From an uncultured Pseudomonadales bacterium (GTDB lineage Bacteria > Pseudomonadota > Gammaproteobacteria > Pseudomonadales > Azotimanducaceae): 58,940 nucleotides of DNA. The translations under genes were made by a program, and so were the position numbers. Below the pieces are notes generated by a model. It was not told where the DNA came from. It worked only from the letters and a program-made list of their open reading frames with translations, and did not search any database. Positions 1 through 58,940 of this stretch are shown here, piece after piece. The stretch spans positions 1 to 58,940 of the forward strand of contig CAYGBY010000001.1 of assembly GCA_964348115.1 (NCBI GenBank). The letters run 5' to 3'. The first letter of the stretch is position 1; each line of letters starts with the position of its first letter.

Positions 1-54
1 GCTTCTACACCACCACGGACGGCAAGGGGGCGGTCTGAGATGTGCAGTGCGCCC

Positions 55-208
55 CAGGGCCATCCCAAAGTCGTCCACCAGCCCTCGGCAAAGCCCGATA
101 TATATAGAAGGTTTATGAATATTTTTCGGAAAATTCCGCAATGTTCTGCGGCATCTAATGGCCTTTCAGCGATTTTCTTTCAAGAGCAAACACCTTGGGA
201 TGGCCTTG
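55..208. mobile_element. MITE-like element, family A, full-length copy (~150 bp)
   Basis: Terminal inverted repeats CAGGGCCATCCCAAAGTC (55-72) and CACCTTGGGATGGCCTTG (191-208). A near-identical copy lies at 46737-46886 and a right-half copy at 8016-8078. Flanked by an imperfect 11-bp direct repeat, GCAGTGCGCCC (44-54) / GCAGCGCACCC (209-219). Confidence 0.7.
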
Positions 209-543
209 GCAGCGCACCCACAAGCGCCCATCCGCTTTGTTGTCGGCTCTTGACGTGTTTTGGGGTTTGTGCAGCAAGTCCGCAAAACTGTTTACTTCCC
301 TGATCGCATACATACAACAATCCCAACTGGTTGGACTTGAAGGCGAAAAATGGCCATCGAGGAAGAGCTGAACACGCTATGCTGGTTGGATCAGCGACCG
401 CGTTCCGAGTCTGGCGCCGGCGGCCTCTTTGCGGGTTTTGCTACACAATTCCCGTATTCTGGATACTCCGGCGGGCCTCCGCCGCGCATCCGGGCGCTTG
501 TGGGGACCTGTTGATGCGGCATCGTCTTGGATAGAGCACTAGC

Positions 544-1362
544 ATGACGTTGGTTTACGTTGGCGTCTGCAGCCATGCGCCCGGCATTACCGGGCGGGCG
601 GAGCGGGCGGATCCCAGCTTGCGGGAACCTTTCTACGCTGCGTTTCGGCGCATGGGGGAGGAGCTTCGCGCCCTGCAGCCGGATGCGCTGGTGGTCATCG
701 CAGCGGAGCACTTCGCCAACTTCTTCATGGACAACATGCCGGCCTACTGCATGGGCATGGCCGATCACTATGAGGGGCCCATAGAGAATTCGGGTTGGCT
801 GGGCATTCCGCCGCAGCGCTTTGCCGGGGCGCCGGGCCTCTCAAGCCGGCTGATCGAGCGCATCATGGAGACGGTGGATCTTGCCTACGCGCAGGAGTGG
901 AAGTTTGACCACGGCATCATGGTGCCCCTGCACTTCCTCACGCCCAAGGGCGATGTGCCCGTAATCCCGGTCAACATCAACTGCCAAGGCCCGCCGCTGA
1001 CGCCTCTGGCGCGCGCCTACGACTTTGGCCGGGCGCTGCGCAAGGCTTGCGACGCCGTGCCGGAACGCATCGCCCTGGTGGGCACCGGCGGCATCTCCCA
1101 CTGGCCGGCCACGCCGGACTCCGGCAAGATCAACGAGGCTTGGGATAGGGACTTCCTAGATCGCTGGCTGGCCAACGACCGTGCCCGGCTCATCGCCTAC
1201 ACGGACGAGGACACCTGGCGAGATGCCGGCCAAGGCGGTTTCGAGATACGCACCTTCATCGCCGCCGCCGGCGCCGCGGAGGGGGCTGCCGGGGAGCTCT
1301 ACTTCTACGCTCCCATCCCCATCTTCGCCGTGGGCTGCACCGTGGCCAAGATGCGCTTGTAG
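544..1362 (+). CDS. class III extradiol ring-cleavage dioxygenase, LigB-family subunit
   Basis: 272-aa ORF. The segments MTLVYVGVCSHAPGI, AAEHFANFF, HGIMVPLHF and GTGGISHW are typical of LigB/MhpB-type dioxygenases. Recognised from memory. Confidence 0.7.
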   Translation: MTLVYVGVCSHAPGITGRAERADPSLREPFYAAFRRMGEELRALQPDALVVIAAEHFANFFMDNMPAYCMGMADHYEGPIENSGWLGIPPQRFAGAPGLSSRLIERIMETVDLAYAQEWKFDHGIMVPLHFLTPKGDVPVIPVNINCQGPPLTPLARAYDFGRALRKACDAVPERIALVGTGGISHWPATPDSGKINEAWDRDFLDRWLANDRARLIAYTDEDTWRDAGQGGFEIRTFIAAAGAAEGAAGELYFYAPIPIFAVGCTVAKMRL

Positions 1363-1416
1363 CGGCGCACTTGCGGCTTAGGGCTTTTTTCGGGAGAACC
1401 CCCGTTGTTGGCCGCC

Positions 1417-1602
1417 GGCTGAGGGCTCTTTATTACGAGGGGAGTCTCGGCTGGCCCTTGGCTGAGGGCTCTGTATTGCGGGGGGACTCCGCTGGCCCCC
1501 GGCTGAAGGCTCTTTATCGCCGGGGTGGCCCCGCTGGCCCCCGGCTGAAGGCTCTTTATCGCGGGGGGTGGCCCCGCTGGCCCCTAGCTAAAGGCTCTAG
1601 CC
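1417..1602. repeat. ~42-bp REP-like tandem repeat array (4 units plus a partial unit)
   Basis: Units start at 1417, 1460, 1501 and 1543 (GGCTGA[AG]GGCTCT[TG]TAT...GGCCCCGCTGGCCCC), with a partial unit at 1586-1602. Each unit carries a GC-rich palindrome (GCCGGGG...CCCCGGC). The array lies between convergent genes and runs into the stop codon of the FAH gene. Confidence 0.85.
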
Positions 1603-2454
1603 TTCGTCTTTGATGGGGTTGCGCAGGGTGCCGATGTGGGGGCAGGCCACTTCCACTAGGTCGCCGGGCGCCAGGTATTGGGGCGGCGTCAAGCGGGCGC
1701 CGGCGCCGGTTGGGGTGCCGGTGGAGATGATGTCGCCAACCTTCAGCCCCATGAAGGTTGAGATGTACGCCACCAAGCGCTCGAACGGGAAGAACAGGTT
1801 GTCTGTGCAGTCATCCTGGCGCAAGGTGCCGTTCACCCGCGTGGTCAGGCGCAGTGCGTTGAAAGCCGGCAGTTCGTCCTTGGTGACCAGCCAAGGGCCG
1901 ATGGCGCCGGACTGCTCGAAGTTCTTGCCTGGGGTGACGTTGAACCTGGAATGCCGCAGCCAGTCCCGAACGGACCCTTCGTTCATCAAGGTCAGGCCGG
2001 CGATGTGGGCGCGGGCTTGGGTTTCCGGGATGCGCCGGCCCGCCCGGCCGATGACCATGGCGATTTCCCCCTCATAGTCCAGTTGGCGGGATTCCGGCGG
2101 ACGCAGCAGGGGCTGCAAGTGCCCGGTTAGGGATTCCTGGGTGCGTATGAAGATGCTCGGGTAGGGCGGGGCGGGGGCTTCGTCCTGGTATTCCGCGTTG
2201 CGGTCGCCATAGTTCACGCCCACGCAGACGATGCGTTGCGCATCGGGCAGTGGCGGCAGGTAGGTGAGCTCCTCCAGCGGAAGGTCCGGCGCGGCGGCTT
2301 CAACCAGTCGGTCAGCCTCTGCTAAGCCGTTGGTGGCCAACAGGGCCTTCAGGCCGCCCCATTGGGGCATCCGCCTGCCGATATCCACCACGCCGCCGTC
2401 AACCACCGCGCCAAAGCTCATCCTGCCGTTGTGCTTGAAGGTCAACAGTCGCAT
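1597..2454 (-). CDS. fumarylacetoacetate hydrolase (FAH) family protein
   Basis: 285-aa ORF. N-terminus MRLLTFKHNG..FGAVVDGGVVD, followed by GVNYGDR, DYEGEIAMVIGR and GDIISTGTPTGAG, which are typical FAH-fold motifs. Confidence 0.85.
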   Translation of the reverse strand: MRLLTFKHNGRMSFGAVVDGGVVDIGRRMPQWGGLKALLATNGLAEADRLVEAAAPDLPLEELTYLPPLPDAQRIVCVGVNYGDRNAEYQDEAPAPPYPSIFIRTQESLTGHLQPLLRPPESRQLDYEGEIAMVIGRAGRRIPETQARAHIAGLTLMNEGSVRDWLRHSRFNVTPGKNFEQSGAIGPWLVTKDELPAFNALRLTTRVNGTLRQDDCTDNLFFPFERLVAYISTFMGLKVGDIISTGTPTGAGARLTPPQYLAPGDLVEVACPHIGTLRNPIKDEG

Positions 2455-2694
2455 GGCTGTGCGCCCTTGATTTCGGCCGGGAAGTATAGCTTAGGGGCGA
2501 GATGGCGATTGGGGCCGCCACATGCGGTGGTTCGCCGGCGTACGGAGGGCGGCCAGGACCTCTCTGGAAAAAACACATTGACGCCTCACGGGAATGGCGC
2601 TCCAGACGGCAAGGCGCGTCATGGTCCGTCCCCTTTTGGGGAAAGGGTCAGATGGGCGCCGGCTGTTGAATAGGCTCGTTTGGCGCGAGGCGGT

Positions 2695-4008
2695 TCAATG
2701 CTTGGCGGGATCTTCTCTCTCTGCGGAGGCGTTGGCGTTCGGCCCGGGCGGGGATCCGGGTTGGTTTGCGGAAGTGTTGACATTCCGAACGGGCGGGGAC
2801 CCTGGTTCGCCCTCGGCCTTCCGCCGGCGCCGCACCAGCAGCCAGAACAGGATGCCGGTGAGGGCCAAAGCCGCAAGCGAGAATCCCGGATTGCGGACGT
2901 AGTGCCCCAAATGGAAGTCCATCGCCAGGAAAAGCCCTTGCGGCAGCAGGGTCGCGCCCGCCCAGGTCGGCACCTTGACCGGCGTCAGCAGCAGCACCGC
3001 GAGCGCCACGAAGCCGGCCCTGCGAACCCGCGGGGAGCGGATGAGCCGGCGCCCCGCCGCGGCCGCCGCGGCGAAGACCAGGAAAACGATCCAGTTCAGG
3101 GGGAACAGGAAGTATAACGACACGCCGAAGGCGTTGGGGACGACCGTCCGCCTCCAGGCTGCGGAAAGGCTGGCGCTGGCCCTCTCCCGCCAGCGGCCCG
3201 CCGCCGACCGGCTCTGGTGGGCCTCGATGCGCCGCCTGATCTCCTCCGGCAGGGGCTCCTCGGGGGCGAAGCGGGCGGCCAGCGCCGGCACGTCCCAAGG
3301 CCGGGCGCCGAACGCCGGATGGGTGACCACCCGCACCGTCGCCCCCGGCAGAAGGGCGGGCAGGGCGCGGTTCTTCAGCAGGAAGAAGGCGCGCCAGTCC
3401 AGTTCCCCCTGCCGCCTCCCGTCCGCGTAGACGTCCAGCCACAGTTGGCAACTTTCCGGGTCTCTCCTGGGCGCCTCCATGTACATGGCCATCACGACCC
3501 TGTTCTGGGGGCCGCTGACCCCGCGCTTTGGCTCCGAAACGTGCCATCTGTGCTTCATCGTCCTCGACGTGCCCCGTTGCGACCAGATGTAGCCGATGTC
3601 GCCCAGAATCCCGTCCAATTCCGCGATCAGGCCCTCCGCCAGATCAGGGCTGGCCTGCGAACGGGAAGGCAGCTCGACGCAAAGTTGGCTTGGGTCCTTC
3701 AGATGGTGGATTGGCGCACAGCCCGCGAGCGCCGCGGCCGAGCACAGCGCCCACGCTGCTGAACACAGGAGCCTGAACGCCGGCCGGCGCAGGGCGCCGA
3801 ACAGCGCATTGGGCCGCGGTGCGGCTCGACCACCGCCAAGGTTCGCAGGCCGTCCGGGGCGTAAAATCGGCTGGCCGCCGCCTCGCTGCTCCCGCCCCGG
3901 CATGGGCGTCCACGCCATCGGGGGCGCGGACGACGCTGCGTCCACGCTTGCGCGCGAAACGGCGACATCCGGCGCACCCATCGCGTCCCTGTTTGGCTGC
4001 GGTTTCAT
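2695..4008 (-). CDS. hypothetical lipoprotein/membrane protein (start uncertain)
   Basis: Longest ORF in a very GC-rich stretch that is full of shadow ORFs. It has an internal lipobox-like signal, RRPAFRLLCSAAWALCSAAALAGC, and C-terminal hydrophobic helices (FGVSLYFLFPLNWIVFLVF, GFVALAVLLLTP, FSLAALALTGILFWLLV). The true start is probably downstream of 4008. Confidence 0.35.
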   Translation of the reverse strand: MKPQPNRDAMGAPDVAVSRASVDAASSAPPMAWTPMPGREQRGGGQPILRPGRPANLGGGRAAPRPNALFGALRRPAFRLLCSAAWALCSAAALAGCAPIHHLKDPSQLCVELPSRSQASPDLAEGLIAELDGILGDIGYIWSQRGTSRTMKHRWHVSEPKRGVSGPQNRVVMAMYMEAPRRDPESCQLWLDVYADGRRQGELDWRAFFLLKNRALPALLPGATVRVVTHPAFGARPWDVPALAARFAPEEPLPEEIRRRIEAHQSRSAAGRWRERASASLSAAWRRTVVPNAFGVSLYFLFPLNWIVFLVFAAAAAAGRRLIRSPRVRRAGFVALAVLLLTPVKVPTWAGATLLPQGLFLAMDFHLGHYVRNPGFSLAALALTGILFWLLVRRRRKAEGEPGSPPVRNVNTSANQPGSPPGPNANASAEREDPAKH

Positions 4009-4063
4009 TCACCCGCCAGTTTCGGGCATCGGGACCGAACGAACAATTGCTGATGGATCACAG

Positions 4064-4315
4064 TTAATCGTCCTGGCACTGGCGCAAGACGCTGCTGGTG
4101 GTCGAGAGGAGTACGGACTCCGTGCCAACATACACGATCTCCTTAACCCGTGCGGCGTCGTTGAGCGCATTGTCCACGGTCTGGAAGACGTACGGTCCTA
4201 GGTTTTCGTTGATCGCGGGGAAAGGCCCTGCCCCCTGCCCCGTCGTGACGACTTCGATCGTGCCATCGGGCTGCACGGCCAATTCCCGACGGGTCTGCGA
4301 ACAGCGCTTGGCCAC
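4064..4315 (-). CDS. hypothetical small protein
   Basis: 83-aa ORF with non-repetitive composition. No recognisable family. Confidence 0.2.
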   Translation of the reverse strand: MAKRCSQTRRELAVQPDGTIEVVTTGQGAGPFPAINENLGPYVFQTVDNALNDAARVKEIVYVGTESVLLSTTSSVLRQCQDD

Positions 4316-4575
4316 CCACGGCTCCGGCTGGCCCGGCAGGTAAGTTCAGCATGTCATTCAATGATGCGCCGGCAAAGGCGTGATGTCGTTACGGAAAAGC
4401 GTACAACCGCTATCCAAATCGGGAACTGTTGGCGGCTCGCGCCACCACATTCAATGCTTGACTGGGCGGGATGGCGCCTATTTGCGGCGGCCGGATTCTT
4501 GGGCTGGTCGCGGCATCGTGCTACCTTTCGCGTTTCGGCTGAGCGAGCGCCTTTGTCCTTGCGGAATGCTGCGCC

Positions 4576-5310
4576 ATGACTGAAGCCTTGCGGCTGGCTT
4601 GGCGGCGCATTGTCGAGGCGCTGCGTGATCTTGCGCCCATCGTCTTGGTCATCGTCTTTTTCCAGGTGGTGGTGCTGCGGCAACCTTTTCCAAACTTGGC
4701 GGAAGTGCTCGCCGGGCTGCTGTGCGTGGTGGCGGGCCTGACCCTCTTCATCCAAGGGCTGGAAATGGGGTTGTTCCCTTTGGGGGAAGCCATGGCCGGG
4801 GCTTTCGCCCGAAAAGGCAGCCTTCTGGCCTTGTTTGCTTTCGCCTTCAGCCTGGGCTTTGGCACCACGGTGGCGGAGCCCGCCCTGATCGCGGTGGCGG
4901 CCGAAGCCGCCGATGTGGCCGCCGAGGCTGGCGCCATCCCGGCCACGGATGCCGCACGGGAGACCTACGCCTTCAACCTGCGCATGGTGGTGGCGGTGTC
5001 CGTAGGGGCGGCCATCATGCTCGGGGTGCTGCGCATCCTCAAGGGCTGGCCGATGCATCTGTTCATCATCTGCGGCTATGTGCTGGTCACGGCCATGACC
5101 GTCTTCGCGCCGGATGAGATCATCGGCGTGGCCTACGATTCCGGCGGCGTCACCACCAGCACCATCACGGTGCCCCTGGTCACGGCGCTGGGCGTTGGGC
5201 TGGCCCACTCCATCCGCGGGCGCAACCCCATGATCGACGGCTTTGGCCTCATCGCCTTCGCCAGCCTCACCCCCATGATCTTCGTGCTGCTGTACGGCAT
5301 GGTGGCCTGA
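4576..5310 (+). CDS. DUF1538-family integral membrane protein (copy 1)
   Basis: 244-aa polytopic ORF with [18 protein letters not shown] and [23 protein letters not shown] motifs. Paralogous to the next ORF, with an ATGA-type overlap at 5310. Confidence 0.7.
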
Positions 5311-6164
5311 TGGGGGGCTTCCTGAGCCAGCTGCTGGAAACCGCCGCGTCCACGGTCTTCGACGTGCTGCCCATTCTGGCCATCCTGGTGCTGTTCCAGA
5401 CCCTGGTGCTGCGCCGCCGGCTGCCGCACCTTAAGCGGATAGCGGTGGGCTTCACCCTGGTGCTAATCGGCTTGACGCTGTTTCTCATCGGTTTGCAGGA
5501 GGCGCTGTTTCCCATCGGCGAAACCATGGCCCGCCAACTGACCGACCCGGACACCATTGGGGCGCAGCGCCTGGCTGATGGGGTGGACTGGCGGGACTAC
5601 TGGCTGGTCTATGCCTTCGCCTTCGCCATCGGCTTCGCCACCACGGTGGCGGAGCCCTCGCTCATCGCCGTGGCGCTGAAGGCGGAAGCGGTGTCCGCGG
5701 GGGCGGTCAATGCTTGGGGGCTGCGCATCGCGGTGGCTGTGGGGGTGGCCGTGGGCGTGGCGTTGGGCTGCTTCCGCATCGTCACGGGAACGCCCTTGCC
5801 TTGGTACATCATCGCCTCCTACGCCGTGGTCATCTTGCAGACCTTCCGCTCCAGCCGCACCATCATTCCCCTGGCCTATGACAGCGGCGGCGTCACCACC
5901 TCCACGGTCACGGTGCCGGTGGTGGCGGCGCTGGGCCTGGGGCTGGCCGCCACCGTGCCGGGCCGCAGCCCTTTGATAGACGGTTTCGGGTTGATCGCCT
6001 TCGCCAGCGTATTCCCCATCATGTCGGTGCTTGGATACGCTATGATCGCCTCCCGCCTGGACAATCGGCGCAGCGCCGGGGCGGGTTTGCGACCAAGGCG
6101 AAACGGACCAGGGAGCATACGCAGTGAGACTGAAGTTGATCATCGCTTTGGTCAGCAGCGATAG
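5310..6164 (+). CDS. DUF1538-family integral membrane protein (copy 2)
   Basis: 284-aa ORF with the same motif pair (GLTLFLIGLQEALFPIGE; [23 protein letters not shown]). Confidence 0.7.
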   Translation: MGGFLSQLLETAASTVFDVLPILAILVLFQTLVLRRRLPHLKRIAVGFTLVLIGLTLFLIGLQEALFPIGETMARQLTDPDTIGAQRLADGVDWRDYWLVYAFAFAIGFATTVAEPSLIAVALKAEAVSAGAVNAWGLRIAVAVGVAVGVALGCFRIVTGTPLPWYIIASYAVVILQTFRSSRTIIPLAYDSGGVTTSTVTVPVVAALGLGLAATVPGRSPLIDGFGLIAFASVFPIMSVLGYAMIASRLDNRRSAGAGLRPRRNGPGSIRSETEVDHRFGQQR

Positions 6165-6474
6165 GACCGAGCTGGTGATCGACGCCGCCCGCCAAGCCGG
6201 CGCCACCGGCGCCACCGTGATCACCAGCGGACGCGGGGAGGGGCTGAAGCCCGCCAAGACCTTTCTGGGGCTGGATTTGGTCTCCGTCTGCGACTTGGTG
6301 CTGTTTCTGGTGGCGGAGAACCGCGCCCGGAACATTCTTGAGTGCGTCCGCGATGCGGCCCGCATGGAGCAGGAGACCGGCGCCGGCATCGCCTTTCAGT
6401 TGGACATCGAGGACGCCGTAGGGCTTAGCTCGCAAATGCAAACCCTGCTCAGGGAGGTCCAGGAGGCGATATGA
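6124..6474 (+). CDS. P-II family (GlnB-like) signal-transduction protein
   Basis: 116-aa ORF with a GTG start. MRLKLIIALVSSDRTELVIDAARQAGATGATV..GRGEG has P-II-like beta-alpha-beta topology. Its position after a DUF1538 pair is a recurrent neighbourhood. Confidence 0.6.
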   Translation: MRLKLIIALVSSDRTELVIDAARQAGATGATVITSGRGEGLKPAKTFLGLDLVSVCDLVLFLVAENRARNILECVRDAARMEQETGAGIAFQLDIEDAVGLSSQMQTLLREVQEAI

Positions 6475-6875
6475 GCGCAGACGACAAAGCAGGGCTCCGG
6501 GTGGCGGACATCATGTCCAAGGACCTGCACCGCATCGATGGCCTGGCCACCGCGGCGGAGGCCATGACGCTGATGCGCCGGCACAGCATCAGTTCCCTGG
6601 CGGTCAACCGGCGCGATGGGGATGATGAATACGGTCTGCTGGTGGTCGCGGACATCGCCGCCGAGGTGGTGGCGCGCAACCGGGCCCCGGAGCGGGTGAA
6701 TGTCTATGAGATCATGACCAAGCCAGTGCTAACCTTGCCTTCGGACATGCTGGCGCGCTACGCCACCCGCTTGTTGGTGCGCTTGGGCCTGTCCCGCGCC
6801 TTGGTGGTGGACCACAACCGCAACCTGCTGGGCCTAGCCACCCTGCGGGACTTGGTGCTCGGGGAAGCAGGCTGA
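6471..6875 (+). CDS. CBS domain pair protein
   Basis: 134-aa ORF with two CBS-like units (VADIMSKDLHRID...; VYEIMTKPVLTLPSD...LSRALVVD). Overlaps the stop of the preceding gene. Confidence 0.75.
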   Translation: MSADDKAGLRVADIMSKDLHRIDGLATAAEAMTLMRRHSISSLAVNRRDGDDEYGLLVVADIAAEVVARNRAPERVNVYEIMTKPVLTLPSDMLARYATRLLVRLGLSRALVVDHNRNLLGLATLRDLVLGEAG

Positions 6876-6879
6876 ACCC

Positions 6880-7263
6880 ATGCCCCATCTGATCGTCGAA
6901 TACTCCGCCAATCTCGACGAGGACATCCACATCGATGCGCTAATGGGCAAGCTGCGCGATGTCGCGGCAGCCGGCGACGTCTTCCCCTTGGCGGGCATCC
7001 GGGTGCGGGCCGCCCGCCGCGAACGCTGGCTCATTGCGGATGGCGATCCGACGCATGGCTTCGTCCACGTCACCGCCCGCATAGGCGCGGGCCGCGACGA
7101 GGCCACACGTCAGAGCGAAGCGCAGCGGCTGTTCGCGGCGCTGTGCAGCCACTTGGCGCCTGTCCGTGCGGCGCGGGGATTGGGCGTCTCCTTGGAGATG
7201 GTGGAGATCGACCCGGTGGGCAGCCTGAAGCTGAACAACCTGCACGAACGGCTGCGCCAGTGA
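6880..7263 (+). CDS. 5-carboxymethyl-2-hydroxymuconate isomerase-like tautomerase
   Basis: 127-aa ORF starting MPHLIVEYSANL, the characteristic CHMI-family N-terminus. Confidence 0.7.
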   Translation: MPHLIVEYSANLDEDIHIDALMGKLRDVAAAGDVFPLAGIRVRAARRERWLIADGDPTHGFVHVTARIGAGRDEATRQSEAQRLFAALCSHLAPVRAARGLGVSLEMVEIDPVGSLKLNNLHERLRQ

Positions 7264-8000
7264 GGGGCTTGGCTCCTTGCTTGTTGGGGCTGGGGGCGCT
7301 GCGCGGCGCCTTGGCCTTGTTTTTGTTTGGGCTGTTGGCCATGGCGGGCGCTGAAGCGGGTGAGGGGACGCCGGTCGCCGCGCTGGCGGAGGCCGGGCCG
7401 GCTGGTACGCAAGGCAGCGGTCCGACCCATGTGGCTTCAGCGCCTGGGTCGGCGCCGGCCGCCGCCCCCGCAACCGCCTGGGAGCTGATTTCCCCCACCA
7501 CCTTCGATTGGCGCCAAGCCGACCAGCGTCGCGCCATCGCCCAGGATCTATTGGAGCGCCTGCAATTGCTGGCCGCGGTCATCCCGCCGCTGTCCCCCCG
7601 TCGGGAGGCCGAGGTGGTCAACGAAATAGGCGAACTGCAGCGCTTGGGCGGGCAAGCGGATGCGCAGCGGCGCAGCCGGCTGTACATGTCCCGCCACTAT
7701 CAGCACTTCCGCCTGCTGGAGCTGCTGGCGGGAACCCAAGCACATCTGCAATGTGTGCTCAGCGCCGCGCAAGTTGCCGAAGAAATGCGTTGCTGGGGCT
7801 TGGCCAGCGTCAGCTTTGCAGAAGAGGCGAACCTCGATCTGGCGTTGTCCATGCTGCGTCGCGCCCGCCTGATTCCCAAGGATGGGGCTATGCCGGTGAA
7901 GGCGCAGGACCCAGCCGTCTGGTATGGAGAGTATGGCCGCGGCATTCTCAAGCACATTCTGGTGCCCCACCTAGCCACCCAAGCCGCCGCGCCTGAGTAG
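7260..8000 (+). CDS. hypothetical secreted protein
   Basis: The GTG at 7260 overlaps the TGA of the upstream gene (GTGA). Signal-peptide-like N-terminus VRGLAPCLLGLGALRGALALFLFGLLAMAGA. No family recognised. Confidence 0.45.
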   Translation: MRGLAPCLLGLGALRGALALFLFGLLAMAGAEAGEGTPVAALAEAGPAGTQGSGPTHVASAPGSAPAAAPATAWELISPTTFDWRQADQRRAIAQDLLERLQLLAAVIPPLSPRREAEVVNEIGELQRLGGQADAQRRSRLYMSRHYQHFRLLELLAGTQAHLQCVLSAAQVAEEMRCWGLASVSFAEEANLDLALSMLRRARLIPKDGAMPVKAQDPAVWYGEYGRGILKHILVPHLATQAAAPE

Positions 8001-8015
8001 TGCGCTTGCGCATCA

Positions 8016-8078
8016 TTCTGTGGCATCTAATGGCCTTTCAGAAATTTTTTCAGGAGCGAACACTTTAGGATGGACCTG
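8016..8078. mobile_element. MITE family A, right-half fragment
   Basis: Aligns with the right half of 55-208 (GGCATCTAATGGCCTTTCAG...AACACTTTAGGATGGACCTG). Confidence 0.6.
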
Positions 8079-8122
8079 CACTCACTAGGCTCCATTTGCA
8101 GGTGTCGAGCCACTTCGAAGCG

Positions 8123-8225
8123 AGGAACCTCTGAACAAGTTGCGGGCGCCTTTGGGGAGGGCCTAAAGGGTGCGCTTGCGGTGTTGCGGCGCATTTGGGC
8201 TTCCGGGGCTTGTTCGGAGGTTTCT
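8123..8225. mobile_element. MITE family B, short internally deleted copy
   Basis: Termini AGGAACCTCTGAACAAGT (8123-8140) and GCTTGTTCGGAGGTTTCT (8208-8225) are inverted repeats. The core GCGCCTTTGGGGAGGGCCTAAAGGGTGCGC matches the full copy at 42998-43258. Confidence 0.7.
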
Positions 8226-8331
8226 TAAACCGCTGCCCGGGGTTTGGCTGCTCTCCGTCTGCAGTGCGTTCCTGATATGATGGCGCGGCCTCGATGGCTC
8301 CTTTGTTTAAGAATGCGCTGAGCTTGCCAAG

Positions 8332-8895
8332 ATGTTCCCGCAACTCGTTCGGACATTGCGCCCGGGGGCGCTCTGGGCTGTGCTGGCGCTGGCGGGCGTT
8401 GCCGCCACGGCCTCGGAGACGGTTCTGCTGAACAGTTCCCCGGCGCTGGACTGTTACCGGGCCGCTGAGGACGGCGACGCCAGCCCCGCGGACATCGACG
8501 TCTGCACCCTCGCCATCGAGCATCAGATGCTGACGCCGGCGCACCTCGCCGCCACCTACTCCAACCGGGGCATTCTGCACGTCCGCAGCGGCGACTTGGC
8601 GGCTGGGCTGAAGGATCACAACCGCGCCCAGGCCTTGGCGCCGGAGTTGACCAGCGTGTACATCAACCGCTCCAACGCCTTGGTGGCGGCCAAGGACTAC
8701 CGGGCGGCCTTGGCGGACTTGGAGCGGGCCATCGCCAAGCAGGATGTCCTGCTGCCCATCGCCTATTACAACCGGGCGCTGATGTTCAAAACCCTGGGGG
8801 ACCGCGAGGCGGCCCGCGCGGATGCGGAACGCGCCGCCCAACTGGCCCCGGAGAACCCGGACTATCGAGCCTTCGTGCAAGCTCTGACCCCGTGA
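8332..8895 (+). CDS. TPR-repeat protein with signal peptide
   Basis: 187-aa ORF. Signal-like N-terminus ALWAVLALAGVAATAS, then TPR-like units (YSNRGILHVRSGDLAAGLKDHNRAQALAP; YYNRALMFKTLGDREAARADAERAAQLAP). Confidence 0.65.
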   Translation: MFPQLVRTLRPGALWAVLALAGVAATASETVLLNSSPALDCYRAAEDGDASPADIDVCTLAIEHQMLTPAHLAATYSNRGILHVRSGDLAAGLKDHNRAQALAPELTSVYINRSNALVAAKDYRAALADLERAIAKQDVLLPIAYYNRALMFKTLGDREAARADAERAAQLAPENPDYRAFVQALTP

Positions 8896-9072
8896 TCGCA
8901 GCCGTGCGCCCGCCTTTGCCGCCGTGCCTTTGCCTGCCGTCGCGCTTTCTTCACCATTCATGGCCGCGTTTCCGTCGGTCGGCGCTTTCGCCTTTATCAC
9001 TTCGGCCATCTCCGCCATCCGCTTCCTGGCCATGTTCGGACAGCGCAGGCTCCAATCGAGCCGCAGAACGTT

Positions 9073-10569
9073 ATGGCTGACAACTTCGTCGCCGACTTGG
9101 AGGCTGTCTTCGCCGCCAACCAGGCAAGGCCCTGCTTCCACTTGCCGGATGGCGGCATCTGGACGTTCGCCGATCTGCTGGACGCCGCGGCCCGCTTGGC
9201 GGGGGTGCTGCTGGACCTCGGCGTCAAGCCTGGGGAGCGGGTGCTGGCCCAAGTGGACAAGACGCCGGAAGCGGTGGCGCTGTATATCGCCACCCTTAAG
9301 ATCGGGGGCGTGTACGTGCCGCTCAACACCGCCTACACCAATGCGGAGGTGGCGTATTTTTTACGCGATGCGGCGCCGCGGGCATTCGTGCGCCAGCCGA
9401 CCGGGCTGTCACTGGCCACAGGCGCCAATCTTGCCGTGCTGCACCTGGGCGCCAAGGGCGGGGAGCTTCAGGATCGCATGGCCAAGGCCACAGCCTTCCA
9501 CGGCGTCGTTGCCCGCCATGGGGATGATCTGGCCGCCTTGGTCTACACCTCCGGCACCACGGGGCGCGCCAAGGGCGCCATGCTGACCCACCGCAACATT
9601 CGCAGCAACGCCCACGCCCTGCGCGAATGCTGGGGTTGGCGGGACGATGACGTGCTGCTGCACGCCTTGCCGATATTCCATGTGCACGGCCTGTTCATCG
9701 CCTTGCACTGCGCCCTGTTGGGGGCCACGCCGACCATCTTCCTGCCGCGCTTCGATGCGGCCGAGGTGCAGCGTCGCCTGCCCCAGGCCACGGTGATGAT
9801 GGGTGTGCCCACTTTCTATTCCCGCCTGCTCCGGCGGACGGACTTCGGGCATTCGCAATGCGCCGGAATGCGCCTGTTCATATCCGGGTCCGCCCCCCTT
9901 ACCGAGCAGGTCTTTCACGCTTGGGAGGCCCGCACCGGGCACCGCATCCTGGAGCGCTATGGCATGTCGGAGACCATCATCAACACCTCCAACCCCTTGC
10001 AAGGACCGCGTGTGCCCGGCACCGTGGGCTTTCCCCTGCCGGGGGTCGAGGTGCGCATCGCCGATGGGGAAGGGACCGTTCTGCCGCCAGGCGCGGTGGG
10101 CGGCATTGAAGTGCGGGGCGAAAACGTCTGCAAGGGCTACTGGCGCAGGCCGGACAAGACCGCTGCGGAATTCCGTCCCGACGGCTACTTCATCACGGGC
10201 GATCTGGGCCTGATGGACGCCGAGGGGCGTCTCTCCATTGTGGGAAGGAGCAAGGACCTGATCATCACCGGCGGCTACAACGTCTATCCGAAGGAGGTGG
10301 AGACCCTGCTTGATGCGCTCCCTGGCGTAGCGGAATCCGCGGTCATCGGCGCGCCCCATGCAGACTTCGGGGAAGCTGTGCTAGCCGTGGTGGCGCCCAG
10401 CGGCCCCGACCTTTCCTTGGCGCAGGTGAACGGGCATCTAAAGGACCGCCTAGCCCGCTTCAAGCAGCCCAAGGCGGTTGTGAACGTGGCGGCCCTGCCG
10501 CGCAACGTCATGGGCAAGGTGCAGAAAAGCCTGCTCAGGACGCAATTTGCGCAAGTTTTTGCGGATTGA
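9073..10569 (+). CDS. matB: malonyl-CoA synthetase-like AMP-dependent ligase
   Basis: 498-aa ORF. AMP-binding motif YTSGTTGRAKGAM, plus GGVYVPLNTAYT and GDLG..DAEGRLSIVGRSKD. Length and motifs fit the MatB subgroup. The symbol is tentative. Confidence 0.7.
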   Translation: MADNFVADLEAVFAANQARPCFHLPDGGIWTFADLLDAAARLAGVLLDLGVKPGERVLAQVDKTPEAVALYIATLKIGGVYVPLNTAYTNAEVAYFLRDAAPRAFVRQPTGLSLATGANLAVLHLGAKGGELQDRMAKATAFHGVVARHGDDLAALVYTSGTTGRAKGAMLTHRNIRSNAHALRECWGWRDDDVLLHALPIFHVHGLFIALHCALLGATPTIFLPRFDAAEVQRRLPQATVMMGVPTFYSRLLRRTDFGHSQCAGMRLFISGSAPLTEQVFHAWEARTGHRILERYGMSETIINTSNPLQGPRVPGTVGFPLPGVEVRIADGEGTVLPPGAVGGIEVRGENVCKGYWRRPDKTAAEFRPDGYFITGDLGLMDAEGRLSIVGRSKDLIITGGYNVYPKEVETLLDALPGVAESAVIGAPHADFGEAVLAVVAPSGPDLSLAQVNGHLKDRLARFKQPKAVVNVAALPRNVMGKVQKSLLRTQFAQVFAD

Positions 10570-10589
10570 GGAACAAAGCTTTCAGCCGG

Positions 10590-11309
10590 CTAGGGATCTT
10601 CCGCCACGCCATCCTGCGGCTTTTCCTTCTTGGCGAAGCGCGGCGCCAAGTGCGCCACCGCCTTGCGGGCCAGCAGGGGGAACAGGCCGAGCAGCGTAAA
10701 CGACAGGATCAGCGTGGGTGACAGAATGCCGGCCAGGCTCTCCAATTGCCCAAGTTCGCGTCCGGCGTTCACATAGACCAAGGTGCCGGCCAGCATCCCC
10801 AACTGGCTGACCCAGTAGAAGGTCCAGATCCTGATGGGTGAAAGCGCCATGCCCAAGTTGATGGCGAAGAAGGGGAAGGCCGGCACTAGGCGCAGCGCGA
10901 ACAGATAGAAGGCTCCGTCCTTGGCGATGCCTCTGTTGATGGGCGCCAGCCGTTCCTTGAAGCGCCTCTGCACAAGATCCCGAAATAGGTGGCGGGCTAG
11001 GGTGAAGGCCAGGGTCGCGCCTAGGGTGCTGGCGAATGACACCAGCAACACCCCCAAGCCCAACCCAAAGACGGCCCCGGCGGCCAGCGTCATGATGGTC
11101 GCTCCCGGCAGGGAAAGCCCGGTGATGGTGACGTACGCCGCCAAGTACGCAAGGATTGTGGTCCAGGGGTTCGCCTCGTGCAGCGCCACCGCCCGGGCGC
11201 GCTGCGCCTGCAGAAACTCAAGGCGCAAAAACTGCTGCAGGTCAAACGCAAAGAACAGGGCCACCGCCACGGCTACGGCGACCAGCACGACCAGCTTGGT
11301 CCGCTTCAT
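10590..11309 (-). CDS. TVP38/TMEM64 (DedA-related) family membrane protein
   Basis: The ATG at 11309 (MKRTKLVVLVAVAVAV) is preferred over the ORF-track start at 11516. Polytopic, with LRLVPAFPFFAINLGMAL typical of the family. Confidence 0.7.
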   Translation of the reverse strand: MKRTKLVVLVAVAVAVALFFAFDLQQFLRLEFLQAQRARAVALHEANPWTTILAYLAAYVTITGLSLPGATIMTLAAGAVFGLGLGVLLVSFASTLGATLAFTLARHLFRDLVQRRFKERLAPINRGIAKDGAFYLFALRLVPAFPFFAINLGMALSPIRIWTFYWVSQLGMLAGTLVYVNAGRELGQLESLAGILSPTLILSFTLLGLFPLLARKAVAHLAPRFAKKEKPQDGVAEDP

Positions 11310-11637
11310 CAGCTTGCTGAGGCCGCCCGCGCGACGCCGTTGGTGCGCGTTGCAACGGCGGATGAACGGACGCCTCGCTCCGGGCGCAAAAGGCTCGGCG
11401 CCCTCATCGCGGCTTTCGCTGCGCCCGGCGGGCTGGATGGGCTGGGAATCCTTGTTGGGAGTGGCTGTGCATGAAGAACTGCCTGTGCGGCCGTGGCTGG
11501 GCTCTGGCGACGCCAAGGGGGGAACTATAGCGCAGATTGCTTGGAATGGCCGCCCCGATTAGGGTGGGGAGCAGCGGCCGCCGAACTTGGAAGGAGCTCC
11601 TGTTTGCTGGATAGGGGGCGTTCACAAGGGGCAGGGG

Positions 11638-12405
11638 ATGTATCCTTGGCGTTGTTGGCGTGGTGACGCGGACCCTTTGGAGGTTGACGTGGCGAAGTGC
11701 GGCAAAGCGGCGGCTGTTGGCGGAAGCGGGCAGGCGCCTGTGGTGGTGAGCTTGGTGGTGCCGGTGCTGGATGATGCGGATGCCTTGCGCAGCTTGCTCG
11801 GCGCCTTAGGGGATGCGTTCTTTGAGGTCATCGTGGTGGATGGCGGCAGTGCGGATGCAAGCGTTGCGGTGGCGGAGCAGCTTGGCGCCACAGTGGTGTC
11901 CGGCAGCGCCAACCGCGGGCTGCAGTTGGATCTGGGGGTTCGCGCGGCTAAGGGCGAATGGATTTGGATGCTGCACGCGGACGCGGCGCCGTCCGCCGCC
12001 AATATGGAGGAGATTCGCGGCTTGTCGGCGCCGGGCTGGGGGCGTTTTGACATCCGGTTGGGCGCTGACTGGGGGTTGCGCATGGTGGCGGCGCTGATGA
12101 ACTGGCGTTCGGCTTGGTCGGGCATCTGCACGGGAGATCAGGGCATTTTCGTGCATCGCCACTTGCTGTGGGCCATTGGCGGCGTCCCTCGCCAGCCGCT
12201 GATGGAGGATATTGAACTCAGCAAGCGTCTGCGCCGGCTGGCCCGCCCGCTGCGCATGAACACGGTCTTGGACGCCTCCCCGCGCCGCTGGCGGCGGCGC
12301 GGCTTGGTGCGAACCATTTTGGGCATGTGGCGGCTGCGGCTTCACTACGCCTTGGGCGGCGCTCCGCAGGCATTGTACGCGCGCTATTACGGCGATTCCG
12401 GGTGA
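11638..12405 (+). CDS. family-2 glycosyltransferase (TIGR04283-like)
   Basis: VSLVVPVLDDADALRSLL..FEVIVVDGGSADAS matches a GT-A fold N-terminus. Paired with a DUF2064 gene downstream. Start uncertain (11587 or 11638). Confidence 0.65.
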   Translation: MYPWRCWRGDADPLEVDVAKCGKAAAVGGSGQAPVVVSLVVPVLDDADALRSLLGALGDAFFEVIVVDGGSADASVAVAEQLGATVVSGSANRGLQLDLGVRAAKGEWIWMLHADAAPSAANMEEIRGLSAPGWGRFDIRLGADWGLRMVAALMNWRSAWSGICTGDQGIFVHRHLLWAIGGVPRQPLMEDIELSKRLRRLARPLRMNTVLDASPRRWRRRGLVRTILGMWRLRLHYALGGAPQALYARYYGDSG

Positions 12406-12443
12406 CGCTGCCGGGCTGTTGGGCGTAGCGGCAGGTTCGCGCA

Positions 12444-13112
12444 GTGCGGCCCCTTCGTCTGTGCGTGTTCGTCAAGGCGCCGGAACCCGGAAAGGTCAAG
12501 GGTCGTCTGGCCGTGCGGCTCGGCGCGCGCCAAGCCTGCGCCGCCTATGAGGAACTGGCGGAGCACTGTTTGGCCGCGCTGTCGGCAAGCGCTGCGCCCA
12601 AGGAGCTTTGGGTCGCCGGCGGCGTCGGCCATCGGAAAATTCAGATGTGGGCGCAGCGGTTCGGCTTTCCGCTGCGCCCGCAGCCCGCGGGGGATCTGGG
12701 CGCTAGGATGCTGGCCGCCATCGAGTCCTGCCGTCAGGCGGACCGGGCGGCAATGGTGGTGGGCAGCGATCTGCCGGAGCTGAATGCCGCCTATGTGGCC
12801 CACGCTTGCGCCGCCCTGCGCAGCCATGATGTGGTGCTTGGCCCGGCGGAGGATGGCGGCTATGGGCTGATCGGCATGCACGAGCCTATGCCGGAGCTGT
12901 TTGCGGACATGCCTTGGGGAACGCCGCTGGTGCTGTCGGAGACTAGACGCAGGGCCGCTCGCCTGGGGCTGCGCTTGGCGCAGGCCCCCTTGCTATGGGA
13001 TGTGGATGACTTGGCCGATTGGCGGCGCTTTCGGGCGTTGAAGCGGCGCCTTTGCGGCCAACCCGCATTTCGCGCCGGCGGCAACCTTCAGGATTGCCGG
13101 CCAACGCGCTGA
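12444..13112 (+). CDS. DUF2064/TIGR04282-family glycosyltransferase-like protein
   Basis: 222-aa ORF with a GTG start. The N-terminus LCVFVKAPEPGKVKGRLA is the family hallmark. Confidence 0.65.
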   Translation: MRPLRLCVFVKAPEPGKVKGRLAVRLGARQACAAYEELAEHCLAALSASAAPKELWVAGGVGHRKIQMWAQRFGFPLRPQPAGDLGARMLAAIESCRQADRAAMVVGSDLPELNAAYVAHACAALRSHDVVLGPAEDGGYGLIGMHEPMPELFADMPWGTPLVLSETRRRAARLGLRLAQAPLLWDVDDLADWRRFRALKRRLCGQPAFRAGGNLQDCRPTR

Positions 13113-13549
13113 AAAGGCGCCGCCCTCAGCGCCGCATCCAACGGCTTGGCGCTGGCGCAGCTTGCCTCCTGACGGATGCGCGCCACCATGGCCCGCAGGC
13201 CGTTGCCCCGGGTCTGGCTTAGGTGGCTCAGCAGGTCCAACTGGGCGAACAGTCCCTCCATGTCGAAGGTGCGGATTTCCTCCGGCGGCTTGTCCTGAAG
13301 GGCGGCCAGCACGATGGCTATCAGGCCGCGCACGATCTGCGCGTCGCTGTCGATGGAGAAGTGCATGGTCGCGCCGCGCATCTCCACCACCAGCCAGACT
13401 TGGCTTTGGCAGCCCCGCACTAGGTTGGCCGGGGTCTTGCACGCTTCGTCCAGCGGCGGCAGCGTCTTGCCCAAGTCTATGATGAAACGGTATTTGTCCT
13501 CCCAATCCTGGAAGAAGGCGAAGGCGTCCTGAATGTCGGCAAGCTGCAT
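13088..13549 (-). CDS. sufE: cysteine desulfuration protein SufE
   Basis: FFQDWEDKYRFIIDLGK..L......NLVRGCQSQVWL is the SufE/CsdE signature, including the active Cys. Last gene of the suf cluster. Confidence 0.85.
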   Translation of the reverse strand: MQLADIQDAFAFFQDWEDKYRFIIDLGKTLPPLDEACKTPANLVRGCQSQVWLVVEMRGATMHFSIDSDAQIVRGLIAIVLAALQDKPPEEIRTFDMEGLFAQLDLLSHLSQTRGNGLRAMVARIRQEASCASAKPLDAALRAAPFQRVGRQS

Positions 13550-13559
13550 GGCCGCGCTC

Positions 13560-14084
13560 CTAGTAAAGGCCGAGTTCGAGCTGTGCTTCCTCGCTCATGC
13601 GTTCCCGGGACCAGGGCGGCTCGAACACCAACTCCACCTGCACGTCGGTGACATGGGGCACCTGGCCGATGCGGGCCTTCACCTCATCCACCAACACCGG
13701 CCCCATGCCGCAGCCCGGCGCGGTGAGGGTCATCTGCACCGACACCCGCCCTTCGGCAATGGTGCGCTGGTAAATGAGGCCCAGATCCACGATGTTGACC
13801 GGAATTTCCGGGTCGAAGACGCTGCGCAGGGCGGCGTCCACCTGCGTCGCATCCACCTTGCCATCGGCCGGCGGCTGGAATGCAAGCACTTCCGGCACAA
13901 GCCCCAAGGCATCCGCATCGGCGCTGTCCAACCGGGCCATGTTGCCATTAAAGACGATGGTGTAGCTGCCGCCCAGGCTCTGCGTCAGGGTGACGAAGGC
14001 GCCCTTGGGGATGGCCACCGCATCTCCGGTGGGCACCAGCTTGCCCTGCACGGTGCGGCTGACTGGGAGGATGCGCCTTTCCAT
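13560..14084 (-). CDS. sufT: SUF-system Fe-S assembly protein SufT (DUF59)
   Basis: 174-aa ORF. DUF59 core VFDPEIPVNIVDLGLIY...TLTAPGCGMG, in suf operon context. Confidence 0.75.
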   Translation of the reverse strand: MERRILPVSRTVQGKLVPTGDAVAIPKGAFVTLTQSLGGSYTIVFNGNMARLDSADADALGLVPEVLAFQPPADGKVDATQVDAALRSVFDPEIPVNIVDLGLIYQRTIAEGRVSVQMTLTAPGCGMGPVLVDEVKARIGQVPHVTDVQVELVFEPPWSRERMSEEAQLELGLY

Positions 14085-14171
14085 GGGCTCAGCGCCTTGG
14101 CGCGGCGTCCGGCGCCTGGGTGCGTGGCCGCGCCGCCTTGGGCGTCCGCAAGGATGCGCCGCACATCAAGG

Positions 14172-14531
14172 CTATCCCTTGCCGCCTAGGGAGAAGCTTT
14201 CGCCGCAGCCGCAATGGGCGGTGGCGTTTGGGTTTTTGAACCTCAGGCTGCTGTTCAGGCCCTCTGTCACCAGATCTACCTCCGTGCCCCGCACCAAGGG
14301 CAGTTCCGCCCCGCGCACGTAAACGCATAGCCCCGGCGCCACCTCGAAGGCTTGATCATCGCCTTGCGGCGCGTCTATGTAGTCCAGGGTGTACATGTAG
14401 CCGTTGCAGCCGCTCTCCTTAACGCCCAAGCGCAGATGCTGTTGGCCGGACCGGGCGACTTGGCTGCTGATGTGTCGGGCGGCGGCGGGGGTGGCGGCGA
14501 TGCCGACGGGGTTGAAAGTGGCTACGCTCAT
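14172..14531 (-). CDS. sufA: A-type Fe-S carrier (SufA/IscA family)
   Basis: 119-aa ORF with GCNGY and a C-terminal CGCGESF motif. Confidence 0.85.
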   Translation of the reverse strand: MSVATFNPVGIAATPAAARHISSQVARSGQQHLRLGVKESGCNGYMYTLDYIDAPQGDDQAFEVAPGLCVYVRGAELPLVRGTEVDLVTEGLNSSLRFKNPNATAHCGCGESFSLGGKG

Positions 14532-14597
14532 GGTGATTTCTCGCTTGTGGATTGGTTGTCTGGCTTGCCGATGCCTGCACAGGCGCCTCTGGGCGAC

Positions 14598-15809
14598 TTA
14601 CATGACCTTGATGGCCTTCTCAACGCCGATGATGAGCCGCTCCACGTCTTCGGCTGCATTATACAGGGCGAAGGAGGCGCGGATGGTGCCGGAGACGCCT
14701 AGGCGCGCCATCAGGGGCATGGCGCAATGGTGTCCGGTGCGCACGGCGACCCCTTGCTGGTCCAGCAGGGTGCCGAAGTCGTGGGCGTGGCCGCCTTCCA
14801 CCAGAAAGGAGATGATGGATAGCCGTTGCCCGGGTTCGCCGATGATGCGTACGCCGGGCGTCTGTTTAAGGCGGCTGAGGGCTAGGGTGACGAGCCCATC
14901 CTCCCGCCTTAGCAGGTCTTGGCGTGGCAGGGCGCTGAGGTAGTCTATGGCCGCTCCGAAGCCGATGGCGCCAGCGATGTGGGGAGTGCCGGCCTCGAAT
15001 TTGTAGGGCAACTGGTTGTAGGTGGTCCGCTCGATGGCCACGTGCTCGATCATTTCGCCCCCGCCCTGGTAGGGGGGCATGGCCTCCAGCAGGTCAGCCT
15101 TGCCATAAAGCGCCCCAATCCCTGTGGGGCCAAGCATCTTGTGGGCGGAGAAGGCGTAGAAGTCGCAATCAAGGACAGCCACGTCCACCGGCAAATGCTG
15201 CACCGCTTGGGCGCCATCGATGAGCGTCAGGGCGCCTTGGGCCTGGGCGGCTTGAATCAGCGCCGGCACCGGGTTAACCGTGCCCAGCGCGTTGCTGACA
15301 TGGCCGAACGCGGCCAGCTTGGTGCGTTTGCTGAGCTTGGCGTGGAAGTCCGCCAAGTCCAGCTCCCCTTCCGGCGTCACCCGGCACGCCACCAGTTTCG
15401 CGCCGCTGCGCTGGCAGAGCATTTGCCAAGGCACGATGTTGGAGTGGTGCTCCATTTCCGTGATGAGGATTTCGTCGCCTGCGGCGAGGCGGCCCGTCAG
15501 GCTGGACGCCACTAGGTTGATGGCCTCCGTCGTGCCCCGCGTGAAGATGATCTCCCGCCGGTCCGCTGCGCCGATGAAATGGCGCACCTTGTCCCGTGCC
15601 GCTTCCATGGCGGCGGTGGCCTCGTCCGCCAAGGCGTGGGCGGCGCGATGCACGTTGGCGTTGCGCCGTTCATAGTAGCGCTGGATGGCTTCGATGACCG
15701 GGCGCGGCTTCTGGGTGGTGGCGGCGTTGTCCAGATAGGTCAGGGGGGCGCCGTTGACCTGTCGGGCGAGAATGGGGAATTCGCTGCGGATGCTTGCCTC
15801 GTCGCCCAT
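14598..15809 (-). CDS. sufS: cysteine desulfurase SufS
   Basis: 403-aa ORF. PLTYLDNAATTQKP, the PLP lysine region FSAHKMLGPTGIG, and the active-site loop RTGHHCAMPL. Confidence 0.9.
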   Translation of the reverse strand: MGDEASIRSEFPILARQVNGAPLTYLDNAATTQKPRPVIEAIQRYYERRNANVHRAAHALADEATAAMEAARDKVRHFIGAADRREIIFTRGTTEAINLVASSLTGRLAAGDEILITEMEHHSNIVPWQMLCQRSGAKLVACRVTPEGELDLADFHAKLSKRTKLAAFGHVSNALGTVNPVPALIQAAQAQGALTLIDGAQAVQHLPVDVAVLDCDFYAFSAHKMLGPTGIGALYGKADLLEAMPPYQGGGEMIEHVAIERTTYNQLPYKFEAGTPHIAGAIGFGAAIDYLSALPRQDLLRREDGLVTLALSRLKQTPGVRIIGEPGQRLSIISFLVEGGHAHDFGTLLDQQGVAVRTGHHCAMPLMARLGVSGTIRASFALYNAAEDVERLIIGVEKAIKVM

Positions 15810-15810
15810 C

Positions 15811-17091
15811 TCATGCCTCGTCGCCCAAGGAGATGCGCGCCGTCAAGGCATCGGCGGTTTGCGCCGCGAAGGGTCCGGCCAAGGCGTCGCGCAGGAAGCC
15901 CATGCACAGCAGCCCCTTGGCGGTGGAGGGGGGCAGGCCCCGGCTTAGCAGGTAGAACAGGGCTTGCGCATCCAACTGGCCGACCGTGGCGCCGTGGGCG
16001 CAGCGCACATCGTCATTGTAGATCTCCAGCTCCGGCTTGGTGTTGATCTCCGCGTCGCGGTCCAGGGCAAGGTTGCGGTTGGATAGATCCGCGTCCGCGC
16101 CAGCGGCCCCCGGATGGATGTGGATGCGGCCGTTGAAGTTGACACGGGCCTTGGTTGCATTGGAGAGGCCGTTGCTTGAAGGGACGGCGTCCGCTCCGCC
16201 TGCGCCCATGCCCAAGTTGTGCTGCTTCACGCGGCTGTAGGTGTTGCGGCCCACATGCTCCACCACAAGTTGCTGGTCCAGATGCGCGCCTGCGCTGGCC
16301 AGGGCGGCGCCGATGCTGGTGAACCTTGCGCCTTGGCCGTGCAGGCGCACATGGAGATCCAGGCGTCGAAAGGCGCAGGCTGCGGTGTGCAGGTGCAGAT
16401 CGAGGGTGGCGTTGTCTGCCAGACGGGCCTGCAGGAGGGACCAATTTGAGCATTCCGGCGCCAAGGTGCTGTGCGACCACTGCGCTTGGGCATCCCGGGC
16501 CAGCGACAGCAACAGCACCTGCGCCGATATGGTTTGCCGGCCTGCCGATGCGGCTTCGCTGTCCCGCCGTTCGCTGTGCAGTTCCCGTGCGGGAGCGGAG
16601 CCCGCACCCTGCTGGCCTGGCGCAGCTTCCCCATCCAGGCTGGGGTTGGCGGGCTCCTCCTGTTCAATGCTCAGGCGGCAGCCCGGCGCCACCTGCAGCA
16701 GCACAACCTCGGCGGCGCCCGCCGGAGCGGGGTTCAGCCGCAGAGGTCGTTCGGGGTTGCTGCGAACCTCGATCAGCCAACCATTCCGGGCCTTGGCGGC
16801 GGCAATGCCGGCCAAGGGGTAGCGCTCCAGGTCGCAGTGGATGTCCGGCGCCGCGGGCAGTTCGCTGAAGCGGCGCATGGAGACCTGTTTGGGCACCGAC
16901 GCCAAAGGCGTCCAGAGGGCTTGTGGGCTGTTGAGCAGGGCTTGCGTCACCTTGGCCAGTGGGGAGTATTTCCAAGTCTCCCGCGCCAGTTTGCTGGCAA
17001 GCGCCTGTCGGCAGCGGGCCAAGGCCGCATCCCCCAGCCAAGCTGGGAAATGCAGCGCCCCCATGCCGGGAGAGGCTATTCCGAAAGCCAT
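15811..17091 (-). CDS. sufD: Fe-S cluster assembly protein SufD
   Basis: 426-aa ORF. The C-terminal region PELEIYNDDVRCAHGATVGQLDAQALFYLLSRGL is typical of SufD/SufB. Sits between sufC and sufS. Confidence 0.85.
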   Translation of the reverse strand: MAFGIASPGMGALHFPAWLGDAALARCRQALASKLARETWKYSPLAKVTQALLNSPQALWTPLASVPKQVSMRRFSELPAAPDIHCDLERYPLAGIAAAKARNGWLIEVRSNPERPLRLNPAPAGAAEVVLLQVAPGCRLSIEQEEPANPSLDGEAAPGQQGAGSAPARELHSERRDSEAASAGRQTISAQVLLLSLARDAQAQWSHSTLAPECSNWSLLQARLADNATLDLHLHTAACAFRRLDLHVRLHGQGARFTSIGAALASAGAHLDQQLVVEHVGRNTYSRVKQHNLGMGAGGADAVPSSNGLSNATKARVNFNGRIHIHPGAAGADADLSNRNLALDRDAEINTKPELEIYNDDVRCAHGATVGQLDAQALFYLLSRGLPPSTAKGLLCMGFLRDALAGPFAAQTADALTARISLGDEA

Positions 17092-17818
17092 GCGTAGCCA
17101 CGCTCCTCCAGCTTCAACGCCAGCGCCGCATCGCCGCTCTCCACGATGCGGCCGTCGCTCAGCACGTGCACCCGGTCGGCGACGATGTGGTTCAACAGGC
17201 GCTGATAGTGGGTGATCAGCAGCACGCCGTTGCTTGCGTTGCGGAAGCGGTTCACGCCCGCGGCGACAATCCGCAGCGCATCTATGTCCAAGCCGGAGTC
17301 CGTTTCGTCCAGCACCGCCAGCTTGGGCGCAAGCAGCAGCATTTGCAGAATCTCGTTGCGCTTCTTCTCCCCGCCGCTGAAGCCCTCGTTGACGCCGCGC
17401 TTGAGGAACTCCGGTTTCAGCGCCAGGCTGTTGCTGAGGGTGCGCACACGTTTCATGAAGGCGATGGTTGGCTCGCTTTCTTGACCTAGCGCCTTGCGGT
17501 GGCTGTCCGCAGCGGCCTTGAGGAACTCCATGTTGCTGACGCCCGGAATCTCCACTGGGTATTGGAAGGCCAGGAACAGGCCCGCCTGGGCGCGGGCTTC
17601 CGGCGCGGCATCCTGCAAGGGTTGGCCAGCGAAGGACAGTGCGCCGCTGCTGACTGCGTAGCCCGGCCGCCCGGCCAGGACGTTGGCCAAGGTGCTCTTG
17701 CCGGAGCCGTTCGGCCCCATGATGGCGTGCACCTCGCCCGGATGGACGGACAGGTTCAGTCCCTTGAGGATGGCCTTGCCGTCCACCTGCACATGCAGGT
17801 CACGCACTTCCAGCAAAC

Positions 17819-17822
<4 letters not shown>
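17076..17822 (-). CDS. sufC: Fe-S cluster assembly ATPase SufC
   Basis: The ATG at 17822 ([11 protein letters not shown]) overlaps the sufB stop by 4 nt. Walker [10 protein letters not shown], signature FSGGEKKR, Walker [13 protein letters not shown]. Confidence 0.9.
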
Positions 17823-19276
<1,454 letters not shown>

Positions 19277-19301
19277 GTTGGCATTGTATCGCTGTCGCCG
19301 C

Positions 19302-19330
19302 TAATACCCAAGTAAAATGGTCGGGTATTA
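19302..19330. promoter_or_regulatory. perfect inverted repeat upstream of sufB (candidate IscR/other operator)
   Basis: TAATACCC-N13-GGGTATTA lies 26-54 nt upstream of the sufB ATG, in the sufB / DUF2784 divergent region. It resembles the IscR type-2 half sites (A.A.CCC ... GGG.T.TA) but with a 2-nt longer spacer. Confidence 0.4.
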
Positions 19331-19403
19331 TGACGTCTAGGAACTTGCGCCTTGGTTCGCGCAGCGTTGCCGACAGCCAAGGGCGGAGCAAGTGGGGTGC
19401 TGA

Positions 19404-19805
19404 ATGGGATATCGCCTAGCTGCTGAGGCAGTCGTGCTGCTGCACGGCGCCTTCATCCTGTTCGTGGTCTTGGGCGGCCTGCTGGCCCTGCGTTGGCGCT
19501 GGGTCGCCGCGGTGCATTTGCCCGCCGCCCTGTGGGGCGTTTTGGTGCAGGCCGCTGGCTGGGTGTGCCCGCTGACGCCGCTGGAGGTGGAACTGCGCAT
19601 CGCCGCCGGCAGCGCTGGCTATGAGGGCGGATTCATCGAACACTACCTAATTCCAGCCATCTATCCGGTTGGGCTGACTAGATGCGCTCAATACGTCCTC
19701 GCCAGCTTGGTGTTAGCCGTCAACCTTGCCGTGTACGGCGTTTGGCTGAAGTCTGTTGGCAGCGCCGGCAAGGCCGCTCCCAAGGGCCAAAAGGGCCACG
19801 AATAA
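19404..19805 (+). CDS. DUF2784-family membrane protein
   Basis: 133-aa ORF. LLHGAFILFVVLGGLL...WVCPLTPLE is typical of DUF2784. The last ~8 codons are encoded by a MITE-C fragment. Confidence 0.6.
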   Translation: MGYRLAAEAVVLLHGAFILFVVLGGLLALRWRWVAAVHLPAALWGVLVQAAGWVCPLTPLEVELRIAAGSAGYEGGFIEHYLIPAIYPVGLTRCAQYVLASLVLAVNLAVYGVWLKSVGSAGKAAPKGQKGHE

Positions 19806-19833
19806 TCACGCTTACTTGCGGGACAGCACACTA
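19779..19833. mobile_element. MITE family C, terminal fragment
   Basis: GGCCAAAAGGGCCACGAATAATCACGCTTACTTGCGGGACAGCACACTA is the reverse complement of the left end of 29346-29510. Confidence 0.65.
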
Positions 19834-19988
19834 AGGAACCTCTGAACAAGTCGTGTTTGCCCAGCACCCCGCCATTTGCGGCGGGAGATGGCGTTGCGGC
19901 CTTGGGAGGGCGACCCGCAGCGCGGTGGAATTCCACAGTCCGCCCGCCGCGGGGCGCCCTTCGGGAGGGCCTAAAGGGCGCGCCAGCT
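19834..19988. mobile_element. MITE family B, left portion
   Basis: Starts with AGGAACCTCTGAACAAGTCG and follows the 42998-43258 copy through GGGAGATGGCGTTGCGGCC and CCCTTCGGGAGGGCCTAAAGGGCGCGC. It is truncated next to the stop of the 20011 gene. Confidence 0.65.
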
Positions 19989-20010
19989 AGCCCGCAGGTC
20001 GAAGGGGCGG

Positions 20011-21450
20011 CTAGTACGGCGGCTGCGCCTCGTCGAGGCCGGCCAGCTCCGGCCGCCAGCCGGGCTTGTCGACGGCAGCCTGCGCCAGGAAGTAAGCATC
20101 GTTCCTGCTCCATGTCGGCTGGCGCCCGTGGCGAACCACCAGGAAGCCGTACGGGTGCGTTCTGTAGATATGGGCGCCAGCATTCAGGACGTCGTAGATC
20201 AGATACTGATCCTCGGTGTGCTGGCTTCGCTTCCAACCTCCCACGCAGTCGAGCATGTGACGCGCTATCAGCAGGGCGCCGCCGCCCATGGCGGTTTTCC
20301 CGTACCGCTCCCCTCCTGTGCTGGAACAGCGGATGGTTCGGTCGGAAGCGGCCAGATACACGAAGTCGGCCCCCTTGCCCACCAGCGGCGCCTGCGAGTA
20401 CTCGTGCGCCAGCACTAGGTCCCAGATGTGGTCGGGGCCATACAGGTCGTCGTCGTCCATCTTCGTCAGCAGCGTTCCGCGCGCCGCTTGGGTCGCCGCG
20501 TTTAGCACCGAGCCCAGCGGCAGCGCCGCGTCCAGCCGCAGCGCCGTCACCGGCGCCGAGGGCCCCACCGCCCCGGGCGCGACCTCCCCGAAACCCTCGC
20601 CATGCAGCCCCAGCACCAGCTCCAGCCGCGGATAGGTCTGCCGCCGCACCGCCGCCAGCACCCGCTCCAGCAACTCCGGCCGCCGCGTCGCCAGCAGGAT
20701 CGACACCAGCGGCAGCCGCGGCGGATCCGCCAGCGCCCGCTCAGCCACCTGCCGCGCCCGGCTTGTCAACGAATGCTCCCGAAGCGCCGTGCGCCGCATC
20801 TGGACGCTAAGCGCCTCGCGCCCGTCGCTGTCCAGGTCCCGCACCTCGCGCGTCATCAGCTCGAAAAGCTCCGCGCCCAAATAGGGCGCCAGCCGGCGGT
20901 CGCCATCCGCCAAATGCACCACCACCCCCGTTGCCGCCAGCCGCACCAGCTCCCCCGCCCGCGTCACGGTGTTGGCGTGGAAGGCCTGCACATCCTCAAG
21001 ATGATGAATCCTGCGCAGCCCCGCCCGATCGTTGCGGCGCACAATGCGGTCGGCGTCGCAGCCCGGCGGCAGCCGGTCGAACGGGCCCAGCGCCCCCACA
21101 GTGCTACGTTTGACCCGACCGCAGCCGATCGGGTTATCGACCCGTGGATTGAAGGCGGGAACCGAAAGCAATGGCGGCGCCTCGGCGAGGACGACCACCG
21201 GGGCTGACACCCCTGCCGCCTCGGCCGCCGTGTCGGCCACCACTAGGTCGACCTGTTGGCCGCCCGTCTTCCGCGCCACGCGCCCCGACGCCTTGAACAC
21301 CGCCCGCGATTGGGCGCCCAGCGCGACGATCTCCACGCCTAGGGGATGGTCGGCCCGCAGCGGGGAAGTCAGCGTACGACGGGCCGCCCGGTGCAGAACC
21401 GCGCCTGCGAGCCACCCGGCGACCCGCCAGGCCGTGTCAAGACCGCGCAC
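20011..21450 (-). CDS. glycosyltransferase family 2 protein with N-terminal extension
   Basis: 479-aa ORF. GT-A core VSILLATRRPELLERVLAAVRRQTYPRLELVLGLHG and a DxD-like KMDDDDLYGPDH. Confidence 0.7.
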   Translation of the reverse strand: MRGLDTAWRVAGWLAGAVLHRAARRTLTSPLRADHPLGVEIVALGAQSRAVFKASGRVARKTGGQQVDLVVADTAAEAAGVSAPVVVLAEAPPLLSVPAFNPRVDNPIGCGRVKRSTVGALGPFDRLPPGCDADRIVRRNDRAGLRRIHHLEDVQAFHANTVTRAGELVRLAATGVVVHLADGDRRLAPYLGAELFELMTREVRDLDSDGREALSVQMRRTALREHSLTSRARQVAERALADPPRLPLVSILLATRRPELLERVLAAVRRQTYPRLELVLGLHGEGFGEVAPGAVGPSAPVTALRLDAALPLGSVLNAATQAARGTLLTKMDDDDLYGPDHIWDLVLAHEYSQAPLVGKGADFVYLAASDRTIRCSSTGGERYGKTAMGGGALLIARHMLDCVGGWKRSQHTEDQYLIYDVLNAGAHIYRTHPYGFLVVRHGRQPTWSRNDAYFLAQAAVDKPGWRPELAGLDEAQPPY

Positions 21451-21482
21451 GTTGCCGCAACTTGGCTTTCGTCCTGCAGGCC

Positions 21483-22421
21483 TTAGGCCGGTTCCGGCAG
21501 GAAGACGCAGCCTGGGCAGTGCCCCGCCTCCTGGCAGGCTGCCGCTGCGGCTGCATCCTGGACCCTTTGGTACTGCGGCGCCGCCTTGCGCCCGATGCGG
21601 TCGTCCGCAGCTTGGCCATCGGCATTTTGGGAGCGCATGGCTTGGCGCTTCCAGCCTTCATCGCCGCTCCAACGGTGGGGCAGGCAGCGGATTTCGCCTG
21701 GAGTCTGGATGCTCGCCAAGGCATCGAGGGCATCCAGCATGATCTGCCGCTGCTGTGCGCTGTCTCCTGGCCTGCCGGCGGTGCGTCCCAATGGGAAGTC
21801 CAAAAATACGGCTCGCGGCGGGTTCAGGGCGTGGGTGATGGAGTAGGCGCAGGACAGGCAGATGGTCGGGATGCCCATGCGTTCAATCTCCCTTGCGATC
21901 AATCCAACGGATTGATGGCAGACGGGTCAGACCGGCACCAGAATGGCCAAGTCCACCTGCTCCTTGACCAAGCGTTCGGCGATCGCTGGGGCAAGGCCCT
22001 TACGCACTCGGCGCGCCGAATAGATGCCGCCCATGAAGGTGTAGGCGTTGGGGGCCAATTGGCCGATGCGTCCTTCCGCAGCCAACTTGCGCAGGGTCTC
22101 CAAGGGGAAAACCACGTTTGGATCCTGGCGGGCATCCGTAAGATCATAGGCGAAGTGGGTGATGCGCAAATCCTCCACCAGGGTGTCCTTGGGTATCATC
22201 CGAAAGCTGAAGTCGTCCCGATAGTGGAAGGCGATCTGCCCCTTGCGGTAGATGCCGCCGGAGGCGACCAGCCCCACCCGGCAGCGATCCATTGGCTTGG
22301 CGAGCGGCGCAAAGGGCGGTGATGTTGCATTGACCACCCATTGGTAGGGCGGATAGCCCAATGCGTCGTACTGCGCCCGGGTGCGGGCGATGTAGTCGAC
22401 CGGATTGTGGGGCTCAGTCAT
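21483..22421 (-). CDS. GrdB/PrdB-like reductase family selenoprotein (in-frame TGA = Sec at 21927-21929)
   Basis: The ORFs at 21927-22421 and 21483-21902 are in the same frame. They are separated only by one TGA followed by PVCHQSVG, giving ...LVPV-U-PVCHQSVGLIAREIERMGIP (a UxxC motif). A SECIS-like hairpin follows immediately 3'. The family call is from memory. Confidence 0.7.
21894..21920 (-). promoter_or_regulatory. putative bacterial SECIS hairpin
   Basis: Minus-strand RNA UGC-C-AUCAAUCC-GUU-GGAUUGAU-C-GCA: 8 perfect bp plus 3 more across a C.C mismatch. The stem starts 7 nt after the UGA, and the apical GUU loop sits at +22..24. Confidence 0.55.
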
Positions 22422-22865
22422 GCCCCCGCCACAGGGCGCAGCCCATCTGATGGTGCTTCATGGTCAAGGGATGATCCGGCGCGGATGTGCTGCTGTCAAG
22501 CGGGATGCATCGGCGTCAGCAGCTCCCGCTAAGCTCGCTGTGTCCATGAAATCGCCATAATCGGACGCCCAAATCGACTGAATCCCCGTGAAATCGAGCC
22601 GCGCAATTGGGCGTCGGGACGTTGGCGGGAGTTGCTGCATCGGCGTCAGCAATTCTCATTGCGGCTTTTGGCCCCTCCGCAGGAAGGTTTGCCGGTCGAT
22701 TTGGCCCGCATCGAGCCGGAAATGCGGGGTGTGTGCGCCGAACGGTGAGACTGGACGCCAAATGAGAATTGCTGCATCAGCGTTGGCATGCAGGCGTACA
22801 TTCGCCCCGGGCTGCTTAGCAAGCGCCTTGGCGCAATTTACGGACTTAGGCTGGGCGGGAAGCGC

Positions 22866-23051
22866 TTAGGCGGCGTAGGCGAGGTTGCTCGCGAGCTTAG
22901 CGTCCATGATGGCTTGCGCGGCCTCCACGCAGGTGCCGCAGTTGGCGCCGACGCCCAGCGTTTCCATCAGATCCTGCACTTCGGTTGCGCCGGCGTCCGC
23001 TGCCGCGTGGATTTCCGCATCCGTGATGGCTTGGCAAAGGCAAATGTACAT
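22866..23051 (-). CDS. bfd: bacterioferritin-associated ferredoxin
   Basis: 61-aa ORF MYICLCQAITD....GANCGTCV, with the four-Cys BFD-like [2Fe-2S] pattern. Adjacent to bfr. Confidence 0.85.
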   Translation of the reverse strand: MYICLCQAITDAEIHAAADAGATEVQDLMETLGVGANCGTCVEAAQAIMDAKLASNLAYAA

Positions 23052-23221
23052 TCCACGAATTCTAAATGATATGTATTTTCGATTGCAATAGTATTTGTAA
23101 ACAAGTTCACATTTTTCGATGGAAATGATTTTTATTTATAAAACAATAACTTACGCTTGAGTATTGATTGAATATGGTGCATGATGCGGGTAATTTTCCA
23201 CGCCACCGCCAGGAGACGGCC
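23052..23221. promoter_or_regulatory. AT-rich divergent bfd/bfr control region with Fur-box-like sites
   Basis: A sharp AT-rich island in a GC-rich genome. CTAAATGATATGTATTTTC (23062-23080) matches the 19-bp Fur consensus GATAATGATAATCATTATC at 12/19, and GGAAATGATTTTTATTTAT (23121-23139) at 11/19, both by hand alignment. Confidence 0.45.
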
Positions 23222-23686
23222 ATGCAACCGAAGGGCGACATCAATGTTCATTTGAATCGGGCGCTCAAGAATGAGCTCACCGCCATCAACCAGTATTTTC
23301 TGCACGCCAAGATGTACGAGGACTGGGGCCTGCACCGCTTGGCGGAGAAGGAGCGGGAGGAGTCCATCGATGAGATGAAGCACGCCGATGAACTGGTGGG
23401 GCGCATCTTGTTCCTGGAGGGCCTGCCCAACCTGCAGGACCTGGGCAGGCTGCGCATCGGCCAGCACACGGAGGAGATGCTGCAGTGCGACCTTGCCTTG
23501 GAGAGGGATGCCATGCCCTGCCTGCGCGAGGCCGTCGCCTACTGCGAACAAAATGGGGATTATGTGTCCCGGGAACTGTTTCGGCGCATTTTGTCCTCGG
23601 AGGAGGAGCACGTGGACTGGTTGGAGACCCAACTGGAGCTCATCGGCAAGGTGGGCATCCAGAACTACATTCAATCGCAGCTCTAG
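23222..23686 (+). CDS. bfr: bacterioferritin
   Basis: The ATG at 23222 is preceded by [42 protein letters not shown] is the canonical Bfr N-terminus, and [12 protein letters not shown] is the ferroxidase-site helix. Confidence 0.9.
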
Positions 23687-23858
23687 GCTGGCGATTTGCC
23701 TCCAATGCAAACCACCGCCCTGCCGGCCTAACATGCTTGGGAACGCCTAGGCGGGCGGCTATCTCCTGCGCTTCCAGCCCATGGTGGTACGCGGTTCCGG
23801 TTGCGGCATTCCGTCGCGTGGGTGGATTCCACAGCCTATGCGGAATACACTGTTAGAC

Positions 23859-24608
23859 ATGTCGAACGCCCTCACCCTCTATGGTGTGCCCTTTTCGCAG
23901 CCGGTGCGCGCCGTCATGTGGCTGCTGCTCCACAAGCAGATGCCGTTCGAGATGGTGCCGATCAATCCCGGCTCCAAGGGCGCCAATGGCAGCCGCAGCC
24001 CGGAATACCTAGCGAAAAATCCGGCTGGCGCCATCCCCTGCATCGAGCAAGCCGACGGCTTCGTGTTGGCTGAGGCCCACGCCATTCTTTGTTACCTCTG
24101 CAACCAGCATGGCTGGACGGATCTGTATCCACAAGACAGCAAGCAGCGCGCGCGCATCGACTGGCGCCTGCACTACCACCACCGAAATCTCCGCGATGCG
24201 TCGGTTGGCTTGATCGCGCCCAAGATGCGCAAGGATCTCAACATCCCCCAGGCAATCCAGCAGGCGGCCCAGGCAACCGTCAACCGCGCCCTTCTTGCGC
24301 TTGAAACGGGCTGGCTTGCCCACTCCAGATATCTCGCCGCCGACCATGTCACCATCGCAGACTTGGCTGCCTATGTTGAAATCGGCCAGATGCAGCCCTG
24401 CTTCACCAACGTTTACGACTTTTCACCCTTCAAAAACGTACAACGCTGGCTGGCTGACATGAGGCGATTTCCCGGCCATGATGACGCGCATGTCGTGTTG
24501 GCTGAGCTCGGCGACATCAGCGAGCAGGCGCCGGACATCGCCCGCATCAGGAATGCGAACATGCGTGCGTTGGCGGCGCTCAAGGCTCGGCTCGCCGAAT
24601 TCAGCTGA
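23859..24608 (+). CDS. glutathione S-transferase family protein
   Basis: Start at MSNALTLYGVPFSQPVRAV (thioredoxin-like N-domain with the PCIEQ...LAEAHAIL region). The C-terminal helical domain has ADLAAYVEI. Confidence 0.75.
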   Translation: MSNALTLYGVPFSQPVRAVMWLLLHKQMPFEMVPINPGSKGANGSRSPEYLAKNPAGAIPCIEQADGFVLAEAHAILCYLCNQHGWTDLYPQDSKQRARIDWRLHYHHRNLRDASVGLIAPKMRKDLNIPQAIQQAAQATVNRALLALETGWLAHSRYLAADHVTIADLAAYVEIGQMQPCFTNVYDFSPFKNVQRWLADMRRFPGHDDAHVVLAELGDISEQAPDIARIRNANMRALAALKARLAEFS

Positions 24609-24628
24609 CGCGGACGGCTTGCTGGCTG

Positions 24629-25543
24629 GTGCGCCGTTATGGTCTTGCGGACAGGCCCTTGGCGGCCAACACGCTGAACTGGAAGAACCTTGGGCGGCGC
24701 AGCAAGGGGCTTGGCGCGGCGTTCGGGTTGGCGTTGCTGCTTGGCTTTCCGGCGAGCGCTGCGTACGCCGCACAGCAGGAGCGCCACCTCCAGCCGAAGG
24801 TGCAGCAGCTCGAGAATCGGGCGCCCAAGCGAGTGCTCTTTGTCGGCAACAGCTACCTGTACTACAACGACAGCCTGCACAACCATTTGTTGCGCATCGC
24901 GGCGGAAATTGGCCCGCACGGTCCCGCGGAGTACCAGTACAAGTCCGCGACCATCAGTGGCGCCCGCCTGTCCCACCACGACATCGATAGCCTGCTGGCC
25001 CCGGGCCGGCTGGGCATCGAGGAGCCATTCGATCTGGTAATTCTGCAGGGCGGCAGCCGCGAGGTGTTGACCGAGGCGGACCGTGCGGGCTTTCATGCCC
25101 AAGCGACGGAACTGAGCGGGAAGGTCCGCGCCACGGGCGCGGAAGTCGCCCTGTACATGATCCACGCCTACGTAGAACCCCATGAACTGCAGGATGCGGG
25201 GATGTTCGACAAGATCCGGGCAACCTATCTATCCACTGGCAATGCGCTCAACGCCTTGGTCATCCCGGTCGGGCTGGCGTTCGAGCGGGCCTTCGAAGAA
25301 CGCCCGGACAGCGCGCTGCACAAGACCTTTGACGGCACGCATCCGAGCATGCTGGGCACCTACTTGGCGGCCTGCGTCCTGTACCAGAGCATCTACGGAA
25401 AGTCGGTCGTCGGCATCGCCTACGACTACTTCGGCGAAGTCCCCCGGGACGCAGCCGAGTTTCTGCAGCGCATTGCCGACCAAACGGTGCGTGAGTTCTA
25501 TGGCCGGACAGAGACGCCGGAGCCTCTCCCCAAGCTCCCCTAA
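24629..25543 (+). CDS. secreted SGNH/GDSL-like hydrolase-fold protein (tentative)
   Basis: Signal peptide LGAAFGLALLLGFPASAAYA. VLFVGNSYLYYN (GNS block), DLVILQGGS and DGTHPS blocks resemble the SGNH fold. Confidence 0.4.
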   Translation: MRRYGLADRPLAANTLNWKNLGRRSKGLGAAFGLALLLGFPASAAYAAQQERHLQPKVQQLENRAPKRVLFVGNSYLYYNDSLHNHLLRIAAEIGPHGPAEYQYKSATISGARLSHHDIDSLLAPGRLGIEEPFDLVILQGGSREVLTEADRAGFHAQATELSGKVRATGAEVALYMIHAYVEPHELQDAGMFDKIRATYLSTGNALNALVIPVGLAFERAFEERPDSALHKTFDGTHPSMLGTYLAACVLYQSIYGKSVVGIAYDYFGEVPRDAAEFLQRIADQTVREFYGRTETPEPLPKLP

Positions 25544-25576
25544 GGCTGCGCCTTCGCCATGCGGCGCATCGGATGG

Positions 25577-27541
25577 TCAGGGGGCCGGCAAGGCGAAGGC
25601 CATCAGGTGATCGCCAGGCGGGCTGAATCCACCCCAATGGCTGCCGGCGGCGATGACCACCAGCTGCCGTCCGCCAGGCAACTGATAGGTCATGGGCGTG
25701 GCGTTGGCGGGGGTGGGCAGGGGATGACGCCAGAGTTCGGCGCCCGTGGCGGCATCGAATGCGCGGAAATAGTGATCCAGGGCGGCGCCGACGAACACCA
25801 GGCCGCCTGCGGTCACCGCCGGTCCGCCCACTGCGGGAACGCCCTTGATCCACCAGAACGGGAAGGGCGCCAGATGGCGGGTGGTGCCCAGGGGCGTACT
25901 CCAGGCCACTTCGCCCTTAATCAGGTCTATGGCGTCCAAGGTGCCCCAGGGTGGCGCCGTGCAGGGCACGCCAAGGGGAGAAGTCAGCCGATCGTTGTGT
26001 ACGCAGTAGGGCGTGCCTAGCTGGGCGCCGCTGCCTGGGATGGCGCACTCCGCCCTAGGCCGCAGCTGCACTTTGGCCGGCGTGCGGTTGGTCACCACAT
26101 AGAGCACCTGCGTCCTGTGGTTCACCGCCGGCGATCCCCAGTTGTTGCCGCCGCCCTGGTGGGGGTGAAACAGGGTGCCCTGCAGGCTGGGCGGTGTGTA
26201 GATGCCTTCATTGCGCAATGCGCCTATCTGGCGTCGGCAGCTGTCTTCGTCCCAGACTGTGAAGCCCCAGGCGTCTTCGCGGGTGATGGGTGTTTCGATG
26301 AGCGCCGGAAGATGGGTGGGGAAGGGCTGCGTGGGCGACAGATATTCTCCGGCCACGGGGCCCTGCGGCACGGGCCGCTCCTCCACGGGCCAAACCGGCT
26401 GCCCGGTTTCCCGATTCAGCACGAAGGTCAACCCCATCTTGGTGACCTGCACCAAGGCGGGAATGGTTTCCTCGCCCAGCCGCAGATCCATCAGCGTCGG
26501 CTGCGCCGGGGTGTCATAGTCCCAGATGTCATGATGCACCATCTGGTAGTGCCAGACGCGCTCTCCAGTGCTGCCGTCCAGCGCCACGACGGAGCTGGAG
26601 TATTCATCCAAGCCGTTGCGCAGGCCGCCGAAGTAGTCCGGCGAGGTGTTGCCGGTCGGGGCGAACACGAGATTGCGCTCCACATCCACAGACAATATGG
26701 ACCAGACGTTGGTGGTGCCGTTGCGGTAGGTGCCGTCGGCATTGTGGGCGGCCATGCCGGGCGGCACCGGGTTCCAGGCCCAGCGCAGTTCCCCGCTGCG
26801 CACATCATAGGCCCGCACCACCCCGCTGGGGGCGTCAAGGCTCACGTTGTCCAGCACCATGGCGCCGGTGATGGCCAGATCGTTCAGAATGGCCGGCGGC
26901 GAAGTGATTGCGTAGTCTTGGGGGGCGTGTTCGGACAGGCCGTGGGAGACATCCACTTGGCCGTTCTCGCCAAAGTCCGGGCAGGGCCGGCCGGTGTCGG
27001 CGTCCAAGGCGATCAGCCGCCCGTCCAAGGTGCCTTCGATGATGCGATGCTCGCAAAACCCGTCCTCGCCGGAGCGCCAACTGCTCACCCCCCGGCAGTT
27101 GGGCAGGAAGTCGGCGGTCTTGTCCACCTGGGGGTCGAAGCGCCAGAGCTCCTTGCCGCTGCGGGCGTCCAAGGCAAAGACCATGTTAAAGGGTGAGCAG
27201 TAGTAGAGGGTTTCGTCCACCAGGATCGGGGTGGCCTGGAAGGAGCTCTGCGAGAATACGCCAGCCGCATGGTCGCGCTGGCGAATGTCCCCGGACCTGT
27301 GTTCCCAAGCCAGCGCCAAGTGGCGTACGTTGTCCGGGCGAATCTGGTCCGCCGCTGAGTAATGCCCGCCCCCCAGAGCGCCCCCGTAAGCTGGCCAGCC
27401 GGCTGCTGCGCCTGCCGTGAATGAAGGCGGCGGCGCCTCCGCACAGGCGCCCAGCGCCACCGCCAGGAGCAGGGTGAACGGTCCCATCAGGCTTTGGTTG
27501 CGCATGTCCTTTCGCTCAAACATGACAGGGCGTCTCGACAT
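25577..27541 (-). CDS. PQQ-dependent (quinoprotein) dehydrogenase, lipoprotein-type
   Basis: Repeated propeller W-motifs: ALDARSGKELWRF, ALDADTGRP, AYDVRSGELRWAW, ALDGSTGERVWHY, AFDAATGAELWRH. Lipobox LLAVALGAC. Start uncertain (27541 or 27505, against the ORF-track 27664). Confidence 0.8.
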   Translation of the reverse strand: MSRRPVMFERKDMRNQSLMGPFTLLLAVALGACAEAPPPSFTAGAAAGWPAYGGALGGGHYSAADQIRPDNVRHLALAWEHRSGDIRQRDHAAGVFSQSSFQATPILVDETLYYCSPFNMVFALDARSGKELWRFDPQVDKTADFLPNCRGVSSWRSGEDGFCEHRIIEGTLDGRLIALDADTGRPCPDFGENGQVDVSHGLSEHAPQDYAITSPPAILNDLAITGAMVLDNVSLDAPSGVVRAYDVRSGELRWAWNPVPPGMAAHNADGTYRNGTTNVWSILSVDVERNLVFAPTGNTSPDYFGGLRNGLDEYSSSVVALDGSTGERVWHYQMVHHDIWDYDTPAQPTLMDLRLGEETIPALVQVTKMGLTFVLNRETGQPVWPVEERPVPQGPVAGEYLSPTQPFPTHLPALIETPITREDAWGFTVWDEDSCRRQIGALRNEGIYTPPSLQGTLFHPHQGGGNNWGSPAVNHRTQVLYVVTNRTPAKVQLRPRAECAIPGSGAQLGTPYCVHNDRLTSPLGVPCTAPPWGTLDAIDLIKGEVAWSTPLGTTRHLAPFPFWWIKGVPAVGGPAVTAGGLVFVGAALDHYFRAFDAATGAELWRHPLPTPANATPMTYQLPGGRQLVVIAAGSHWGGFSPPGDHLMAFALPAP

Positions 27542-27683
27542 CGGCGAAGGTTCCTGCAGGGCTGGGAAGGCGCACATGTTACGGAAACTGGCTGGCGGAT
27601 TCAGCGCAAGCCGCACGGGCTGCTGGCAAAGCTGTATCATAGCGTTGCTTTGTCCAGCCGCCACAATCGTGGGAGTAGGAGAA

Positions 27684-28139
27684 ATGCCCCATCGCTTGCT
27701 TTGCCTGTTCGCGGCTGTGCTTTTGGGCGGCTGTGAGCCGCCGCCTTACCAGCCGGTTACCGATGAGGCGCAGTTGATGGCGTGGATTCTGCAGCCGGCC
27801 TCTGATGTCATCTGGGATTCGTCTGGGGAGATACACACCTTGGAGGGCGTTGAAAGCCTGGCGCCCGCCACGGAGGCTGAGTGGAACCATTTGCGCAACC
27901 AGGCTGCGCTGGTTGCCGAAGTGGGCAACCTGTTGCTGATGCCCCACTTCGCTAGGGAGCGGCCGCAGTGGGCCGCCATATCCGCAGAACTTATCAGCGT
28001 CGGCAATGAAGCCCGCGCCGCCGCGGATGCGCGCGATGCGGATGCGGTGTTTGCAGCCGGCGCCCAACTCTACCAAGTGTGCGTTTCCTGCCATCAACTG
28101 TACTGGCCGCAAGGGAACAGCTTCGCCGATTCGCCCTAA
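27684..28139 (+). CDS. class II c-type cytochrome (cytochrome c'-like) lipoprotein
   Basis: The ATG at 27684 follows GGAGTAGGAGAA. Lipobox AAVLLGGC, a ~150-aa helical protein, and a single C-terminal heme motif CVSCH. Confidence 0.65.
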   Translation: MPHRLLCLFAAVLLGGCEPPPYQPVTDEAQLMAWILQPASDVIWDSSGEIHTLEGVESLAPATEAEWNHLRNQAALVAEVGNLLLMPHFARERPQWAAISAELISVGNEARAAADARDADAVFAAGAQLYQVCVSCHQLYWPQGNSFADSP

Positions 28140-28142
28140 TCG

Positions 28143-28754
28143 TCATATGGCGTTAGGGGCCCCTGATGGCCGCGTCCCCATGGCGAACTCCGCCTGTGAA
28201 TTGAAGTTGCGAAAGGCCTCCTCTTGATCGCTGAAGTCCACCTCCGCGGCCCCTAGGGCGATCAGCCAGCCCTGTGCGGCGCGCTGGCCTTTCGCCAAAT
28301 GGTCCTGCAGATGGCCGAGCGCCTTTGTATGAAGCAGGCAGTGCAGGGGATGGCGGCGCGCGCCGGTTCGCGCCATCGCCGCAAGCGGTGCGCCGGTCCC
28401 CTGCCCATTGGCGCGCAGCGCCCCCGCCAGACGTTGCACCAAGTCGGCTGGGAGCAAGGGCGCATCTCCTGGACACACCGCCGCCCAAGGCGTTGGGCAG
28501 TGCGCCAGCGCCGCGGCAATGCCCGCCAGGGGCCCTTGGTGGCCGGGCAACTCGTCCGCCACCACCGGCGCCCAGCGGCGGTAGGCATCCAGATTGCGGT
28601 TGGCGCTGATGAGCATGCCGTCCACCTGGGCGGCCAGCCGCCGCACCACCTGGGCGACGAGCGCCTCCCCCCGCCAGATCAACAGGGGTTTGTCTGCGCC
28701 GGCCAGTCGTCGCCCGCGTCCGCCGCACAGGATGACGCCGGTGACCGCCTTCAC
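28143..28754 (-). CDS. mobA: molybdenum cofactor guanylyltransferase MobA
   Basis: The GTG at 28754 overlaps the TGA of the upstream ferredoxin gene (GTGA). GVILCGGRGRRLAG.DKPLL and the LPGHQGPLAGI / PGDAPLLP motifs are present. Confidence 0.8.
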   Translation of the reverse strand: MKAVTGVILCGGRGRRLAGADKPLLIWRGEALVAQVVRRLAAQVDGMLISANRNLDAYRRWAPVVADELPGHQGPLAGIAAALAHCPTPWAAVCPGDAPLLPADLVQRLAGALRANGQGTGAPLAAMARTGARRHPLHCLLHTKALGHLQDHLAKGQRAAQGWLIALGAAEVDFSDQEEAFRNFNSQAEFAMGTRPSGAPNAI

Positions 28755-29074
28755 AGATCCAGCACCAACTCCGGCGTCAGGGCGCGGGAGCAGCAGATCA
28801 TCATGGTCCTGCCCTGGACCCGTTCCTGGGCGCTCAGTATTTCGTCCCGATGGTCCGGCACCCCGCCCAGCACCCGGGTTTCGCATGTCCCGCAAATGCC
28901 GGCGAAGCAGGAACTGGGCGCATCGATGCCGGCGGCTTCCACGACATCCAGGATGGCCTCATCAGCGCCCACTGACAGCCGCAGGCCGGACTTGGCGAGC
29001 ACGATGTCAAAGGCGGTGTCCTGCAATGGCGGAAGTCTCCGTGCGCTGCGCCCCGTAGGGCGAACGCCGCTCAA
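28751..29074 (-). CDS. plant-type [2Fe-2S] ferredoxin domain protein (stand-alone PDR-like C-terminal domain)
   Basis: SCFAGICGTCETRVLGGVPDHRDEILS...MMICCSRA..ELVLDL matches the C-terminal Fe-S domain of phthalate-dioxygenase-reductase-type oxidoreductases. No FMN or NAD domain lies upstream. Confidence 0.6.
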   Translation of the reverse strand: MSGVRPTGRSARRLPPLQDTAFDIVLAKSGLRLSVGADEAILDVVEAAGIDAPSSCFAGICGTCETRVLGGVPDHRDEILSAQERVQGRTMMICCSRALTPELVLDL

Positions 29075-29308
29075 GGCGGGGCATGTTCCAGCTTGTATTC
29101 CAGAAAGATTCCTCGCACGTCCTGAATGGATGCAAGAGCGTCAAGGCTCGCATGGCAAGCACAGGAGAGGAAAAGCATGAACGATCATACACCAACGACG
29201 GTCGGCGTCGACATCACCCCCCAACACCATCCGCGGCGCACACAGCCCATGAAGAGTCCAACCCGCGGAACGATCCAAGACCACCCCAAGGTCGCTCCCA
29301 ACCTATTT

Positions 29309-29658
29309 AGGAACCTCTGAACAAGTCTGGGAAGCCCAGAGGCGTCTAGTGTGCTGTCCCGCAAGTAAGTGTGATTATTCGTGGCCATTTTGGCCCCCGG
29401 CCGCGTTGCTCCTCCTTGTGTGGGGCCTGCCACAGGGCGTCGTCGCGCCTTGTGGGGCGCCAAAACGGCCTAGCGACTAAAACCCACATACTTGCGGGAC
29501 AGCACACTAGGTGGCGTGATGGCAAGGCGCGGCGAAGCCCTGTGGGCGGGGCCCCACACAATGAGCCGCAACACGGCTCGCCTTGCCATGGCCGCAACGC
29601 CGTCTCCGTCCGCAAACAGCGGGGCGCTGGGCGAACGCGACTTGTTCAGAGGTTCCCT
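29309..29658. mobile_element. MITE family B (inverted orientation, internally deleted) carrying a nested family C element
   Basis: Termini AGGAACCTCTGAACAAGTC (29309-29327) and GACTTGTTCAGAGGTTCCC (29639-29657). The interior is collinear with the reverse complement of 42998-43258, except for the 165-bp insertion at 29346-29510. Confidence 0.7.
29346..29510. mobile_element. MITE family C, full copy nested inside family B
   Basis: Perfect 22-bp terminal inverted repeats CTAGTGTGCTGTCCCGCAAGTA and TACTTGCGGGACAGCACACTAG. A fragment of the same element lies at 19779-19833. Confidence 0.7.
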
Positions 29659-29812
29659 AGTGCGGACGAAGCAGTCCGCCGGACAGGCAACGCGTGGAAC
29701 TTGCACTCCGTCGCCTGTCGCTGGGCGTCCTTGGAGGGAATTGCATGGTAGATTACGGAATGGCCGGGTTGCGGGTGTTTTGGCCGCCGCCCGCACCGGG
29801 AGGGAGACGCCG

Positions 29813-31906
29813 ATGAACGATGCAACGCCGCCGGTGCCGCCGAAGGCGGCAACCCGGCCCCACAGCACGACGCACCATGGCGTCACCGTCGAGGATCCCT
29901 ACCACTGGCTGAAGGATGAAGGCTATCCGCAAGTGAAGGATGCGGATGTGCTCGCCTATCTGGAAGCGGAGAACGCCTACTTCGAGGCCATGATGGGCCC
30001 CCACGCCGAACTGGTGGAAACCCTCTACCAGGAAATCAAGGCCCGGCAGCAGCCGGACGAGGCCAGTGTCCCGGTCCGTCAGGGCGCCTGGTGCTACCAA
30101 TGGCGCTTTGAGGAAGGCGGCCAGTACCGCATCTGGTCGCGCTGGCCCGCGGACGAGCCCGGCGCGCGCACGGGCGCCACCGACAGCGCCGCGACCATCC
30201 TCGACGAGCCGGCGCTGGCCCGGCAGGCGGACTACTTCCGCCTAGGCGCCCTAGTCGTCGGCAACGCTGGGAACCTGATGGCCTACAGCACCGACACCAG
30301 CGGTTCGGAACGGTTCAGCCTCGTGGTCAAGAACCTGAACACCGGAGAATTGCTCGCCGACGCCATCGAGAACACCATCGGCCCGCCCGTATGGGCGGCG
30401 GACGATTCGGCTTTCCTATACACCGTGGTGGATGAAAACTGGCGTCCGCACCAGGTGCGGCGGCACCGGCTGGGCGAACCGGCTGCACGGGATGCGGTTG
30501 TCTACCAGGAAAGCGATCCTGGCTTCTTCGTCGGCCTATCGCCAAGCGCCTCGAAGCGATACGCGGTGATCCACACCGCCGACCATATCACTTCCGAGGT
30601 TCACCTCGTCCCCACCAAGGATCTGGACGCGAAACCGGCCCTAGTCAGCCCGCGTCGGGAGAACCACGAGTATTCCGTCGACCATCAGGGCGATCGCTTC
30701 GTCATTCGCACCAACGATCGCCACAAAAACACCCGCATCGCCACGGCCGCGGAGGACGACTTTGCCGAAAACGCTTGGCAGCCCCTCCTCGACGGCTCCG
30801 ACAGGCTCTACATTCGCGGCTTCGCGGCCTTTGCCGACTTCATTGCCGTGCTGGAGCGCATCGATGGGCTGGACCAGATCCGCCTTATCGACCGGGAAGG
30901 AGTCAACACCCACATCGAATTCCCCGAATCCGCCTACAGCCTCGCGCTGGGTGAAAATCCCGAGTTCCACACCCGGGTTCTGCGCCTCGACTACACCTCC
31001 ATGGTGTCGCCGCATAGGGTTTACGACTACCACCTCGACCGGCGCGAACTGGAAGTGCGCAAGGTGCGGCAGATCCCAAGCGGCTATGATTCCGGACTGT
31101 ACGTTACCGAGCGGCTTTTGGCGCCGGCCCGGGACGGCGCACGGGTTCCCGTATCGCTCGTGCGCCACAGAGACACTCCCACCGACGGCAGCGCCCCGCT
31201 GCACCTCTACGGCTACGGCGCCTACGGCCACGCCATTTCGCCATCGTTCTCAACGACGCGCCTGTCCCTGCTACAGCGCGGCTTCATCGCAGCCATCGCC
31301 CACATTCGGGGCGGTGACGACCTCGGCCGCCACTGGTACGAAGCCGGCAAGCTGAGCCAGCGCGCAAATACCTTCAACGACTTCGTGGATGTGGCCAGAC
31401 ACCTGGTGGCGGCGGGTTACGGGTCGCAAGGCCGAATCGCCATCGCCGGCGGCAGCGCCGGCGGCCAACTCATGGGCGCCGCCGTCAACCAAGCGCCCGA
31501 ACTATGGGGCGCCGTCGCCGCCCACGTGCCGTTCGTGGACGTGCTCAACACCATGCTGGACAGCTCGCTGCCGCTCACGCCCATCGAGTGGCCCGAGTGG
31601 GGCAACCCCATCGAGGACGCGGCCGCCTTCCACCTGATCCGTTCCTACTCGCCATACGATCAACTGCAGCCGGGCGCCTACCCGCCCATGCTGGTGACCG
31701 CCGGGCTGAACGATCCCCGGGTGACCTACTGGGAGCCGGCCAAGTACGTCGCCAAGCTTAGGACGCTGAAAACCGACAGCAATCCTCTGCTGCTGAAGAC
31801 GCATATGGAAGCCGGCCACGGCGGCAAGTCGGGACGCTTTGACTCGCTGCGCGAGGTGGCGGAGGAGTATGCATTCATATTGGTGGCGTTGCAGTTGCCC
31901 AGGTGA
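29813..31906 (+). CDS. ptrB: oligopeptidase B / S9A prolyl oligopeptidase family serine protease
   Basis: Start at MNDATPPVPP (29813). HGVTVEDPYHWLKD is the family N-terminus, GGSAGGQLMG is the catalytic Ser block, and the GLNDPRV and GHGG blocks follow. The ORF-track 5' extension runs through MITE sequence and is rejected. Confidence 0.85.
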   Translation: MNDATPPVPPKAATRPHSTTHHGVTVEDPYHWLKDEGYPQVKDADVLAYLEAENAYFEAMMGPHAELVETLYQEIKARQQPDEASVPVRQGAWCYQWRFEEGGQYRIWSRWPADEPGARTGATDSAATILDEPALARQADYFRLGALVVGNAGNLMAYSTDTSGSERFSLVVKNLNTGELLADAIENTIGPPVWAADDSAFLYTVVDENWRPHQVRRHRLGEPAARDAVVYQESDPGFFVGLSPSASKRYAVIHTADHITSEVHLVPTKDLDAKPALVSPRRENHEYSVDHQGDRFVIRTNDRHKNTRIATAAEDDFAENAWQPLLDGSDRLYIRGFAAFADFIAVLERIDGLDQIRLIDREGVNTHIEFPESAYSLALGENPEFHTRVLRLDYTSMVSPHRVYDYHLDRRELEVRKVRQIPSGYDSGLYVTERLLAPARDGARVPVSLVRHRDTPTDGSAPLHLYGYGAYGHAISPSFSTTRLSLLQRGFIAAIAHIRGGDDLGRHWYEAGKLSQRANTFNDFVDVARHLVAAGYGSQGRIAIAGGSAGGQLMGAAVNQAPELWGAVAAHVPFVDVLNTMLDSSLPLTPIEWPEWGNPIEDAAAFHLIRSYSPYDQLQPGAYPPMLVTAGLNDPRVTYWEPAKYVAKLRTLKTDSNPLLLKTHMEAGHGGKSGRFDSLREVAEEYAFILVALQLPR

Positions 31907-32059
31907 CACGGCGGATGCCTGCGAGTGGAAAAATCAGGACCGGGAGGAAATTCCCGCCTTCGCCCTGCATGCGGCCTGCAAGCTCGCCGACATGGTGGCA
32001 AGTTCAGCAGACTCTTGCTTGTCTGAGGCACGTAGGGCCTAGCCTTGGCAGTCAATCGA

Positions 32060-32168
32060 AAGGCGCGGCGAAGCCATGTGGCAGGCTCCACACGACGAGC
32101 CGCAATGTCGCCAGCGGGGCCTTTAGGCCCTCCCGAAGGGGGAACGCGGCTTGTTCAGAGGTTCCCCG
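32060..32168. mobile_element. MITE family B fragment (inverted, deleted)
   Basis: AAGGCGCGGCGAAGCC...GGCCTTTAGGCCCTCCCGAAGGG...CTTGTTCAGAGGTTCCCC matches the reverse complement of the B core plus one terminus. Confidence 0.6.
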
Positions 32169-32257
32169 GGTCTTTCTGCGGGGCTGGCCCCGATACGCCC
32201 AAATCATGGATGCTGCGTCGGTGCAGCGGGAGATCACCCCGAACTGGGCTGTGAACG

Positions 32258-33625
32258 TCAAAACCATAGCTGACTCAGTTTCCCAGACTCCAACTCGTTG
32301 GCGTAGCTCAAGTAGTAGTTGCGATTCGGGGCGTTGTATTCTCGAGCCGCCAGGCCGCGCAGCGCCGCAATCTTGGTCGTCCGCGCCAGTTGCCGGTCGC
32401 TGTCGTCAAGCCACTTCAGATGATCCGCCAGTTCCAATGCCCATTGAAAGTCTTCGTTTCGCAACGCCTCCAACATCTTCGCGGTCATGTTCGCAGCCCC
32501 GCCCGCCAGTTCGGCCATTTTGTGCGCTTCGATCCTGGGGGCCAGCGGGTTCAGAGTGGTTGGGTTGCCGTCGTACCAGCCGAGCAATCCGCCGTAGATG
32601 GCCCTGACGGCGTGGGGCACCGCGCCGTAGAACTCCACCAAATATGACTTGTCTTTCAGGTGCGGCGGCAACTCCACTTCGTGTGCGATCAGATCCGGCC
32701 CCTTGCCTTGGTTAATGCCCCTTAGGGTCTGCTCGTACACAGTGCGAATGGCCTCGCTGTAGTCCTTTAACGCGGTAGTGGCGTCATCCCGGCCGCTAAT
32801 GGGCAAAGTGTGGCCGGGCACTAGGTGGTCCGGCGCCAGCGCCGCCATCTTCGCCACGCTGTTGGACCAATTCAACACGTTGCGATAGGCGGTGCCGCGA
32901 ATCGCATACAAGTTCGGGAAAGCTTGGTAAAAGTTGTCGCCTGCGAACAGCACCCTCTCATCGGGCAGCCAGACGAACAACGCATCGTCCGTTTCGCCCG
33001 GCGCCGCATGCATTTCCACGCGCACGCCGGCGATGGTCGTTCGGTAACTGTCACCGGAAACCGAAACGGTGGGCGCCAGGAAACCGCCCCCGCGATCGTG
33101 GTCAATGGTGACGGCCGCCGCTACACCCCGATTGGTGGCTTGATGGGCCGGCAAACGGCGCCCAAACTGGCGGGCGCCGCGTGACGTCATGATTGGCCGA
33201 AGGGCCTCACCTACACCAGTGGCGGAACCGAAGCCCTCCATCGCATAGATTGCAGGCCCATCGTCCCCGGCAAAGACGTTGGCGCCACCAGTATGGTCAC
33301 CGTGGCTATGGGTGTAGATGATCGCCTTCACTGGCTTGCCGCTGTATCGCCGCAGCGCCGCAAAGGCGTTCGCGGCGCTGGTCGGCCCCATTAGCGTATC
33401 GACGATGATGACGCCTTGGTCGCCAACAATCATTGAGGTGTTCGCACCGTGAAATCCCACCGCCGTGAACACATTGTCGGTGACCTGTACAACCTGCTGC
33501 TCGAATTGCCGGCTTTGCTCATTGAGCATCTGCGACGCGGTTTTGGGCGCCACTTGCGTGTCTGCATTGGCCATTCCTGAAACCAGCGCCCAAGCGGTCA
33601 ACAAACTGCCCATCTGTCTATTCAT
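32258..33625 (-). CDS. MBL-fold alkyl/aryl-sulfatase-like hydrolase (short form), secreted
   Basis: Signal peptide MGSLLTAWALVSGMANA. Metallo-beta-lactamase motif YTHSHGDHTGG, followed by a helical dimerisation-type region as in SdsA1-type sulfatases. No SCP2-like C-terminal domain. Confidence 0.65.
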   Translation of the reverse strand: MNRQMGSLLTAWALVSGMANADTQVAPKTASQMLNEQSRQFEQQVVQVTDNVFTAVGFHGANTSMIVGDQGVIIVDTLMGPTSAANAFAALRRYSGKPVKAIIYTHSHGDHTGGANVFAGDDGPAIYAMEGFGSATGVGEALRPIMTSRGARQFGRRLPAHQATNRGVAAAVTIDHDRGGGFLAPTVSVSGDSYRTTIAGVRVEMHAAPGETDDALFVWLPDERVLFAGDNFYQAFPNLYAIRGTAYRNVLNWSNSVAKMAALAPDHLVPGHTLPISGRDDATTALKDYSEAIRTVYEQTLRGINQGKGPDLIAHEVELPPHLKDKSYLVEFYGAVPHAVRAIYGGLLGWYDGNPTTLNPLAPRIEAHKMAELAGGAANMTAKMLEALRNEDFQWALELADHLKWLDDSDRQLARTTKIAALRGLAAREYNAPNRNYYLSYANELESGKLSQLWF

Positions 33626-33659
33626 ACGACTGCTCCTTTCTTCTGCGTGCGCCTAAGTG

Positions 33660-33935
33660 GCCCCCGAAAGTTTACGCATCGGCGGCAGCTTTGCCGATCA
33701 GCCAACTGCAGTTCGCATCTGTTTCCACTTCCTCCGCCTAGGCTACGGCGACTGCTCCACATGGCGGCCGTCGCCGCCATCCGCCACAACCCGAATCCGG
33801 GCCGCAGGCGCCGCGAGCTGCGCGGGCGCGGCCTGCCCCAGGCGGACTCGGCCAGCCGCTTATCGACCGGCTCCCGTCCAACACCGCCGAGATGCTGTAT
33901 GGAAATCCACCAACAAATGCGTTTTGACAACATGG
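33660..33935 (+). pseudogene. degraded 3' remnant of an IS110-family transposase gene
   Basis: Frame-hopping translation gives SLRIGGS.., then RLRRLLHMAAVAAIRHNP, then ELRGRGLP.. and LIDRL.SNTAEML. These resemble the conserved IS110 C-terminal block (GGR..vR..LYMAAl.A.RhNP...y.rL...GK..KvAl.A..RKLl..lNa.L). No intact ORF. Confidence 0.4.
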
Positions 33936-34081
33936 ATATTCAGTGGATGGATGTGGAACTGTCCATGCAGCCAGCAAAAAAGAGGTATAGTGAGCGCAAT
34001 CCGGCATTCCGCTGTCTAGATGCAACTCTGCCATTCCACATTTCTCTTCACAGTTTTCGCCTTTCGGGCTACTCTTGCGCC

Positions 34082-34550
34082 GTGAACACCCTTCTTAACC
34101 CCCTCACCTCGGCACTGCCAACCGAGGTTTCTCTCCCGAGCGCCCCGCTAGTTCGGGTAGTGGCGCAGGTGCGCTTCCCGCAGATGCTTTCAATCGAAAA
34201 GAAAGATTTCGTCGCCCCCTTATCAAGAGGCGATTCGTGACCAGTACCCGGTTTTACGAGCCGAAAAGACACAAGGCATCGCATTAGGTCTTCAAGGGAC
34301 AAGTTCCATGCCGCCCCAAGTGATCTGGCGCTTCGCTGACGAAGGCAAGAGCTGGCGAGTCTCGCTCGCTTCCGATTTCGTCACAATCGAGACGACGGAT
34401 TATGAGAGCCGCGACCACTTCTTCACACGATTCGAGACGATCGTCGCGGCGTTAGCCGAACATATTGACCGCGAGTCGTGGATCGAAACAGCGGGCCTGG
34501 AGTCAGGTTATTTCCGTCGGCGAGGCATTGGGCGTGCCCGGAACAACTAA
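34082..34550 (+). pseudogene. TIGR04255-family gene, frameshifted and 3'-truncated
   Basis: Frame 1: VNTLLNPL..SAPLVRVVAQVRFPQMLSIEKKDFVAP, then stop. The +1 frame continues PYQEAIRDQYPVLRAEK....WRFADEGKSWRVSLASDFVTIETTDYESRDHFFTRFETIVAAL. The frames switch at the C5 run at 34215-34219. Only about half of the expected length is present. Confidence 0.5.
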
Positions 34551-35109
34551 CGATGTATTGCGATCAATTCCCATTGGAGTCTCGCCGACACAGCAGACAG
34601 GCGGTGGCTACGCCTTTGTTGACGAATACGCATCTCCGGGTGCCGCAATCAATGAAGTCCGCCGGCGAAGCGGCCTTAGTTGGGGACAACTCGCGCGCAT
34701 CTTCGGTGTTGCTCGTCGAAGCATTCACTTTTGGGTTAGCGGCAAGCCAATTGATGCGGCCGCCGAAGAGCGTCTCGGCAAGCTTCTTGCCATCATTCGG
34801 AAAATTGATCGTGGTAGTGCCGACGAAACGAGGATGGCTTTGGTTACCGCTTTACCGAACGGAATCACTCCTTTCGATTTCTTGCTGAGTGATGCATTCG
34901 ATGAGGTCACCCAACTGTTGGGACCTGGAATTGCCTCGGCAAGACCATCATTGTCCCCACTCGCCTTTTCGGCGAAGGCGGCTAGGAGAACGGCTTCGCC
35001 CGGAGAACTCGTTGGAGCGCGGCATAACAGGGTTCACAAGGAGATGGGCAGGTCGCGTGCCGATCGCTCGGCGAAGACCAAGGGCGGACGTGACGGCAAA
35101 GCCCGATGA
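34465..35109 (+). CDS. Xre-family HTH antitoxin-like protein (ParS/MbcA-type, DUF2384-like C-domain); start uncertain
   Basis: HTH segment LSWGQLARIFGVARRSIHFWVSGKPI. C-terminal segment ALPNGITPFDFLLSDAFDEVTQLLG is like the toxin-binding domain of RES-Xre antitoxins. No RES toxin gene follows. Confidence 0.45.
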   Translation: MTASRGSKQRAWSQVISVGEALGVPGTTNDVLRSIPIGVSPTQQTGGGYAFVDEYASPGAAINEVRRRSGLSWGQLARIFGVARRSIHFWVSGKPIDAAAEERLGKLLAIIRKIDRGSADETRMALVTALPNGITPFDFLLSDAFDEVTQLLGPGIASARPSLSPLAFSAKAARRTASPGELVGARHNRVHKEMGRSRADRSAKTKGGRDGKAR

Positions 35110-35232
35110 AGACAAACGCGGCGCCATTGACGCTGCGTTGAGCGATTGGCGTCAATTGGCGACAGAGAGCGCCCGGTCCGCCATCAGTTGGCTGCGTAGC
35201 CGTCCGGGAGATGACGGCTTCGGGTTGGCCCG

Positions 35233-36756
35233 TTAGCGCCGCTTGCGGTGCCGGACTAGGCGGTCCCGGCGGCGGCGTTGACGGGGGCTTAAGGGGTTGG
35301 GCTTGTTGGCGTAGGGGTTGGCGGTGGTCTTCAGGGTCAGGCGCAGCGGGCAGCCCACCAGGTTGAAGGCTTCGCGGAAGCCGTTTTCCAGATAACGTTG
35401 GTAGCTGGCCGGCAGGGCCTGCGCCTGATTGCCGTGGATGGCGATCTGCGGCGGGTGGGCGCCCAGCTTGTGGGCGTAGCGCAACTTGATGGCGCGGCGG
35501 CGCACGGCGGGCGGCGGGTGGGCCGCCAGCAGGTCCTGCAGCGCCAAGTTCAGGGCTTGGGTGCTGACCGCGAAGCTGCCGGCCGCATGGACCGCCTGCA
35601 CTTCCGCCATCAGGCGCGCCACCCCTTGCCCGCGCAGGGCGGAGATGCAGCGCAGGGGCGCCCAGGGAATGAAGGCCAGCCGCCGCGCCAGCACCTCCCG
35701 ACGCTGACGTTTCTGCGCTGCGTTCAGGGCATCCCACTTGTTCACCGCCACCACCAGCCCGGCGCCGGCGTCCGCGGCCAGTTTCAGCACATGCAAATCC
35801 TGGTCCACCACGCCTTCCCGGCCATCGAGCACCAGGATGACCGTGTGCGCCCGCTGCATGGCGTCCAAGGACTTGACCACGGAGAACTTCTCCACCACGC
35901 CCGTCACCCGGCCCTTGCGTCGCACCCCGGCGGTGTCGATCAGCAGAAAGCGGGCCCCGTGCGCCTGAAAGGGTATTTCCACCGCATCTCTGGTGGTGCC
36001 CGGATGATCGTGGACGATCTGCCGCTCCTCCCCCAACAGGCGGTTGATGAGGGTGGATTTGCCCACGTTCGGTCGGCCCACGACGGCGGTGCGGATATGA
36101 TCCGAGTTCTGCTCCTGGGGTGCCGCCGCCCTCCGGCTCAGGGCGGCCAAGGCCTTGTGTCCGATATGATCCGAGTCCTGCTGGGGCGTCGCCGCCGGCA
36201 GCAGATCCGCCAAGGCGCCAGTTAGGGCGGCAAGGCCGCGCCCCTGGCTGGCGGACACCAGTTGCATCCGCGCACAGCCGAGCCGGGCGAACTCCGCCAC
36301 GACGCCATCGGGGTCCAGGCCGTCCACCTTGTTGACCACCAACACCAAGGGCGCTCCATTGCGCCGCAGGCGATCGGCGATGGCCTCGTCACCAGCCGTG
36401 AGCCCGGCCCGGGCGTCCACCACAAACAGTACGCCAGTAGCCTCCGCCAGGGCGGCATCCGCCTGACGGCCGATCAGTTCGGCAAAGGCCCCGCCAGCCG
36501 CCAATCCGCCGGTGTCCACCAGCAGGCACGGCTTGCCGTGCAGCACCGTGCGCCCGTACTGCCGGTCGCGGGTGAGGCCGGGCACATTGGCCACCAAGGC
36601 GGAGCGGGCGCCCATGAGCTTGTTGAACAGGGTGGACTTGCCCACGTTGGGCCTGCCCACCAGCACCAGGACACCCGGGGTGGATGAGGCGCCGGGCGCC
36701 GCCGCTGGGGCCGACTGCCTAGCCGGCATATTGCGCCAAGCCCCTTGTTGGTTCAC
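35233..36756 (-). CDS. der: ribosome-biogenesis GTPase Der (EngA)
   Basis: Two tandem GTPase domains (GRPNVGKSTLFN...DTGG...NKVD; GRPNVGKSTLIN...DTAG...NKWD) plus a KH-like C-terminus. Confidence 0.9.
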   Translation of the reverse strand: MNQQGAWRNMPARQSAPAAAPGASSTPGVLVLVGRPNVGKSTLFNKLMGARSALVANVPGLTRDRQYGRTVLHGKPCLLVDTGGLAAGGAFAELIGRQADAALAEATGVLFVVDARAGLTAGDEAIADRLRRNGAPLVLVVNKVDGLDPDGVVAEFARLGCARMQLVSASQGRGLAALTGALADLLPAATPQQDSDHIGHKALAALSRRAAAPQEQNSDHIRTAVVGRPNVGKSTLINRLLGEERQIVHDHPGTTRDAVEIPFQAHGARFLLIDTAGVRRKGRVTGVVEKFSVVKSLDAMQRAHTVILVLDGREGVVDQDLHVLKLAADAGAGLVVAVNKWDALNAAQKRQRREVLARRLAFIPWAPLRCISALRGQGVARLMAEVQAVHAAGSFAVSTQALNLALQDLLAAHPPPAVRRRAIKLRYAHKLGAHPPQIAIHGNQAQALPASYQRYLENGFREAFNLVGCPLRLTLKTTANPYANKPNPLSPRQRRRRDRLVRHRKRR

Positions 36757-37046
36757 AGGATATCATTCTTTTTCAACGGGTTGTGTGCAAATCCAGGAGC
36801 TTGGCCGCGGCACGAATTGCGCTGGCCGCGCCCCGCCGGTCTTTCGGCCCAATGCGCATTCATGCTCCCTCAAGCATAGGCGCCGCCATGCATCTGTGCA
36901 GGTTCCCCCCTGCACCCTCCGCTGAAGACTCATCACCTGCGGGGGCCCTCGCAGGCAAACGAAAATTCTGGCGCGGTCGTCGGGGCGCTTGGTGCGATAC
37001 GCCGCTTAGTGGGAGGCTTGCCGGCTGCGCCCGCAGGGGGCCGAGG

Positions 37047-38300
37047 CTATCGGGCGTCGATTTCCAGGGCGTACAGGGCGCCGGAGTTGCCCAGCACATA
37101 CAGAGTGCGGCCTTCCGCCACGGCCATGGCTGAACGCAGCCCGTCGCCATCGAGCTTGCGGCGCGCCACAAAACGTCCATCGCTCTGCGCCAGCACATGC
37201 AGATGGCCCTCATCGTCCCCAACCACCACGTAGTTGTTGAACGCCACCGGGCTGGATACCTTACGGCGATACAGCCCTTCCTGCCGCCAGACTTCCTCCG
37301 AAGTCTGCGCATCGAAGGCAACCACCACATCGTTTTCATCCACCAGATAGACTTGGTCGTAGCCGCTGGCCAAGTCCAGATAACTGGACATCTCCCGCTG
37401 CCACGCCAAGGCGCCGTCGCTGCGCCGCAGGGCCTTCAGCCGCCCTTGGTAGGACACGGCGTACAGGATAGGCCCAGCCAGCAAGGGGGTGCCGTCCACA
37501 TCCACCATGCGGTCCAGTTCGGACCGGCCTTCCGGGAGCATCACGCGGTGCTCCCACAGGGGTTCGCCGTTATCCGTCTTGATGGCGCTGAGCATGCCGT
37601 TGGCGAAGCCGGCGTACACGATGTCGTCCGCAAACACGGGCGCAGCGCCGCCGCGCAATGTCAGCACCGGCACCTGGTTGTCGAAGCTCCAGCGCTGTGC
37701 GCCATCCGTCAGTTCCAAGGCCAACAGCCGCCCGTCGATGGTCTGGACGAACACCGCGTCATCTCCCACCGTTGGCCGGCTGAGGATCTCGCTGCCCGCG
37801 TAGGCTCGCCAGACTTCGCTGCCGTCCCCTGCGGACAGGGCCACCAAGGCGCCTTGGGTGGTGCCGATGAACACCAAGCCGGCGCCGGCGCCGACCCCGC
37901 CGCTGACGAAGCTGGGGTCCTTGCGGTCGAACAGCTTGATGCCTCGCAACATGCCGCCACGCTGCCCGCTTTGGGCAATTTCCGTACGCCAGATGCGCTT
38001 GCCGGTGAACCTATCCCGGGCCTCCACCAACCCATAGCCGTCGGCGGCAAACACCCGGTCAGCCAACAAGGATGGGCCTAGCCGCAGGTACTTGCGGCCC
38101 AGCCCCTTGCCGATTGACACCCGCCACAGTTGCCGCACCCGCGCCTCCTCCGTGAAGGATTTCAGCTCAGCGGGCTTCAGAATGTCCCCTTCCTCGTCTT
38201 TGCCGCCCACGCCTGGCACCCAAGAGAACCAACTGCAGCCGCCCGCCGCCAAAGCCAGAAAGAAGGCCGCCAACAGCAAGCAGTTGCGTTTAGGATTCAT
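37047..38300 (-). CDS. bamB: outer-membrane protein assembly factor BamB
   Basis: The ATG at 38300 (MNPKRNCLLLAAFFLALAAGGC, a lipobox). PQQ-like beta-propeller repeats. Synteny yfgM-bamB-der. Confidence 0.85.
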   Translation of the reverse strand: MNPKRNCLLLAAFFLALAAGGCSWFSWVPGVGGKDEEGDILKPAELKSFTEEARVRQLWRVSIGKGLGRKYLRLGPSLLADRVFAADGYGLVEARDRFTGKRIWRTEIAQSGQRGGMLRGIKLFDRKDPSFVSGGVGAGAGLVFIGTTQGALVALSAGDGSEVWRAYAGSEILSRPTVGDDAVFVQTIDGRLLALELTDGAQRWSFDNQVPVLTLRGGAAPVFADDIVYAGFANGMLSAIKTDNGEPLWEHRVMLPEGRSELDRMVDVDGTPLLAGPILYAVSYQGRLKALRRSDGALAWQREMSSYLDLASGYDQVYLVDENDVVVAFDAQTSEEVWRQEGLYRRKVSSPVAFNNYVVVGDDEGHLHVLAQSDGRFVARRKLDGDGLRSAMAVAEGRTLYVLGNSGALYALEIDAR

Positions 38301-39027
38301 CGTCAAGCCCGGAAGCGTCCTCGGGGATGGGGGCCTGGGTTGTTGCGACTCCCGCATGCGCGTCTCCATCGTCCTCTTGGGAAGCGTCGTCGGGCATTGG
38401 GGCCTGGGTTGCTGCGGGCGCGGTGTCATGGGCTTTCATCTCCAGAATGGGCCGTTGTTGGTCCGCGCCCACTTCCGCCAGGGCGGAGTTGTAGGCTTCG
38501 TGGGCGCGTTCGCGTTCACCTTGGGCAAGGTGGATGTCCCCCAATAGCTCCTGCAGCTGCCAGCGCCCCCCCGCACTGCGCACCGCGGCCAAACTGGCCA
38601 GGGCGGCCTCGCTATCGCCCTGCTGCTGCTGCAGGCGGGCCAGGCGCACATAGGCAAGATCCTTGAGCGCAGTGGGCAAGTCGCCCTCCGCCACTTGCCG
38701 CAGCAGGCCTGCGGCGGCGTCGATCTCGCCCGCCTCCAGGGACTCCCCAGCCCGCTGCATCAGGGTGAAGGCCTGGTAGCCTGTGCTGGCTGCCGACGCG
38801 TCGATCTGCGCGGCCAAAGCGTCCCGCTGCTCCCCTTCGGCGGCCAAATAGGCTTCGAAAAGTTCGGATGCCGCCTGCCGCCCTTCGGTCTGGGCGCCGC
38901 CGTACCAGCGCCAGCCGACCACCGCCGCCAAGGCTAGCGCCAAGGTGATCAGCAAGCCCGTGCCATTTTGCCGCCACCAGGTCTTCAGGCGATCCAACTG
39001 TTCTTCTTCGGACAGGTAATCAGCCAC
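38290..39027 (-). CDS. yfgM: YfgM-family ancillary SecYEG translocon subunit (TPR-like), with acidic C-terminal extension
   Basis: GTG start. MADYLSEEEQLDRLKTWWRQNG plus a single TM helix is the family hallmark. The C-terminal ~40 aa contain a 69-bp-period duplication. Confidence 0.75.
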   Translation of the reverse strand: MADYLSEEEQLDRLKTWWRQNGTGLLITLALALAAVVGWRWYGGAQTEGRQAASELFEAYLAAEGEQRDALAAQIDASAASTGYQAFTLMQRAGESLEAGEIDAAAGLLRQVAEGDLPTALKDLAYVRLARLQQQQGDSEAALASLAAVRSAGGRWQLQELLGDIHLAQGERERAHEAYNSALAEVGADQQRPILEMKAHDTAPAATQAPMPDDASQEDDGDAHAGVATTQAPIPEDASGLDDES

Positions 39028-39028
39028 T

Positions 39029-40411
39029 TCAATGTCTCATTGCCGGTGGGTCGCCGGCTGCCGTCAAACGCCGTGCGGGGCCAGCCTCCCTTAGCCCAGG
39101 ACTCACGGACGGGGAGAAGTCCAAGAGTTCCTCTGTCAAACGCCGTGCGGGGCCGTCCTCCCTTAGCCGGGCCGGCACTTCGCCGGCCGTCAAGGTCTCT
39201 TGGGGCCCGTCATTGCGCAAATCCTTCAGCGCAATGCGATTTTCGCGCACTTCGTCGTCCCCAAACAACAGGGCCCAACGGGCGCCGCACTGGCTGGCCC
39301 GCCGCAACTGGTTTTTCAGCCGCCCGCCGCCGGTGTGTAGGCGAAAGCGCAAACCTGGCGCGCCTTGGCGCAGCGTCTGCACCGCTTGCAAGGCGTGGCC
39401 CTGATGCTGCGGTGAAAGTACGCAACAGTACACATCCACCCGCGCCGGCCCATGGCCGCCATGCACGGCCTCATGCAGCAGCACGGTGCGGTCCAATCCC
39501 AGCGCAAAGCCGACGCCGGGCGTGGGCTTGCCGCCAAGCATCTCCACGAGCCCATCGTAGCGCCCGCCGGCGCACAGGGTGCCTTGGGCGCCTAGACGTC
39601 GGGTGGTCCATTCGAACACGGTTTTGCCGTAGTAGTCCAGGCCCCGCACCAGCAAGGGGTTCAGCACATAGGGGATGCGCAATGTTCGCAGCAGGCTGGT
39701 GAGCGCTTCAAAGTGCGCCGCGCTTTCCGCATCGATATAGTCCTGAAACTTGGGCGCATCGGCCAGGATCGCCTGGGTGTTCGGCGCCTTGCTGTCCAGA
39801 ATGCGCAAGGGATTGCGCTCCAGGCGGCGGGCGCTGTCCGCGTCCAGCTCCGCCTGGCGAGGGCGCAGGTACGCCACCAGGCTGTCCCGCCAGCGGGCCC
39901 GGGCCTGCGGGGCGCCGAGGGTGTTCAGCTCTAGCTGGATTTCCTCCTGCAGCCCCAGGACGCGCCAGATTTCCGTGCCCATTTGGATGAGTTCGGCATC
40001 CACATCCGGCCCGGGCAGGCCCAAGGCCTCCGGCGAGATCTGCTGGAACTGCCGATAGCGGCCCTTCTGAGGGCGCTCATGGCGAAACATGGCGCCGCGG
40101 TAGTAAACCCGCTGCGGCCCGTGATGCAGCACGCCGTTGTCGATTAGGGCGCGGACGCAGGAAGCGGTGCCCTCCGGGCGCAGGGAGATGCTCTTGCCGC
40201 CGCCATCAGGCAGGCTGAACATCTCTTTCTCCACGATGTCGGTGGCGCAGCCGATGCTGCGCCTGAACAGCTCCGTCTCCTCCAGCAGGGGCAGTTGCAA
40301 TTCCTCGTAGGCGAAGCTGTCCAGAACCGCCACGATGGCTTGCTCCACCGCACGGAACCGCGCCGCTTCTTCGGGCAGCAGATCCCGCATGCCCCGCACC
40401 AGGCGCGCCAC
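39029..40411 (-). CDS. hisS: histidine--tRNA ligase (with ~40-aa repeat-encoded C-terminal extension)
   Basis: Class II aaRS motifs (RGMRDLLPEE, YYRGAMFRHERPQKGRYRQF, GGGRYDGL). The tail LREDGPARRLTEE...LREAGPARRLTAA is encoded by two copies of a 36-bp repeat. Confidence 0.9.
   Translation of the reverse strand: MARLVRGMRDLLPEEAARFRAVEQAIVAVLDSFAYEELQLPLLEETELFRRSIGCATDIVEKEMFSLPDGGGKSISLRPEGTASCVRALIDNGVLHHGPQRVYYRGAMFRHERPQKGRYRQFQQISPEALGLPGPDVDAELIQMGTEIWRVLGLQEEIQLELNTLGAPQARARWRDSLVAYLRPRQAELDADSARRLERNPLRILDSKAPNTQAILADAPKFQDYIDAESAAHFEALTSLLRTLRIPYVLNPLLVRGLDYYGKTVFEWTTRRLGAQGTLCAGGRYDGLVEMLGGKPTPGVGFALGLDRTVLLHEAVHGGHGPARVDVYCCVLSPQHQGHALQAVQTLRQGAPGLRFRLHTGGGRLKNQLRRASQCGARWALLFGDDEVRENRIALKDLRNDGPQETLTAGEVPARLREDGPARRLTEELLDFSPSVSPGLREAGPARRLTAAGDPPAMRH
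39063..39170. repeat. two copies of a 36-bp repeat (72-bp period) inside the hisS 3' end
   Basis: GTCAAACGCCGTGCGGGGCC[AG/GT]CCTCCCTTAGCC at 39063-39098 and 39135-39170. Confidence 0.85.
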
Positions 40412-40413
40412 GG

Positions 40414-41298
40414 CTAGCGGCCCAGCACTAAGGAGGCCACTTGGTTTTCCTCCGTGTGCTGGCGCAAAGATACGGCCTCTCCGTTAAACCGCAACGTAAT
40501 GCCTGGGGCGTAGCCGAGCACCAAATGAAACGGCCCTTGACCCTCCAGCCGCCACAGTTCGCCTTGTCGCCCTTCCGCGGCATATAGCTGCTTGGCATCG
40601 GTGTTGCGCACTTCCACCCAGCTCTTCCCCGTAAAGGCCAACTCCAGTTCGTCCTCGCCGTCAGGGGTGATGCGCACGTGGCGCTGCAGCAACTGCGGGC
40701 CGGTGGGCAAGTCGTCCGCCCCGGTCGGCGGGCTGTCTTGGGGCGCTGGTTCAGCCGGCGAGGGCGCACTGTCGGGCCGTGGCGATGGTCCACTACGTGG
40801 AGCAGCTTCACGGAGCGCTGGTTCAGCTGGCAAGGGCGCACTGTCGGGGACTGCTGTGGTGGGCTGGGCCGGCGTCTGCGGCGCCCCATCGCCGCCATTC
40901 TCAAGGAAGGGCTTCGTCCACCAGACAAACGCCGCGCCCGCCACCAACAGCAGGATGATGGCCCCCATCAGGCCGAGGCGGCGAAGATGGCGCTTGTCCA
41001 GATCGCCCCAGCGCGCGGCTTCGCCCGTGGGCGGGTTGTGGGACGACGCTGGGGCGAGGTCGTCGTAGGCCTGCAGCAGGGCGTTTTGATCCACAGCCAG
41101 GAAACGGGCGTAGTTGCGGATGTAGCCGCGCACGAACACGGGCGACGGCAATTGCTCCCAGTCCTCAGCCTCGAGCGCCCGCACGGTGGCAGCTGTAAGG
41201 AATAGGGCGTCAGCGACCTGATCGACGGGCAGCTCGCGAGCTTCGCGGCCTTGGCGCAGGGCGGCGCCAAGCCGCTGATCTTCCTCCGCCACCGCCAT
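40414..41298 (-). CDS. rodZ: cytoskeleton protein RodZ
   Basis: N-terminal HTH (LGAALRQGREARELPVDQVADAL), a TM helix, a Pro-rich linker, and a C-terminal DUF4115-like beta domain. Confidence 0.8.
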   Translation of the reverse strand: MAVAEEDQRLGAALRQGREARELPVDQVADALFLTAATVRALEAEDWEQLPSPVFVRGYIRNYARFLAVDQNALLQAYDDLAPASSHNPPTGEAARWGDLDKRHLRRLGLMGAIILLLVAGAAFVWWTKPFLENGGDGAPQTPAQPTTAVPDSAPLPAEPALREAAPRSGPSPRPDSAPSPAEPAPQDSPPTGADDLPTGPQLLQRHVRITPDGEDELELAFTGKSWVEVRNTDAKQLYAAEGRQGELWRLEGQGPFHLVLGYAPGITLRFNGEAVSLRQHTEENQVASLVLGR

Positions 41299-41304
41299 GG
41301 CCCC

Positions 41305-42492
41305 TCATCCCACAGCCAAAATGCGCCCCGACGCCGCTTGGCGCTTGGCGCGGCCTAGGGTGCGCTGGGCCTGGGCGGCGCTGGGCGCGACTTGGCTGCC
41401 AGCTTGCATCCGCCGGGCCTGATGGCGTGCTTGCCGTTTGGTGCGGTCCGCCACTGCGCCCACCAACTGGCCGCAGGCGGCGTCTATGGCATCCCCTCTG
41501 GTGGTGCGCAGCATGGCGGCGTAGCCGGCATTCAGCAAGATGGTTTGGAAAGCGCGCACGGCCTCTGGCGCAGGCCGCTGAAAATCCGCGCCGGGAAAGG
41601 GATTGAACGGTATCAGGTTGATCTTGCAGCGCAGCCCCACAAGCAAGTCCGCCAGTTGTCGTGCTTGGGCGAGACTGTCATTGACGCCCTTCAGCAAAGT
41701 GTACTCCATGGTCAGCGCCCGGCGCCACCCCAAGCCGCTTAGATAGTGGCGGCAGGCAGCCAGCAGCTCGGCCAGCGGGTATTTGCGGTTCAGGGGCACC
41801 AGTTCATCGCGCAGCGCATCGGTGGATGCGTGCAGGGAAACGGCCAGGGATACGTCGCTGACCGCAGCCAGGCGATGTATGGCGGGCGCTACGCCGGCGG
41901 TGGAGATGGTCACCCGCCGCTTGGAGATGCCGAAGGCTAGATCGTCCGTCATCAGGTTGACGGCGCGAAGCACGGCCCGGAAGTTCAACAGAGGCTCCCC
42001 CATGCCCATGAGCACCACATTGGTGACGCGTTCGCCCCGCTGCCGCAAAACTTGGTTGGCCAGCCAGACCTGGCCGATGATCTCGGCGGTGGAGAGGTTG
42101 CCGTTGAAGCCCTGCTTGCCGGTGGCGCAGAAGGCGCAGTCCAACATGCAGCCCACCTGGGAGGATACGCACAGGGTGTAGCGACCGCGCTCCGGTATCA
42201 GCACTGTCTCCACGCAGTCCCCGTTGCCCACCCGCATGGCCCACTTGACCACGCCATCCTCCGCCTCCTGGCGGCTGGCTGCGGTTGGAAGCGCAAAGTG
42301 CGCGTTGCCTTCCAGCCAGGCGCGCAGGCTCTTGGCAAGGTCCGTCATGGCCGAAAAATCCAGGCAGCCGCGCTGGTAGGCCCATTTCATCACCTGCCGG
42401 GCGCGGAAGGGGCGATGGCCAGCGGCCGCAAAGTAGGCCTCTAGGCCTTGACGGTCGAAGTCGAGCAGGTTGGTTGGTTGGGCGGCTTGCAT
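41305..42492 (-). CDS. rlmN: 23S rRNA/tRNA m2A methyltransferase RlmN (radical SAM)
   Basis: Start at MQAAQPTNLLDF (42492). FRARQVMKWAY, the radical-SAM cluster motif CMLDCAFCATG, and the GMGEPL block. Confidence 0.9.
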   Translation of the reverse strand: MQAAQPTNLLDFDRQGLEAYFAAAGHRPFRARQVMKWAYQRGCLDFSAMTDLAKSLRAWLEGNAHFALPTAASRQEAEDGVVKWAMRVGNGDCVETVLIPERGRYTLCVSSQVGCMLDCAFCATGKQGFNGNLSTAEIIGQVWLANQVLRQRGERVTNVVLMGMGEPLLNFRAVLRAVNLMTDDLAFGISKRRVTISTAGVAPAIHRLAAVSDVSLAVSLHASTDALRDELVPLNRKYPLAELLAACRHYLSGLGWRRALTMEYTLLKGVNDSLAQARQLADLLVGLRCKINLIPFNPFPGADFQRPAPEAVRAFQTILLNAGYAAMLRTTRGDAIDAACGQLVGAVADRTKRQARHQARRMQAGSQVAPSAAQAQRTLGRAKRQAASGRILAVG

Positions 42493-42505
42493 GGCGGCTT
42501 GCGCG

Positions 42506-42934
42506 CTAGGGGCGGGCGTGGATTTCCTCCGGCGCAAAGAAATAGGCGATCTCCCGGGCAGCGGAGGCGGGTGAATCCGACCCGTGCACGGCGTTGGCGT
42601 CCAAGGATTGCGCAAAGTCCGCACGGATGGTGCCGGGATCGGCTTTGGCCGGATCCGTGGCGCCCATCAGCTGGCGGTTCCCGGCGATGGCGTCCTCCCC
42701 TTCCAACACCTGCACCAGAATTGGCCCGGAAGTCATGTAGGCGCATAGGCTGGCGAAGAACGGCTTGCCCTGGTGCTCTGCGTAGAAGCCGGCGGCTCGC
42801 TCCTGGCTAAGCCTGAGCATCTTGGCGGCGACGATGCGCAAGCCACCGCCTTCCAGGCGGGCGCAGATATCCCCGATGTGGTTGCCGGCCACCGCATCCG
42901 GCTTGATGATGGAAAGTGTGCGCTGCAAGGCCAT
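42506..42934 (-). CDS. ndk: nucleoside-diphosphate kinase
   Basis: [15 protein letters not shown]......NAVHGSDS, with a canonical NDK N-terminus and active-site His region. Confidence 0.95.
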
Positions 42935-42997
42935 GCTGGTCTCCTAGGCTGATTCGGCCAACGATTCCGGCAGCACCTTTGCCCCTGCCGGTATGCT

Positions 42998-43258
42998 GGG
43001 GAACCTCTGAACAAGTCGCGTTCGCCCAGCGCCCCGCTCTCAGCAGCGGGAGATGGCGTTGCGGCCATGGGAAGGCAATCCTCAGAGCAGAGGGCATTCC
43101 ACGGTCCGTACGCCGCGGAGCGCCCTTCGGGAGGGCCTAAATGGCGCGCTGGCTGTGTTGCGGCTCATTGTGTGGGGGTAAGCCACACGGCTTCGCCGCG
43201 CCTTGCCATCACGCCTTTTAGCCTCCTCTGGGCTTCCGGGACTTGTTCAGAGGTTCCC
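42998..43258. mobile_element. MITE family B, full-length reference copy (~260 bp)
   Basis: Terminal inverted repeats GGGAACCTCTGAACAAGTC and GACTTGTTCAGAGGTTCCC. The internal conserved hairpin GCGCCCTTCGGGAGGGCCTAAATGGCGCGC is present. The element is intergenic, between ndk and the acyl-CoA ligase. Confidence 0.75.
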
Positions 43259-43351
43259 TAGTGGACCCGCACTAAGCCGAAATGGCGCACATTATACGCT
43301 TTGGCCACAAAACTTCGGGGCAATTTCAGAACAGCCCACCGTCCGCTCAAT

Positions 43352-45088
43352 TCAGGCGGGGGCGCCGTCTTTGCCGGGCGCAATCTCTGCTGTCCCGTCG
43401 AACCACTCGCGCAGCTTGAACTTCTGCACCTTGGTGGAGGACATGGGCCAAGCCGTGACGAAGCGCACATGGCGGGGCGCCTTGAAGCTGGCGATGCGGC
43501 CTTTGCAGTAGTCGATGATGTCCCTCTCGCTGGCCGAAGCGCCCGGCTTGAGCTCGATAAAGGCCGCCGCCACCTCCAGCAGCCGTTGGTCCGGCACGCC
43601 GATGACCACCGCCAGCTTCACGGCCGGGTGGGTGGCCAGGAAGGATTCAATCTCCACAGCCGCCACATTTTCCCCACCCACTTTCAGCATGTCCTTGAGG
43701 CGCCCGTGGTAGCGGATCTGGTTTCGTTCGGTCAGGGCGCCTAGATCCCCGGTGCGCAGCCAGCCGTCCACGAAACTCTCCGCGTTTTTCCCTGGCGCCT
43801 TGTAGTAGCCGGCAAAGACGCAGTAGCCCTTGATCCATATTTCACCGCGCTCCTCCGGCCCCAAGGCGCGCAGGCTGTCCGGGTCCACTATCTTCACTTG
43901 CACGTCGGCAAAGGGAGCGCCGCAGGTGGTCAGCCGAGTGTTCAGATCCTCCTGTGGGTGGTTGAAGGAAATCACGCCACAGGCTTCCGTCAGCCCATAG
44001 GCGCCGGTTTGCACTGCCTGGGGGAAGGCGTTCTGGAAACGCCGCAGCATCTCAACCGGGGCTACGTTGTTGATGCGGCGCAGGCGGCTGAGATCCGTGT
44101 GTGGGAAGCGCGGGTGGTTGATGAGTTCATTGGTGACGGTGGGGAAGGAAGGGAAGGCGACCGTAGCCCTTTCCCGCTCCAGCATGCGCAGGGCGGCGCC
44201 GGACTCCACCCGATTCATGGACAGCATGGCGGCGCCGGCATCGAAGCAGCACAGCAATGGCAGGATGGACGCCATGTGGAACATGGGCAGGGGCGCCCAA
44301 AAGCGGTCCTCCTCGGTCAGGAAGTAGCGCTGGCGATTCATGGCGGCGCCGTTGCGCACCAAGGCGCCTTGGGCCAATGGACAGCCCTTGGGTTTGGCGG
44401 TGGTGCCGGATGTGTACATCATGATGGCGGGGGCGGAGGGCGCAACCGCCTGCTGAAGGGCGCACACCGCACTCCGCTCCCCAGCTTGGCCGGCGGCCAC
44501 GAAGCGCCGCCAGGGGATGAAGCCTGGCGGCGTGGTCTGGCTGACGGAGGTGATGAACCTGAGTTTGGGCGCGCGCGTCAGGCGCAGGGCTTGGGGTTGC
44601 CGCGCAGCCGCCAAGTCGGGGAGCGCTTCGTGCAGCAGTGCGGCAAAGTCCACGTATTCCGACGCCAAGCCGGAGGTGACCAAGCCCACGAGGTCCGCAT
44701 TCTCCACCACATAGGCCAGCTCCTCCGCCTTGTAGCGGGCGTTGACCGGCACCGCCACCGCGCCGATGCAGGCGATGCCGAACAAAAGCTCGATGTACTC
44801 GAGGCAGTTGGGCATGAGAATGCCGACATGCTCCCCAGGCTTCACGCCCAGGGCAAGCAGGCTTTGCGCCCGCTGCGCCGCAGCTTCGGCCAGGGCGGCG
44901 TAGCTGTGGCGCCCTTCCGGGAAGACCAGCGCATCCCGGTCTGGGAAGCGCTGGGCGGCGTTCTGCAGCAGGGCGCCGAGGGTGGCGGCGGAATCCGCCG
45001 CTTGGGCGCTGGGCGCGGCGGGCTGATCTAGCGTAGGCGCGGCTAGACCCGCTGCGGCCCGGCCTTCAATGGTAGACGGTGTCGTCAT
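43352..45088 (-). CDS. AMP-dependent acyl-CoA synthetase/ligase
   Basis: 578-aa ORF. The AMP-binding motif YTSGTTAKPKG, GYGLTE-like YGLTEACG, and GDLG....RYHGRLKDMLKVGGENV. Confidence 0.85.
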   Translation of the reverse strand: MTTPSTIEGRAAAGLAAPTLDQPAAPSAQAADSAATLGALLQNAAQRFPDRDALVFPEGRHSYAALAEAAAQRAQSLLALGVKPGEHVGILMPNCLEYIELLFGIACIGAVAVPVNARYKAEELAYVVENADLVGLVTSGLASEYVDFAALLHEALPDLAAARQPQALRLTRAPKLRFITSVSQTTPPGFIPWRRFVAAGQAGERSAVCALQQAVAPSAPAIMMYTSGTTAKPKGCPLAQGALVRNGAAMNRQRYFLTEEDRFWAPLPMFHMASILPLLCCFDAGAAMLSMNRVESGAALRMLERERATVAFPSFPTVTNELINHPRFPHTDLSRLRRINNVAPVEMLRRFQNAFPQAVQTGAYGLTEACGVISFNHPQEDLNTRLTTCGAPFADVQVKIVDPDSLRALGPEERGEIWIKGYCVFAGYYKAPGKNAESFVDGWLRTGDLGALTERNQIRYHGRLKDMLKVGGENVAAVEIESFLATHPAVKLAVVIGVPDQRLLEVAAAFIELKPGASASERDIIDYCKGRIASFKAPRHVRFVTAWPMSSTKVQKFKLREWFDGTAEIAPGKDGAPA

Positions 45089-45329
45089 CTTGGCGGTGGA
45101 CTCTCAGGTCTGCGCCCTGTTCCTTGCATATGGATTCCAGCGTCTCATGAATGCATGCCGCGCAGCAGCCATCCGCCACCAAGTCCTCCAGAAGGTAGCC
45201 TAGGACGTCATAGGCGCTGTAGTCGGTTTCCGCCATGCTTTCAAACCGCGCCAGCGCGTCCTTCATGATCTGCACCGTCGCTTCGCAACGGCCTTCGTCG
45301 CGCAGTTGCGCCTCGCTGGGGTTCTCCAT
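45066..45329 (-). CDS. hypothetical small Cys-containing protein
   Basis: The ATG at 45329 (MENPSEAQL) is preceded by GAGAGG. 87 aa with DGCCAACIHE. Its 3' end overlaps the start of the ligase gene by 23 nt. No family recognised. Confidence 0.35.
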   Translation of the reverse strand: MENPSEAQLRDEGRCEATVQIMKDALARFESMAETDYSAYDVLGYLLEDLVADGCCAACIHETLESICKEQGADLRVHRQDDDTVYH

Positions 45330-45464
45330 GTGCTTAAGGCCTCTCAAGGATTGCGGAGGCCGCCATTGTACTGCCGCACCAGCCCCTAAACCACAGGCCC
45401 TAGGCGGGCGGCAAGGCCGCGGGCGCCGAATCCGCCGCGCTTCGTCTGCGGCGAAGCGGCGATT

Positions 45465-45983
45465 TCAAGAGCGTATCGGGTCCCGGCCGTCCCAGTTTTC
45501 CGCGGCGGCGGCGATGGCGGCGAAGCGTTCCACAATGCCCTGGTTGCGCGTGACCACCTCCAGCATGCAGCCCATCAGCGGCCGGGTGTCATAGTAGGCG
45601 AACTCTATGTCTCCCACCCCGCCCTTGTTGACCGCTTCGTAGCCGAGGCCGGCGAAATAGGCCGTATCCGCTTCGATGTCGTGGGTCCACACGCACAGGT
45701 GGTGGAAGCCGCTGGTCCCCTTGGGCACGCTGTCCCGGTAGGCGCAACGCTCCACTGTTGGCTGGATCAACTCAATTTGCACGGGGCCGGCCTGGGCGAG
45801 GGCCACATGCATGGACAGTTTGGCCGGTGCGCCGCGATAGGTCATGTGGGTGAACAGGTCGGTGTACTCATTCAGGAAAAATGGCCCCACGCCCATTTCG
45901 TTGACCCACTTCATGCAGGCGGCCTCAATGTCGTCCACTACCCAGGCGTTCTGGAATACGGTTCGATCGGTCGGTTTGTTCAC
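45465..45983 (-). CDS. VOC (glyoxalase/bleomycin-resistance/dioxygenase) family protein
   Basis: 172-aa ORF. FQNAWVVDDIEAA..W...GVGPF and GFHHLCVW..DIEA blocks are typical of the paired beta-alpha-beta-beta-beta VOC fold. Confidence 0.6.
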   Translation of the reverse strand: MNKPTDRTVFQNAWVVDDIEAACMKWVNEMGVGPFFLNEYTDLFTHMTYRGAPAKLSMHVALAQAGPVQIELIQPTVERCAYRDSVPKGTSGFHHLCVWTHDIEADTAYFAGLGYEAVNKGGVGDIEFAYYDTRPLMGCMLEVVTRNQGIVERFAAIAAAAENWDGRDPIRS

Positions 45984-46132
45984 TTGGCTCCCCCTTGGAT
46001 GGCTAGGCTCCGATCATCCGTCAGACGGCGGCATTTGTAAAACCCGCCCGCGGGCGGTGCGCTGCGTCAAGAGGAAGCCTTATACTTGTGCGCCAAACCA
46101 ACCACCAATGCGCCCGTTACAGGAGGTTGCAA

Positions 46133-46600
<468 letters not shown>

Positions 46601-46616
46601 TCCGCCCCTGCTGCCG

Positions 46617-46915
46617 CAGGGCGCCCTTCGGCAGGGCCTAAAGGGCGCTTCCGGTGTTGCGGCTTATTGTGCGGCGCCCGCCGCAGGGCTTCGCCGCGCC
46701 TTGCCATCACGCCACCTAGGCTCATCTGGGCTTCCGCAGGACCATCCCAAAGTCGTCCACCAGCCCTCGGTAAAGCCCAATATAGAAGGTTTATGAGTGT
46801 TTCTCGGAAGATTCCGCAATATTCTGCGGCATCCAACGACCTTTCAGAAATTTTCTTTCAAGAGCGAACACTTTGGGATGGTCCTGGGGCTTCCGGGACT
46901 TGTTCAGAGGTTCCC
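46617..46915. mobile_element. MITE family B right portion, interrupted by a family A element
   Basis: GCGCCCTTCGGCAGGGCCTAAAGGGCGC...GGCTTCGCCGCGCCTTGCCATCACGCC...CTGGGCTTCCG [A insertion] GGGCTTCCGGGACTTGTTCAGAGGTTCCC. Confidence 0.7.
46737..46886. mobile_element. MITE family A, full copy nested in family B with a 9-bp target duplication
   Basis: TIRs CAGGACCATCCCAAAGTC and ACTTTGGGATGGTCCTG. A perfect direct repeat GGGCTTCCG abuts both ends (46728-46736 and 46887-46895). The uninterrupted B copy at 43229-43237 has that 9-mer only once. Confidence 0.8.
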
Positions 46916-46956
46916 TAGCGGGTAGGGGCGCTGCCCGGTCTATACTTCGCGGTCTT

Positions 46957-48783
46957 ATGCGGCGCCCACGGGAACTACTGCGGCAGGTCTATGGCCACGC
47001 CGAATTTCGCGGCGACCAAGAGGCCGTGATCGGTGCGGCCCTGGCCGGTCGCGACGCGCTGGTGCTGATGCCCACCGGCGGCGGCAAGTCGCTGTGCTAC
47101 CAGTTGCCGGCCTTGCTGCGGCCCGGCGTGGGACTGGTGGTGTCGCCCCTCATCGCCTTGATGCAGGACCAGGTGGCGGCGCTCCGGCAGCTGGGGGTGC
47201 GGGCCGCGTTTCTGAACTCGTCGCTCTCCTACCGGGAGCAGCAGCAGGTTATCGATGGGCTGGCCGCGGCGGCCTTCGACCTGCTCTATCTGGCCCCGGA
47301 ACGGCTGCTGATGGAGGAAACCCTGGATATGCTGGCCTGTGTGCCACTGTCCATCATCGCCATAGACGAGGCGCACTGCGTCTCCCAATGGGGGCATGAC
47401 TTCCGGCCCGAATACTTGGGGCTGGACATCCTGAAGGAGCGCTTCCCAGGTGTGCCCCGCTTGGCGCTCACCGCCACGGCGGACGCCGCGACCCGCAGGG
47501 AAATCCTCTCGCGGCTGGCTCTGCAGGGCGCCGACCAGTTCATCAGCGGCTTCGACCGCCACAACATTCGCTACAGCGTGCAGGTGAAAACGGACGCCGG
47601 CGGCCAACTGCTGCGCTTTCTGCAGGACCGCCCCGGCGAGGCCGGCATCGTCTACGCCATGACCCGCCGCAAGGTGGACCAAACCGCGGAACTGCTGTGC
47701 CGCAACGGCTTCAGGGCGCTGCCCTACCACGCCGGCTTGCCAAGCGCCGTGCGCAGCGAACACCAAGCACGCTTCCTGCGCCAGGACGGCGTGATCATCG
47801 TGGCCACCATCGCCTTCGGCATGGGCATAGACAAGCCTGACGTGCGTTTCGTGGCGCATATTGACCTGCCCAAGAGCGTGGAGGCCTACTATCAGGAAAC
47901 CGGCCGCGCCGGTCGCGATGGAGAGCCGGCCGAGGCCTGGATGATCTACGGCCTGCAGGACGTTGTGCGCCTGGCGCAGATGGTGGACCAATCCGAGGCG
48001 GAGGACGGGCACAAGCGCAGTGAGCGCGGCAAGCTGGACGCCCTGTTGGGCTGGTGCGAGGTCACCACCTGCCGCCGCCGCGCCCTGCTGCGGTATTTCG
48101 GCGAAGAACGGGCGGAGGACTGCGGAAACTGCGACATCTGCCTAACTCCGCCCAAAACCTGGGACGCCACGGAGGCCGCGCAGAAGCTGCTTTCGTGCAT
48201 CTACCGCACCGGGCAGTTCTTCGGCGCCGGCCACGTCATCGACGTGCTGCGCGGCAAGGACACGGCCAAGGTCCGCCAACACCGCCACGCCAAGCTGTCC
48301 ACCTTCGGCATAGGCGAAGACCGCTCCGAGGCGCAGTGGCGCTCAATCGTGCGCCAGCTAATGGTGCAGGGCTATCTGCGGGCGGAGGCGCAGCGCTACG
48401 GCGCCCTGTCCCTTACGCCCAAGGCCCGCCCCCTGCTGCGCGGCGATGAGCGCATTTGGCTGCGGGAGGACAGATCCGCCAAACGCCAGCGGCCTAAGGC
48501 GGCGCCGAAGCCGGCATTCACGGTGCCGGCTGCGGACCAAGGCCTATGGGAGGCCTTGCGGGAACTGCGCATCAACTTGGCCCAGGAAGCCGGCGTGCCG
48601 CCCTACGTCATCTTCCACGACGCCACGCTGAAGGAAATGGTGCGCCAGCGGCCCGCCACCAGGGAGGAACTGCTGCGCCTGCCGGGCATCGGGCAGACTA
48701 AGCTGGAGCGCTATGGAGATCAGTTTCTTGCGGTGCTGCGCAGTGATGGCGCGGCGCTGGCCTCCGCACCGACGATTGACTGA
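46957..48783 (+). CDS. recQ: ATP-dependent DNA helicase RecQ
   Basis: Start at MRRPRELLRQVYGHAEFRGDQ. Helicase motifs MPTGGGKSLCYQ, DEAHCVSQWGHDFRP and TIAFGMGIDKPDVRFV. RQC Zn-finger CRRRALLRYFGE...CGNCDIC. HRDC at the C-terminus. Confidence 0.95.
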   Translation: MRRPRELLRQVYGHAEFRGDQEAVIGAALAGRDALVLMPTGGGKSLCYQLPALLRPGVGLVVSPLIALMQDQVAALRQLGVRAAFLNSSLSYREQQQVIDGLAAAAFDLLYLAPERLLMEETLDMLACVPLSIIAIDEAHCVSQWGHDFRPEYLGLDILKERFPGVPRLALTATADAATRREILSRLALQGADQFISGFDRHNIRYSVQVKTDAGGQLLRFLQDRPGEAGIVYAMTRRKVDQTAELLCRNGFRALPYHAGLPSAVRSEHQARFLRQDGVIIVATIAFGMGIDKPDVRFVAHIDLPKSVEAYYQETGRAGRDGEPAEAWMIYGLQDVVRLAQMVDQSEAEDGHKRSERGKLDALLGWCEVTTCRRRALLRYFGEERAEDCGNCDICLTPPKTWDATEAAQKLLSCIYRTGQFFGAGHVIDVLRGKDTAKVRQHRHAKLSTFGIGEDRSEAQWRSIVRQLMVQGYLRAEAQRYGALSLTPKARPLLRGDERIWLREDRSAKRQRPKAAPKPAFTVPAADQGLWEALRELRINLAQEAGVPPYVIFHDATLKEMVRQRPATREELLRLPGIGQTKLERYGDQFLAVLRSDGAALASAPTID

Positions 48784-48849
48784 AACGGACCTTCGCCAAC
48801 ATCCCCTTCACGGGCGCCATGACCAAGCGCCACAGCGAATGGACGCTGC

Positions 48850-49233
48850 CTAACGGGCGTCCAGCGCGCCTTCGACAATGTCGAGCAGTTCACTGGTTAC
48901 GTCCGGCTGAAGGGTGGCTGCGCGGGAGAATAGTTCGCCAAGTCCCTTGGCCGAAGATCCTTTGCCCAGCGTCTTCTCCACCAAGGCTGCAATGCGTTTC
49001 CCCTGACGCCGTTGGGCGGCAATGCGCTCCCGGCGACGGCGTTCAACGATTGCGGTAATTCCCGCCAGCCAGACCTGCGCCTCCAGCGCCCGCCTTTGTT
49101 CGACCAACTCCCGGGACCGGCGCAGCACACTTTCCACGAGCCTCGCCAGCGCCCGGTCCTCAGCCAGCACCGCCTTCACCTCGATTGTGGCGAGCCTGGA
49201 GTGCAGTCTGGCAATTAAAGTGCTATCAGCCAC
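48850..49233 (-). CDS. hypothetical Arg-rich helical protein (operon gene G, last gene)
   Basis: The candidate GTG at 49233 shares 1 nt with the TAG of gene F (TAGTG). The alternative ATG at 49266 would overlap F by 34 nt. No family recognised. Confidence 0.45.
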   Translation of the reverse strand: MADSTLIARLHSRLATIEVKAVLAEDRALARLVESVLRRSRELVEQRRALEAQVWLAGITAIVERRRRERIAAQRRQGKRIAALVEKTLGKGSSAKGLGELFSRAATLQPDVTSELLDIVEGALDAR

Positions 49234-50561
49234 TACTTTTCGAGTTGATTGAGCAAACGATCCCACAATTGCCCGGAGCGTTCCCCAGCTTCGTCATGGG
49301 CCCTTTGCTGGCGTTCCAGCATTTTGTCCAAATGATCGCGCTCAGCCCGTTTCTGCTCCTGCTGCCGCTGGGTCTCCGTTTCGACGAGTTCACGCAGGGT
49401 GGCGACGGCCTTGCCGAGGTCGGCGTTGTGCTTGTTGCGGGTGTCCTCAAGCAGCGCGAAGGTCTCCTTCATCTGGGCCAACTCCGCGTCAGCCGTCTGC
49501 GTCCTGGACTGGGAGGCTTGCTCTTGGAACGCCCGCTCCTGGGCGACGATGGATTCGAGCCTCCCTTCAAAGGACGAAACCGTGCTCCGCCACTCGGCCA
49601 GCGCGGCCTGGCGCAGTTCGGACTCGCCCTCATGCCATTTGGCGAAATGCTTCTCGACGATCGTCTTCGTCATTTCCGCCAGCTGCCCGCGCTCAGCCCG
49701 TTTCTGCTCCTGCTGCCGCTGGGTTTCCGTTGCAACGAGTTCGCGCAGGGTGGCGACGGCCTTTCCGAGGTCGGCGTTGTGCCTGTTGCGGGTGTCCTCG
49801 ACCAGCGCGAAGGTCTCCTTCACCCCGGCCAGCTCCGCGTCAACCGCCTCCGTCCTGGACTTGGAGGCCTGCTCCTGAAACGCCCGCTCCTGGGCGACGA
49901 TGGACTCGAGCCTCCCTTCAAAGGACGCAACCGTGCTCCGCCACTCGGCCAGCACGGCCTGGCGCAGCTCGGACTCGCTCTCATGCCATTTGGCGAAATG
50001 CTTCTCGACGATCGTCTTGGTCATTTCCGCCAGCTGCCCGCGCTCAGCCTGTTTCTGCTCCTGCTGCCGCTGGGTTTCAGTTTCGACGAGTTCACGCAGG
50101 GTGGCGACGGCCTTGCCGAGGTCGGCGTTGTGCTTGTTGCGGGTGTCCTCAAGCAGCGCGAAGGTCTCCTTCATCTGGGCCAGCTCCGCATTGACCACTT
50201 GCGTGCTCATCGTGCGCAATTCGGCCAGCGTCTTTGCCCGCCACTCCTGTTCCCGCTGTTCGTACGCAGCAAAGAAACGTTCAAGCCGCTCCGCGAGCTT
50301 CTTGTCAGCTTCGCCCAAATTCGCGCCTGCTTCTTCGCTGGCTTGCGCCAATGCCCTGGCAGTTGTTTCAGCTCCTGCATCGACCCGCTCCCGTACGCTC
50401 ACTAGCAGCTGATGCAGTGCCTGACCAGACCTTGCTGCAACTATCCCTGCGGCTACGGCGATTCCCATCACCACAGCCCAGATGGCAAGAGGGGGATTTA
50501 TGATGGCTAAAGCCGCCGCGGCAACCAGCGGAACCACAGCCCCGAACTCCCAATGCTTCAT
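49233..50561 (-). CDS. membrane-anchored coiled-coil protein made of 117-aa tandem repeats (operon gene F)
   Basis: 442-aa ORF. The N-terminus has two hydrophobic helices (AVVPLVAAAALAIINPPLAIWAVVMGIAVAAGIVAA), followed by 2.4 near-identical 117-aa helical repeats. Its ATG overlaps the TGA of gene E (ATGA). Confidence 0.65.
   Translation of the reverse strand: MKHWEFGAVVPLVAAAALAIINPPLAIWAVVMGIAVAAGIVAARSGQALHQLLVSVRERVDAGAETTARALAQASEEAGANLGEADKKLAERLERFFAAYEQREQEWRAKTLAELRTMSTQVVNAELAQMKETFALLEDTRNKHNADLGKAVATLRELVETETQRQQEQKQAERGQLAEMTKTIVEKHFAKWHESESELRQAVLAEWRSTVASFEGRLESIVAQERAFQEQASKSRTEAVDAELAGVKETFALVEDTRNRHNADLGKAVATLRELVATETQRQQEQKRAERGQLAEMTKTIVEKHFAKWHEGESELRQAALAEWRSTVSSFEGRLESIVAQERAFQEQASQSRTQTADAELAQMKETFALLEDTRNKHNADLGKAVATLRELVETETQRQQEQKRAERDHLDKMLERQQRAHDEAGERSGQLWDRLLNQLEK
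49338..50189. repeat. 351-bp near-identical tandem repeat, ~2.4 copies, in-frame within gene F
   Basis: Repeat units start at protein positions 125, 242 and 359 (AELAQMKETFALLEDTRNKHNADLGKAVATLRELVETETQRQQEQK...). Only a handful of substitutions separate the units. Confidence 0.85.
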
Positions 50562-51226
50562 GTGCCTGTCTCCTCTTCCGTCGGCGCCTGCAGCGTCTCG
50601 TCAATGCGCTGCAGCTGTATAATTAAGGCGTGAATACGCTCCATTTCATTTCTCCATTGGCTCCAAAGTTCTCCGTACAGCTTCCAGAGGTTGGGACGAA
50701 ACACGTCATAAAGCACGATTCCGCCATCCAATTTATCCAGCCAGTCATCGTATTTGTTGCGTTTTTCCGCAAGACGCGCTTCAAGCGCTTTAAGGAAATG
50801 CGTCAGTTCGCGGACAAATTCGTTGCGAAGCCGTTCAGTATAGGCTTCCGTGACCACCCCCTTAACCGCGCATTGCAATAGGTTGAACCGTTTCAGCGGC
50901 TCGGCGGAGGCCACGGCGTCAACCATTGATCGAGTCGCTGCCCGGAAGAGCCGATCTACTTTGGGCTTGTCCAGCAAGGCATTCGCCGGCGGCAGCTTTT
51001 TGCTGTTTCCTTCCTTGAGCGCCTCCCTCAGAATGCCTAGGATCTCGTACACCAATTCCAGGATTTCATCTTGAGCCTCCAATGGCAGCCGCCCCGTCTC
51101 CGCAGCGTCGTCCATCTCCAGGGGCGTAACGGCTGGGAAGCGCTGGCTTTTTGCGAAGGCGTCGCGCCCTTCAAAGCCGGTTAGAAGCCCGATGAATTCG
51201 GACGAATTTCTTGCCCAGATGGTCAT
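50558..51226 (-). CDS. hypothetical helical protein (operon gene E)
   Basis: The ATG at 51226 (MTIWARNSSEF) shares 1 nt with the TAA of gene D (TAATG). 222 aa. No family recognised. Confidence 0.5.
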   Translation of the reverse strand: MTIWARNSSEFIGLLTGFEGRDAFAKSQRFPAVTPLEMDDAAETGRLPLEAQDEILELVYEILGILREALKEGNSKKLPPANALLDKPKVDRLFRAATRSMVDAVASAEPLKRFNLLQCAVKGVVTEAYTERLRNEFVRELTHFLKALEARLAEKRNKYDDWLDKLDGGIVLYDVFRPNLWKLYGELWSQWRNEMERIHALIIQLQRIDETLQAPTEEETGT

Positions 51227-52158
51227 TACGGCCCCACCACCACCCAAGGCCGGTTGCTGTTCTCCTCGAATCTCTCCAGCGCCCGGCCAACTTTTGGCAG
51301 AACTTTTGAGCGCGCCCCTTCATCCTTACTTTCCCCACGCACGAAGGATGCCGCTTTGAAGAGCCCTACGCGAACTGGCGTGTCCTGCCAGAAGTCGGAA
51401 AGCCAACGAATGACCTCTCGACGCCCTATTTGCGCCCTATTGGCGCACCAAACGACCCGGCGGACTTGATGCTTTTGCGGCAATCCCAATTCGGCCGCTT
51501 CTTGGGCCGATTGGGGAAGCGCTTCCAGCTGCGGCCATAGGACGATCCAACGGTTGTGGGGCAGCAGAGGGTTCGGGACCTTAACCGCCACGGTCTGGAA
51601 GTTTTGCTCGACTGGGGCCACCAAAATTTTTGCCGCCGCGTCGGGCCGTAGGGATTTGGCGGAAACAGCGCAGGGCCAACCCTCTTCAAGATTGACCTGA
51701 ACGCTGTGATATTGCGCGCCCTGGGCATCGGGCGATGCGTGGCCGAAAATTAGCAGCGGGCGCTTGGTCGGAAAGACATCCCGGCTAAGGCCAAGCGATA
51801 GAAGGGCATGCTCCAGATCTGGGCGAGACTGGGACAACCAAAGATCGGCCGCCTCCGCAGAGATTCCGATGACATTCCGGTCGTCGTCTGCTGACCCCGC
51901 CTCGCCGTCGTATTCAGTTTCAAACCCCGCCAGCGGATCGTCATCCGACGCCTGGAACGCCCCACTCTCGGCTGTTCCGGCGGCATTTCCACGCTCGTCC
52001 GCTGACCCCGCGGCGGGGTAATCAGTTCCAAATCCAGCCAGCGGGTCATCATCCGGCGCCTGGGGCGCCTCACTTGCTTCGGAAAAGGCCCCTAATTCCT
52101 GCCCCAACTTCTGATGCCTTTTGAGAACTCGTTCCCAAAGGACGGCGCCTTGACTCAC
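51226..52158 (-). CDS. hypothetical protein with duplicated acidic DDDPLAGF motif (operon gene D)
   Basis: The GTG at 52158 overlaps the TGA of the third dynamin-like gene (GTGA). The N-terminal disordered acidic region carries two ~31-42-aa repeats, followed by a ~200-aa C-terminal globular-looking region. No family recognised. Confidence 0.5.
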   Translation of the reverse strand: MSQGAVLWERVLKRHQKLGQELGAFSEASEAPQAPDDDPLAGFGTDYPAAGSADERGNAAGTAESGAFQASDDDPLAGFETEYDGEAGSADDDRNVIGISAEAADLWLSQSRPDLEHALLSLGLSRDVFPTKRPLLIFGHASPDAQGAQYHSVQVNLEEGWPCAVSAKSLRPDAAAKILVAPVEQNFQTVAVKVPNPLLPHNRWIVLWPQLEALPQSAQEAAELGLPQKHQVRRVVWCANRAQIGRREVIRWLSDFWQDTPVRVGLFKAASFVRGESKDEGARSKVLPKVGRALERFEENSNRPWVVVGP

Positions 52159-54497
52159 AACGCCTCCAAGGATGACATTGCGGACTGAAGGGCCGAACAC
52201 ATCTTCTGATTGCTTTCCAGGGCCTCTTTGACAGCTGCTTCCCCCTGCGTCTGTTTTGCCTGCGCTTCCTGCAGCGCGGCCTGAACCTCGGCCTTAATGG
52301 CGTTTACGCGCTCCCGCAGGTGATTCTCAAGTGCTTCATGGGCGGAGTCAAAGCCTGCGCTCACCGCCCGGCGAATATCCGCGAAAAGCGAATCTCCATC
52401 GCGGGAGAGAAATTGACGGCTCAGTTGCGCCATGAGCGCCAACTTGGCCTTGGATGCTTCTTCGTCCCGCTGCAAATTGCGCCGATCCTCCTCCAACGCC
52501 TTTCTCTCCCGTTCCAGGCGCAGGGTCTGCTCTTCCACCCTCTCCAATTCCGTGCGTTTTTCCCGCAGGAGCTGCTCATAATGCCCCTGCCTCAGCCTAA
52601 TTTTCTCCCGCTCATATCCAAGCCTGTGCATCTCATCGTCCAATGGTTTCTTGAGCTTGAGAAACTCCTGACGAACCTCCTCGTTTTCGATTTCGACTAC
52701 TTTATCTGGGTGGAAATAGCCGCCTATAGCTCCCCCTAGGCGCCCTCCCCAGGTTTCAAGGGAAAAGTTTTCGCCAAACTGCTCCATCCCATCCTTTATA
52801 TGGGTCGGGCCCTTCCGGTCGCGCAGCCGATTATTGCGATCGATGATACGGCGATTGTGGTTTTCTATCCCTCTAATGATTTGCGCACCCCGGGGCAGTG
52901 TTTTTAGAAACTTGCCGAATTTCCCGCCGATGGGAATGGGCGCTAAGGTCAAAACCATATCGGCTATCCCTCCTAGCATTCGCCCAGCCTGCTGAAATTC
53001 CTCCTTTCCTTGATCGAGGGAAACCCTATCCATCTGCGGCACATATGTGAGCTTATCGCGCTCCGCCTGCGTAGCGGCTAGCGCCTGTTGAATGCCTTCC
53101 AACTCCTCGGCCGGCGCATGTTTGCGCAATGCCTCAATTTGGCGCAGCAGCTCCTCTCGGGAATGATGCACATCCTCGATATGCGGCAAGTCCTCGTCAG
53201 AGTGGCTGGCAACCCCTCCCTGCGGAAGCTCCTGCAGCCAATCGGTTGAGACCCCCTTTTGCTCAAGGTGTTGGGATGCGACAGTCTGGGCGATTTCGAC
53301 ACCGGCTTGATCGAGTTGCCTTAGGCGATCTTCAGCTGCGGCAACACAGGCTTCCCGCCATTGCAGGACATAGCTGCGAACGGAACTATTGGCGAATCGC
53401 TGCACTTCGTCGCGGATTTGCAATGTGGCGATCTTTTCGGAAATGGCTTGCAGGGTCTCCTGGCCGATCTCGCGCATGTGATTGAATGCTTCAAAACGCA
53501 ATCGCCTACAGCGGTCCTTCAACGTACTGGCGGCATCCCTGATGCCGGCCTCTTGATCGGCCCCTTCCTCTACGATGTCGCGCTCCACGCCCTTGCCTTG
53601 GTCTCTTATGGTCAAGGCATCGGCCTTAAGAGCCGATTGCTTAAGGCGTAGAGCGGACAGTTCGCGCCCAAGTTTTTCCGTTACGCGGCCGCCAAGATGA
53701 TGGGCTATCAATTGCTCGCGGCGTGTCCCGGTCACTTCCGATAAAACCTGCCGAATAGCCGCAATGCCCGTCTCCGCAGTGCTTGAGGTCGGCAATATCG
53801 CCAAGGGCGAGACACCGCGCTCCGCGAGGCGATGGCGGAAGTCAGCGACCACCCGATCCACCGAATCCAGGGGGAGCTGATCAGCCTTTGTCAACGCGAT
53901 CACCACGCTGGCCGAGTTGTCCCCTAAGCTCTCCAAATAGTCGACGTCCGTTTTCCTGCCCGTGCTGGTCGCAGGAATGGCCAGAATCACCACAGGGGCG
54001 GTGGCCGCCGCAGCCCAAGCCCGCCCTTCCAGCTCTGGGGTGTTGGTGTTCATTCCGGGCGTATCCACTAGACTTGCGTTCCAAGTGGCCAACTGCTCGC
54101 TTCCCAGACCAACCTCAAGGCGCGAACCCGCGCGGATTGGCTCCCGCCCGCGCACCAGCGCATCCCAGCGCGCGTCGTCTTCGCTGCACTCTTCCCATTC
54201 TTCAGTGTCGCCATGCACCAGGGCGCGATAGTTGGCTGAAGCGTATTTGACCTCAACCGGGCGCGCGGTGGACTCAAGGACGTCCTGGGGAAAGGTCGCC
54301 AACCTATCCACGCCAAAGATGCGGGCGACCAAGGCGCTCTTCCCGGACCCCATTTCACCAATGACGGGAATGCTCAGGGGCGCTGCATGCGCGGCGCTGG
54401 ACTCGTCCCGCACATAAGCCGCCAACTGGCCCAATCCCGCTGCTTCCAGTATCTCCAAGATCTTCCGCCACCGCTCCTCAAAGCTGGACTCGCTCAT
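52155..54497 (-). CDS. dynamin-like GTPase (bacterial DLP), paralogue 3
   Basis: 780-aa ORF. G1 GEMGSGKS, G3 LVDTPGMN, G4 TKAD. Long charged helical stalk. Hydrophobic paddle-like segment GRMLGGIADMVLTLAPIPIGGKFGKFLK (52899-52982). Its ATG overlaps the upstream TGA (ATGA). Confidence 0.8.
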   Translation of the reverse strand: MSESSFEERWRKILEILEAAGLGQLAAYVRDESSAAHAAPLSIPVIGEMGSGKSALVARIFGVDRLATFPQDVLESTARPVEVKYASANYRALVHGDTEEWEECSEDDARWDALVRGREPIRAGSRLEVGLGSEQLATWNASLVDTPGMNTNTPELEGRAWAAAATAPVVILAIPATSTGRKTDVDYLESLGDNSASVVIALTKADQLPLDSVDRVVADFRHRLAERGVSPLAILPTSSTAETGIAAIRQVLSEVTGTRREQLIAHHLGGRVTEKLGRELSALRLKQSALKADALTIRDQGKGVERDIVEEGADQEAGIRDAASTLKDRCRRLRFEAFNHMREIGQETLQAISEKIATLQIRDEVQRFANSSVRSYVLQWREACVAAAEDRLRQLDQAGVEIAQTVASQHLEQKGVSTDWLQELPQGGVASHSDEDLPHIEDVHHSREELLRQIEALRKHAPAEELEGIQQALAATQAERDKLTYVPQMDRVSLDQGKEEFQQAGRMLGGIADMVLTLAPIPIGGKFGKFLKTLPRGAQIIRGIENHNRRIIDRNNRLRDRKGPTHIKDGMEQFGENFSLETWGGRLGGAIGGYFHPDKVVEIENEEVRQEFLKLKKPLDDEMHRLGYEREKIRLRQGHYEQLLREKRTELERVEEQTLRLERERKALEEDRRNLQRDEEASKAKLALMAQLSRQFLSRDGDSLFADIRRAVSAGFDSAHEALENHLRERVNAIKAEVQAALQEAQAKQTQGEAAVKEALESNQKMCSALQSAMSSLEAL

Positions 54498-56857
54498 CTT
54501 GTAGCCTCCTCGCCTCCCTTTTCAGCAAAAGCCTCATGCTCCTTCTGTAGTTGCGCCGCCTCTTCCTGCAGGCTCGTCAGGCCTTCCAGCGCTTTGGCAA
54601 TTTCCTCCGCTCTGGCATCCCGCTCGCCCTCCTTCTCTTCCTTCAAGGATTTGAGTTTCGCCAACTCTTGATTGCGGCCCTGCAAAGTTGCATCGATATC
54701 CGCCACAGTTTGACCGATAAAGTCATTGGTTATCTCTTGGGTCTGGCTAACAATATTTTCCATGCCGGCGGCTAGGGTTTCCGCCCCCGACTGAAAGGCG
54801 CCAAGCAATTGCGCCCGGCTTGATTCCACAACCCGCTGTTGGGACTTCGCCTTGCTCTCTCTGTAGCGAGCTTCCTCCTTTTCCAAGGCCTGTCGCCGAG
54901 TTTGATTAAGAGATTCCATTCTCTGGGTGCGCGCCTTATCCAATGCCCCCGGATTGCGCTTTGCCCTTGCCTCTTTCACACGTAGGTCGAGTTCAGCTCG
55001 CTTGTCCTTGTACCACTGCTCAATGCGCTTCACTTCTTCGTCATGACGCTTTCGATCTTTGTCATCGGTAACCGTCACCTCGTAAGATTCAATCTTCGGC
55101 CCCAAAAAAATATTTCCGATCACACCAAAAAAACCCCTTCTTTTTCTTTCTCTTTGCCCAATTTCCGTATGAACTCTCAATTCGGGACGACTGCCGAGCA
55201 TCTGCCTTTCCCCAACCCGTTCCTCTTTCAGCTGCTTCACGTTGTCCTGCAGCTCCACGTAGCGATGCTCAGCTGACTCAGCAAGAGCACGTTTTTCCTC
55301 CATTTTCCCCAACTCCAGATCGCCCTTCTCGATCTCCTCCTCGAGGTCCCTGATCTTTGCTTGCGAATCTTCGTCGAACTTAGGCTTTTGCAACGAAAGA
55401 GCGATTTCCGTCACTTCCGGGAGGTCGAAATCCACTTCGTCCAACTCGCTTCGGAGCTGGCTGCGAATCTCTCGAGCCTGTTTACGCAACACGCGACCTA
55501 CAGCGTATTTGAATAGCTGATCCGCTTTCTTATCGAGTGCCGCCAACTTCCTGCCCGGTAGGTTGGCCAGGTGAGCACCTTCATCCCAATTCTCCTTGAG
55601 CGCATCATAAGAGTCGTAGGCGTTTATCTCATCCCTAATCTCCTCCAATTGGGATTTGCGCCTCTCCTCCCAGTCATCTCTCGCTTGCAGCAGCGCGCGC
55701 GACAGTTCTTCGGCCAACTCTTCCGCCCTACCCTCGAGTTCGTGTTTTCGCTCGGCGACAATTCGTGCCGTTTTTTCTATTTCGAGTTCAAGCTTGGACA
55801 GATCAAATGTGTCGTCTAAAACCCCTTTCTGCCGATCTAGTTTGCCAACGCACTTGGCGGCCTCGCTTTGAACGAACGAAAGGGGGGTGTGCAGAAGGTC
55901 ATAACCCTTACCACCACGAAAAAGATACTCCTCGAGTGCATTCTCAAAGGCTTGGATGCCGGACTCCTCAATCAAAGTGTGGCAAAACAGCGGATCCGCC
56001 AACTTATCGCGCTCCTTCTCCGCGAGAATTGAATTCCTCGCATATCCGACACGCCCGAGAAACGCCTTCGCTGCGGATACGCCAAAGACTGGGAGCTTGT
56101 CGGCCGGCTGCCTGTCCACGACATTCCGAATGCCATCCTCCACGCGCTGCAAAACCCGGCCGACCTCGCTTTCATCCACGGTGTCGATTCTGTTCACAAC
56201 AAAGAATAGGCGGCCAACCGCCTCCTCTACGCTTTCAAGGAACTGCCGGTCCGACTGGGTTACCTGGGTTTGCGCGCCAAAAAGAAAGATGGCCGCACTG
56301 CTGCGGTCGATCTGGTCGTTGGTGATCCGAGTGTGGGTTTCGGTTGTTGTATTGGTCCCAGGGGTGTCGACCAGCAGTACGTTGTCCTCCAGGAAGCGCG
56401 ATTCCACGAAGACATCTACATGATCCACCGCGCTGGCCACGTCTTCGAGGCGTCCAGAGTGCCGCGAAGTATAGTCCGAAAGTTCATCAACCGGCACTTT
56501 TTCCTTTTTTCCATCGATAAAATGAACTTCCACATGATCGGGCGACTGGCTTTCCTCCGCCCTTGGGTAGCGAAGGAAATTGACAGTTGCCGTACACTCA
56601 AGTACGTCCATTGCAAGCAATTGCCTGCGCATCATCGCATTCAGGAGCATGGACTTTCCACGCTTCATTTCGCCGACGACCACGACCACGAACTCCTCGT
56701 TCTGAACGGCGTTGGCCCGCTCCTGCAAACTTTGCACAAGACCGCTTCCACCTTCATCGTCCAAGAGCGGGACGACATCCCGCATGTTCTCGGCGGCTCG
56801 GTTCAGCAGCGCAGCCACCTTGTCGCGCAATTCTGCAAACCCTTCCTTTACGTTCAT
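54494..56857 (-). CDS. dynamin-like GTPase (bacterial DLP), paralogue 2
   Basis: 787-aa ORF. G1 GEMKRGKS, G3 LVDTPGTN, G4 NRID. Helical stalk. Paddle-like RRGFFGVIGNIFLGPK (55094-55138). ATGA overlap with paralogue 1. Confidence 0.8.
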   Translation of the reverse strand: MNVKEGFAELRDKVAALLNRAAENMRDVVPLLDDEGGSGLVQSLQERANAVQNEEFVVVVVGEMKRGKSMLLNAMMRRQLLAMDVLECTATVNFLRYPRAEESQSPDHVEVHFIDGKKEKVPVDELSDYTSRHSGRLEDVASAVDHVDVFVESRFLEDNVLLVDTPGTNTTTETHTRITNDQIDRSSAAIFLFGAQTQVTQSDRQFLESVEEAVGRLFFVVNRIDTVDESEVGRVLQRVEDGIRNVVDRQPADKLPVFGVSAAKAFLGRVGYARNSILAEKERDKLADPLFCHTLIEESGIQAFENALEEYLFRGGKGYDLLHTPLSFVQSEAAKCVGKLDRQKGVLDDTFDLSKLELEIEKTARIVAERKHELEGRAEELAEELSRALLQARDDWEERRKSQLEEIRDEINAYDSYDALKENWDEGAHLANLPGRKLAALDKKADQLFKYAVGRVLRKQAREIRSQLRSELDEVDFDLPEVTEIALSLQKPKFDEDSQAKIRDLEEEIEKGDLELGKMEEKRALAESAEHRYVELQDNVKQLKEERVGERQMLGSRPELRVHTEIGQRERKRRGFFGVIGNIFLGPKIESYEVTVTDDKDRKRHDEEVKRIEQWYKDKRAELDLRVKEARAKRNPGALDKARTQRMESLNQTRRQALEKEEARYRESKAKSQQRVVESSRAQLLGAFQSGAETLAAGMENIVSQTQEITNDFIGQTVADIDATLQGRNQELAKLKSLKEEKEGERDARAEEIAKALEGLTSLQEEAAQLQKEHEAFAEKGGEEATR

Positions 56858-58940
56858 GCCAATTCTCCTTGGTCTTCGCAGCGAAACGTCTCCATCGCTC
56901 TTGAAAGTGTTTCCCGAACGCCTTTCTCCCTGGTCCTTTCAGCATCCTTCGCACGAGCCTCAGCCCGCGTACGCTTAATTTGATCCGACAGCAATTTATG
57001 CTGTCGATCTGAAGCATCCCTAAATCGCGCGTCGAAATCCAGTGAAATTTCCTCCAGCATTCGCTCAGCTCCCTGTTCAAGTTCACCGGAAAGTGCGTTG
57101 AAAAGACTTTCCAGCTCCCTTCGAGCGCCAATCTTAAGCTGTGCTTGCCGGGTTTTGATCCCGGACTGGTGATACCTTTCCCTTTCCTCCGCGAAACGCG
57201 CCTCCTCCCGCCTCAAGCGCGCTTTGGAGTTGTCCAGATCTCGCTGCAGTTTCTGGAGTTCGCCGCTGGCTTTTTGCGTTTCTTTCGGCACATTTTTGAG
57301 GGGATCGATTTTTTGGTCAAAATCGGCAACCTTCTTATTCGCCTTTTCGTACTTGCGTTCCCACTTCTCCACGCGGCTGTAGTCTTTGCGGCTCCGTGTC
57401 ACCTTGACCTCCTTCTCTTTCGGACCGAGTAACCAGTCCAGGAAGCCTGTTCCACCACGCTTTACCTTTATCTTCTCTTTTGCAGTGTAGTATGTAACCT
57501 TAGGAGTTGGCTTCGGCCCGAGTTGCGTTCGGTTTCCTACCGCCTGTTTGCGTTGCGTTCTGAGGTTCTCCAGCTGAACGGACTGCTTTTCAAGCGCTTC
57601 GACCTTTGCCTCCCCTTTTCGCAAAGCCCGCTCCCAGTTTACAACGTTCCTCTTCAGCCTGCCGATCTTGTTTTCGCGGCGGCTTAGCGCCTTACTTGTT
57701 TTGTCCGCCTGCAGTTTAATGGGGGCCATATCCAGTTTTACGGAAGCCAACCCTTGCCGGTCCAGCGCGGAGACCTGACCGTGATTTTCGAGGTCATGGA
57801 CCAATCGATTCGCCGATGCCTTCAGCAGCCGATGGATCCTATCAAAAACAGGTTTTTCCAAGCTTTCGTTTAGGCAATCAGACACCGCCTTTTGCGCTAC
57901 TCTTAGGTCGTCCCGCTCGATCAGCTTAGCCTCCAACCCATCCACAAAGCTCCTCATCTCCTGTTCAATGCCGGGCTGCCTTTCGCTTAGAAAGCTTTGT
58001 AGGATGCCCAGTTCCCCCATCAGGGTTTTTCGCGCCAATCGGAGAATGTTTTCTCCTGTGCGCTGTAGGTCCTCCGCCGTTTCATCGAGACGCGCTTCTG
58101 CTGCTTCCAGCTCCTTTGAAACACTCCTATCGAATTCCGCTTCGCGTTTTTCGATACGGGCGATCTCCGCTTTGCAAATTTCCCGCAACAGTGACAACGG
58201 ACGCCTTTTTAGAGCGGAGGATCGGCCCTTGAGAACGCCTTTATTCAGCTCCTCCAGGTCTTCGATGAAGCGATACTCTTCGTCCTCCAGTTCCTCCTCG
58301 CCCTCAAGGTAAGCGCCGCCCTCGAAAGCGCGTTTGGCGGAAAGGGTGTAAATGTCCTTGTAGTCAAGTTGGGCAACGCGCTTGTGAAGTTCCTCCCTAA
58401 AGTGCTCAAACCCATTGCCGCTCTTTGCGTATTGGTCGCACTTGTTGATGACGACCAGGACGCGGTTGGCGATGGAACGCGCTTTCTTTATTAGCTCGAT
58501 ATCGCTCTGTCGTCCAATCCCATTGACAGGAACCACGACTATGGTCACATGGGACATGCCGAGCTGGTGTATGCTGCGCGCCTCCAATTCCGTCTTACCG
58601 TTGAGTCCAGGGGTATCCACGAGCACGAGGCTGGTCTTTGGCTCCTTGCTTTCCGCGGGCAGCACAATTTCCACTCTTTCAATGGCCTCCCAGGCATCCT
58701 CGTCAAGGGTGGTCCGGGCGCTGACTTCGGAAAGCGGCACGGCGTCCGTGCCGCCGTTTGCATAAACAACTGTGGCCGGTCTATCTTCATCGAGTTGCTC
58801 CTCGTCGCTCCACCTAACCCAGGTGGGCACGGCCGTACACTCGAATAGATCGGTGGCAAGCAGGTTTTCTCCGATGAATGCGTTTAGGAGGGTGGATTTT
58901 CCCGTGTTGAACTCGCCCATCACGGTGATGCAAAGGCGTT
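56854..58940 (-). CDS. dynamin-like GTPase (bacterial DLP), paralogue 1; N-terminus outside the window
   Basis: The reading frame is open to the window edge (...RLCITVMGEFNTGKSTLLNAF). G1 GEFNTGKS, G3 LVDTPGLN, G4 NKCD. K/R/E-rich stalk. Paddle-like GGTGFLDWLLGPK (57421-57459). Confidence 0.8.
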   Translation of the reverse strand, partial: RLCITVMGEFNTGKSTLLNAFIGENLLATDLFECTAVPTWVRWSDEEQLDEDRPATVVYANGGTDAVPLSEVSARTTLDEDAWEAIERVEIVLPAESKEPKTSLVLVDTPGLNGKTELEARSIHQLGMSHVTIVVVPVNGIGRQSDIELIKKARSIANRVLVVINKCDQYAKSGNGFEHFREELHKRVAQLDYKDIYTLSAKRAFEGGAYLEGEEELEDEEYRFIEDLEELNKGVLKGRSSALKRRPLSLLREICKAEIARIEKREAEFDRSVSKELEAAEARLDETAEDLQRTGENILRLARKTLMGELGILQSFLSERQPGIEQEMRSFVDGLEAKLIERDDLRVAQKAVSDCLNESLEKPVFDRIHRLLKASANRLVHDLENHGQVSALDRQGLASVKLDMAPIKLQADKTSKALSRRENKIGRLKRNVVNWERALRKGEAKVEALEKQSVQLENLRTQRKQAVGNRTQLGPKPTPKVTYYTAKEKIKVKRGGTGFLDWLLGPKEKEVKVTRSRKDYSRVEKWERKYEKANKKVADFDQKIDPLKNVPKETQKASGELQKLQRDLDNSKARLRREEARFAEERERYHQSGIKTRQAQLKIGARRELESLFNALSGELEQGAERMLEEISLDFDARFRDASDRQHKLLSDQIKRTRAEARAKDAERTREKGVRETLSRAMETFRCEDQGELA

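Follow-up and report, generated by a model that had tools for sequence, protein, structure and literature searches.

Several described bacterial systems are built around dynamin-like GTPases (DLPs). The two-gene Eleos or 'Dynamins' systems are often found in defence islands, and a two-DLP operon of this kind protects against jumbo phages in a manner that needs both P-loops (Millman et al. 2022, bioRxiv 10.1101/2022.05.11.491447). LeoABC comprises one DLP and a split DLP, with the membrane anchor located on the G-domain piece of the latter (Michie et al. 2014, PMC4159319). Tandem DLPs paired in operons form hetero-oligomers that can tether membranes (PMC6104087). Bacillus subtilis DynA, a protein containing more than one G domain, gathers at sites of membrane damage and restricts the spread of phages. 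The mycobacterial IniB-IniA-IniC operon is stress-induced and encodes two DLPs and a non-DLP partner. In eukaryotes, a fast-evolving loop of the stalk confers the antiviral specificity of Mx proteins, and Drp1 is recruited via membrane-anchored coiled-coil adaptors.

Here we analyse a seven-gene operon at the end of a 58,940-nucleotide window (the whole stretch of DNA examined) that represents a real and new variant of these multi-dynamin systems, and for which a literature search found no description of the seven-gene module. The genes are as follows:

56854..58940, running past the window end, minus strand: DLP1 (gene A), dynamin-like GTPase, N-terminal ~51 codons cut off
54494..56857, minus strand: DLP2 (gene B), dynamin-like GTPase, 787 aa, the best-conserved subunit
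52155..54497, minus strand: DLP3 (gene C), divergent dynamin-like GTPase, 780 aa
51226..52158, minus strand: D, N-terminal helix, acidic linker and predicted C-terminal degenerate dynamin-type G domain
50558..51226, minus strand: E, helical-bundle protein with a disordered N-terminus
49233..50561, minus strand: F, predicted two-TM membrane anchor with coiled coil, 442 aa
48850..49233, minus strand: G, small Arg-rich helical protein, 127 aa, whose GTG start overlaps the F stop codon

Like Eleos, this is a multi-DLP operon whose members are probably heterotypic G-domain partners, and DLP1 partially matches the LeoBC model of PADLOC (1.2e-12); the LeoA model finds no counterpart among the module proteins, and DLP2 is hit by neither of the Leo models. 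Eleos, however, has two DLPs, or one and a split one, and no further genes. The present operon combines three intact DLPs with a pseudo-G subunit, a two-TM coiled-coil anchor encoded separately and a pair of helical proteins, an architecture larger than those described, as the preliminary description of this DNA had supposed. LeoC and LeoB jointly retain all of the GTP motifs, D none. By sequence, the closest solved structures are Nostoc BDLP (2j68, the best PDB match of DLP2, 1.8e-17) and Campylobacter Cj-DLP1/2 (5owv, 4e-12 and 6e-8), with similarity limited to the G domain (residues 5-257). A stalk-tip paddle is present in these known pairs and, as a candidate, here; the pairs have no dedicated accessory genes, in contrast to the present triplet. 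DynA likewise brings more than one G domain into a DLP machine but is a single two-headed fusion from a housekeeping gene rather than separate genes, and the NCBIfam DynA model, whose cut-off is 1600 bits, gives a score of 41.7 bits. IniA turns up both in the fold search with D and in the sequence search with DLP2 (weakly in the latter, 7.7e-5), but IniB is an unrelated accessory protein and IniBAC lacks a pseudo-G subunit and a TM coiled-coil anchor. The likeness to Mx (hypervariable stalk tips, although with dN/dS below 1 here) and to Drp1 (F as a comparable anchor, its adaptor role being inferred only) is conceptual, with no orthology in either case.

Operon structure and related loci

The seven minus-strand ORFs of the preliminary description all exist (48850-58940), and neighbouring genes share a 1- or 4-nt start/stop overlap at 6/6 junctions, each reading as claimed (ATGA, ATGA, GTGA, TAATG, ATGA and TAGTG, from DLP1 to G). 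A purine-rich Shine-Dalgarno-like run lies 5' of every one of the six. The overlapping starts of D, E and G are supported by orthologue N-termini that align from exactly those codons; G is 67-99% identical in related loci, the alignment starting at residue 1 of the GTG start. Gene tables of related loci show tight coupling in relatives of as low as 25% identity as well. The overlaps and their recurrence in relatives support the proposal that the seven genes form one co-translated unit.

It had also been suggested that the operon contains at least seven genes, continues past the window edge and is of unknown size. This is contradicted by L002, a near-identical strain that served as the reference for strain comparison, in which a 95%-identical operon of seven genes (745, 787, 777, 310, 222, 208 and 106 aa) is bordered at either end by unrelated genes. 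The operon begins with DLP1 there, and upstream of it come 1.1 kb of non-coding DNA and then a gene for an aminotransferase. Judged against L002, the operon has exactly seven genes and lacks, in the window, only the ~51 first codons of DLP1.

The host of the present copy was assigned to the Latescibacterota. The same seven genes occur in the same order in at least eight related loci with differing flanks. L003 has the identical set between different flanks; A-G order is kept in all of L002 and L006-L010, in L032 at 35% identity, and in L031, where a transposon is inserted in DLP3. The four downstream genes are thus co-conserved with the DLP triplet and, on comparison of these sequences, all seven genes are translationally coupled and inherited jointly in differing genomic contexts.

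Bacillota supply at least 12 loci of a more distant version that shares this layout, with three DLPs and proteins X, Y and Z, and the Lysinibacillus plasmid pFN9A carries it as well. DLP2 and the Bacillota position-2 DLP are a reciprocal-best pair, and profile comparison matches F to Y over full length (probability 81%, E 1.3e-5). The alignment of X with dynamin G domains is collinear across 216 columns, and X, like D, has no P-loop. No sequence similarity was detectable between D, E or G and Bacillota X and Z; the two versions are therefore equated on the strength of DLP2, the F/Y match, gene order and protein sizes. Distribution is very patchy: a pattern scan matched 18 of 185,579 species genomes. 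The patterns used found no relatives in 2.9 million viral contigs, and a phage collection gave one weak match only.

Dynamin subunits and accessory proteins

All three DLPs pass the Pfam Dynamin_N gathering cut-off of 27 bits (DLP1 63, DLP2 91.7 and DLP3 33.6 bits). The G1, G3 and G4 motifs (GxxxxGKS, DTPG and [NT][KR]xD) are intact in each, reading GEFNTGKS, DTPG and NKCD in DLP1, GEMKRGKS, DTPG and NRID in DLP2, and GEMGSGKS, DTPG and TKAD in DLP3. The three dynamin G domains reported earlier are therefore present, and the GTP-binding motifs support the prediction of three tandem, catalytically intact paralogous DLPs. DLP1 is 91% identical to its 745-aa L002 orthologue; DLP2 has ~55 full-length orthologues (35-95% identity), and DLP3 orthologues are present in all Latescibacterota-type loci. 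The following features lie in the stalk tips and in F:

57259..57771, minus strand: DLP1 hypervariable stalk-tip segment (dS 0.27, dN 0.16 vs L002)
54908..55225, minus strand: DLP2 hypervariable stalk-tip segment (dS 0.25, dN 0.10 vs L002)
55091..55135, minus strand: DLP2 stalk-tip hydrophobic Gly-rich loop GFFGVIGNIFLGPKI, candidate membrane-inserting paddle
52818..53015, minus strand: DLP3 hypervariable stalk-tip segment, with indels (dS 0.54, dN 0.27)
49337..50189, no strand assigned: 351-bp tandem repeat in F, 2.4 copies, 92% match (Tandem Repeats Finder)

The DLP2 loop has the top hydropathy outside the G domain, and its G-x2-G-x7-G pattern is kept across 12 diverse orthologues with basic residues on both sides; analogous loops are RGGTGFLDWLLGPK in DLP1 and MLGGIADMVLTLAPI in DLP3. 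The tips are also where the strains differ most. Outside these segments, dS falls to 0.056 in DLP1, 0.095 in DLP2 (dN 0.014) and 0.058 in DLP3 (dN 0.011), and recQ has a dS of 0.0075. Between near-identical strains, stalk-tip divergence is 30-50 times flank divergence. One 50-codon block of the DLP3 tip contains 23 amino-acid differences, and residues 500-675 of DLP2 form the highest-entropy region among 50 orthologues. As dN/dS is below 1 in the hot segments, they point to recombination or relaxed constraint rather than to proven positive selection.

Proteins D-G, previously termed four ORFans, match nothing in Pfam, NCBIfam, PADLOC or PHROGs and belong in that sense to no described family. 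Their orthologues, their conservation (25-100% identity across loci) and dN/dS values below 1 identify them by sequence as real genes; D, E and G show zero non-synonymous differences from L002, and conservation of F and G extends to all of the related loci. The term fails for D, however, whose C-terminal region is modelled as a degenerate dynamin G domain. In the AF2 model (mean pLDDT 58, moderate confidence), residues 110-210 reach pLDDT 77-95, and every one of the top 24 Foldseek matches in the PDB is a G domain of the dynamin superfamily (best E 5e-3, probability 0.95, with none reaching E 1e-3). Profile comparison links D to G domains weakly (E 0.03), and the D segment 'VAVEVPNPLLxxDRWIVLWPxL' is collinear in alignment with dynamin 'vEvxlPxxLLxxvvLVDTPGL'. 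A Pfam domain is found in 0/60 orthologue clusters and a P-loop or NKxD in 0/60 orthologues; given a dynamin-like fold without these motifs, D is a predicted pseudo-GTPase. Its acidic linker carries 0-3 copies of a DP[FL]A[GD][FL] motif among orthologues.

The AF2 model of E (pLDDT 72.7) has long helices at residues 49-71, 113-158 and 169-213 and no significant fold match; E has just 10 representatives in 1.84 billion protein clusters. Hydropathy peaks at residues 7-21 and 29-43 of F correspond to two N-terminal TM helices, which support the earlier proposal that the module has its own, dedicated two-TM membrane anchor, as predicted from sequence. Next come a coiled coil composed of 117-aa repeats and, at the C-terminus, a conserved helix (QLWxxLLxQLxK). 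The 351-bp repeat sets coiled-coil length: F is 442 aa here, 208 aa in L002 and 247-343 aa in other loci. A 406-aa antisense ORF (49185-50405) is a spurious product of the same repeat.

Genomic context and possible roles

G is convergent with recQ, which ends at 48783, and the operon's position next to that gene had been read as consistent with an acquired stress or defence island. The window flank is housekeeping in nature, however (RecQ, AhpC, glyoxalase and an AMP-binding enzyme), recQ adjacency recurs only in the near-identical strain, and most Latescibacterota-type loci lie among metabolic genes. Defence context is found near some relatives only, chiefly the distant Bacillota version. Zorya ZorAB lies directly upstream of the module in L012, HEC-07 downstream in L017, Csm6/CARF-HEPN and DUF2357 upstream in L032, PIN/MazE close by in L031, and ParE/Phd, PDDEXK_9 and an nSTAND3/SLFN-like helicase around it in L034. 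In 5 of 12 Bacillota chromosomal or metagenomic loci scanned, the operon directly adjoins a gene for an orthologous WYL regulator. Yet 18 of 20 close Bacillota neighbours tested one by one had no PADLOC match, and the neighbour pool includes plain housekeeping genes. A defence role is thus plausible and is a matter of inference.

We put at about even the chances that the operon is a horizontally mobile module encoding a hetero-oligomeric, membrane-tethered dynamin machine with an accessory envelope-guarding or anti-phage role. F would anchor the complex to the cytoplasmic membrane, recruiting its partners via the coiled coil and C-terminal helix, with E and G serving as possible adaptors. DLP1-3 would touch the bilayer via their short hydrophobic stalk-tip loops and, activated by nucleotide-dependent G-domain dimerisation as in other dynamins, would reshape, tether or seal the membrane, the hypervariable tips being the surfaces that may meet a variable target. 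The pseudo-G domain of D could join the G interfaces as a fourth partner without catalytic activity, capping or gating one of the three active heads, and envelope damage or infection might switch the module on, in a manner resembling DynA or Eleos/'Dynamins'; the stoichiometry of the complex, the partners of D and the nature of the trigger can only be conjectured. The module would then be a rare bacterial membrane-remodelling machine with a fourth, "dead" dynamin head.

A possible, though distinctly less probable, reading is that of a non-immune membrane device for envelope-stress repair, fusion or vesicle release, an ecological add-on with no phage-specific role, comparable to DynA in cells under antibiotic stress, to IniA/IniC or to the vesicle release associated with LeoABC. 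The core proteins resemble BDLP, known bacterial DLPs have been linked to vesicle release and membrane repair, and the module has no nuclease, protease, other recognisable effector or toxin-like component; the metabolic and housekeeping flanks and the many Bacillota neighbours without a defence-family match fit as well. Such a device accords less well with the very patchy distribution, the plasmid-borne and transposon-disrupted copies, the differing genomic contexts, the cognate WYL regulator and defence neighbours of several loci, and the hypervariable stalk tips, which would be unusual in housekeeping repair.

Mobility raises the further idea, which we consider unlikely, that the module, rather than preserving membranes for the host, serves its carrier element through entry exclusion, abortive infection by deliberate membrane rupture or protection of the element-bearing cell during transfer. 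The pFN9A copy is carried on a phage-plasmid-like replicon, adjoining ERF, primase and IS4 genes and a PD-(D/E)XK nuclease; the L034 and L035 copies adjoin RecT/YqaJ, DUF932 and ParE/Phd, and the low GC and changing flanks are those of a cassette. Most copies, however, are chromosomal without recognisable element borders, a toxin-like component is absent, and the patterns used gave no relatives in the viral contigs and the phage collection only the one weak match. That there is no single system at all, the DLPs being a lineage-specific paralogue expansion and D-G unrelated or non-functional passengers, would fit the lack of detectable homologues of D, E and G beyond Latescibacterota-type loci and the scarcity of E. 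It is nevertheless very improbable and largely refuted by co-conservation: gene order and overlapping junctions persist in every related locus despite different flanks, D-G are maintained as described above, and the Bacillota DLP triplet is also trailed by an analogous accessory set.

The operon forms the compositionally distinct block noted in the preliminary description, with GC dropping from 0.65 to 0.57 over the operon and lying 4-10 points under the flanks in 6 of 8 loci. Part of this low GC may stem from Lys/Glu-rich coiled-coil composition.

Organisation and extent of the operon

The seven minus-strand ORFs at positions 48850-58940 lie where the preliminary description had located them, encoding three dynamin-like GTPases (DLP1, DLP2 and DLP3, in that order) followed by four further proteins (D, E, F and G). 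The six junction overlaps are likewise as reported, the coding strand reading ATGA, ATGA, GTGA, TAATG, ATGA and TAGTG, and a purine-rich Shine–Dalgarno-like run is found upstream of every one. The overlap-creating starts of D (52158), E (51226) and G (49233) correspond to the codons, usually ATG, at which their orthologues start, and amino acid conservation runs from residue 1; on this comparative evidence, these are the biologically supported starts. As overlaps or gaps of 19 nt or less recur in relatives with 59, 35 and ~27% DLP2 identity, the coupling is conserved rather than a local accident. GC content falls from 0.65 to 0.57 in the operon, scans for promoter and terminator signals gave matches at chance level and a tRNA scan of the window found none.

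The window ends within DLP1, and a separate 4,625-bp metagenome contig of identical sequence (L001, at its position 1) stops at exactly the same base (58940), a shared break point that suggests an assembly-breaking polymorphism or repeat directly upstream. The whole unit is present in L002, a 4.7-Mb contig whose DLP2 is 95% identical. Here, DLP1 (745 aa) comes first, preceded by a 1.1-kb stretch without a convincing ORF and then an aminotransferase gene; Rfam gave no match on L002. Since L002 shows the complete unit, the operon comprises exactly seven genes, of which ~51 codons are absent from the window, and the earlier suggestion that it continues past the window edge to an unknown size can be set aside.

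The dynamin-like GTPases and their partners

DLP1, DLP2 and DLP3 score 63, 91.7 and 33.6 bits, respectively, against Pfam Dynamin_N (gathering cut-off 27) and, as first noted, retain intact G1 (GxxxxGKS), G3 (DTPG) and G4 ([NT][KR]xD) motifs. Intact G1 (GxxxxGK[ST]), G3 (DxxG) and G4 ([NT][KR]xD) motifs are also found in the Latescibacterota orthologues of all three. Judged by domain score and motifs, DLP1-3 are members of the dynamin superfamily. Each G domain is followed by ~500 charged residues with, in mid-stalk, a short hydrophobic glycine-rich loop flanked by basic residues. These loops are candidate membrane-binding paddles; that of DLP2 is kept among its orthologues. In all, DLP2 has ~55 orthologue clusters. 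Sequence matches of the DLPs in the PDB cover the G domain only.

The remaining four proteins had been described as ORFans, and it is true that none has a match in Pfam, NCBIfam, PADLOC or PHROGs. For D, the label probably does not fit, as we read this protein as dynamin-derived. D (60 orthologue clusters) begins with a conserved helix, continues into a disordered acidic linker and ends in an alpha/beta domain of ~200 aa. The AlphaFold model has a mean pLDDT of 58, with values of 77-95 at residues 110-210. In a Foldseek search of the PDB, each of the top 24 matches was a G domain of the dynamin superfamily (best probability 0.95, best E 5e-3 with none below 1e-3, TM-scores ~0.3), the matches including stalkless MxA, IniA, Cj-DLP2, MFN1/2, MxB, Drp1, Mgm1 and dynamin 3. 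When profiles are compared, a weak but collinear alignment (154 columns, E 0.03) is obtained, in which the D sequence 'VAVEVPNPLLxxDRWIVLWPxL' falls on the DLP signature 'vEvxlPxxLLxxvvLVDTPGL'. Neither the P-loop GxxxxGK[ST] nor [NT]KxD is found in any of the 60 D orthologues, so that D can be at most a pseudo-GTPase and not a working dynamin. From the sequence alignments and the model, we read D as a probable dynamin-derived pseudo-GTPase which, to our knowledge and in the literature searched, would be the first dedicated dynamin pseudo-enzyme in bacteria. The acidic linker (window 51850-52090; residues ~27-103) carries short DP[FL]A[GD][FL] motifs, in 0-3 copies among orthologues, that may be docking peptides and bear a superficial likeness to the DPF/DPW motifs of eukaryotic endocytic adaptors.

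E has ten representatives in a library of 1.84 billion clusters and is modelled as a helical bundle (pLDDT 72.7). A fold search returned generic helical bundles only, none of them a significant match; the MxB stalk came 28th, without significance, which leaves E as a remnant of a dynamin stalk unsupported. A concatenated D, E and G query returned only P0065, an E–F fusion created by a frameshift.

F has an N-terminus with two strongly hydrophobic segments followed by a coiled coil of 117-aa units, the number of which varies through a tandem repeat:

49337-50189: 351-bp tandem repeat (117-aa units) inside F, setting coiled-coil length variation

F is 442 aa long in the window versus 208 aa in L002 (16288-16914; flanking genes 99.9% identical) and 247-343 aa in other Latescibacterota-type loci, variation that may reflect either genuine tuning of the length or collapse of the repeat in assembly. 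A 406-aa ORF antisense to F (49185-50405, plus strand) mirrors the repeat and is a by-product of high GC and repeats, not a gene. G is a small basic helical protein. In L008, a further Latescibacterota-type locus, the G orthologue (17460-18709) is apparently broken by an insertion of ~0.9 kb, residues 4-85 and 88-124 aligning 900 bp apart.

Known bacterial dynamins occur singly, in pairs or as fusions, and no triple-DLP module with such accessories is described in the literature searched; Kaur et al. (2020) do not mention dynamin. The Eleos or 'Dynamins' system is a two-gene operon, or a three-gene one where LeoBC is split (Millman et al. 2022, bioRxiv 10.1101/2022.05.11.491447), as against seven genes here and six in the Bacillota version of the module. 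PADLOC LeoBC matches DLP1 partially (1.2e-12, profile positions 79-421 of 601), gives a 47-residue match to DLP3 and does not match DLP2, and PADLOC LeoA finds nothing in the operon. The module is, by these comparisons, not Eleos/LeoABC, given the missing LeoA match, the different gene number and the lack of GTP motifs in D. Function of the two-gene 'Dynamins' system needs both P-loops (bioRxiv 10.1101/2022.05.11.491447). Other candidates fell far below their NCBIfam cut-offs: DynA (DynmDynABac equivalog, 41.7 bits vs 1600), CrfC/YjdA (PRK09866 equivalog, 18.8-24 bits vs 1146) and, for F, Zorya ZorA (antiphage_ZorA_3, 18.4 bits vs 250), with PADLOC ZorA reaching E 0.007-0.018 on F over the coiled coil only. 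We classify the module as a multi-dynamin operon whose four accessory proteins each define a new family, D probably being a dynamin pseudo-enzyme.

Relatives and strain-level variation

A scan of species genomes found the close family in MAG chromosomes of Candidatus Latescibacterota. All seven genes (A to G) are present in order, by tblastn, in L002 and in five further loci (L006-L010). In the more distant L032 (DLP2 35% identical), three DLPs are followed by genes of 236, 209, 247 and 127 aa, whilst L031, from a 7-Mb relative, keeps the set with D to G intact and DLP3 split by a Mu/Tn7-like transposon (12452-19054; rve transposase, AAA_22, AAA_25). The flanks vary among loci, and recQ is a neighbour in no locus other than the window and that of its near-identical relative. 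Operon GC lies 4-10 points under that of the flanks in six of the eight loci, and may be lowered in part by the Lys/Glu-rich coiled coils.

The same scan identified DLP2-like genes (25-33% identity) in 13 Bacillota genomes, the carriers including Pristimantibacillus, Butyrivibrio, Oscillospiraceae, Ruminococcus, Selenomonadaceae and Phascolarctobacterium. Among the carriers of this version are Pristimantibacillus sp. PTI5 (NZ_CP183886.1), Lysinibacillus capsici through its plasmid pFN9A (NZ_CP106863.1) and Butyrivibrio sp. LC3010. The gene layout was read in 11 of these loci, in the metagenomic loci L034 and L035 and in the Lysinibacillus capsici plasmid pFN9A; two loci are incomplete, L013 (contig end) and L017 (first DLP not a single ORF). 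Six genes make up this version, most overlapping or a few bases apart: three DLPs of ~780 aa, X (352-410 aa), Y (210-581 aa; two TM helices and coiled-coil repeats) and Z (77-108 aa). Pfam finds nothing in X, Y or Z, and RefSeq annotates the genes as three 'dynamin family protein' and three 'hypothetical protein' entries. Position-specific HMMs identify the DLP2 genes of the two versions as reciprocal orthologues (300-360 vs 100-200 bits); for the other two DLPs they did not establish orthology, the signal for position being weak in DLP3 and ambiguous in DLP1. By hhalign, F matches Y from end to end (probability 81%, E 1.3e-5). The profiles of D, E and G gave no significant match to those of X and Z. 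X lacks the P-loop and NKxD and can be aligned collinearly to G domains across 216 columns (E 0.011), and in size it approaches the D domain and the structured portion of E taken together; on these grounds it is reasonable, if unproven, to regard X as D and E fused, an idea based only on protein size, gene order and weak collinear G-domain alignments. Beyond these genomes, a pattern scan of 2.9 million viral contigs found no relatives, the plasmid collection gave one informative match and the phage collection one weak match, and a metagenome scan with generic G-domain patterns found mostly unrelated DLPs, with a full-length relationship in L037 only.

Comparison of the window with L002 shows flanks that are 99.85-99.93% identical versus 96.2% for the operon's first 8.9 kb. 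No amino acid is changed in D, E or G. DLP1, counted from its truncated end in the window, has no change in the first 350 aligned codons, and its G domain is unchanged. Divergence is clustered at the stalk tips:

57259-57771, minus strand: hypervariable stalk-tip segment of DLP1 (residues ~390-560)
54908-55225, minus strand: hypervariable stalk-tip segment of DLP2 (residues ~545-650)
52818-53015, minus strand: hypervariable stalk-tip segment of DLP3 (residues ~495-560), with indels

At the tips, dS is 0.25-0.54 and dN 0.10-0.27; dS is 0.06-0.09 elsewhere in the DLP genes and 0.0075 in recQ. The dN/dS ratio is 0.4-0.6 in the hot segments versus 0.14-0.22 elsewhere. Across 50 DLP2 orthologues, entropy is highest in region 500-675. 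Because dS is raised as much as dN, positive selection was rejected as the cause of the hot segments; mosaic recombination involving divergent alleles, relaxed constraint on the tips or a combination of the two would fit what is seen.

Genomic setting and possible role

The operon had been proposed to sit in a defence island next to recQ, a proposal not borne out by the flanking genes, which encode RecQ, AhpC, a glyoxalase and an AMP-binding enzyme. Other Latescibacterota loci lie mostly among metabolic genes, the exception being L032, flanked by genes for a DUF2357 protein, a Csm6/CARF-HEPN protein and a Pkinase-Sel1 protein; PIN/MazE lies nearby in L031. Among Bacillota, mutually orthologous WYL regulators (E 1e-73 to 1e-104 among themselves) directly adjoin the operon in 5 of the 12 chromosomal or metagenomic loci scanned:

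L034, 6582-7523: WYL regulator
L017, 2610-3572: WYL regulator
L013, 6569-7588: WYL regulator
L018, 5445-6545: WYL regulator
L016, 17242-18030: WYL regulator

By position and orthology, these are likely to be the cognate transcriptional switch of the Bacillota triple-DLP operon. ZorA/ZorB lie immediately upstream of the module in L012 and HEC-07 downstream in L017; L034/L035 have ParE/Phd, RecT/YqaJ, an AAA-ATPase-like protein with PDDEXK_9 and an nSTAND3/SLFN-like helicase, and the pFN9A copy lies among ERF, primase, PD-(D/E)XK and IS4 genes. Small GTPases of IIGP/AIG1/MMR_HSR1 type with weak LeoA/LeoBC G-domain matches were also seen, one in L018 (4285-5352, minus strand) and another among the 113 neighbours scanned.

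Known defence genes thus lie alongside the module clearly in L012, L017, L032 and L034; L018 has its WYL regulator and the nearby LeoA-like GTPase, and L013 and L016 the regulator only. Neither the window nor L002 has such genes near the module, and several Bacillota loci likewise lack them; PADLOC found no match for 18 of 20 other close Bacillota neighbours, and the neighbour pool includes ordinary housekeeping genes. The association with defence is suggestive, not established. An accessory envelope-guard or anti-phage function, paralleling the two-gene 'Dynamins' system and DynA, appears to us the most likely role, in which we place roughly even confidence. The main rival is non-immune membrane repair or vesiculation, which we consider possible though rather unlikely.

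Dynamin-family GTPases are activated by nucleotide-dependent dimerisation of their G domains. The most economical model for the module would be a membrane-tethered hetero-oligomer in which F acts as anchor and recruiter, DLP1-3 contact the bilayer via their tip loops and hydrolyse GTP, D offers a fourth, non-catalytic G interface capping or gating one head, and E and G bridge the parts. Bacterial DLP pairs act as hetero-oligomers (PMC6104087; PMC4159319). More tentatively, and with doubt, the module might represent a hitherto unrecognised class of prokaryotic machine, immune or membrane-guarding, composed of four subunits of dynamin origin. A dedicated pseudo-GTPase would gate the three active DLPs, an adjustable-length coiled-coil membrane anchor of their own would tether them, and fast-exchanging stalk tips would serve as specificity determinants against phage or other envelope attackers; this would be a bacterial counterpart of Mx-type specificity loops and adaptor-recruited Drp1.

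The module is real, conserved across phyla, compact and testable, and its core chemistry is familiar. It offers a natural three-plus-one arrangement, in which three active heads are joined by one that is probably dead, a dedicated anchor and two putative adaptors, conserved in two distant phyla and, at ~10 kb, small enough for transplanting. If it is a defence system, it would provide a multi-subunit membrane-acting mechanism without nuclease or toxin, and a tractable model both for pseudo-GTPase control of dynamin assembly and for stalk-tip variation setting target specificity; if it is not, four new protein families are still tied to dynamin biology.

Elsewhere, a ~260-bp intergenic repeat of MITE-like type, with terminal inverted repeats of ~34 bp, is dispersed over both the window and L002; one of the L002 copies falls within the 1.1-kb gap that precedes DLP1:

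Window, 42996-43261: MITE-like repeat copy
Window, 19831-19983: MITE-like repeat copy
Window, 46613-46736: MITE-like repeat copy
Window, 29310-29660: MITE-like repeat copy
Window, 32060-32166: MITE-like repeat copy
Window, 8144-8222: MITE-like repeat copy
L002, 6914-7175: MITE-like repeat copy
L002, 1733-1953: MITE-like repeat copy
L002, 19230-19438: MITE-like repeat copy

Two more GC dips (0.585-0.59 vs ~0.65) occur in the window at ~22000-25000 and ~32000-35000, where the genes encode GST-like, DUF4886 and alkyl-sulfatase/metallo-beta-lactamase proteins.

Follow-up and report, generated by a model that had tools for sequence, protein, structure and literature searches.

Introduction

Little is known about how bacterial dynamin-like proteins (DLPs), which are known mainly as pairs, are recruited to membranes and how their assembly is controlled. 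In eukaryotes, the adaptors Mff, Fis1 and MiD49/51, which are membrane-anchored, largely helical or pseudo-enzyme proteins, recruit and regulate a cytosolic dynamin-type GTPase. Bacterial DLPs normally come as pairs that are believed to act as hetero-oligomers (PMC6104087, PMC4159319), and their genes usually lie in tandem in one operon (PMC6104087). In the LeoA/LeoB/LeoC system of ETEC, LeoC carries a C-terminal transmembrane (TM) segment; LeoC and LeoB each make up half of a single active DLP, the P-loop being retained in LeoC (PMC4159319).

The cassette described here lies at the right end of the window, that is, of the whole stretch of DNA analysed (58,940 nt), and all seven of its genes are on the minus strand. 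Like the paired bacterial DLPs (Nostoc BDLP, Campylobacter Cj-DLP1/2, B. subtilis DynA), it encodes in tandem, in one operon, proteins with a Dynamin_N domain, neck and trunk helices and a hydrophobic tip. In contrast to these systems, it has three DLP paralogues instead of two, four constant non-DLP proteins (D, E, F and G) of a kind undescribed for them, and a TM anchor on a separate protein. Its organisation as a dynamin operon of several genes on an accessory island recalls LeoA/LeoB/LeoC and Eleos, and in LeoA/B/C, as here, the membrane anchor sits separately on one component (LeoC and F, respectively). We estimate a probability of about 55% that D–G are non-enzymatic subunits dedicated to a self-contained "triple-dynamin" cassette of seven genes, in which they serve as anchor, adaptor and regulator. 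The cassette offers a defined set of candidate DLP regulators: an anchor, a probable dead G domain and two small partners.

Gene order and overlaps

The genes follow the order DLP-A, DLP-B, DLP-C, D, E, F, G, and the open reading frames of neighbours overlap. The overlap is 4 nt at the A/B, B/C, C/D and E/F junctions and 1 nt at the D/E and F/G junctions, in agreement with the sequence-only reading, which had coupled D–G to the DLP genes by overlaps of 1–4 nt. DLP-C overlaps the start of D and is translationally coupled to it. Gene D (51226–52158, minus strand, 310 aa) can begin with GTG at 52158 or, alternatively, at 52161; the former is the start in the gene call of the sister locus L007, and the same 4-nt overlap is kept in other loci.

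None of the proteins D–G had an above-threshold match in Pfam, NCBIfam, PADLOC, PHROGs or the PDB sequences. That they belong to no recognisable family thus holds at the level of sequence, and these searches assigned none of them to a well-characterised family unrelated to DLPs. The absence of a nuclease, protease, NADase or kinase motif was borne out as well, none being found in these searches. Judged by sequence, D–G are novel families, each with very few members.

The three dynamin-like proteins

DLP-A (56854–58940, minus strand) continues beyond the window end with its 5′ part. In the sister locus L007 it has 745 aa; its first ~51 residues lie outside the window. DLP-B (54494–56857, minus strand) has 787 aa and DLP-C (52155–54497, minus strand) has 780 aa. 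The Pfam Dynamin_N scores of A, B and C are 58.9, 91.7 and 33.6 bits with a cut-off of 27 (5e-08 for DLP-C), and in all three the G1, G3 and G4 motifs read as intact; in DLP-C they are GEMGSGKS, DTPG and TKAD. By their scores above the Pfam gathering score and by these motifs, A, B and C classify as bacterial dynamin-like proteins. The best PDB sequence matches of the cassette DLPs are BDLP (2J68) and Cj-DLP1/2 (5OWV), and the nearest solved relative of DLP-B is Nostoc BDLP. DLP-C is the most divergent of the three and had no match in the PDB sequence search. The proteins have long helical neck and trunk parts and a short hydrophobic, paddle-like tip, which is GFFGVIGNIFLG in DLP-B (residues 575–586) and IADMVLTLAPIPIG in DLP-C (residues 511–524). 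Between distant cassettes, A with A, B with B and C with C are reciprocal best matches. The triplication is therefore older than the cassette's spread.

Protein D has an acidic arm and a predicted dynamin-type G-domain fold

An acidic N-terminus and a C-terminal region of about 200 aa had been described for D, and both are present. Residues 1–105 contain 22 D+E against 6 K+R and are predicted to be disordered. At the N-terminus there is a conserved helix (LWERVLKR), followed by the acidic disordered arm with repeated DDP[FL]AxF motifs, two of them in the form DDDPLAGF(G/E)T(D/E)Y at residues 37 and 73. The C-terminal α/β domain of about 205 aa includes the segments RPLLIFG, VPNPLL, RWIVLWP, VRRVVWC and PWVVVGP. 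The D family comprises 60 clusters (90% identity) among 5.8e9, and Pfam domains are absent from it.

An AF2 model of D has a pLDDT of 70–90 in the core and 57 overall. When this model was compared with the PDB using Foldseek, the 17 best matches were all G domains of the dynamin superfamily, with a probability of 1.0 and a best E of 4.2e-05 (MxB). They include MxB, MxA, MFN1, IniA, Drp1, AtDRP1A, Dyn1, Cj-DLP, MFN2, Mgm1 and BDLP, and are followed by weaker Ras-like GTPases, in the PDB and in BFVD alike. The TM score to dynamin G domains is 0.33–0.37 over the full length and roughly 0.5 on the domain, with an rmsd of about 7 Å. In its predicted fold, the C-terminal domain of D comes closest to dynamin-type G domains. 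The sequence-only reading, which had found D unrecognisable, stands for the sequence of D and not for the predicted fold of this domain.

The sites of nucleotide binding are a different matter. A Walker A motif (P-loop, GxxxxGK[ST]) is absent from D of the window, from 35 aligned close homologues and from 6 remote ones. The strand equivalent to the P-loop strand is followed by FG(S/H)xRSxL or similar, and the predicted secondary structure gives no clear sign of the helix that normally comes after the P-loop. Neither G3 (DxxG) nor G4 ([NT]KxD) occurs in D; the segments that come nearest to them are RWIVLWPxL and VVWCVNRxQ, and where the motifs require Asp or Gly, neither residue is conserved in the homologue alignment. 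Since every GTP-binding motif is missing, D reads as a likely pseudo-GTPase, in which the nucleotide-binding site would have been lost. In this it differs from LeoC: D has no P-loop and by its sequence is not a fragment of a DLP. The dynamin-G assignment comes from a single model of moderate confidence, and profile–profile comparison lends it nothing: when D profiles were aligned by hhalign to those for the G domains in the cassette's own A, B and C, the probabilities stayed below 1%. A D profile found 0 matches among PDB sequences, and D matched neither Dynamin_N nor other GTPase profiles in Pfam, NCBIfam and PADLOC. If D does pair with the G domain of a DLP, it would make a natural tool with which to dissect GTPase activation that depends on the G–G dimer.

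Proteins E, F and G

Protein E (50558–51226, minus strand, 222 aa, ATG start) had been described as all-helical, and its AF2 model (pLDDT 72) agrees. A conserved N-terminal segment, MTxWAKNxSEF..G..RD, is predicted to be poorly ordered; after it the model shows an up-down helical bundle that includes two helices of about 45 residues. A fold search with the model gave no significant match (best E 0.15). None of the 32 clusters of E homologues contains a Pfam domain. The NACHT N-terminal helical domain NNH7 was matched by 1 of 29 E homologues (E 0.038, 14.6 bits, cut-off 27); because only this one member shows it, we regard the match as chance and reject the candidate.

Protein F (49233–50561, minus strand, 442 aa) had been described as having two N-terminal hydrophobic helices and then long repeats, and this architecture was found. 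According to hydropathy, residues 6–44 form a hydrophobic helical hairpin that turns at NPP and is flanked on either side by basic residues. This is the sole segment of TM length in the cassette. F can thus be called its only TM anchor, with the qualification that DLP-B and DLP-C have hydrophobic paddle-like tips. The hairpin is followed by a helical arm of 397 residues with zero prolines, in which a crude test of hydrophobic periodicity gave no clear heptad signal. The arm contains a tandem repeat of 351 nt (117 aa) at 49337–50189 (minus strand), with 2.4 copies and 92% matches; as protein, its two full units share 89% identity. In the near-identical strain carrying L007, F has 208 aa, exactly two units fewer than in the window. 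The homologues range from 208 to 598 aa with the architecture kept, and the C-terminus is a conserved tail, …RSGQLWDRLLNQLEK.

A long helical arm joined to a membrane-embedded part is also a feature of ZorA of the Zorya system, and F weakly matches the tail region of ZorA models. With NCBIfam antiphage_ZorA_3 it scores 18.4 bits, where the cut-off is 250. The weak matches are confined to the helical arm of F, and F has a two-helix hairpin only, whereas the MotA/ExbB-type channel domain of ZorA is missing. Scores of 13–18 bits against a 250-bit cut-off therefore reflect a compositional similarity of helical arms, and F was rejected as a ZorA.

Protein G (48850–49233, minus strand, 127 aa, GTG start) is Arg-rich, as previously noted, with 24 K+R against 17 D+E and the stretch RRRRERIAAQRRQGKR; its helicity is predicted from composition. 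It is the best conserved of D–G (56–76% identity among 52 clusters), with the conserved core RELVEQRRxLEAQVWLAGITAIVER.

Distribution and mobility of the cassette

Homologues of D came from two sources: a set of 5.8 billion clusters, and an exhaustive HMM scan of 1.84 billion representatives, which gave 16 matches. Every locus examined has the order DLP-DLP-DLP-D-E-F-G: D adjoins the third DLP gene downstream, and E, F and G come after it, wherever enough sequence surrounds it. The full order is present in the window and in L007, L001/L009, L002/L018, L003/L019, L005, L006/L020, L010, L013 and L015. Using tblastn, we found A–G collinear in six genome loci, and the gene calls of L007, L009, L010, L018, L019 and L020 agree on the order; the partial cassettes on the short contigs L011, L014, L016 and L017 are consistent with it. 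The remotest D homologues again lie in such cassettes, in L013 (GC 35%) and L015 (GC 25%). The E profile recovers the ORFs at the E position in L016 (2e-16) and L013 (3e-9), and the G profile likewise recovers ORFs at the matching position in distant loci. F and G of L015 have no significant sequence score and are counterparts only in position, size and architecture. D homologues away from DLPs were not found. The strict co-occurrence supports D–G acting as obligate partners of the DLPs. The proposal that they are structural or regulatory partners is strengthened to this extent, and the roles of the single partners are those we infer.

The hosts range in GC from 25% to 70%, and the cassette occurs in at least four different chromosomal contexts. 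Its own GC is 0.54–0.59 against about 0.65 in the flanks. Flanking genes vary from locus to locus, there are several insertion sites, and some copies are broken by insertion sequences (IS) or fragmented. The cassette is an accessory, mobile module.

Proposed mechanism

If D–G are dedicated subunits of the cassette, the seven genes would be transcribed and translated as one unit. F would sit in the cytoplasmic membrane via its short helical hairpin, with both ends cytoplasmic, and project the helical arm, whose length would depend on how many 117-aa repeats it contains; the conserved C-terminal tail of F would recruit the soluble parts. D, descended from a dynamin G domain or mimicking one but blind to nucleotide, could occupy the G–G dimer interface of one DLP, most plausibly that of its coupled neighbour DLP-C. 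Three active G domains and one dead one would then make two G–G pairs, and GTP-driven assembly could be gated. The repeated DDP[FL]AxF motifs of the acidic arm may provide multivalent weak binding to a basic partner, for which G or a DLP stalk are candidates, and E and G may be small helical connectors. As the output, a DLP hetero-oligomer would tether, seal or remodel the membrane at the sites that F marks out. The pairings of the subunits are what we infer here.

The eukaryotic adaptors Mff, Fis1 and MiD49/51 would be a functional analogy, with parts comparable to F (anchor and helical arm) and to D (pseudo-enzyme). There is no sequence or fold relationship between them and the cassette proteins, the anchor of F is N-terminal, and the D model resembles the GTPase itself rather than a nucleotidyltransferase. 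It is tempting, though on balance doubtful, to see here the first prokaryotic dynamin machine with its own adaptors, a bacterial counterpart to the dynamin assemblies that adaptors regulate on eukaryotic organelles, and possibly immune, with F as a membrane-anchored scaffold of tunable length, D as a dynamin-derived pseudo-GTPase that gates the pairing of G domains and bears multivalent short motifs of acidic-aromatic type, and E and G as small helical connectors. The immune part, if true, would mean a new immune system with membrane remodelling as its sole effector.

Possible role of the cassette

Envelope protection under attack, by phage or membrane stress, is the most likely role, rather than core cell biology. 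An anti-phage defence (abortive or population-level), related to Eleos (LeoA/LeoBC) or B. subtilis DynA, is a possibility that we take seriously without favouring it; D–G would sense infection or position the DLPs, and membrane sealing or remodelling would be the effector act, which is compatible with D–G as dedicated DLP subunits. Protection against phage by DLPs has been shown for DynA and Eleos (PMC8844932; bioRxiv 10.1101/2022.05.11.491447). The patchy, rare distribution, a GC below the host's, the several insertion sites with some decayed copies and the variable F repeat number are in line with defence. So is a recombinant (mosaic) tract that distinguishes two near-identical strains and in which amino acids change fastest at the DLP tips; but pN/pS is below 1 even in the variable segments. 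DLP-A weakly matched PADLOC LeoBC on the G domain (1.2e-11; 0.0018 for DLP-C). Eleos, however, needs LeoA together with LeoBC, and we found only this weak LeoBC match, no LeoA, no PADLOC match for B, D, E and G, and no PADLOC system for B–G as a whole. Around the loci examined there are no recognisable defence islands, the neighbours being mostly metabolic genes. If phage protection is real, the cassette would widen the small group of defence systems that act via the membrane and not via destruction of nucleic acids or NAD.

Somewhat less probable to us is a housekeeping or stress-induced membrane-dynamics machine, like IniA/IniC, Cj-DLP1/2 or Streptomyces DynA/B, that would take part in membrane repair, vesicle formation or division, with D–G as lineage-specific adaptors and no phage conflict. 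The ordinary metabolic neighbours fit this, as do the constant chromosomal place in sub-clades of Latescibacterota (L009, L018, L019) and the nearness of the DLPs to BDLP and Cj-DLP1/2, the latter with a speculated repair role (PMC6104087). However, only about 60 clusters exist among 5.8e9, the GC is atypical, the sites differ in related genomes and some copies are IS-broken or fragmented, which is not the pattern of a core function.

In abortive-infection systems, effectors with two TM segments permeabilise the membrane. F could accordingly be such a hairpin effector, restrained or triggered by the DLPs, D, E and G, since its hydrophobic hairpin is the only such segment and no other effector domain is present in the cassette. 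We consider this improbable: F is mostly a long helical arm with a conserved tail, as scaffolds typically are, its hairpin has a very short turn (NPP), F has no link to known pore formers, and the ZorA similarity concerns the arm only. That D–G are spurious or hitch-hiking ORFs without a functional DLP link, for which only the lack of database names speaks, is refuted by the synteny data, with an invariant order and protein-level conservation across very distant hosts, overlapping start and stop codons, and strong constraint on D and E, which have zero non-synonymous changes between strains.

Organization of the Seven-Gene Cassette

Seven consecutive minus-strand ORFs fill positions 48850-58940 of the window. 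Three of them encode dynamin-like proteins (DLPs): DLP-A (56854 to beyond 58940), DLP-B (54494-56857, 787 aa) and DLP-C (52155-54497, 780 aa). They are followed by the accessory genes D (51226-52158, 310 aa), E (50558-51226, 222 aa), F (49233-50561, 442 aa) and G (48850-49233, 127 aa, GTG start). DLP-A is cut by the window end, and its frame shows no stop up to that point (…RLCITVMGEFNTGKS, 58924-58940). In L007, the locus of a near-identical strain, this protein has 745 aa. Since the frame runs past the window edge, the 689-aa ORF from the GTG at 58923 is an artefact of that edge. The genes A/B and B/C overlap by 4 nt each, C/D by 4 nt, D/E by 1 nt, E/F by 4 nt and F/G by 1 nt. These coordinates and overlaps confirm the order, sizes and coupling of D-G described in the sequence-only reading. 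The starts adopted for D-G are those of independent gene calls in related loci; an ORF listing from the first possible start gives longer D, E and G. A scan of the operon for internal promoters and terminators found sites no more numerous than in shuffled sequence, and no convincing terminator was found in the spacer between G and RecQ. Opposite F lies an antisense ORF of 406 aa (49185-50405, plus strand). It is repetitive and shows no sign of being a gene; it arises from the high-GC tandem repeat in F.

All three DLPs score above the Pfam cut-off of 27 bits for Dynamin_N (A 58.9, B 91.7 and C 33.6 bits), and the G1, G3 and G4 motifs are readable in each. Among solved structures, the closest in sequence are those of Nostoc BDLP and Campylobacter DLP1/2; DLP-C by itself matched no PDB sequence. 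DLP-B and DLP-C carry short hydrophobic tips, GFFGVIGNIFLG (residues 575-586) and IADMVLTLAPIPIG (residues 511-524), respectively, which resemble the paddles of other bacterial DLPs.

Accessory Proteins Match No Described Family

It had been noted that D-G belong to no recognizable family. At the sequence level this holds: none of the four matched Pfam, PADLOC, NCBIfam or PHROGs above threshold, and the same scans gave no above-threshold family for the remote homologues from two distant cassette loci, L013 and L015. Profiles of D and E had 0 matches each among PDB sequences. When D, E, F and G were aligned with hhalign, neither pairs among them nor pairs with the full-length DLPs exceeded a probability of 1.3%. 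Thus, sequence comparison does not reveal D-G as pieces of a DLP stalk or G domain. Several weak matches were judged to be due to chance. NNH7 was matched by only 1 of 29 members of the E family, and DUF3040 by 5 of 24 members of the G family (best E 0.009). F scored 18 bits with ZorA, where the cut-off is 250, and this match, like a weak JetC match, was confined to helical arms.

Protein D Is Predicted to Resemble a Dynamin-Type G Domain

The N-terminus of D is acidic, as had been reported from the sequence: residues 1-105 contain 22 D+E against 6 K+R. After a short conserved N-terminal helix this region is predicted to be disordered, and it carries two copies of DDDPLAGF(G/E)T(D/E)Y. For D, an AlphaFold2 model from 36 sequences is moderate to good over residues 110-260 (block means 71-91) and of poor quality in the acidic arm. 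When this model was compared with the PDB using Foldseek, the first 17 matches were G domains of the dynamin superfamily. The best was MxB (4WHJ, E 4.2e-05); stalkless MxA, mitofusin-1, IniA, Drp1, plant DRP1A, the dynamin-1 G-BSE dimer, Cj-DLP, mitofusin-2, Mgm1 and BDLP were also matched. Ras/Rho GTPases ranked below the dynamin G domains with low probability, and a search of a viral structure library gave nothing significant, with weak Ras-like matches only. Other results speak against homology. The TM-score is 0.33-0.37 when normalized to all 311 residues (rmsd about 7 Å) and about 0.5 when we rescaled it to the domain of ~206 residues. The P-loop, DxxG and NKxD motifs are absent from every D homologue inspected. 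When profiles of D were compared with those of the DLP G domains, the probability stayed below 1%, even with remote members added. The predicted model suggests, with a probability of roughly 0.6, that D has a GTPase-like, dynamin-type α/β fold unable to bind nucleotide. Because of this predicted inability D reads as a pseudo-GTPase; the likeness is one of predicted fold rather than of proven homology.

Proteins E, F and G

Protein E had been described as all-helical, and the predicted model agrees, showing a helical bundle with two helices of ~45 residues (pLDDT 72). The fold search returned generic helical bundles only, none of them significant (best E 0.15). Although its sequence is conserved, the 45-residue N-terminus of E is modelled at low confidence, as would suit a segment that becomes ordered on binding a partner.

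Protein F begins with a hydrophobic stretch (residues 6-44) flanked by basic residues and split by an NPP turn. It is the sole segment among all seven proteins to pass the 19-residue hydropathy threshold. The claim that F supplies the only TM anchor is thus correct by this threshold, but DLP-B and DLP-C have short hydrophobic tips of their own. The hydrophobic helices of F were also said to be followed by repeats, and this is what we found. A 351-nt tandem repeat (49337-50189, 2.4 copies, 92% matches) encodes two full units of 117 aa that are 89% identical. The other 397 residues of F contain no proline and consist to 65% of A/E/L/K/Q/R/M. A crude test for heptad periodicity gave no clear signal, so we speak of a helical arm in F and not of a proven coiled coil. 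Homologues of F range from 208 to 598 aa with a variable middle (322-598 aa in cassettes other than those of the window and L007). All of them have the N-terminal hairpin, with the Pro-containing turn conserved in copies of the Latescibacterota group, and a related C-terminal tail, …(Q/E)LW..(L/M)(I/L)…. The length of the helical arm is evolutionarily labile. The idea that D gains or loses acidic motifs in step with the repeats of F was ruled out by L007, which has an identical D and two fewer units in F.

Protein G is basic, with 24 K+R against 17 D+E, and has one proline. Its invariant core is RELVEQRRxLEAQVWLAGITAIVER, and with 56-76% identity it is the best conserved of the accessory proteins.

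The Seven Genes Form One Unit

Among 5.8 billion clusters, 60 contain homologues of D, all full length, 38-51% identical, unnamed and lacking a Pfam domain; E has 32 clusters and G has 52. A scan of species-representative genomes gave six loci, in five Candidatus Latescibacterota MAGs and one Spirochaetia MAG. In tblastn with the seven window proteins as queries, the order A-B-C-D-E-F-G is collinear in five of the six, and C-D-E-F-G are collinear in the Spirochaetia copy. An exhaustive HMM search of 1.84 billion representatives with a profile of the D C-terminus returned 16 proteins only. The remote homologues among them (E 1e-10 to 4e-5) are built like D, with an N-terminal helix, an acidic arm in which short motifs recur, and the domain; in the arm, L..LE..IFG replaces DDPFA.F. 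Their loci contain three DLP genes followed by ORFs sized like D, E, F and G. The cassette ORFs are 764/786/814/305/242/598/127 aa in L013 (GC 35%) and 797/787/793/316/218/463/136 aa in L015 (GC 25%). The short contigs L011, L014, L016 and L017 carry as much of the cassette as their length allows. With profiles of E and G derived solely from close relatives, the E-position ORFs of L016 (2e-16) and L013 (3e-9) were recovered, as was the G-position ORF of L013 (4e-9). In L015, D alone is significant, and E, F and G were matched by position, size and architecture.

For DLP-A, -B and -C of the window, the best match in distant cassettes is in each case the positional counterpart, which means that the three DLPs had diverged from one another before the cassette spread. 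D-G had been proposed to be partners of the DLPs, and homologues scattered away from DLP genes would have argued against this. No homologue of D was found that lacked neighbouring DLP genes, so this objection fails. Flanking genes vary, with three chromosomal contexts within Latescibacterota alone, and conservation across loci does not extend beyond A on the upstream side or beyond G on the downstream side. Together with the fixed order, this indicates a unit of exactly seven genes. One database homologue of E (P0075, 353 aa) has the D C-terminus fused to E and continues into the frame of F; a frameshift or an assembly error, not a natural fusion, probably accounts for this.

Possible Assembly

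Judged by sequence, the cassette is a fixed, co-translated set of three active-looking DLPs and four proteins without enzyme signatures, in line with the earlier remark that D-G have no recognizable effector motif. A membrane hairpin is present only in F, and a G-like domain lacking nucleotide motifs only in D. F would anchor the assembly in the cytoplasmic membrane and hold out a helical arm whose length changes by whole repeats. D could pair with, or block, the G-G interface of a DLP, the coupled neighbour C being the simplest candidate. The G-type domains would then be even in number, and GTP-dependent assembly would be gated. The acidic motif-bearing arm of D may provide multivalent contacts, possibly to the basic G, and E and G would act as connectors. 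We presume a likeness of F and D to Mff/MiD-type adaptors, and of the DPF-like motifs of D to those of eukaryotic endocytic adaptors. In the published view, bacterial DLPs work as hetero-oligomers whose genes are neighbours (PMC6104087, PMC4159319), and the proposed seven-protein assembly would fit and extend this view. No description of the cassette or of D-G was found in the literature or in Pfam, NCBIfam, PADLOC and PHROGs. DLPs are already known; the architecture of three DLPs with four partners, and the four partner families, appear to be undescribed.

Strain Variation, Mobility and Possible Role

L007 lies on a 4.7-Mb contig; its flanks are 99.8% identical to those in the window and its operon 96%. 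The differences are confined to one tract, from mid-A to the last third of C. At 52500-57900, covering the C-terminal halves of DLP-A, -B and -C, the two strains form a mosaic with 77-97% identity per 300 nt. Synonymous divergence in the tract reaches 0.3-0.39 next to stretches with none. Non-synonymous divergence peaks near the hydrophobic tips of all three DLPs, and pN/pS is below 1 throughout. By its sequence pattern, the tract looks like an imported recombinant segment. D and E have zero amino-acid changes between the strains, and F of L007 (208 aa) equals that of the window minus exactly two repeat units. Over the cassette (50000-58940) GC falls to 0.54-0.59, against about 0.65 elsewhere in the window, with a strongly negative GC skew; the GC drop is consistent with horizontal acquisition.

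Some copies are decayed. In the Spirochaetia MAG (L008/L004), the second DLP gene is separated from the third by IS genes (DDE_Tnp_1_4), with C truncated. In L005 an insertion of about 890 nt splits G (12653-13902). The copy at L012 consists of many small ORFs, which may alternatively reflect long-read errors at 11x coverage. The strain variation, the GC drop, the IS-broken L008 and the fragmented L012 argue that the cassette is accessory and mobile.

The cassette may serve in defence against phage. Its rarity, mobility and variability agree with this role, and DynA (PMC8844932) and Eleos (bioRxiv 10.1101/2022.05.11.491447) are precedents. However, the cassette loci lack a defence-island context, and PADLOC offers no more than weak LeoBC matches in the G domain of DLP-A and in that of DLP-C. 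Alternatively, the cassette may act in the repair of stressed membrane.

A MITE-like intergenic repeat of ~130-260 nt (88-95% identity, one copy inverted) occurs in the window at 42996-43261, 29343-29473, 29574-29660 and 19831-19983. In L007, copies lie at 2096-2485, in the 1.1-kb gap upstream of DLP-A, and at 14540-14748, adjoining RecQ.

Follow-up and report, generated by a model that had tools for sequence, protein, structure and literature searches.

A conserved bacterial cassette of three dynamin-like proteins with candidate membrane paddles

In a 58,940-nucleotide stretch of DNA from an uncultured Pseudomonadales bacterium (GCA_964348115.1 CAYGBY010000001.1:1-58940; hereafter the window), a seven-gene operon opens with three genes for dynamin-like proteins (DLPs), here called P1, P2 and P3. 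Our analysis leads us to conclude that these are separate, full-length proteins of the BDLP/mitofusin type with intact G1-G4 motifs, presumably active as GTPases; that their hydrophobic elements, judged from helix lengths, helix order and Foldseek fold class, lie in the predicted folds at the topological site of the BDLP1 paddle, at the distal end of the helical stalk; and that they belong to a previously undescribed multi-gene triple-DLP cassette, conserved in distant bacteria and on a plasmid. We consider it fairly probable that the three DLPs, with hydrophobic elements at this site of the trunk, form a membrane-docking hetero-oligomer in an accessory cassette, in which case they would bind lipid, associate with one another and use GTP.

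The operon and its three GTPases

The genes run in the order P1-P2-P3-g4-g5-g6-g7 (Table 1), with start/stop overlaps of 1-34 nt along the operon: 4 nt at P1/P2, P2/P3, P3/g4 and g5/g6, 34 nt at g6/g7 with the listed starts, and, at g4/g5, 22 nt with the listed starts or 1 nt with the alternative ATG of g5. Because P1 orthologues are 737-745 aa long, 49 N-terminal residues of P1 are absent, cut off at the window end. The start of g4 is backed by orthologues and by a 310-aa gene call in a near-identical strain (L030); the N-terminal region of the protein is acidic and carries the motif DDDPLAGF[GE]T[DE]Y twice. Neither g4 nor g5 matched any family in Pfam, NCBIfam or PADLOC. The two hydrophobic helices of g6 reach Kyte-Doolittle 19-mer values of 2.47 and 1.75, and its coiled coil is a 351-nt tandem repeat in 2.4 copies (49337-50189; Tandem Repeats Finder); in a sister strain g6 has fewer repeats and is 208 aa long. 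Family searches with g6 gave only weak, sub-threshold ZorA-like coiled-coil matches. The g7 protein is about 70% identical to its Latescibacterota orthologues.

Table 1. Genes of the operon and hydrophobic elements of its DLPs, numbered from the first letter of the window
Feature	Coordinates	Strand	Description
P1, DLP paralogue 1	56854..58940	minus	695 codons visible including stop; N-terminus cut by window end; G1 GEFNTGKS, G2 ECTAV, G3 DTPG, G4 NKCD
P1 loop module	57379..57522	minus	LGPKPTPKV-(strand)-KVKRGGTG-FLDWLL-GPKEK-(strand)-KDY
P1 hydrophobic core and flanks	57409-57462	minus	KRGGTGFLDWLLGPKEKE (translation)
P2, DLP paralogue 2	54494..56857	minus	787 aa; G1 GEMKRGKS, G2 T91, G3 DTPG, G4 NRID
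P2 loop module, residues 554-598	55064..55198	minus	LGSRPE, strand 562-571, KRRG-FFGVIGNIFLG-PK, strand 588-597
P2 loop peptide	55094-55138	minus	RGFFGVIGNIFLGPK (translation)
P3, DLP paralogue 3	52155..54497	minus	780 aa; G1 GEMGSGKS, G2 T77, G3 DTPG, G4 TKAD
P3 paddle module, residues 485-607	52677..53045	minus	about 120 residues; YxPQ...LTLAPIP...LSxExWG
P3 hydrophobic peptide	52899-52982	minus	RMLGGIADMVLTLAPIPIGGKFGKFLKT
g4, orphan protein	51226..52158	minus	310 aa; GTG start, overlapping the P3 stop
g5, orphan protein	50558..51247	minus	222-229 aa; start uncertain, TTG 51247 or ATG 51226 (overlapping the g4 stop)
g6, membrane protein	49233..50561	minus	442 aa; two N-terminal hydrophobic helices (about aa 3-44), then coiled coil
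g7, small orphan protein	48850..49266	minus	last gene of the operon; 138 aa as listed, 106 aa by sister-strain gene call

All three DLPs exceed the gathering score of Pfam Dynamin_N (PF00350), with E-values of 4.5e-17 for P1, 6.7e-26 for P2 and 5.1e-08 for P3. The G2 threonine and the DTPG of G3 are present in each and are invariant or nearly so in the orthologue alignments. An earlier note made from the DNA alone had read the G1 and G4 motifs as they stand in Table 1 and had remarked that all three P-loops look catalytically competent; translation confirms the readings, the GTP-binding motifs are intact throughout, and none of the three proteins is missing its G2 threonine. A point against the main reading is that the G4 motif of P2 has arginine in place of lysine, most P2 orthologues having NKID.

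Searched against the PDB, the P2 profile matches BDLP (2j68, E 1.9e-31), and the same structure is the best Foldseek match of the P2 model over its full length (E 4.8e-17). The best Foldseek matches of P3 are IniA, BDLP and Cj-DLP (E 1e-13 to 1e-10), and mitofusin is also among the top matches of the P2 and P3 models. These AF2 models, with mean pLDDT of 77.5 (P2) and 75.3 (P3), are all-helical outside the G domain; their pTM of 0.42-0.53 leaves domain packing uncertain, which again counts against the main reading. The family profiles of P1 and P2 align over 613 columns, the whole length of the proteins (E 2e-36), with the loops in register, whereas the alignment of P2 with P3 is confined to the G domain and their stalks do not align. 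By pairwise BLASTP, G domains alone align among the three. P3 is therefore equivalent to P1 and P2 in topology only, a further weakness of the main reading.

Two kinds of hydrophobic element in the stalk

The earlier note had proposed that each protein carries a single hydrophobic element within its helical stalk, that none has a classical transmembrane (TM) helix, and that the elements are versions of one G-F-x..L-G-P-K loop, a putative membrane paddle. The single element and the lack of a TM helix are both borne out: outside the G domain there is no TM-like 19-residue Kyte-Doolittle window, the maxima being 1.45 in P3, 0.78 in P2 and below 0.7 in P1. A TM hairpin of the mitofusin/Fzo1 type was rejected on the P3 value, and the likeness to mitofusin in the G domain and neck is one of fold only. 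The shared loop survives in part, since P1 and P2 are in register but P3 has a separate, larger module and 'LGPK' is not conserved. Among P2 homologues this tetrapeptide occurs in a single one, which is 95% identical; in the P1 family it occurs in the window protein and in one of the five Latescibacterota orthologues in the alignment (L003), and the L030 protein has FGKKKK at that position. As for the peptides themselves, that of P2 had been given exactly, that of P1 to within a few codons (57421-57459, spanning RGGTGFLDWLLGP), and that of P3 was shifted by one residue.

The P1 and P2 loops follow one plan, in which basic residues, a glycine, 6-11 hydrophobic or aromatic residues and Gly-x-Lys are set on a predicted beta-hairpin. 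What is kept is a skeleton, LGx[RK]P ... R-x-G ... G-x-K, together with hydrophobicity between the glycines. Among 31 homologues of P2, P558 and G575 are invariant and L554, G555, R557, G578 and G586 nearly so, and in 27 of 31 family members no other 11-mer beyond the G domain is as hydrophobic as the loop; AF2 predicts a helix at 576-585, with a local pLDDT of 46-59. The P1 skeleton is retained in Latescibacterota orthologues and in Bacillota DLP1 (for example YRGGLGILDAIFGPKEK). In five of six P1 sequences the loop is the best Wimley-White interfacial 9-mer, and in just one of six the top hydrophobic 11-mer. The loop of the window P1 is short, contains an aspartate and shows no Kyte-Doolittle peak, which speaks against the main reading.

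The P3 module is of another kind and larger than the P1/P2 loop: its hydrophobic helix leads into A-P-I-P, and LSxExWG forms a second conserved segment. In the AF2 model it starts with YVPQ, a strand (489-492) and the hydrophobic helix (501-518, GRMLGGIADMVLTLA), followed by PIPIGGK; then come helices at 526-532 and 537-559, a variable disordered linker, NFSLETWGGRLGG and a strand at 601-604 (VEIENEE), with local pLDDT of 32-60 across the module. Thirteen residues are invariant in 31 P3 orthologues (Y485, P487, G509, D513, L516, P520, P522, K526, N548, S579, W583, G584 and E604), and in distant P3 relatives every invariant position outside the G domain (Y485, P487, G509, G588 and E604) falls within the module. 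Its element ranks first in hydrophobicity among the 11-mers past the G domain in all 31 family members, and the module is matched by just 17 clusters among 1.84 billion representatives.

In BDLP1 the third and fourth trunk helices flank the paddle (PMC6715688). After the G domain, the AF2 model of P2 has helices of about 92 (down), 56 (up) and 55 residues (down), the strand-helix-strand element at 562-597, and helices of 105 (up) and 74 residues (down); that of P3 has 97 (down), 52 (up) and 44 (down), the module at 489-604, and then 92 (up) and 76 (down). Because of this helix order, the P2 and P3 elements are predicted to follow the third trunk helix as the BDLP1 paddle does. The paddle position suggested in the earlier note is thus supported by the models, the exposure of the elements at the tip being presumed.

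Distribution of the cassette and function of its elements

We define the triple-DLP cassette, provisionally a family, as three full-length DLP genes in succession, each position having its own loop type, with orphan genes after them, among which is one for a coiled-coil protein anchored in the membrane at its N-terminus. It was found in the window, in five Latescibacterota genomes (L001-L005), all with seven-gene synteny to the window operon, in L030, in Bacillota (L006-L020) and on the Lysinibacillus plasmid pFN9A, where it adjoins an IS4 transposase. The Bacillota version is analogous and combines three DLPs with a TM coiled-coil protein and a soluble one; between the Latescibacterota and Bacillota cassettes, no homology of accessory proteins was detectable. 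Each paralogue retains its own loop type across the phyla, and the three types recur in Bacillota in the same gene order. Of three Bacillota loci scanned, two have Zorya genes or a WYL regulator immediately upstream, one Bacillota cassette being next to Zorya genes; cassette flanks vary between genomes, and GC3 in the window cassette is 0.61-0.66 (0.76 in g6) as against 0.75-0.85 in neighbouring genes. The cassette thus behaves as an accessory, exchangeable module. Counting against the main reading, the genes next to the operon in the window are housekeeping rather than defence genes.

In a comparison with the near-identical strain L030, sequence divergence was highest precisely at the three loops. 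Between these two strains g4 and g5 are identical, the uncertain g5 start aside, and g6, with a different number of repeats, has almost no nucleotide differences where it can be aligned.

The mechanism that we favour would begin with P1, P2 and P3 being made together and assembling as a hetero-oligomer; such co-assembly is plausible from the 4-nt overlaps at both DLP-DLP junctions and from gene-order-specific orthology across phyla. The hetero-oligomer would dock peripherally at the cytoplasmic membrane through its hydrophobic elements, P3 and P2 giving the strongest insertion and P1 an interfacial aromatic and basic contact. Help would probably come from g6, with its two TM helices and coiled coil, and from the soluble orphans g4, g5 and g7; a GTP-driven conformational change would leave the membrane tethered, sealed or remodelled. 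Because the cassette is accessory and exchangeable, its biological context is most probably a role in envelope stress or in defence against phage. It is an unlikely extension of this idea that the cassette is an unrecognised, horizontally exchanged conflict or defence system, directed against phage or envelope damage, in which a heterotrimeric dynamin machine acts jointly with a coiled-coil protein that is anchored in the membrane and varies in length, and the paddles, besides anchoring in lipid, are exchangeable specificity or sensing determinants diversified by recombination; such determinants would explain why strain differences peak at the loops.

The elements might not all act alike. It is possible, though we doubt it, that just one or two loops insert into lipid, most likely those of P3 and P2, and that the P1 loop is a regulatory or protein-contact element. 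The weak hydrophobicity of the P1 loop, described above, would suit such a division of labour, and there are precedents, which at the same time count against the main reading: Cj-DLP1 brings the Cj-DLP1/2 tetramer to the membrane, Cj-DLP2 alone having negligible lipid binding at low concentration (PMC6104087), and lipid binding by LeoA was not observed in vitro (PMC4159319). Yet the loop, with Trp, Phe and Leu, is the best interfacial 9-mer in five of six P1 sequences; its basic-flanked aromatic design persists from Latescibacterota to Bacillota, and it is in register with the clearly hydrophobic loop of P2. An unlikely alternative is that all the segments are protein-protein interfaces rather than lipid anchors, serving closed-state dimerisation or docking on g6, another partner or a target. 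Indeed, the paddle of BDLP1 also serves as a dimer contact in the apo and GDP crystal forms (PMC6715688), the cassette always encodes a coiled-coil partner anchored in the membrane, and no parts vary more between near-identical strains than the loops, which is what one would expect of a specificity surface. However, what P1 and P2 keep between the invariant glycines is hydrophobic character and not particular residues, which is typical of lipid-inserting loops; the loops differ between strains while g4, g5 and g6 are nearly unchanged, which gives no hint that loops and partners co-vary; and the basic flanks suit anionic lipid head groups.

It is extremely improbable that the likeness of the loops is a chance or compositional effect of K/R/E-rich coiled coils, devoid of functional meaning. 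The BLASTP alignments limited to G domains, the failure of the P2 and P3 stalks to align even as profiles and the lack of conservation of 'LGPK' could be read in that way, but the register of the loops in the P1/P2 profile alignment and the invariant residues of the P3 module in distant relatives largely refute it. Skeleton residues that are invariant within each family, and the recurrence of the three loop types by gene position in another phylum, also speak against a chance effect.

Relation to known dynamin systems

Descriptions of bacterial DLPs cover singletons, tandem pairs and fusions. A conserved triplet whose paralogues each keep their own type of element across phyla, always accompanied by a membrane-anchored coiled-coil protein, is a natural system for division-of-labour tests, and its presence in cultivable Bacillota, with one copy plasmid-borne, could ease experiments. 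The concentration of strain variation on the loops raises the question whether the paddles are under diversifying pressure, which would be expected to follow from contact with factors of phages or competitors. Should the cassette prove protective against phage, dynamin-based immunity would gain a third architecture, beside DynA and Eleos.

Nostoc punctiforme BDLP1 (PDB 2j68/2j69/2w6d) is the best match of P2 in both sequence and fold. Like P2 and P3, it has N-terminal helices, a G domain, and neck and trunk bundles with the element between the third and fourth trunk helices, and it is encoded beside a paralogue, its tandem partner BDLP2. Its paddle is a helical hairpin, however, whereas the short hydrophobic stretch of P1 and P2 is carried on a predicted beta-hairpin; P2 and P3 exceed BDLP1 in length by about 90 aa and have one more helix, of about 75 residues, at the C-terminus; and the two Nostoc paralogues compare with three here, accompanied by four further operon genes.

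Bacillus subtilis DynA is likewise a multi-headed DLP assembly that contributes to phage protection. Its residues K360, F363-F365 and K367 are needed for liposome binding and phage protection, and the membrane-binding site is in D1, the D2 subunit alone giving no phage protection (PMC12998192); this last result counts against the main reading. The short Phe cluster of DynA, flanked by Lys, resembles KRRG-FFGVIGNIF-LGPK of P2, and a basic-flanked Phe or aromatic design is common to P1 and P2. DynA, however, is two DLPs fused into about 1,190 aa and encoded by a housekeeping gene, as opposed to three separate ORFs in an accessory cassette with extra proteins. A fused DLP of this type is ruled out by the ORF lengths of about 745, 787 and 780 aa and by the P2 score of 41.7 bits against a cut-off of 1600 (NCBIfam NF052648).

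Cj-DLP1 and Cj-DLP2 of Campylobacter jejuni (PDB 5owv/5oxf) are hetero-oligomeric DLPs from one operon, with significant profile and fold matches here. The lipid site of Cj-DLP2, FVLF530-534, is a short disordered hydrophobic motif at the trunk tip (PMC6104087); like the DynA cluster it has been validated by experiment, and the design of the P1 and P2 loops resembles both sites. They form a pair and not a triplet, the third gene of their operon encodes an HcpA-like beta-lactamase, and they are without a TM coiled-coil partner.

LeoABC/Eleos systems have several DLP genes on an accessory island, like the cassette here; Eleos-type systems are often found beside defence systems and protect against jumbo phages. 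LeoB is the Leo component without a G domain, and the earlier note's remark that not every component of LeoABC retains an intact one is right in substance. Leo consists of LeoA and one further DLP, sometimes split into two genes, LeoC and LeoB (PMC4159319). In PADLOC, P1 has a weak match to LeoBC (E 1.2e-12) over residues 3-384, that is, the G domain and part of the stalk, and the weakness of this match counts against the main reading; P2 has no Leo match, P3 has one at just E 0.0018, and there is no match to LeoA. Membership of LeoABC/Eleos was rejected on this pattern, which lacks LeoA, and on the presence of three complete DLPs of about 780 aa instead of two; the accessory genes are also different.

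Finally, mycobacterial IniA/IniC belong to the isoniazid-inducible iniBAC operon; IniA is the top Foldseek match of P3 and has no sequence-level match to the P3 stalk. IniA uses a Gly-rich LI loop with basic residues for membrane attachment, a further validated analogue of the loop design, and has no TM helix. This loop runs parallel to the trunk and relies on charge more than on hydrophobicity, unlike the elements described here.

Operon layout and G domains

Seven open reading frames, all on the minus strand and arranged head to tail, extend up to the end of the window (table). The first three encode paralogous dynamin-like proteins (DLPs), P1, P2 and P3, all of which score above the curated Pfam cut-off for Dynamin_N. 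Overlaps of 4 nt (ATGA or GTGA) join P1/P2, P2/P3, P3/g4 and g5/g6; the g4/g5 overlap is 22 nt with the listed starts and 1 nt with the alternative ATG of g5, and g6/g7 overlap by 34 nt with the listed starts. Because P1 is 745 aa in the near-identical sister strain L030, whose flanks are 99.85-99.93% identical to the window, 49 of its residues are missing here. Rfam found no RNA family in the window.

Features of the DLP operon and its surroundings in the window
Feature	Position	Strand	Remarks
P1	56854 to beyond 58940	-	cut by window end
P2	54494-56857	-	787 aa
P3	52155-54497	-	780 aa
g4	51226-52158	-	310 aa
g4 acidic N-terminal region	51884-52074	-	two copies of DDDPLAGF[GE]T[DE]Y
g5	50558-51247	-	222-229 aa; start uncertain, alternative ATG
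g6	49233-50561	-	442 aa
g6 351-nt tandem repeat	49337-50189	-	2.4 copies, 92% matches
g7	48850-49266	-	138 aa
Divergence peak, window versus L030	57400-57700		66 differences; overlaps P1 loop
Divergence peak, window versus L030	55000-55200		28 differences; overlaps P2 loop
Divergence peak, window versus L030	52800-53000		62 differences; overlaps P3 loop
MITE-like element	42986-43271		~285 nt; 44-nt terminal inverted repeats (80% complementary)
MITE-like element, partial copies	46610-46736 and 46887-46920
Housekeeping block	35233-42624	-	rlmN, rodZ, hisS, bamB, der

The P-loops and G4 motifs quoted in the earlier note for the three proteins are correct. Judged from sequence, the GTPase sites of P1, P2 and P3 appear intact: none of their catalytic motifs is degenerate, and across alignments of 31 P2, 31 P3 and 6 P1 homologues, G1, the G2 threonine and DTPG (G3) vary little or not at all. 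The single oddity among the G motifs is NRID in P2 of the window genome, the sequence being NKID in most orthologues.

None of the four downstream genes has a match above background in Pfam, NCBIfam or PADLOC, and g4, g5 and g7 match no family there. The g6 product has two N-terminal hydrophobic helices followed by a coiled coil in units of ~117 aa, encoded by the tandem repeat. Its length is 208 aa in L030 and ~340 aa in two Candidatus Latescibacterota loci (L001 and L004), and therefore the length of the coiled coil varies between strains; the number of repeats differs between the window and L030. The repeated peptide of g4, of which orthologues retain a DDPLxxF-like motif, may act as a short linear motif that binds a partner.

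Loops of the three paralogues

The earlier note proposed that one hydrophobic G-F-x..L-G-P-K loop is common to the three DLPs. The observation behind this is real, and the three peptides lie within a few codons of where they had been placed, but the shared motif holds for only two of the proteins. Profile-profile comparison shows P1 and P2 to be homologous across 613 columns (E 2e-36), with the loops in register: P1 QLGPKPTPKV...KVKRGGT-GFLDW-LLGPKEKEVKV aligns with P2 MLGSRPE--LRV...RKRRGFFGVIGNIFLGPKIESYEV. The P3 element, in contrast, is a separate module (residues 485-607), and the P2 and P3 profiles align in the G domain only. BLASTP alignments between the paralogues are likewise confined to the G domain, at 24-29% identity. 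As the note had said, no TM-grade hydrophobic stretch was found in any of the three DLPs.

The conserved loop residues of the P2 family are L554, G555, R557, P558, G575, G578 and G586; LGPK occurs only in the 95%-identical homologue. The stretch between the glycines varies freely while staying hydrophobic (for example LGGFLAYLFRG, ILGGLKWVFVG and LFGGISFLLFG), and in 27 of the 31 homologues no other 11-mer outside the G domain is more hydrophobic than the loop. In P1 the loop is shorter, includes an Asp and gives no Kyte-Doolittle peak; on the interfacial (Wimley-White) scale it ranks first among 9-mers in five of six P1 sequences. The P1-type sequences collected number 12 and come from two phyla. 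In one P2 homologue (P0006; alignment A1 columns 630-675) the loop is expanded to a ~40-residue Gly/Ala-rich stretch, GGALGFFLGGPLGAAIGAAIGGGGGGLIG, like a glycine-zipper membrane segment.

The P3 module, of ~120 residues, has many invariant positions: Y485-x-P487, G509, D513, L516, P520-I-P522, K526, N548, N577-x-S-L-x-T-W-G, P597, E604 and N605. Y485, P487, G509, G588 and E604 are the residues outside the G domain that stay invariant in distant P3-type proteins (20-30% identity), and all five fall within the module. The module is rare: a search of 1.84 billion representative proteins gave 17 matching clusters.

To locate these elements on the stalk, we used AF2 models of P2 (mean pLDDT 77.5, pTM 0.53) and P3 (mean pLDDT 75.3, pTM 0.42) built from 31-sequence alignments, judging position from the order and length of helices rather than from 3D distance. 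Foldseek places BDLP1 closest to P2, over its full length (E 4.8e-17), and IniA, BDLP and Cj-DLP closest to P3. BDLP1 is also recovered by sequence with the P2 family profile (E 1.9e-31); the only PDB matches of the P3 profile are G domains. After the G domain, the two models are nearly alike in the order and lengths of their helices. P2 runs 92 residues down, 56 up, 55 down, then the insert (strand 562-571, hydrophobic helix 576-585, strand 588-597), 105 up and 74 down; P3 runs 97 down, 52 up, 44 down, then strand 489-492, the module and strand 601-604, followed by 92 up and 76 down. If the stalk helices pack antiparallel, as to our knowledge they do in every solved DLP, the insert, which separates trunk helices 3 and 4, lies at the end away from the G domain. 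On this topology the P2 and P3 inserts, where model confidence is low (pLDDT 32-60), would sit at the distal end of the stalk. The paddle of BDLP1 has been described between trunk helices 3 and 4 (PMC6715688). Both models differ from BDLP1 in having an extra C-terminal helix of ~75 residues, for which BDLP1, ~90 residues shorter, has no room. Mapping the paddle by aligning the stalk sequence to BDLP was rejected: beyond the first 386 profile positions, which cover the N-terminal helices, the G domain and the first stalk helices, the sole match is a weak coiled-coil one (10.9 bits, i-Evalue 1), which we judged unreliable and which would shift the register by ~90 residues.

The loops can be compared with experimentally validated lipid-binding sites. 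DynA contacts the membrane with F363-F365, which K360 and K367 flank, and mutation of either residue group abolishes both liposome binding and phage protection (PMC12998192). Cj-DLP2 binds lipid through FVLF, a disordered motif at the tip of its trunk (PMC6104087), IniA makes contact through a Gly-rich basic loop (PMC6715688), and the paddle of LeoA is short and Gly-rich (PMC4159319). P2 KRRG-FFGVIGNIF-LGPK and P1 KRGGTG-FLDWLL-GPKEK have the same design as these sites. Position, conservation pattern and these analogues make a putative paddle the best reading of the loops. Equal membrane activity of P1, P2 and P3 cannot be assumed, however, because in known DLP pairs not every partner binds lipid.

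Strain variation and genomic setting

The operon differs between the window and L030 at 337 nucleotides, clustered in three peaks, one over each loop; by our own rough estimate, the chance of each gene's top 100-nt bin falling on its loop in all three genes is below about 1 in 1,000. In g4, and in P1 over its first 400 visible residues, the two strains are identical, as they are in g5 save for its uncertain start. In the peak stretches dS is 0.29-0.49, against 0.002-0.11 in the other segments compared, the C-terminal part of P1 (0.25) excepted; dN/dS is 0.33-0.69, against 0.12-0.25 wherever else the differences sufficed for an estimate. To judge from these values, the loop stretches resemble divergent alleles brought in from elsewhere, under relaxed or diversifying constraint. 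The variation looks like mosaic recombination rather than local point mutation, the elevated dS pointing to recombination. A diversity-generating retroelement was considered and rejected, as no adenine-specific bias is seen and neither the window nor L030 contains a template copy.

GC3 in the operon (48850-58940) is 0.61-0.66, with g6 at 0.76, against 0.75-0.85 for der, hisS, rodZ, rlmN, recQ and an acyl-CoA synthetase in the neighbouring region (29000-48800). The idea that the low G+C merely reflects Lys/Glu-rich composition was rejected, since GC3 is also 0.1-0.2 below that of the neighbours; the lowered value fits horizontal acquisition. The conserved rlmN-rodZ-hisS-bamB-der block shows that the host is a diderm bacterium. 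A MITE-like element and its partial copies lie between this block and the operon; in L030, related copies found upstream of P1 and next to recQ bracket the DLP operon and recQ. Only in the window and L030 does recQ adjoin the operon.

The operon could plausibly protect the membrane or defend against phage. Protection against phage is proven for a two-gene dynamin system of the Eleos/Leo type (Millman et al. preprint); P1-P3 do not satisfy the Leo models. A defence-island context was not found in the window itself, where the neighbours are der, bamB, hisS, rodZ, rlmN and recQ, all housekeeping genes.

Triple-DLP cassettes in other bacteria

The broader finding is a conserved triple-DLP cassette in which each paralogue has its own type of putative membrane element and which also encodes a membrane-anchored coiled-coil partner. 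We found no description of triple-DLP operons in the full-text literature searched, whose coverage excludes most subscription journals. The close homologues of the window DLPs come from Candidatus Latescibacterota MAGs, and five genomes of this group keep the seven-gene order, with DLP protein identity of 48-72%. Bacillota, including Clostridia, Selenomonadaceae, Pseudoneobacillus and Bacillus hominis, have three consecutive DLP genes of ~780 aa each, after which come genes for a soluble protein (350-410 aa) and for a coiled-coil protein anchored in the membrane at its N-terminus. In these loci gene position predicts loop type: DLP1 has a P1-type loop (for example YRGGLGILDAIFGPKEK), DLP2 a P2-type loop (RGGILGAIGYLLFGGK, RKGVFGVIVKVFCGKKK) and DLP3 a P3-type loop (GNIADWAMILLPSGA, AFGNVVDIALLLVPGD). 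The triplication is thus old, each paralogue having retained its own element. Homology of g4-g7 with the Bacillota accessory proteins X and Y was rejected (hhalign probabilities <=0.2%); the likeness of the accessory proteins between the two phyla is one of architecture only.

The Bacillota cassette lies directly downstream of ZorA/ZorB in one locus (L007, 99-2572) and of a WYL regulator in another (L008, 6569-7588), and on the Lysinibacillus capsici plasmid pFN9A (NZ_CP106863.1, record 7008-19078) it adjoins an IS4 transposase. In all three the cassette genes are annotated merely as 'dynamin family protein' or 'hypothetical protein'. A Spirochaetia MAG (L017, 9869-22295) carries a disrupted cassette in which P1 runs into a P2 fragment and a P3 fragment lies ~8 kb of unrelated ORFs away, probably through an insertion or an assembly artefact.
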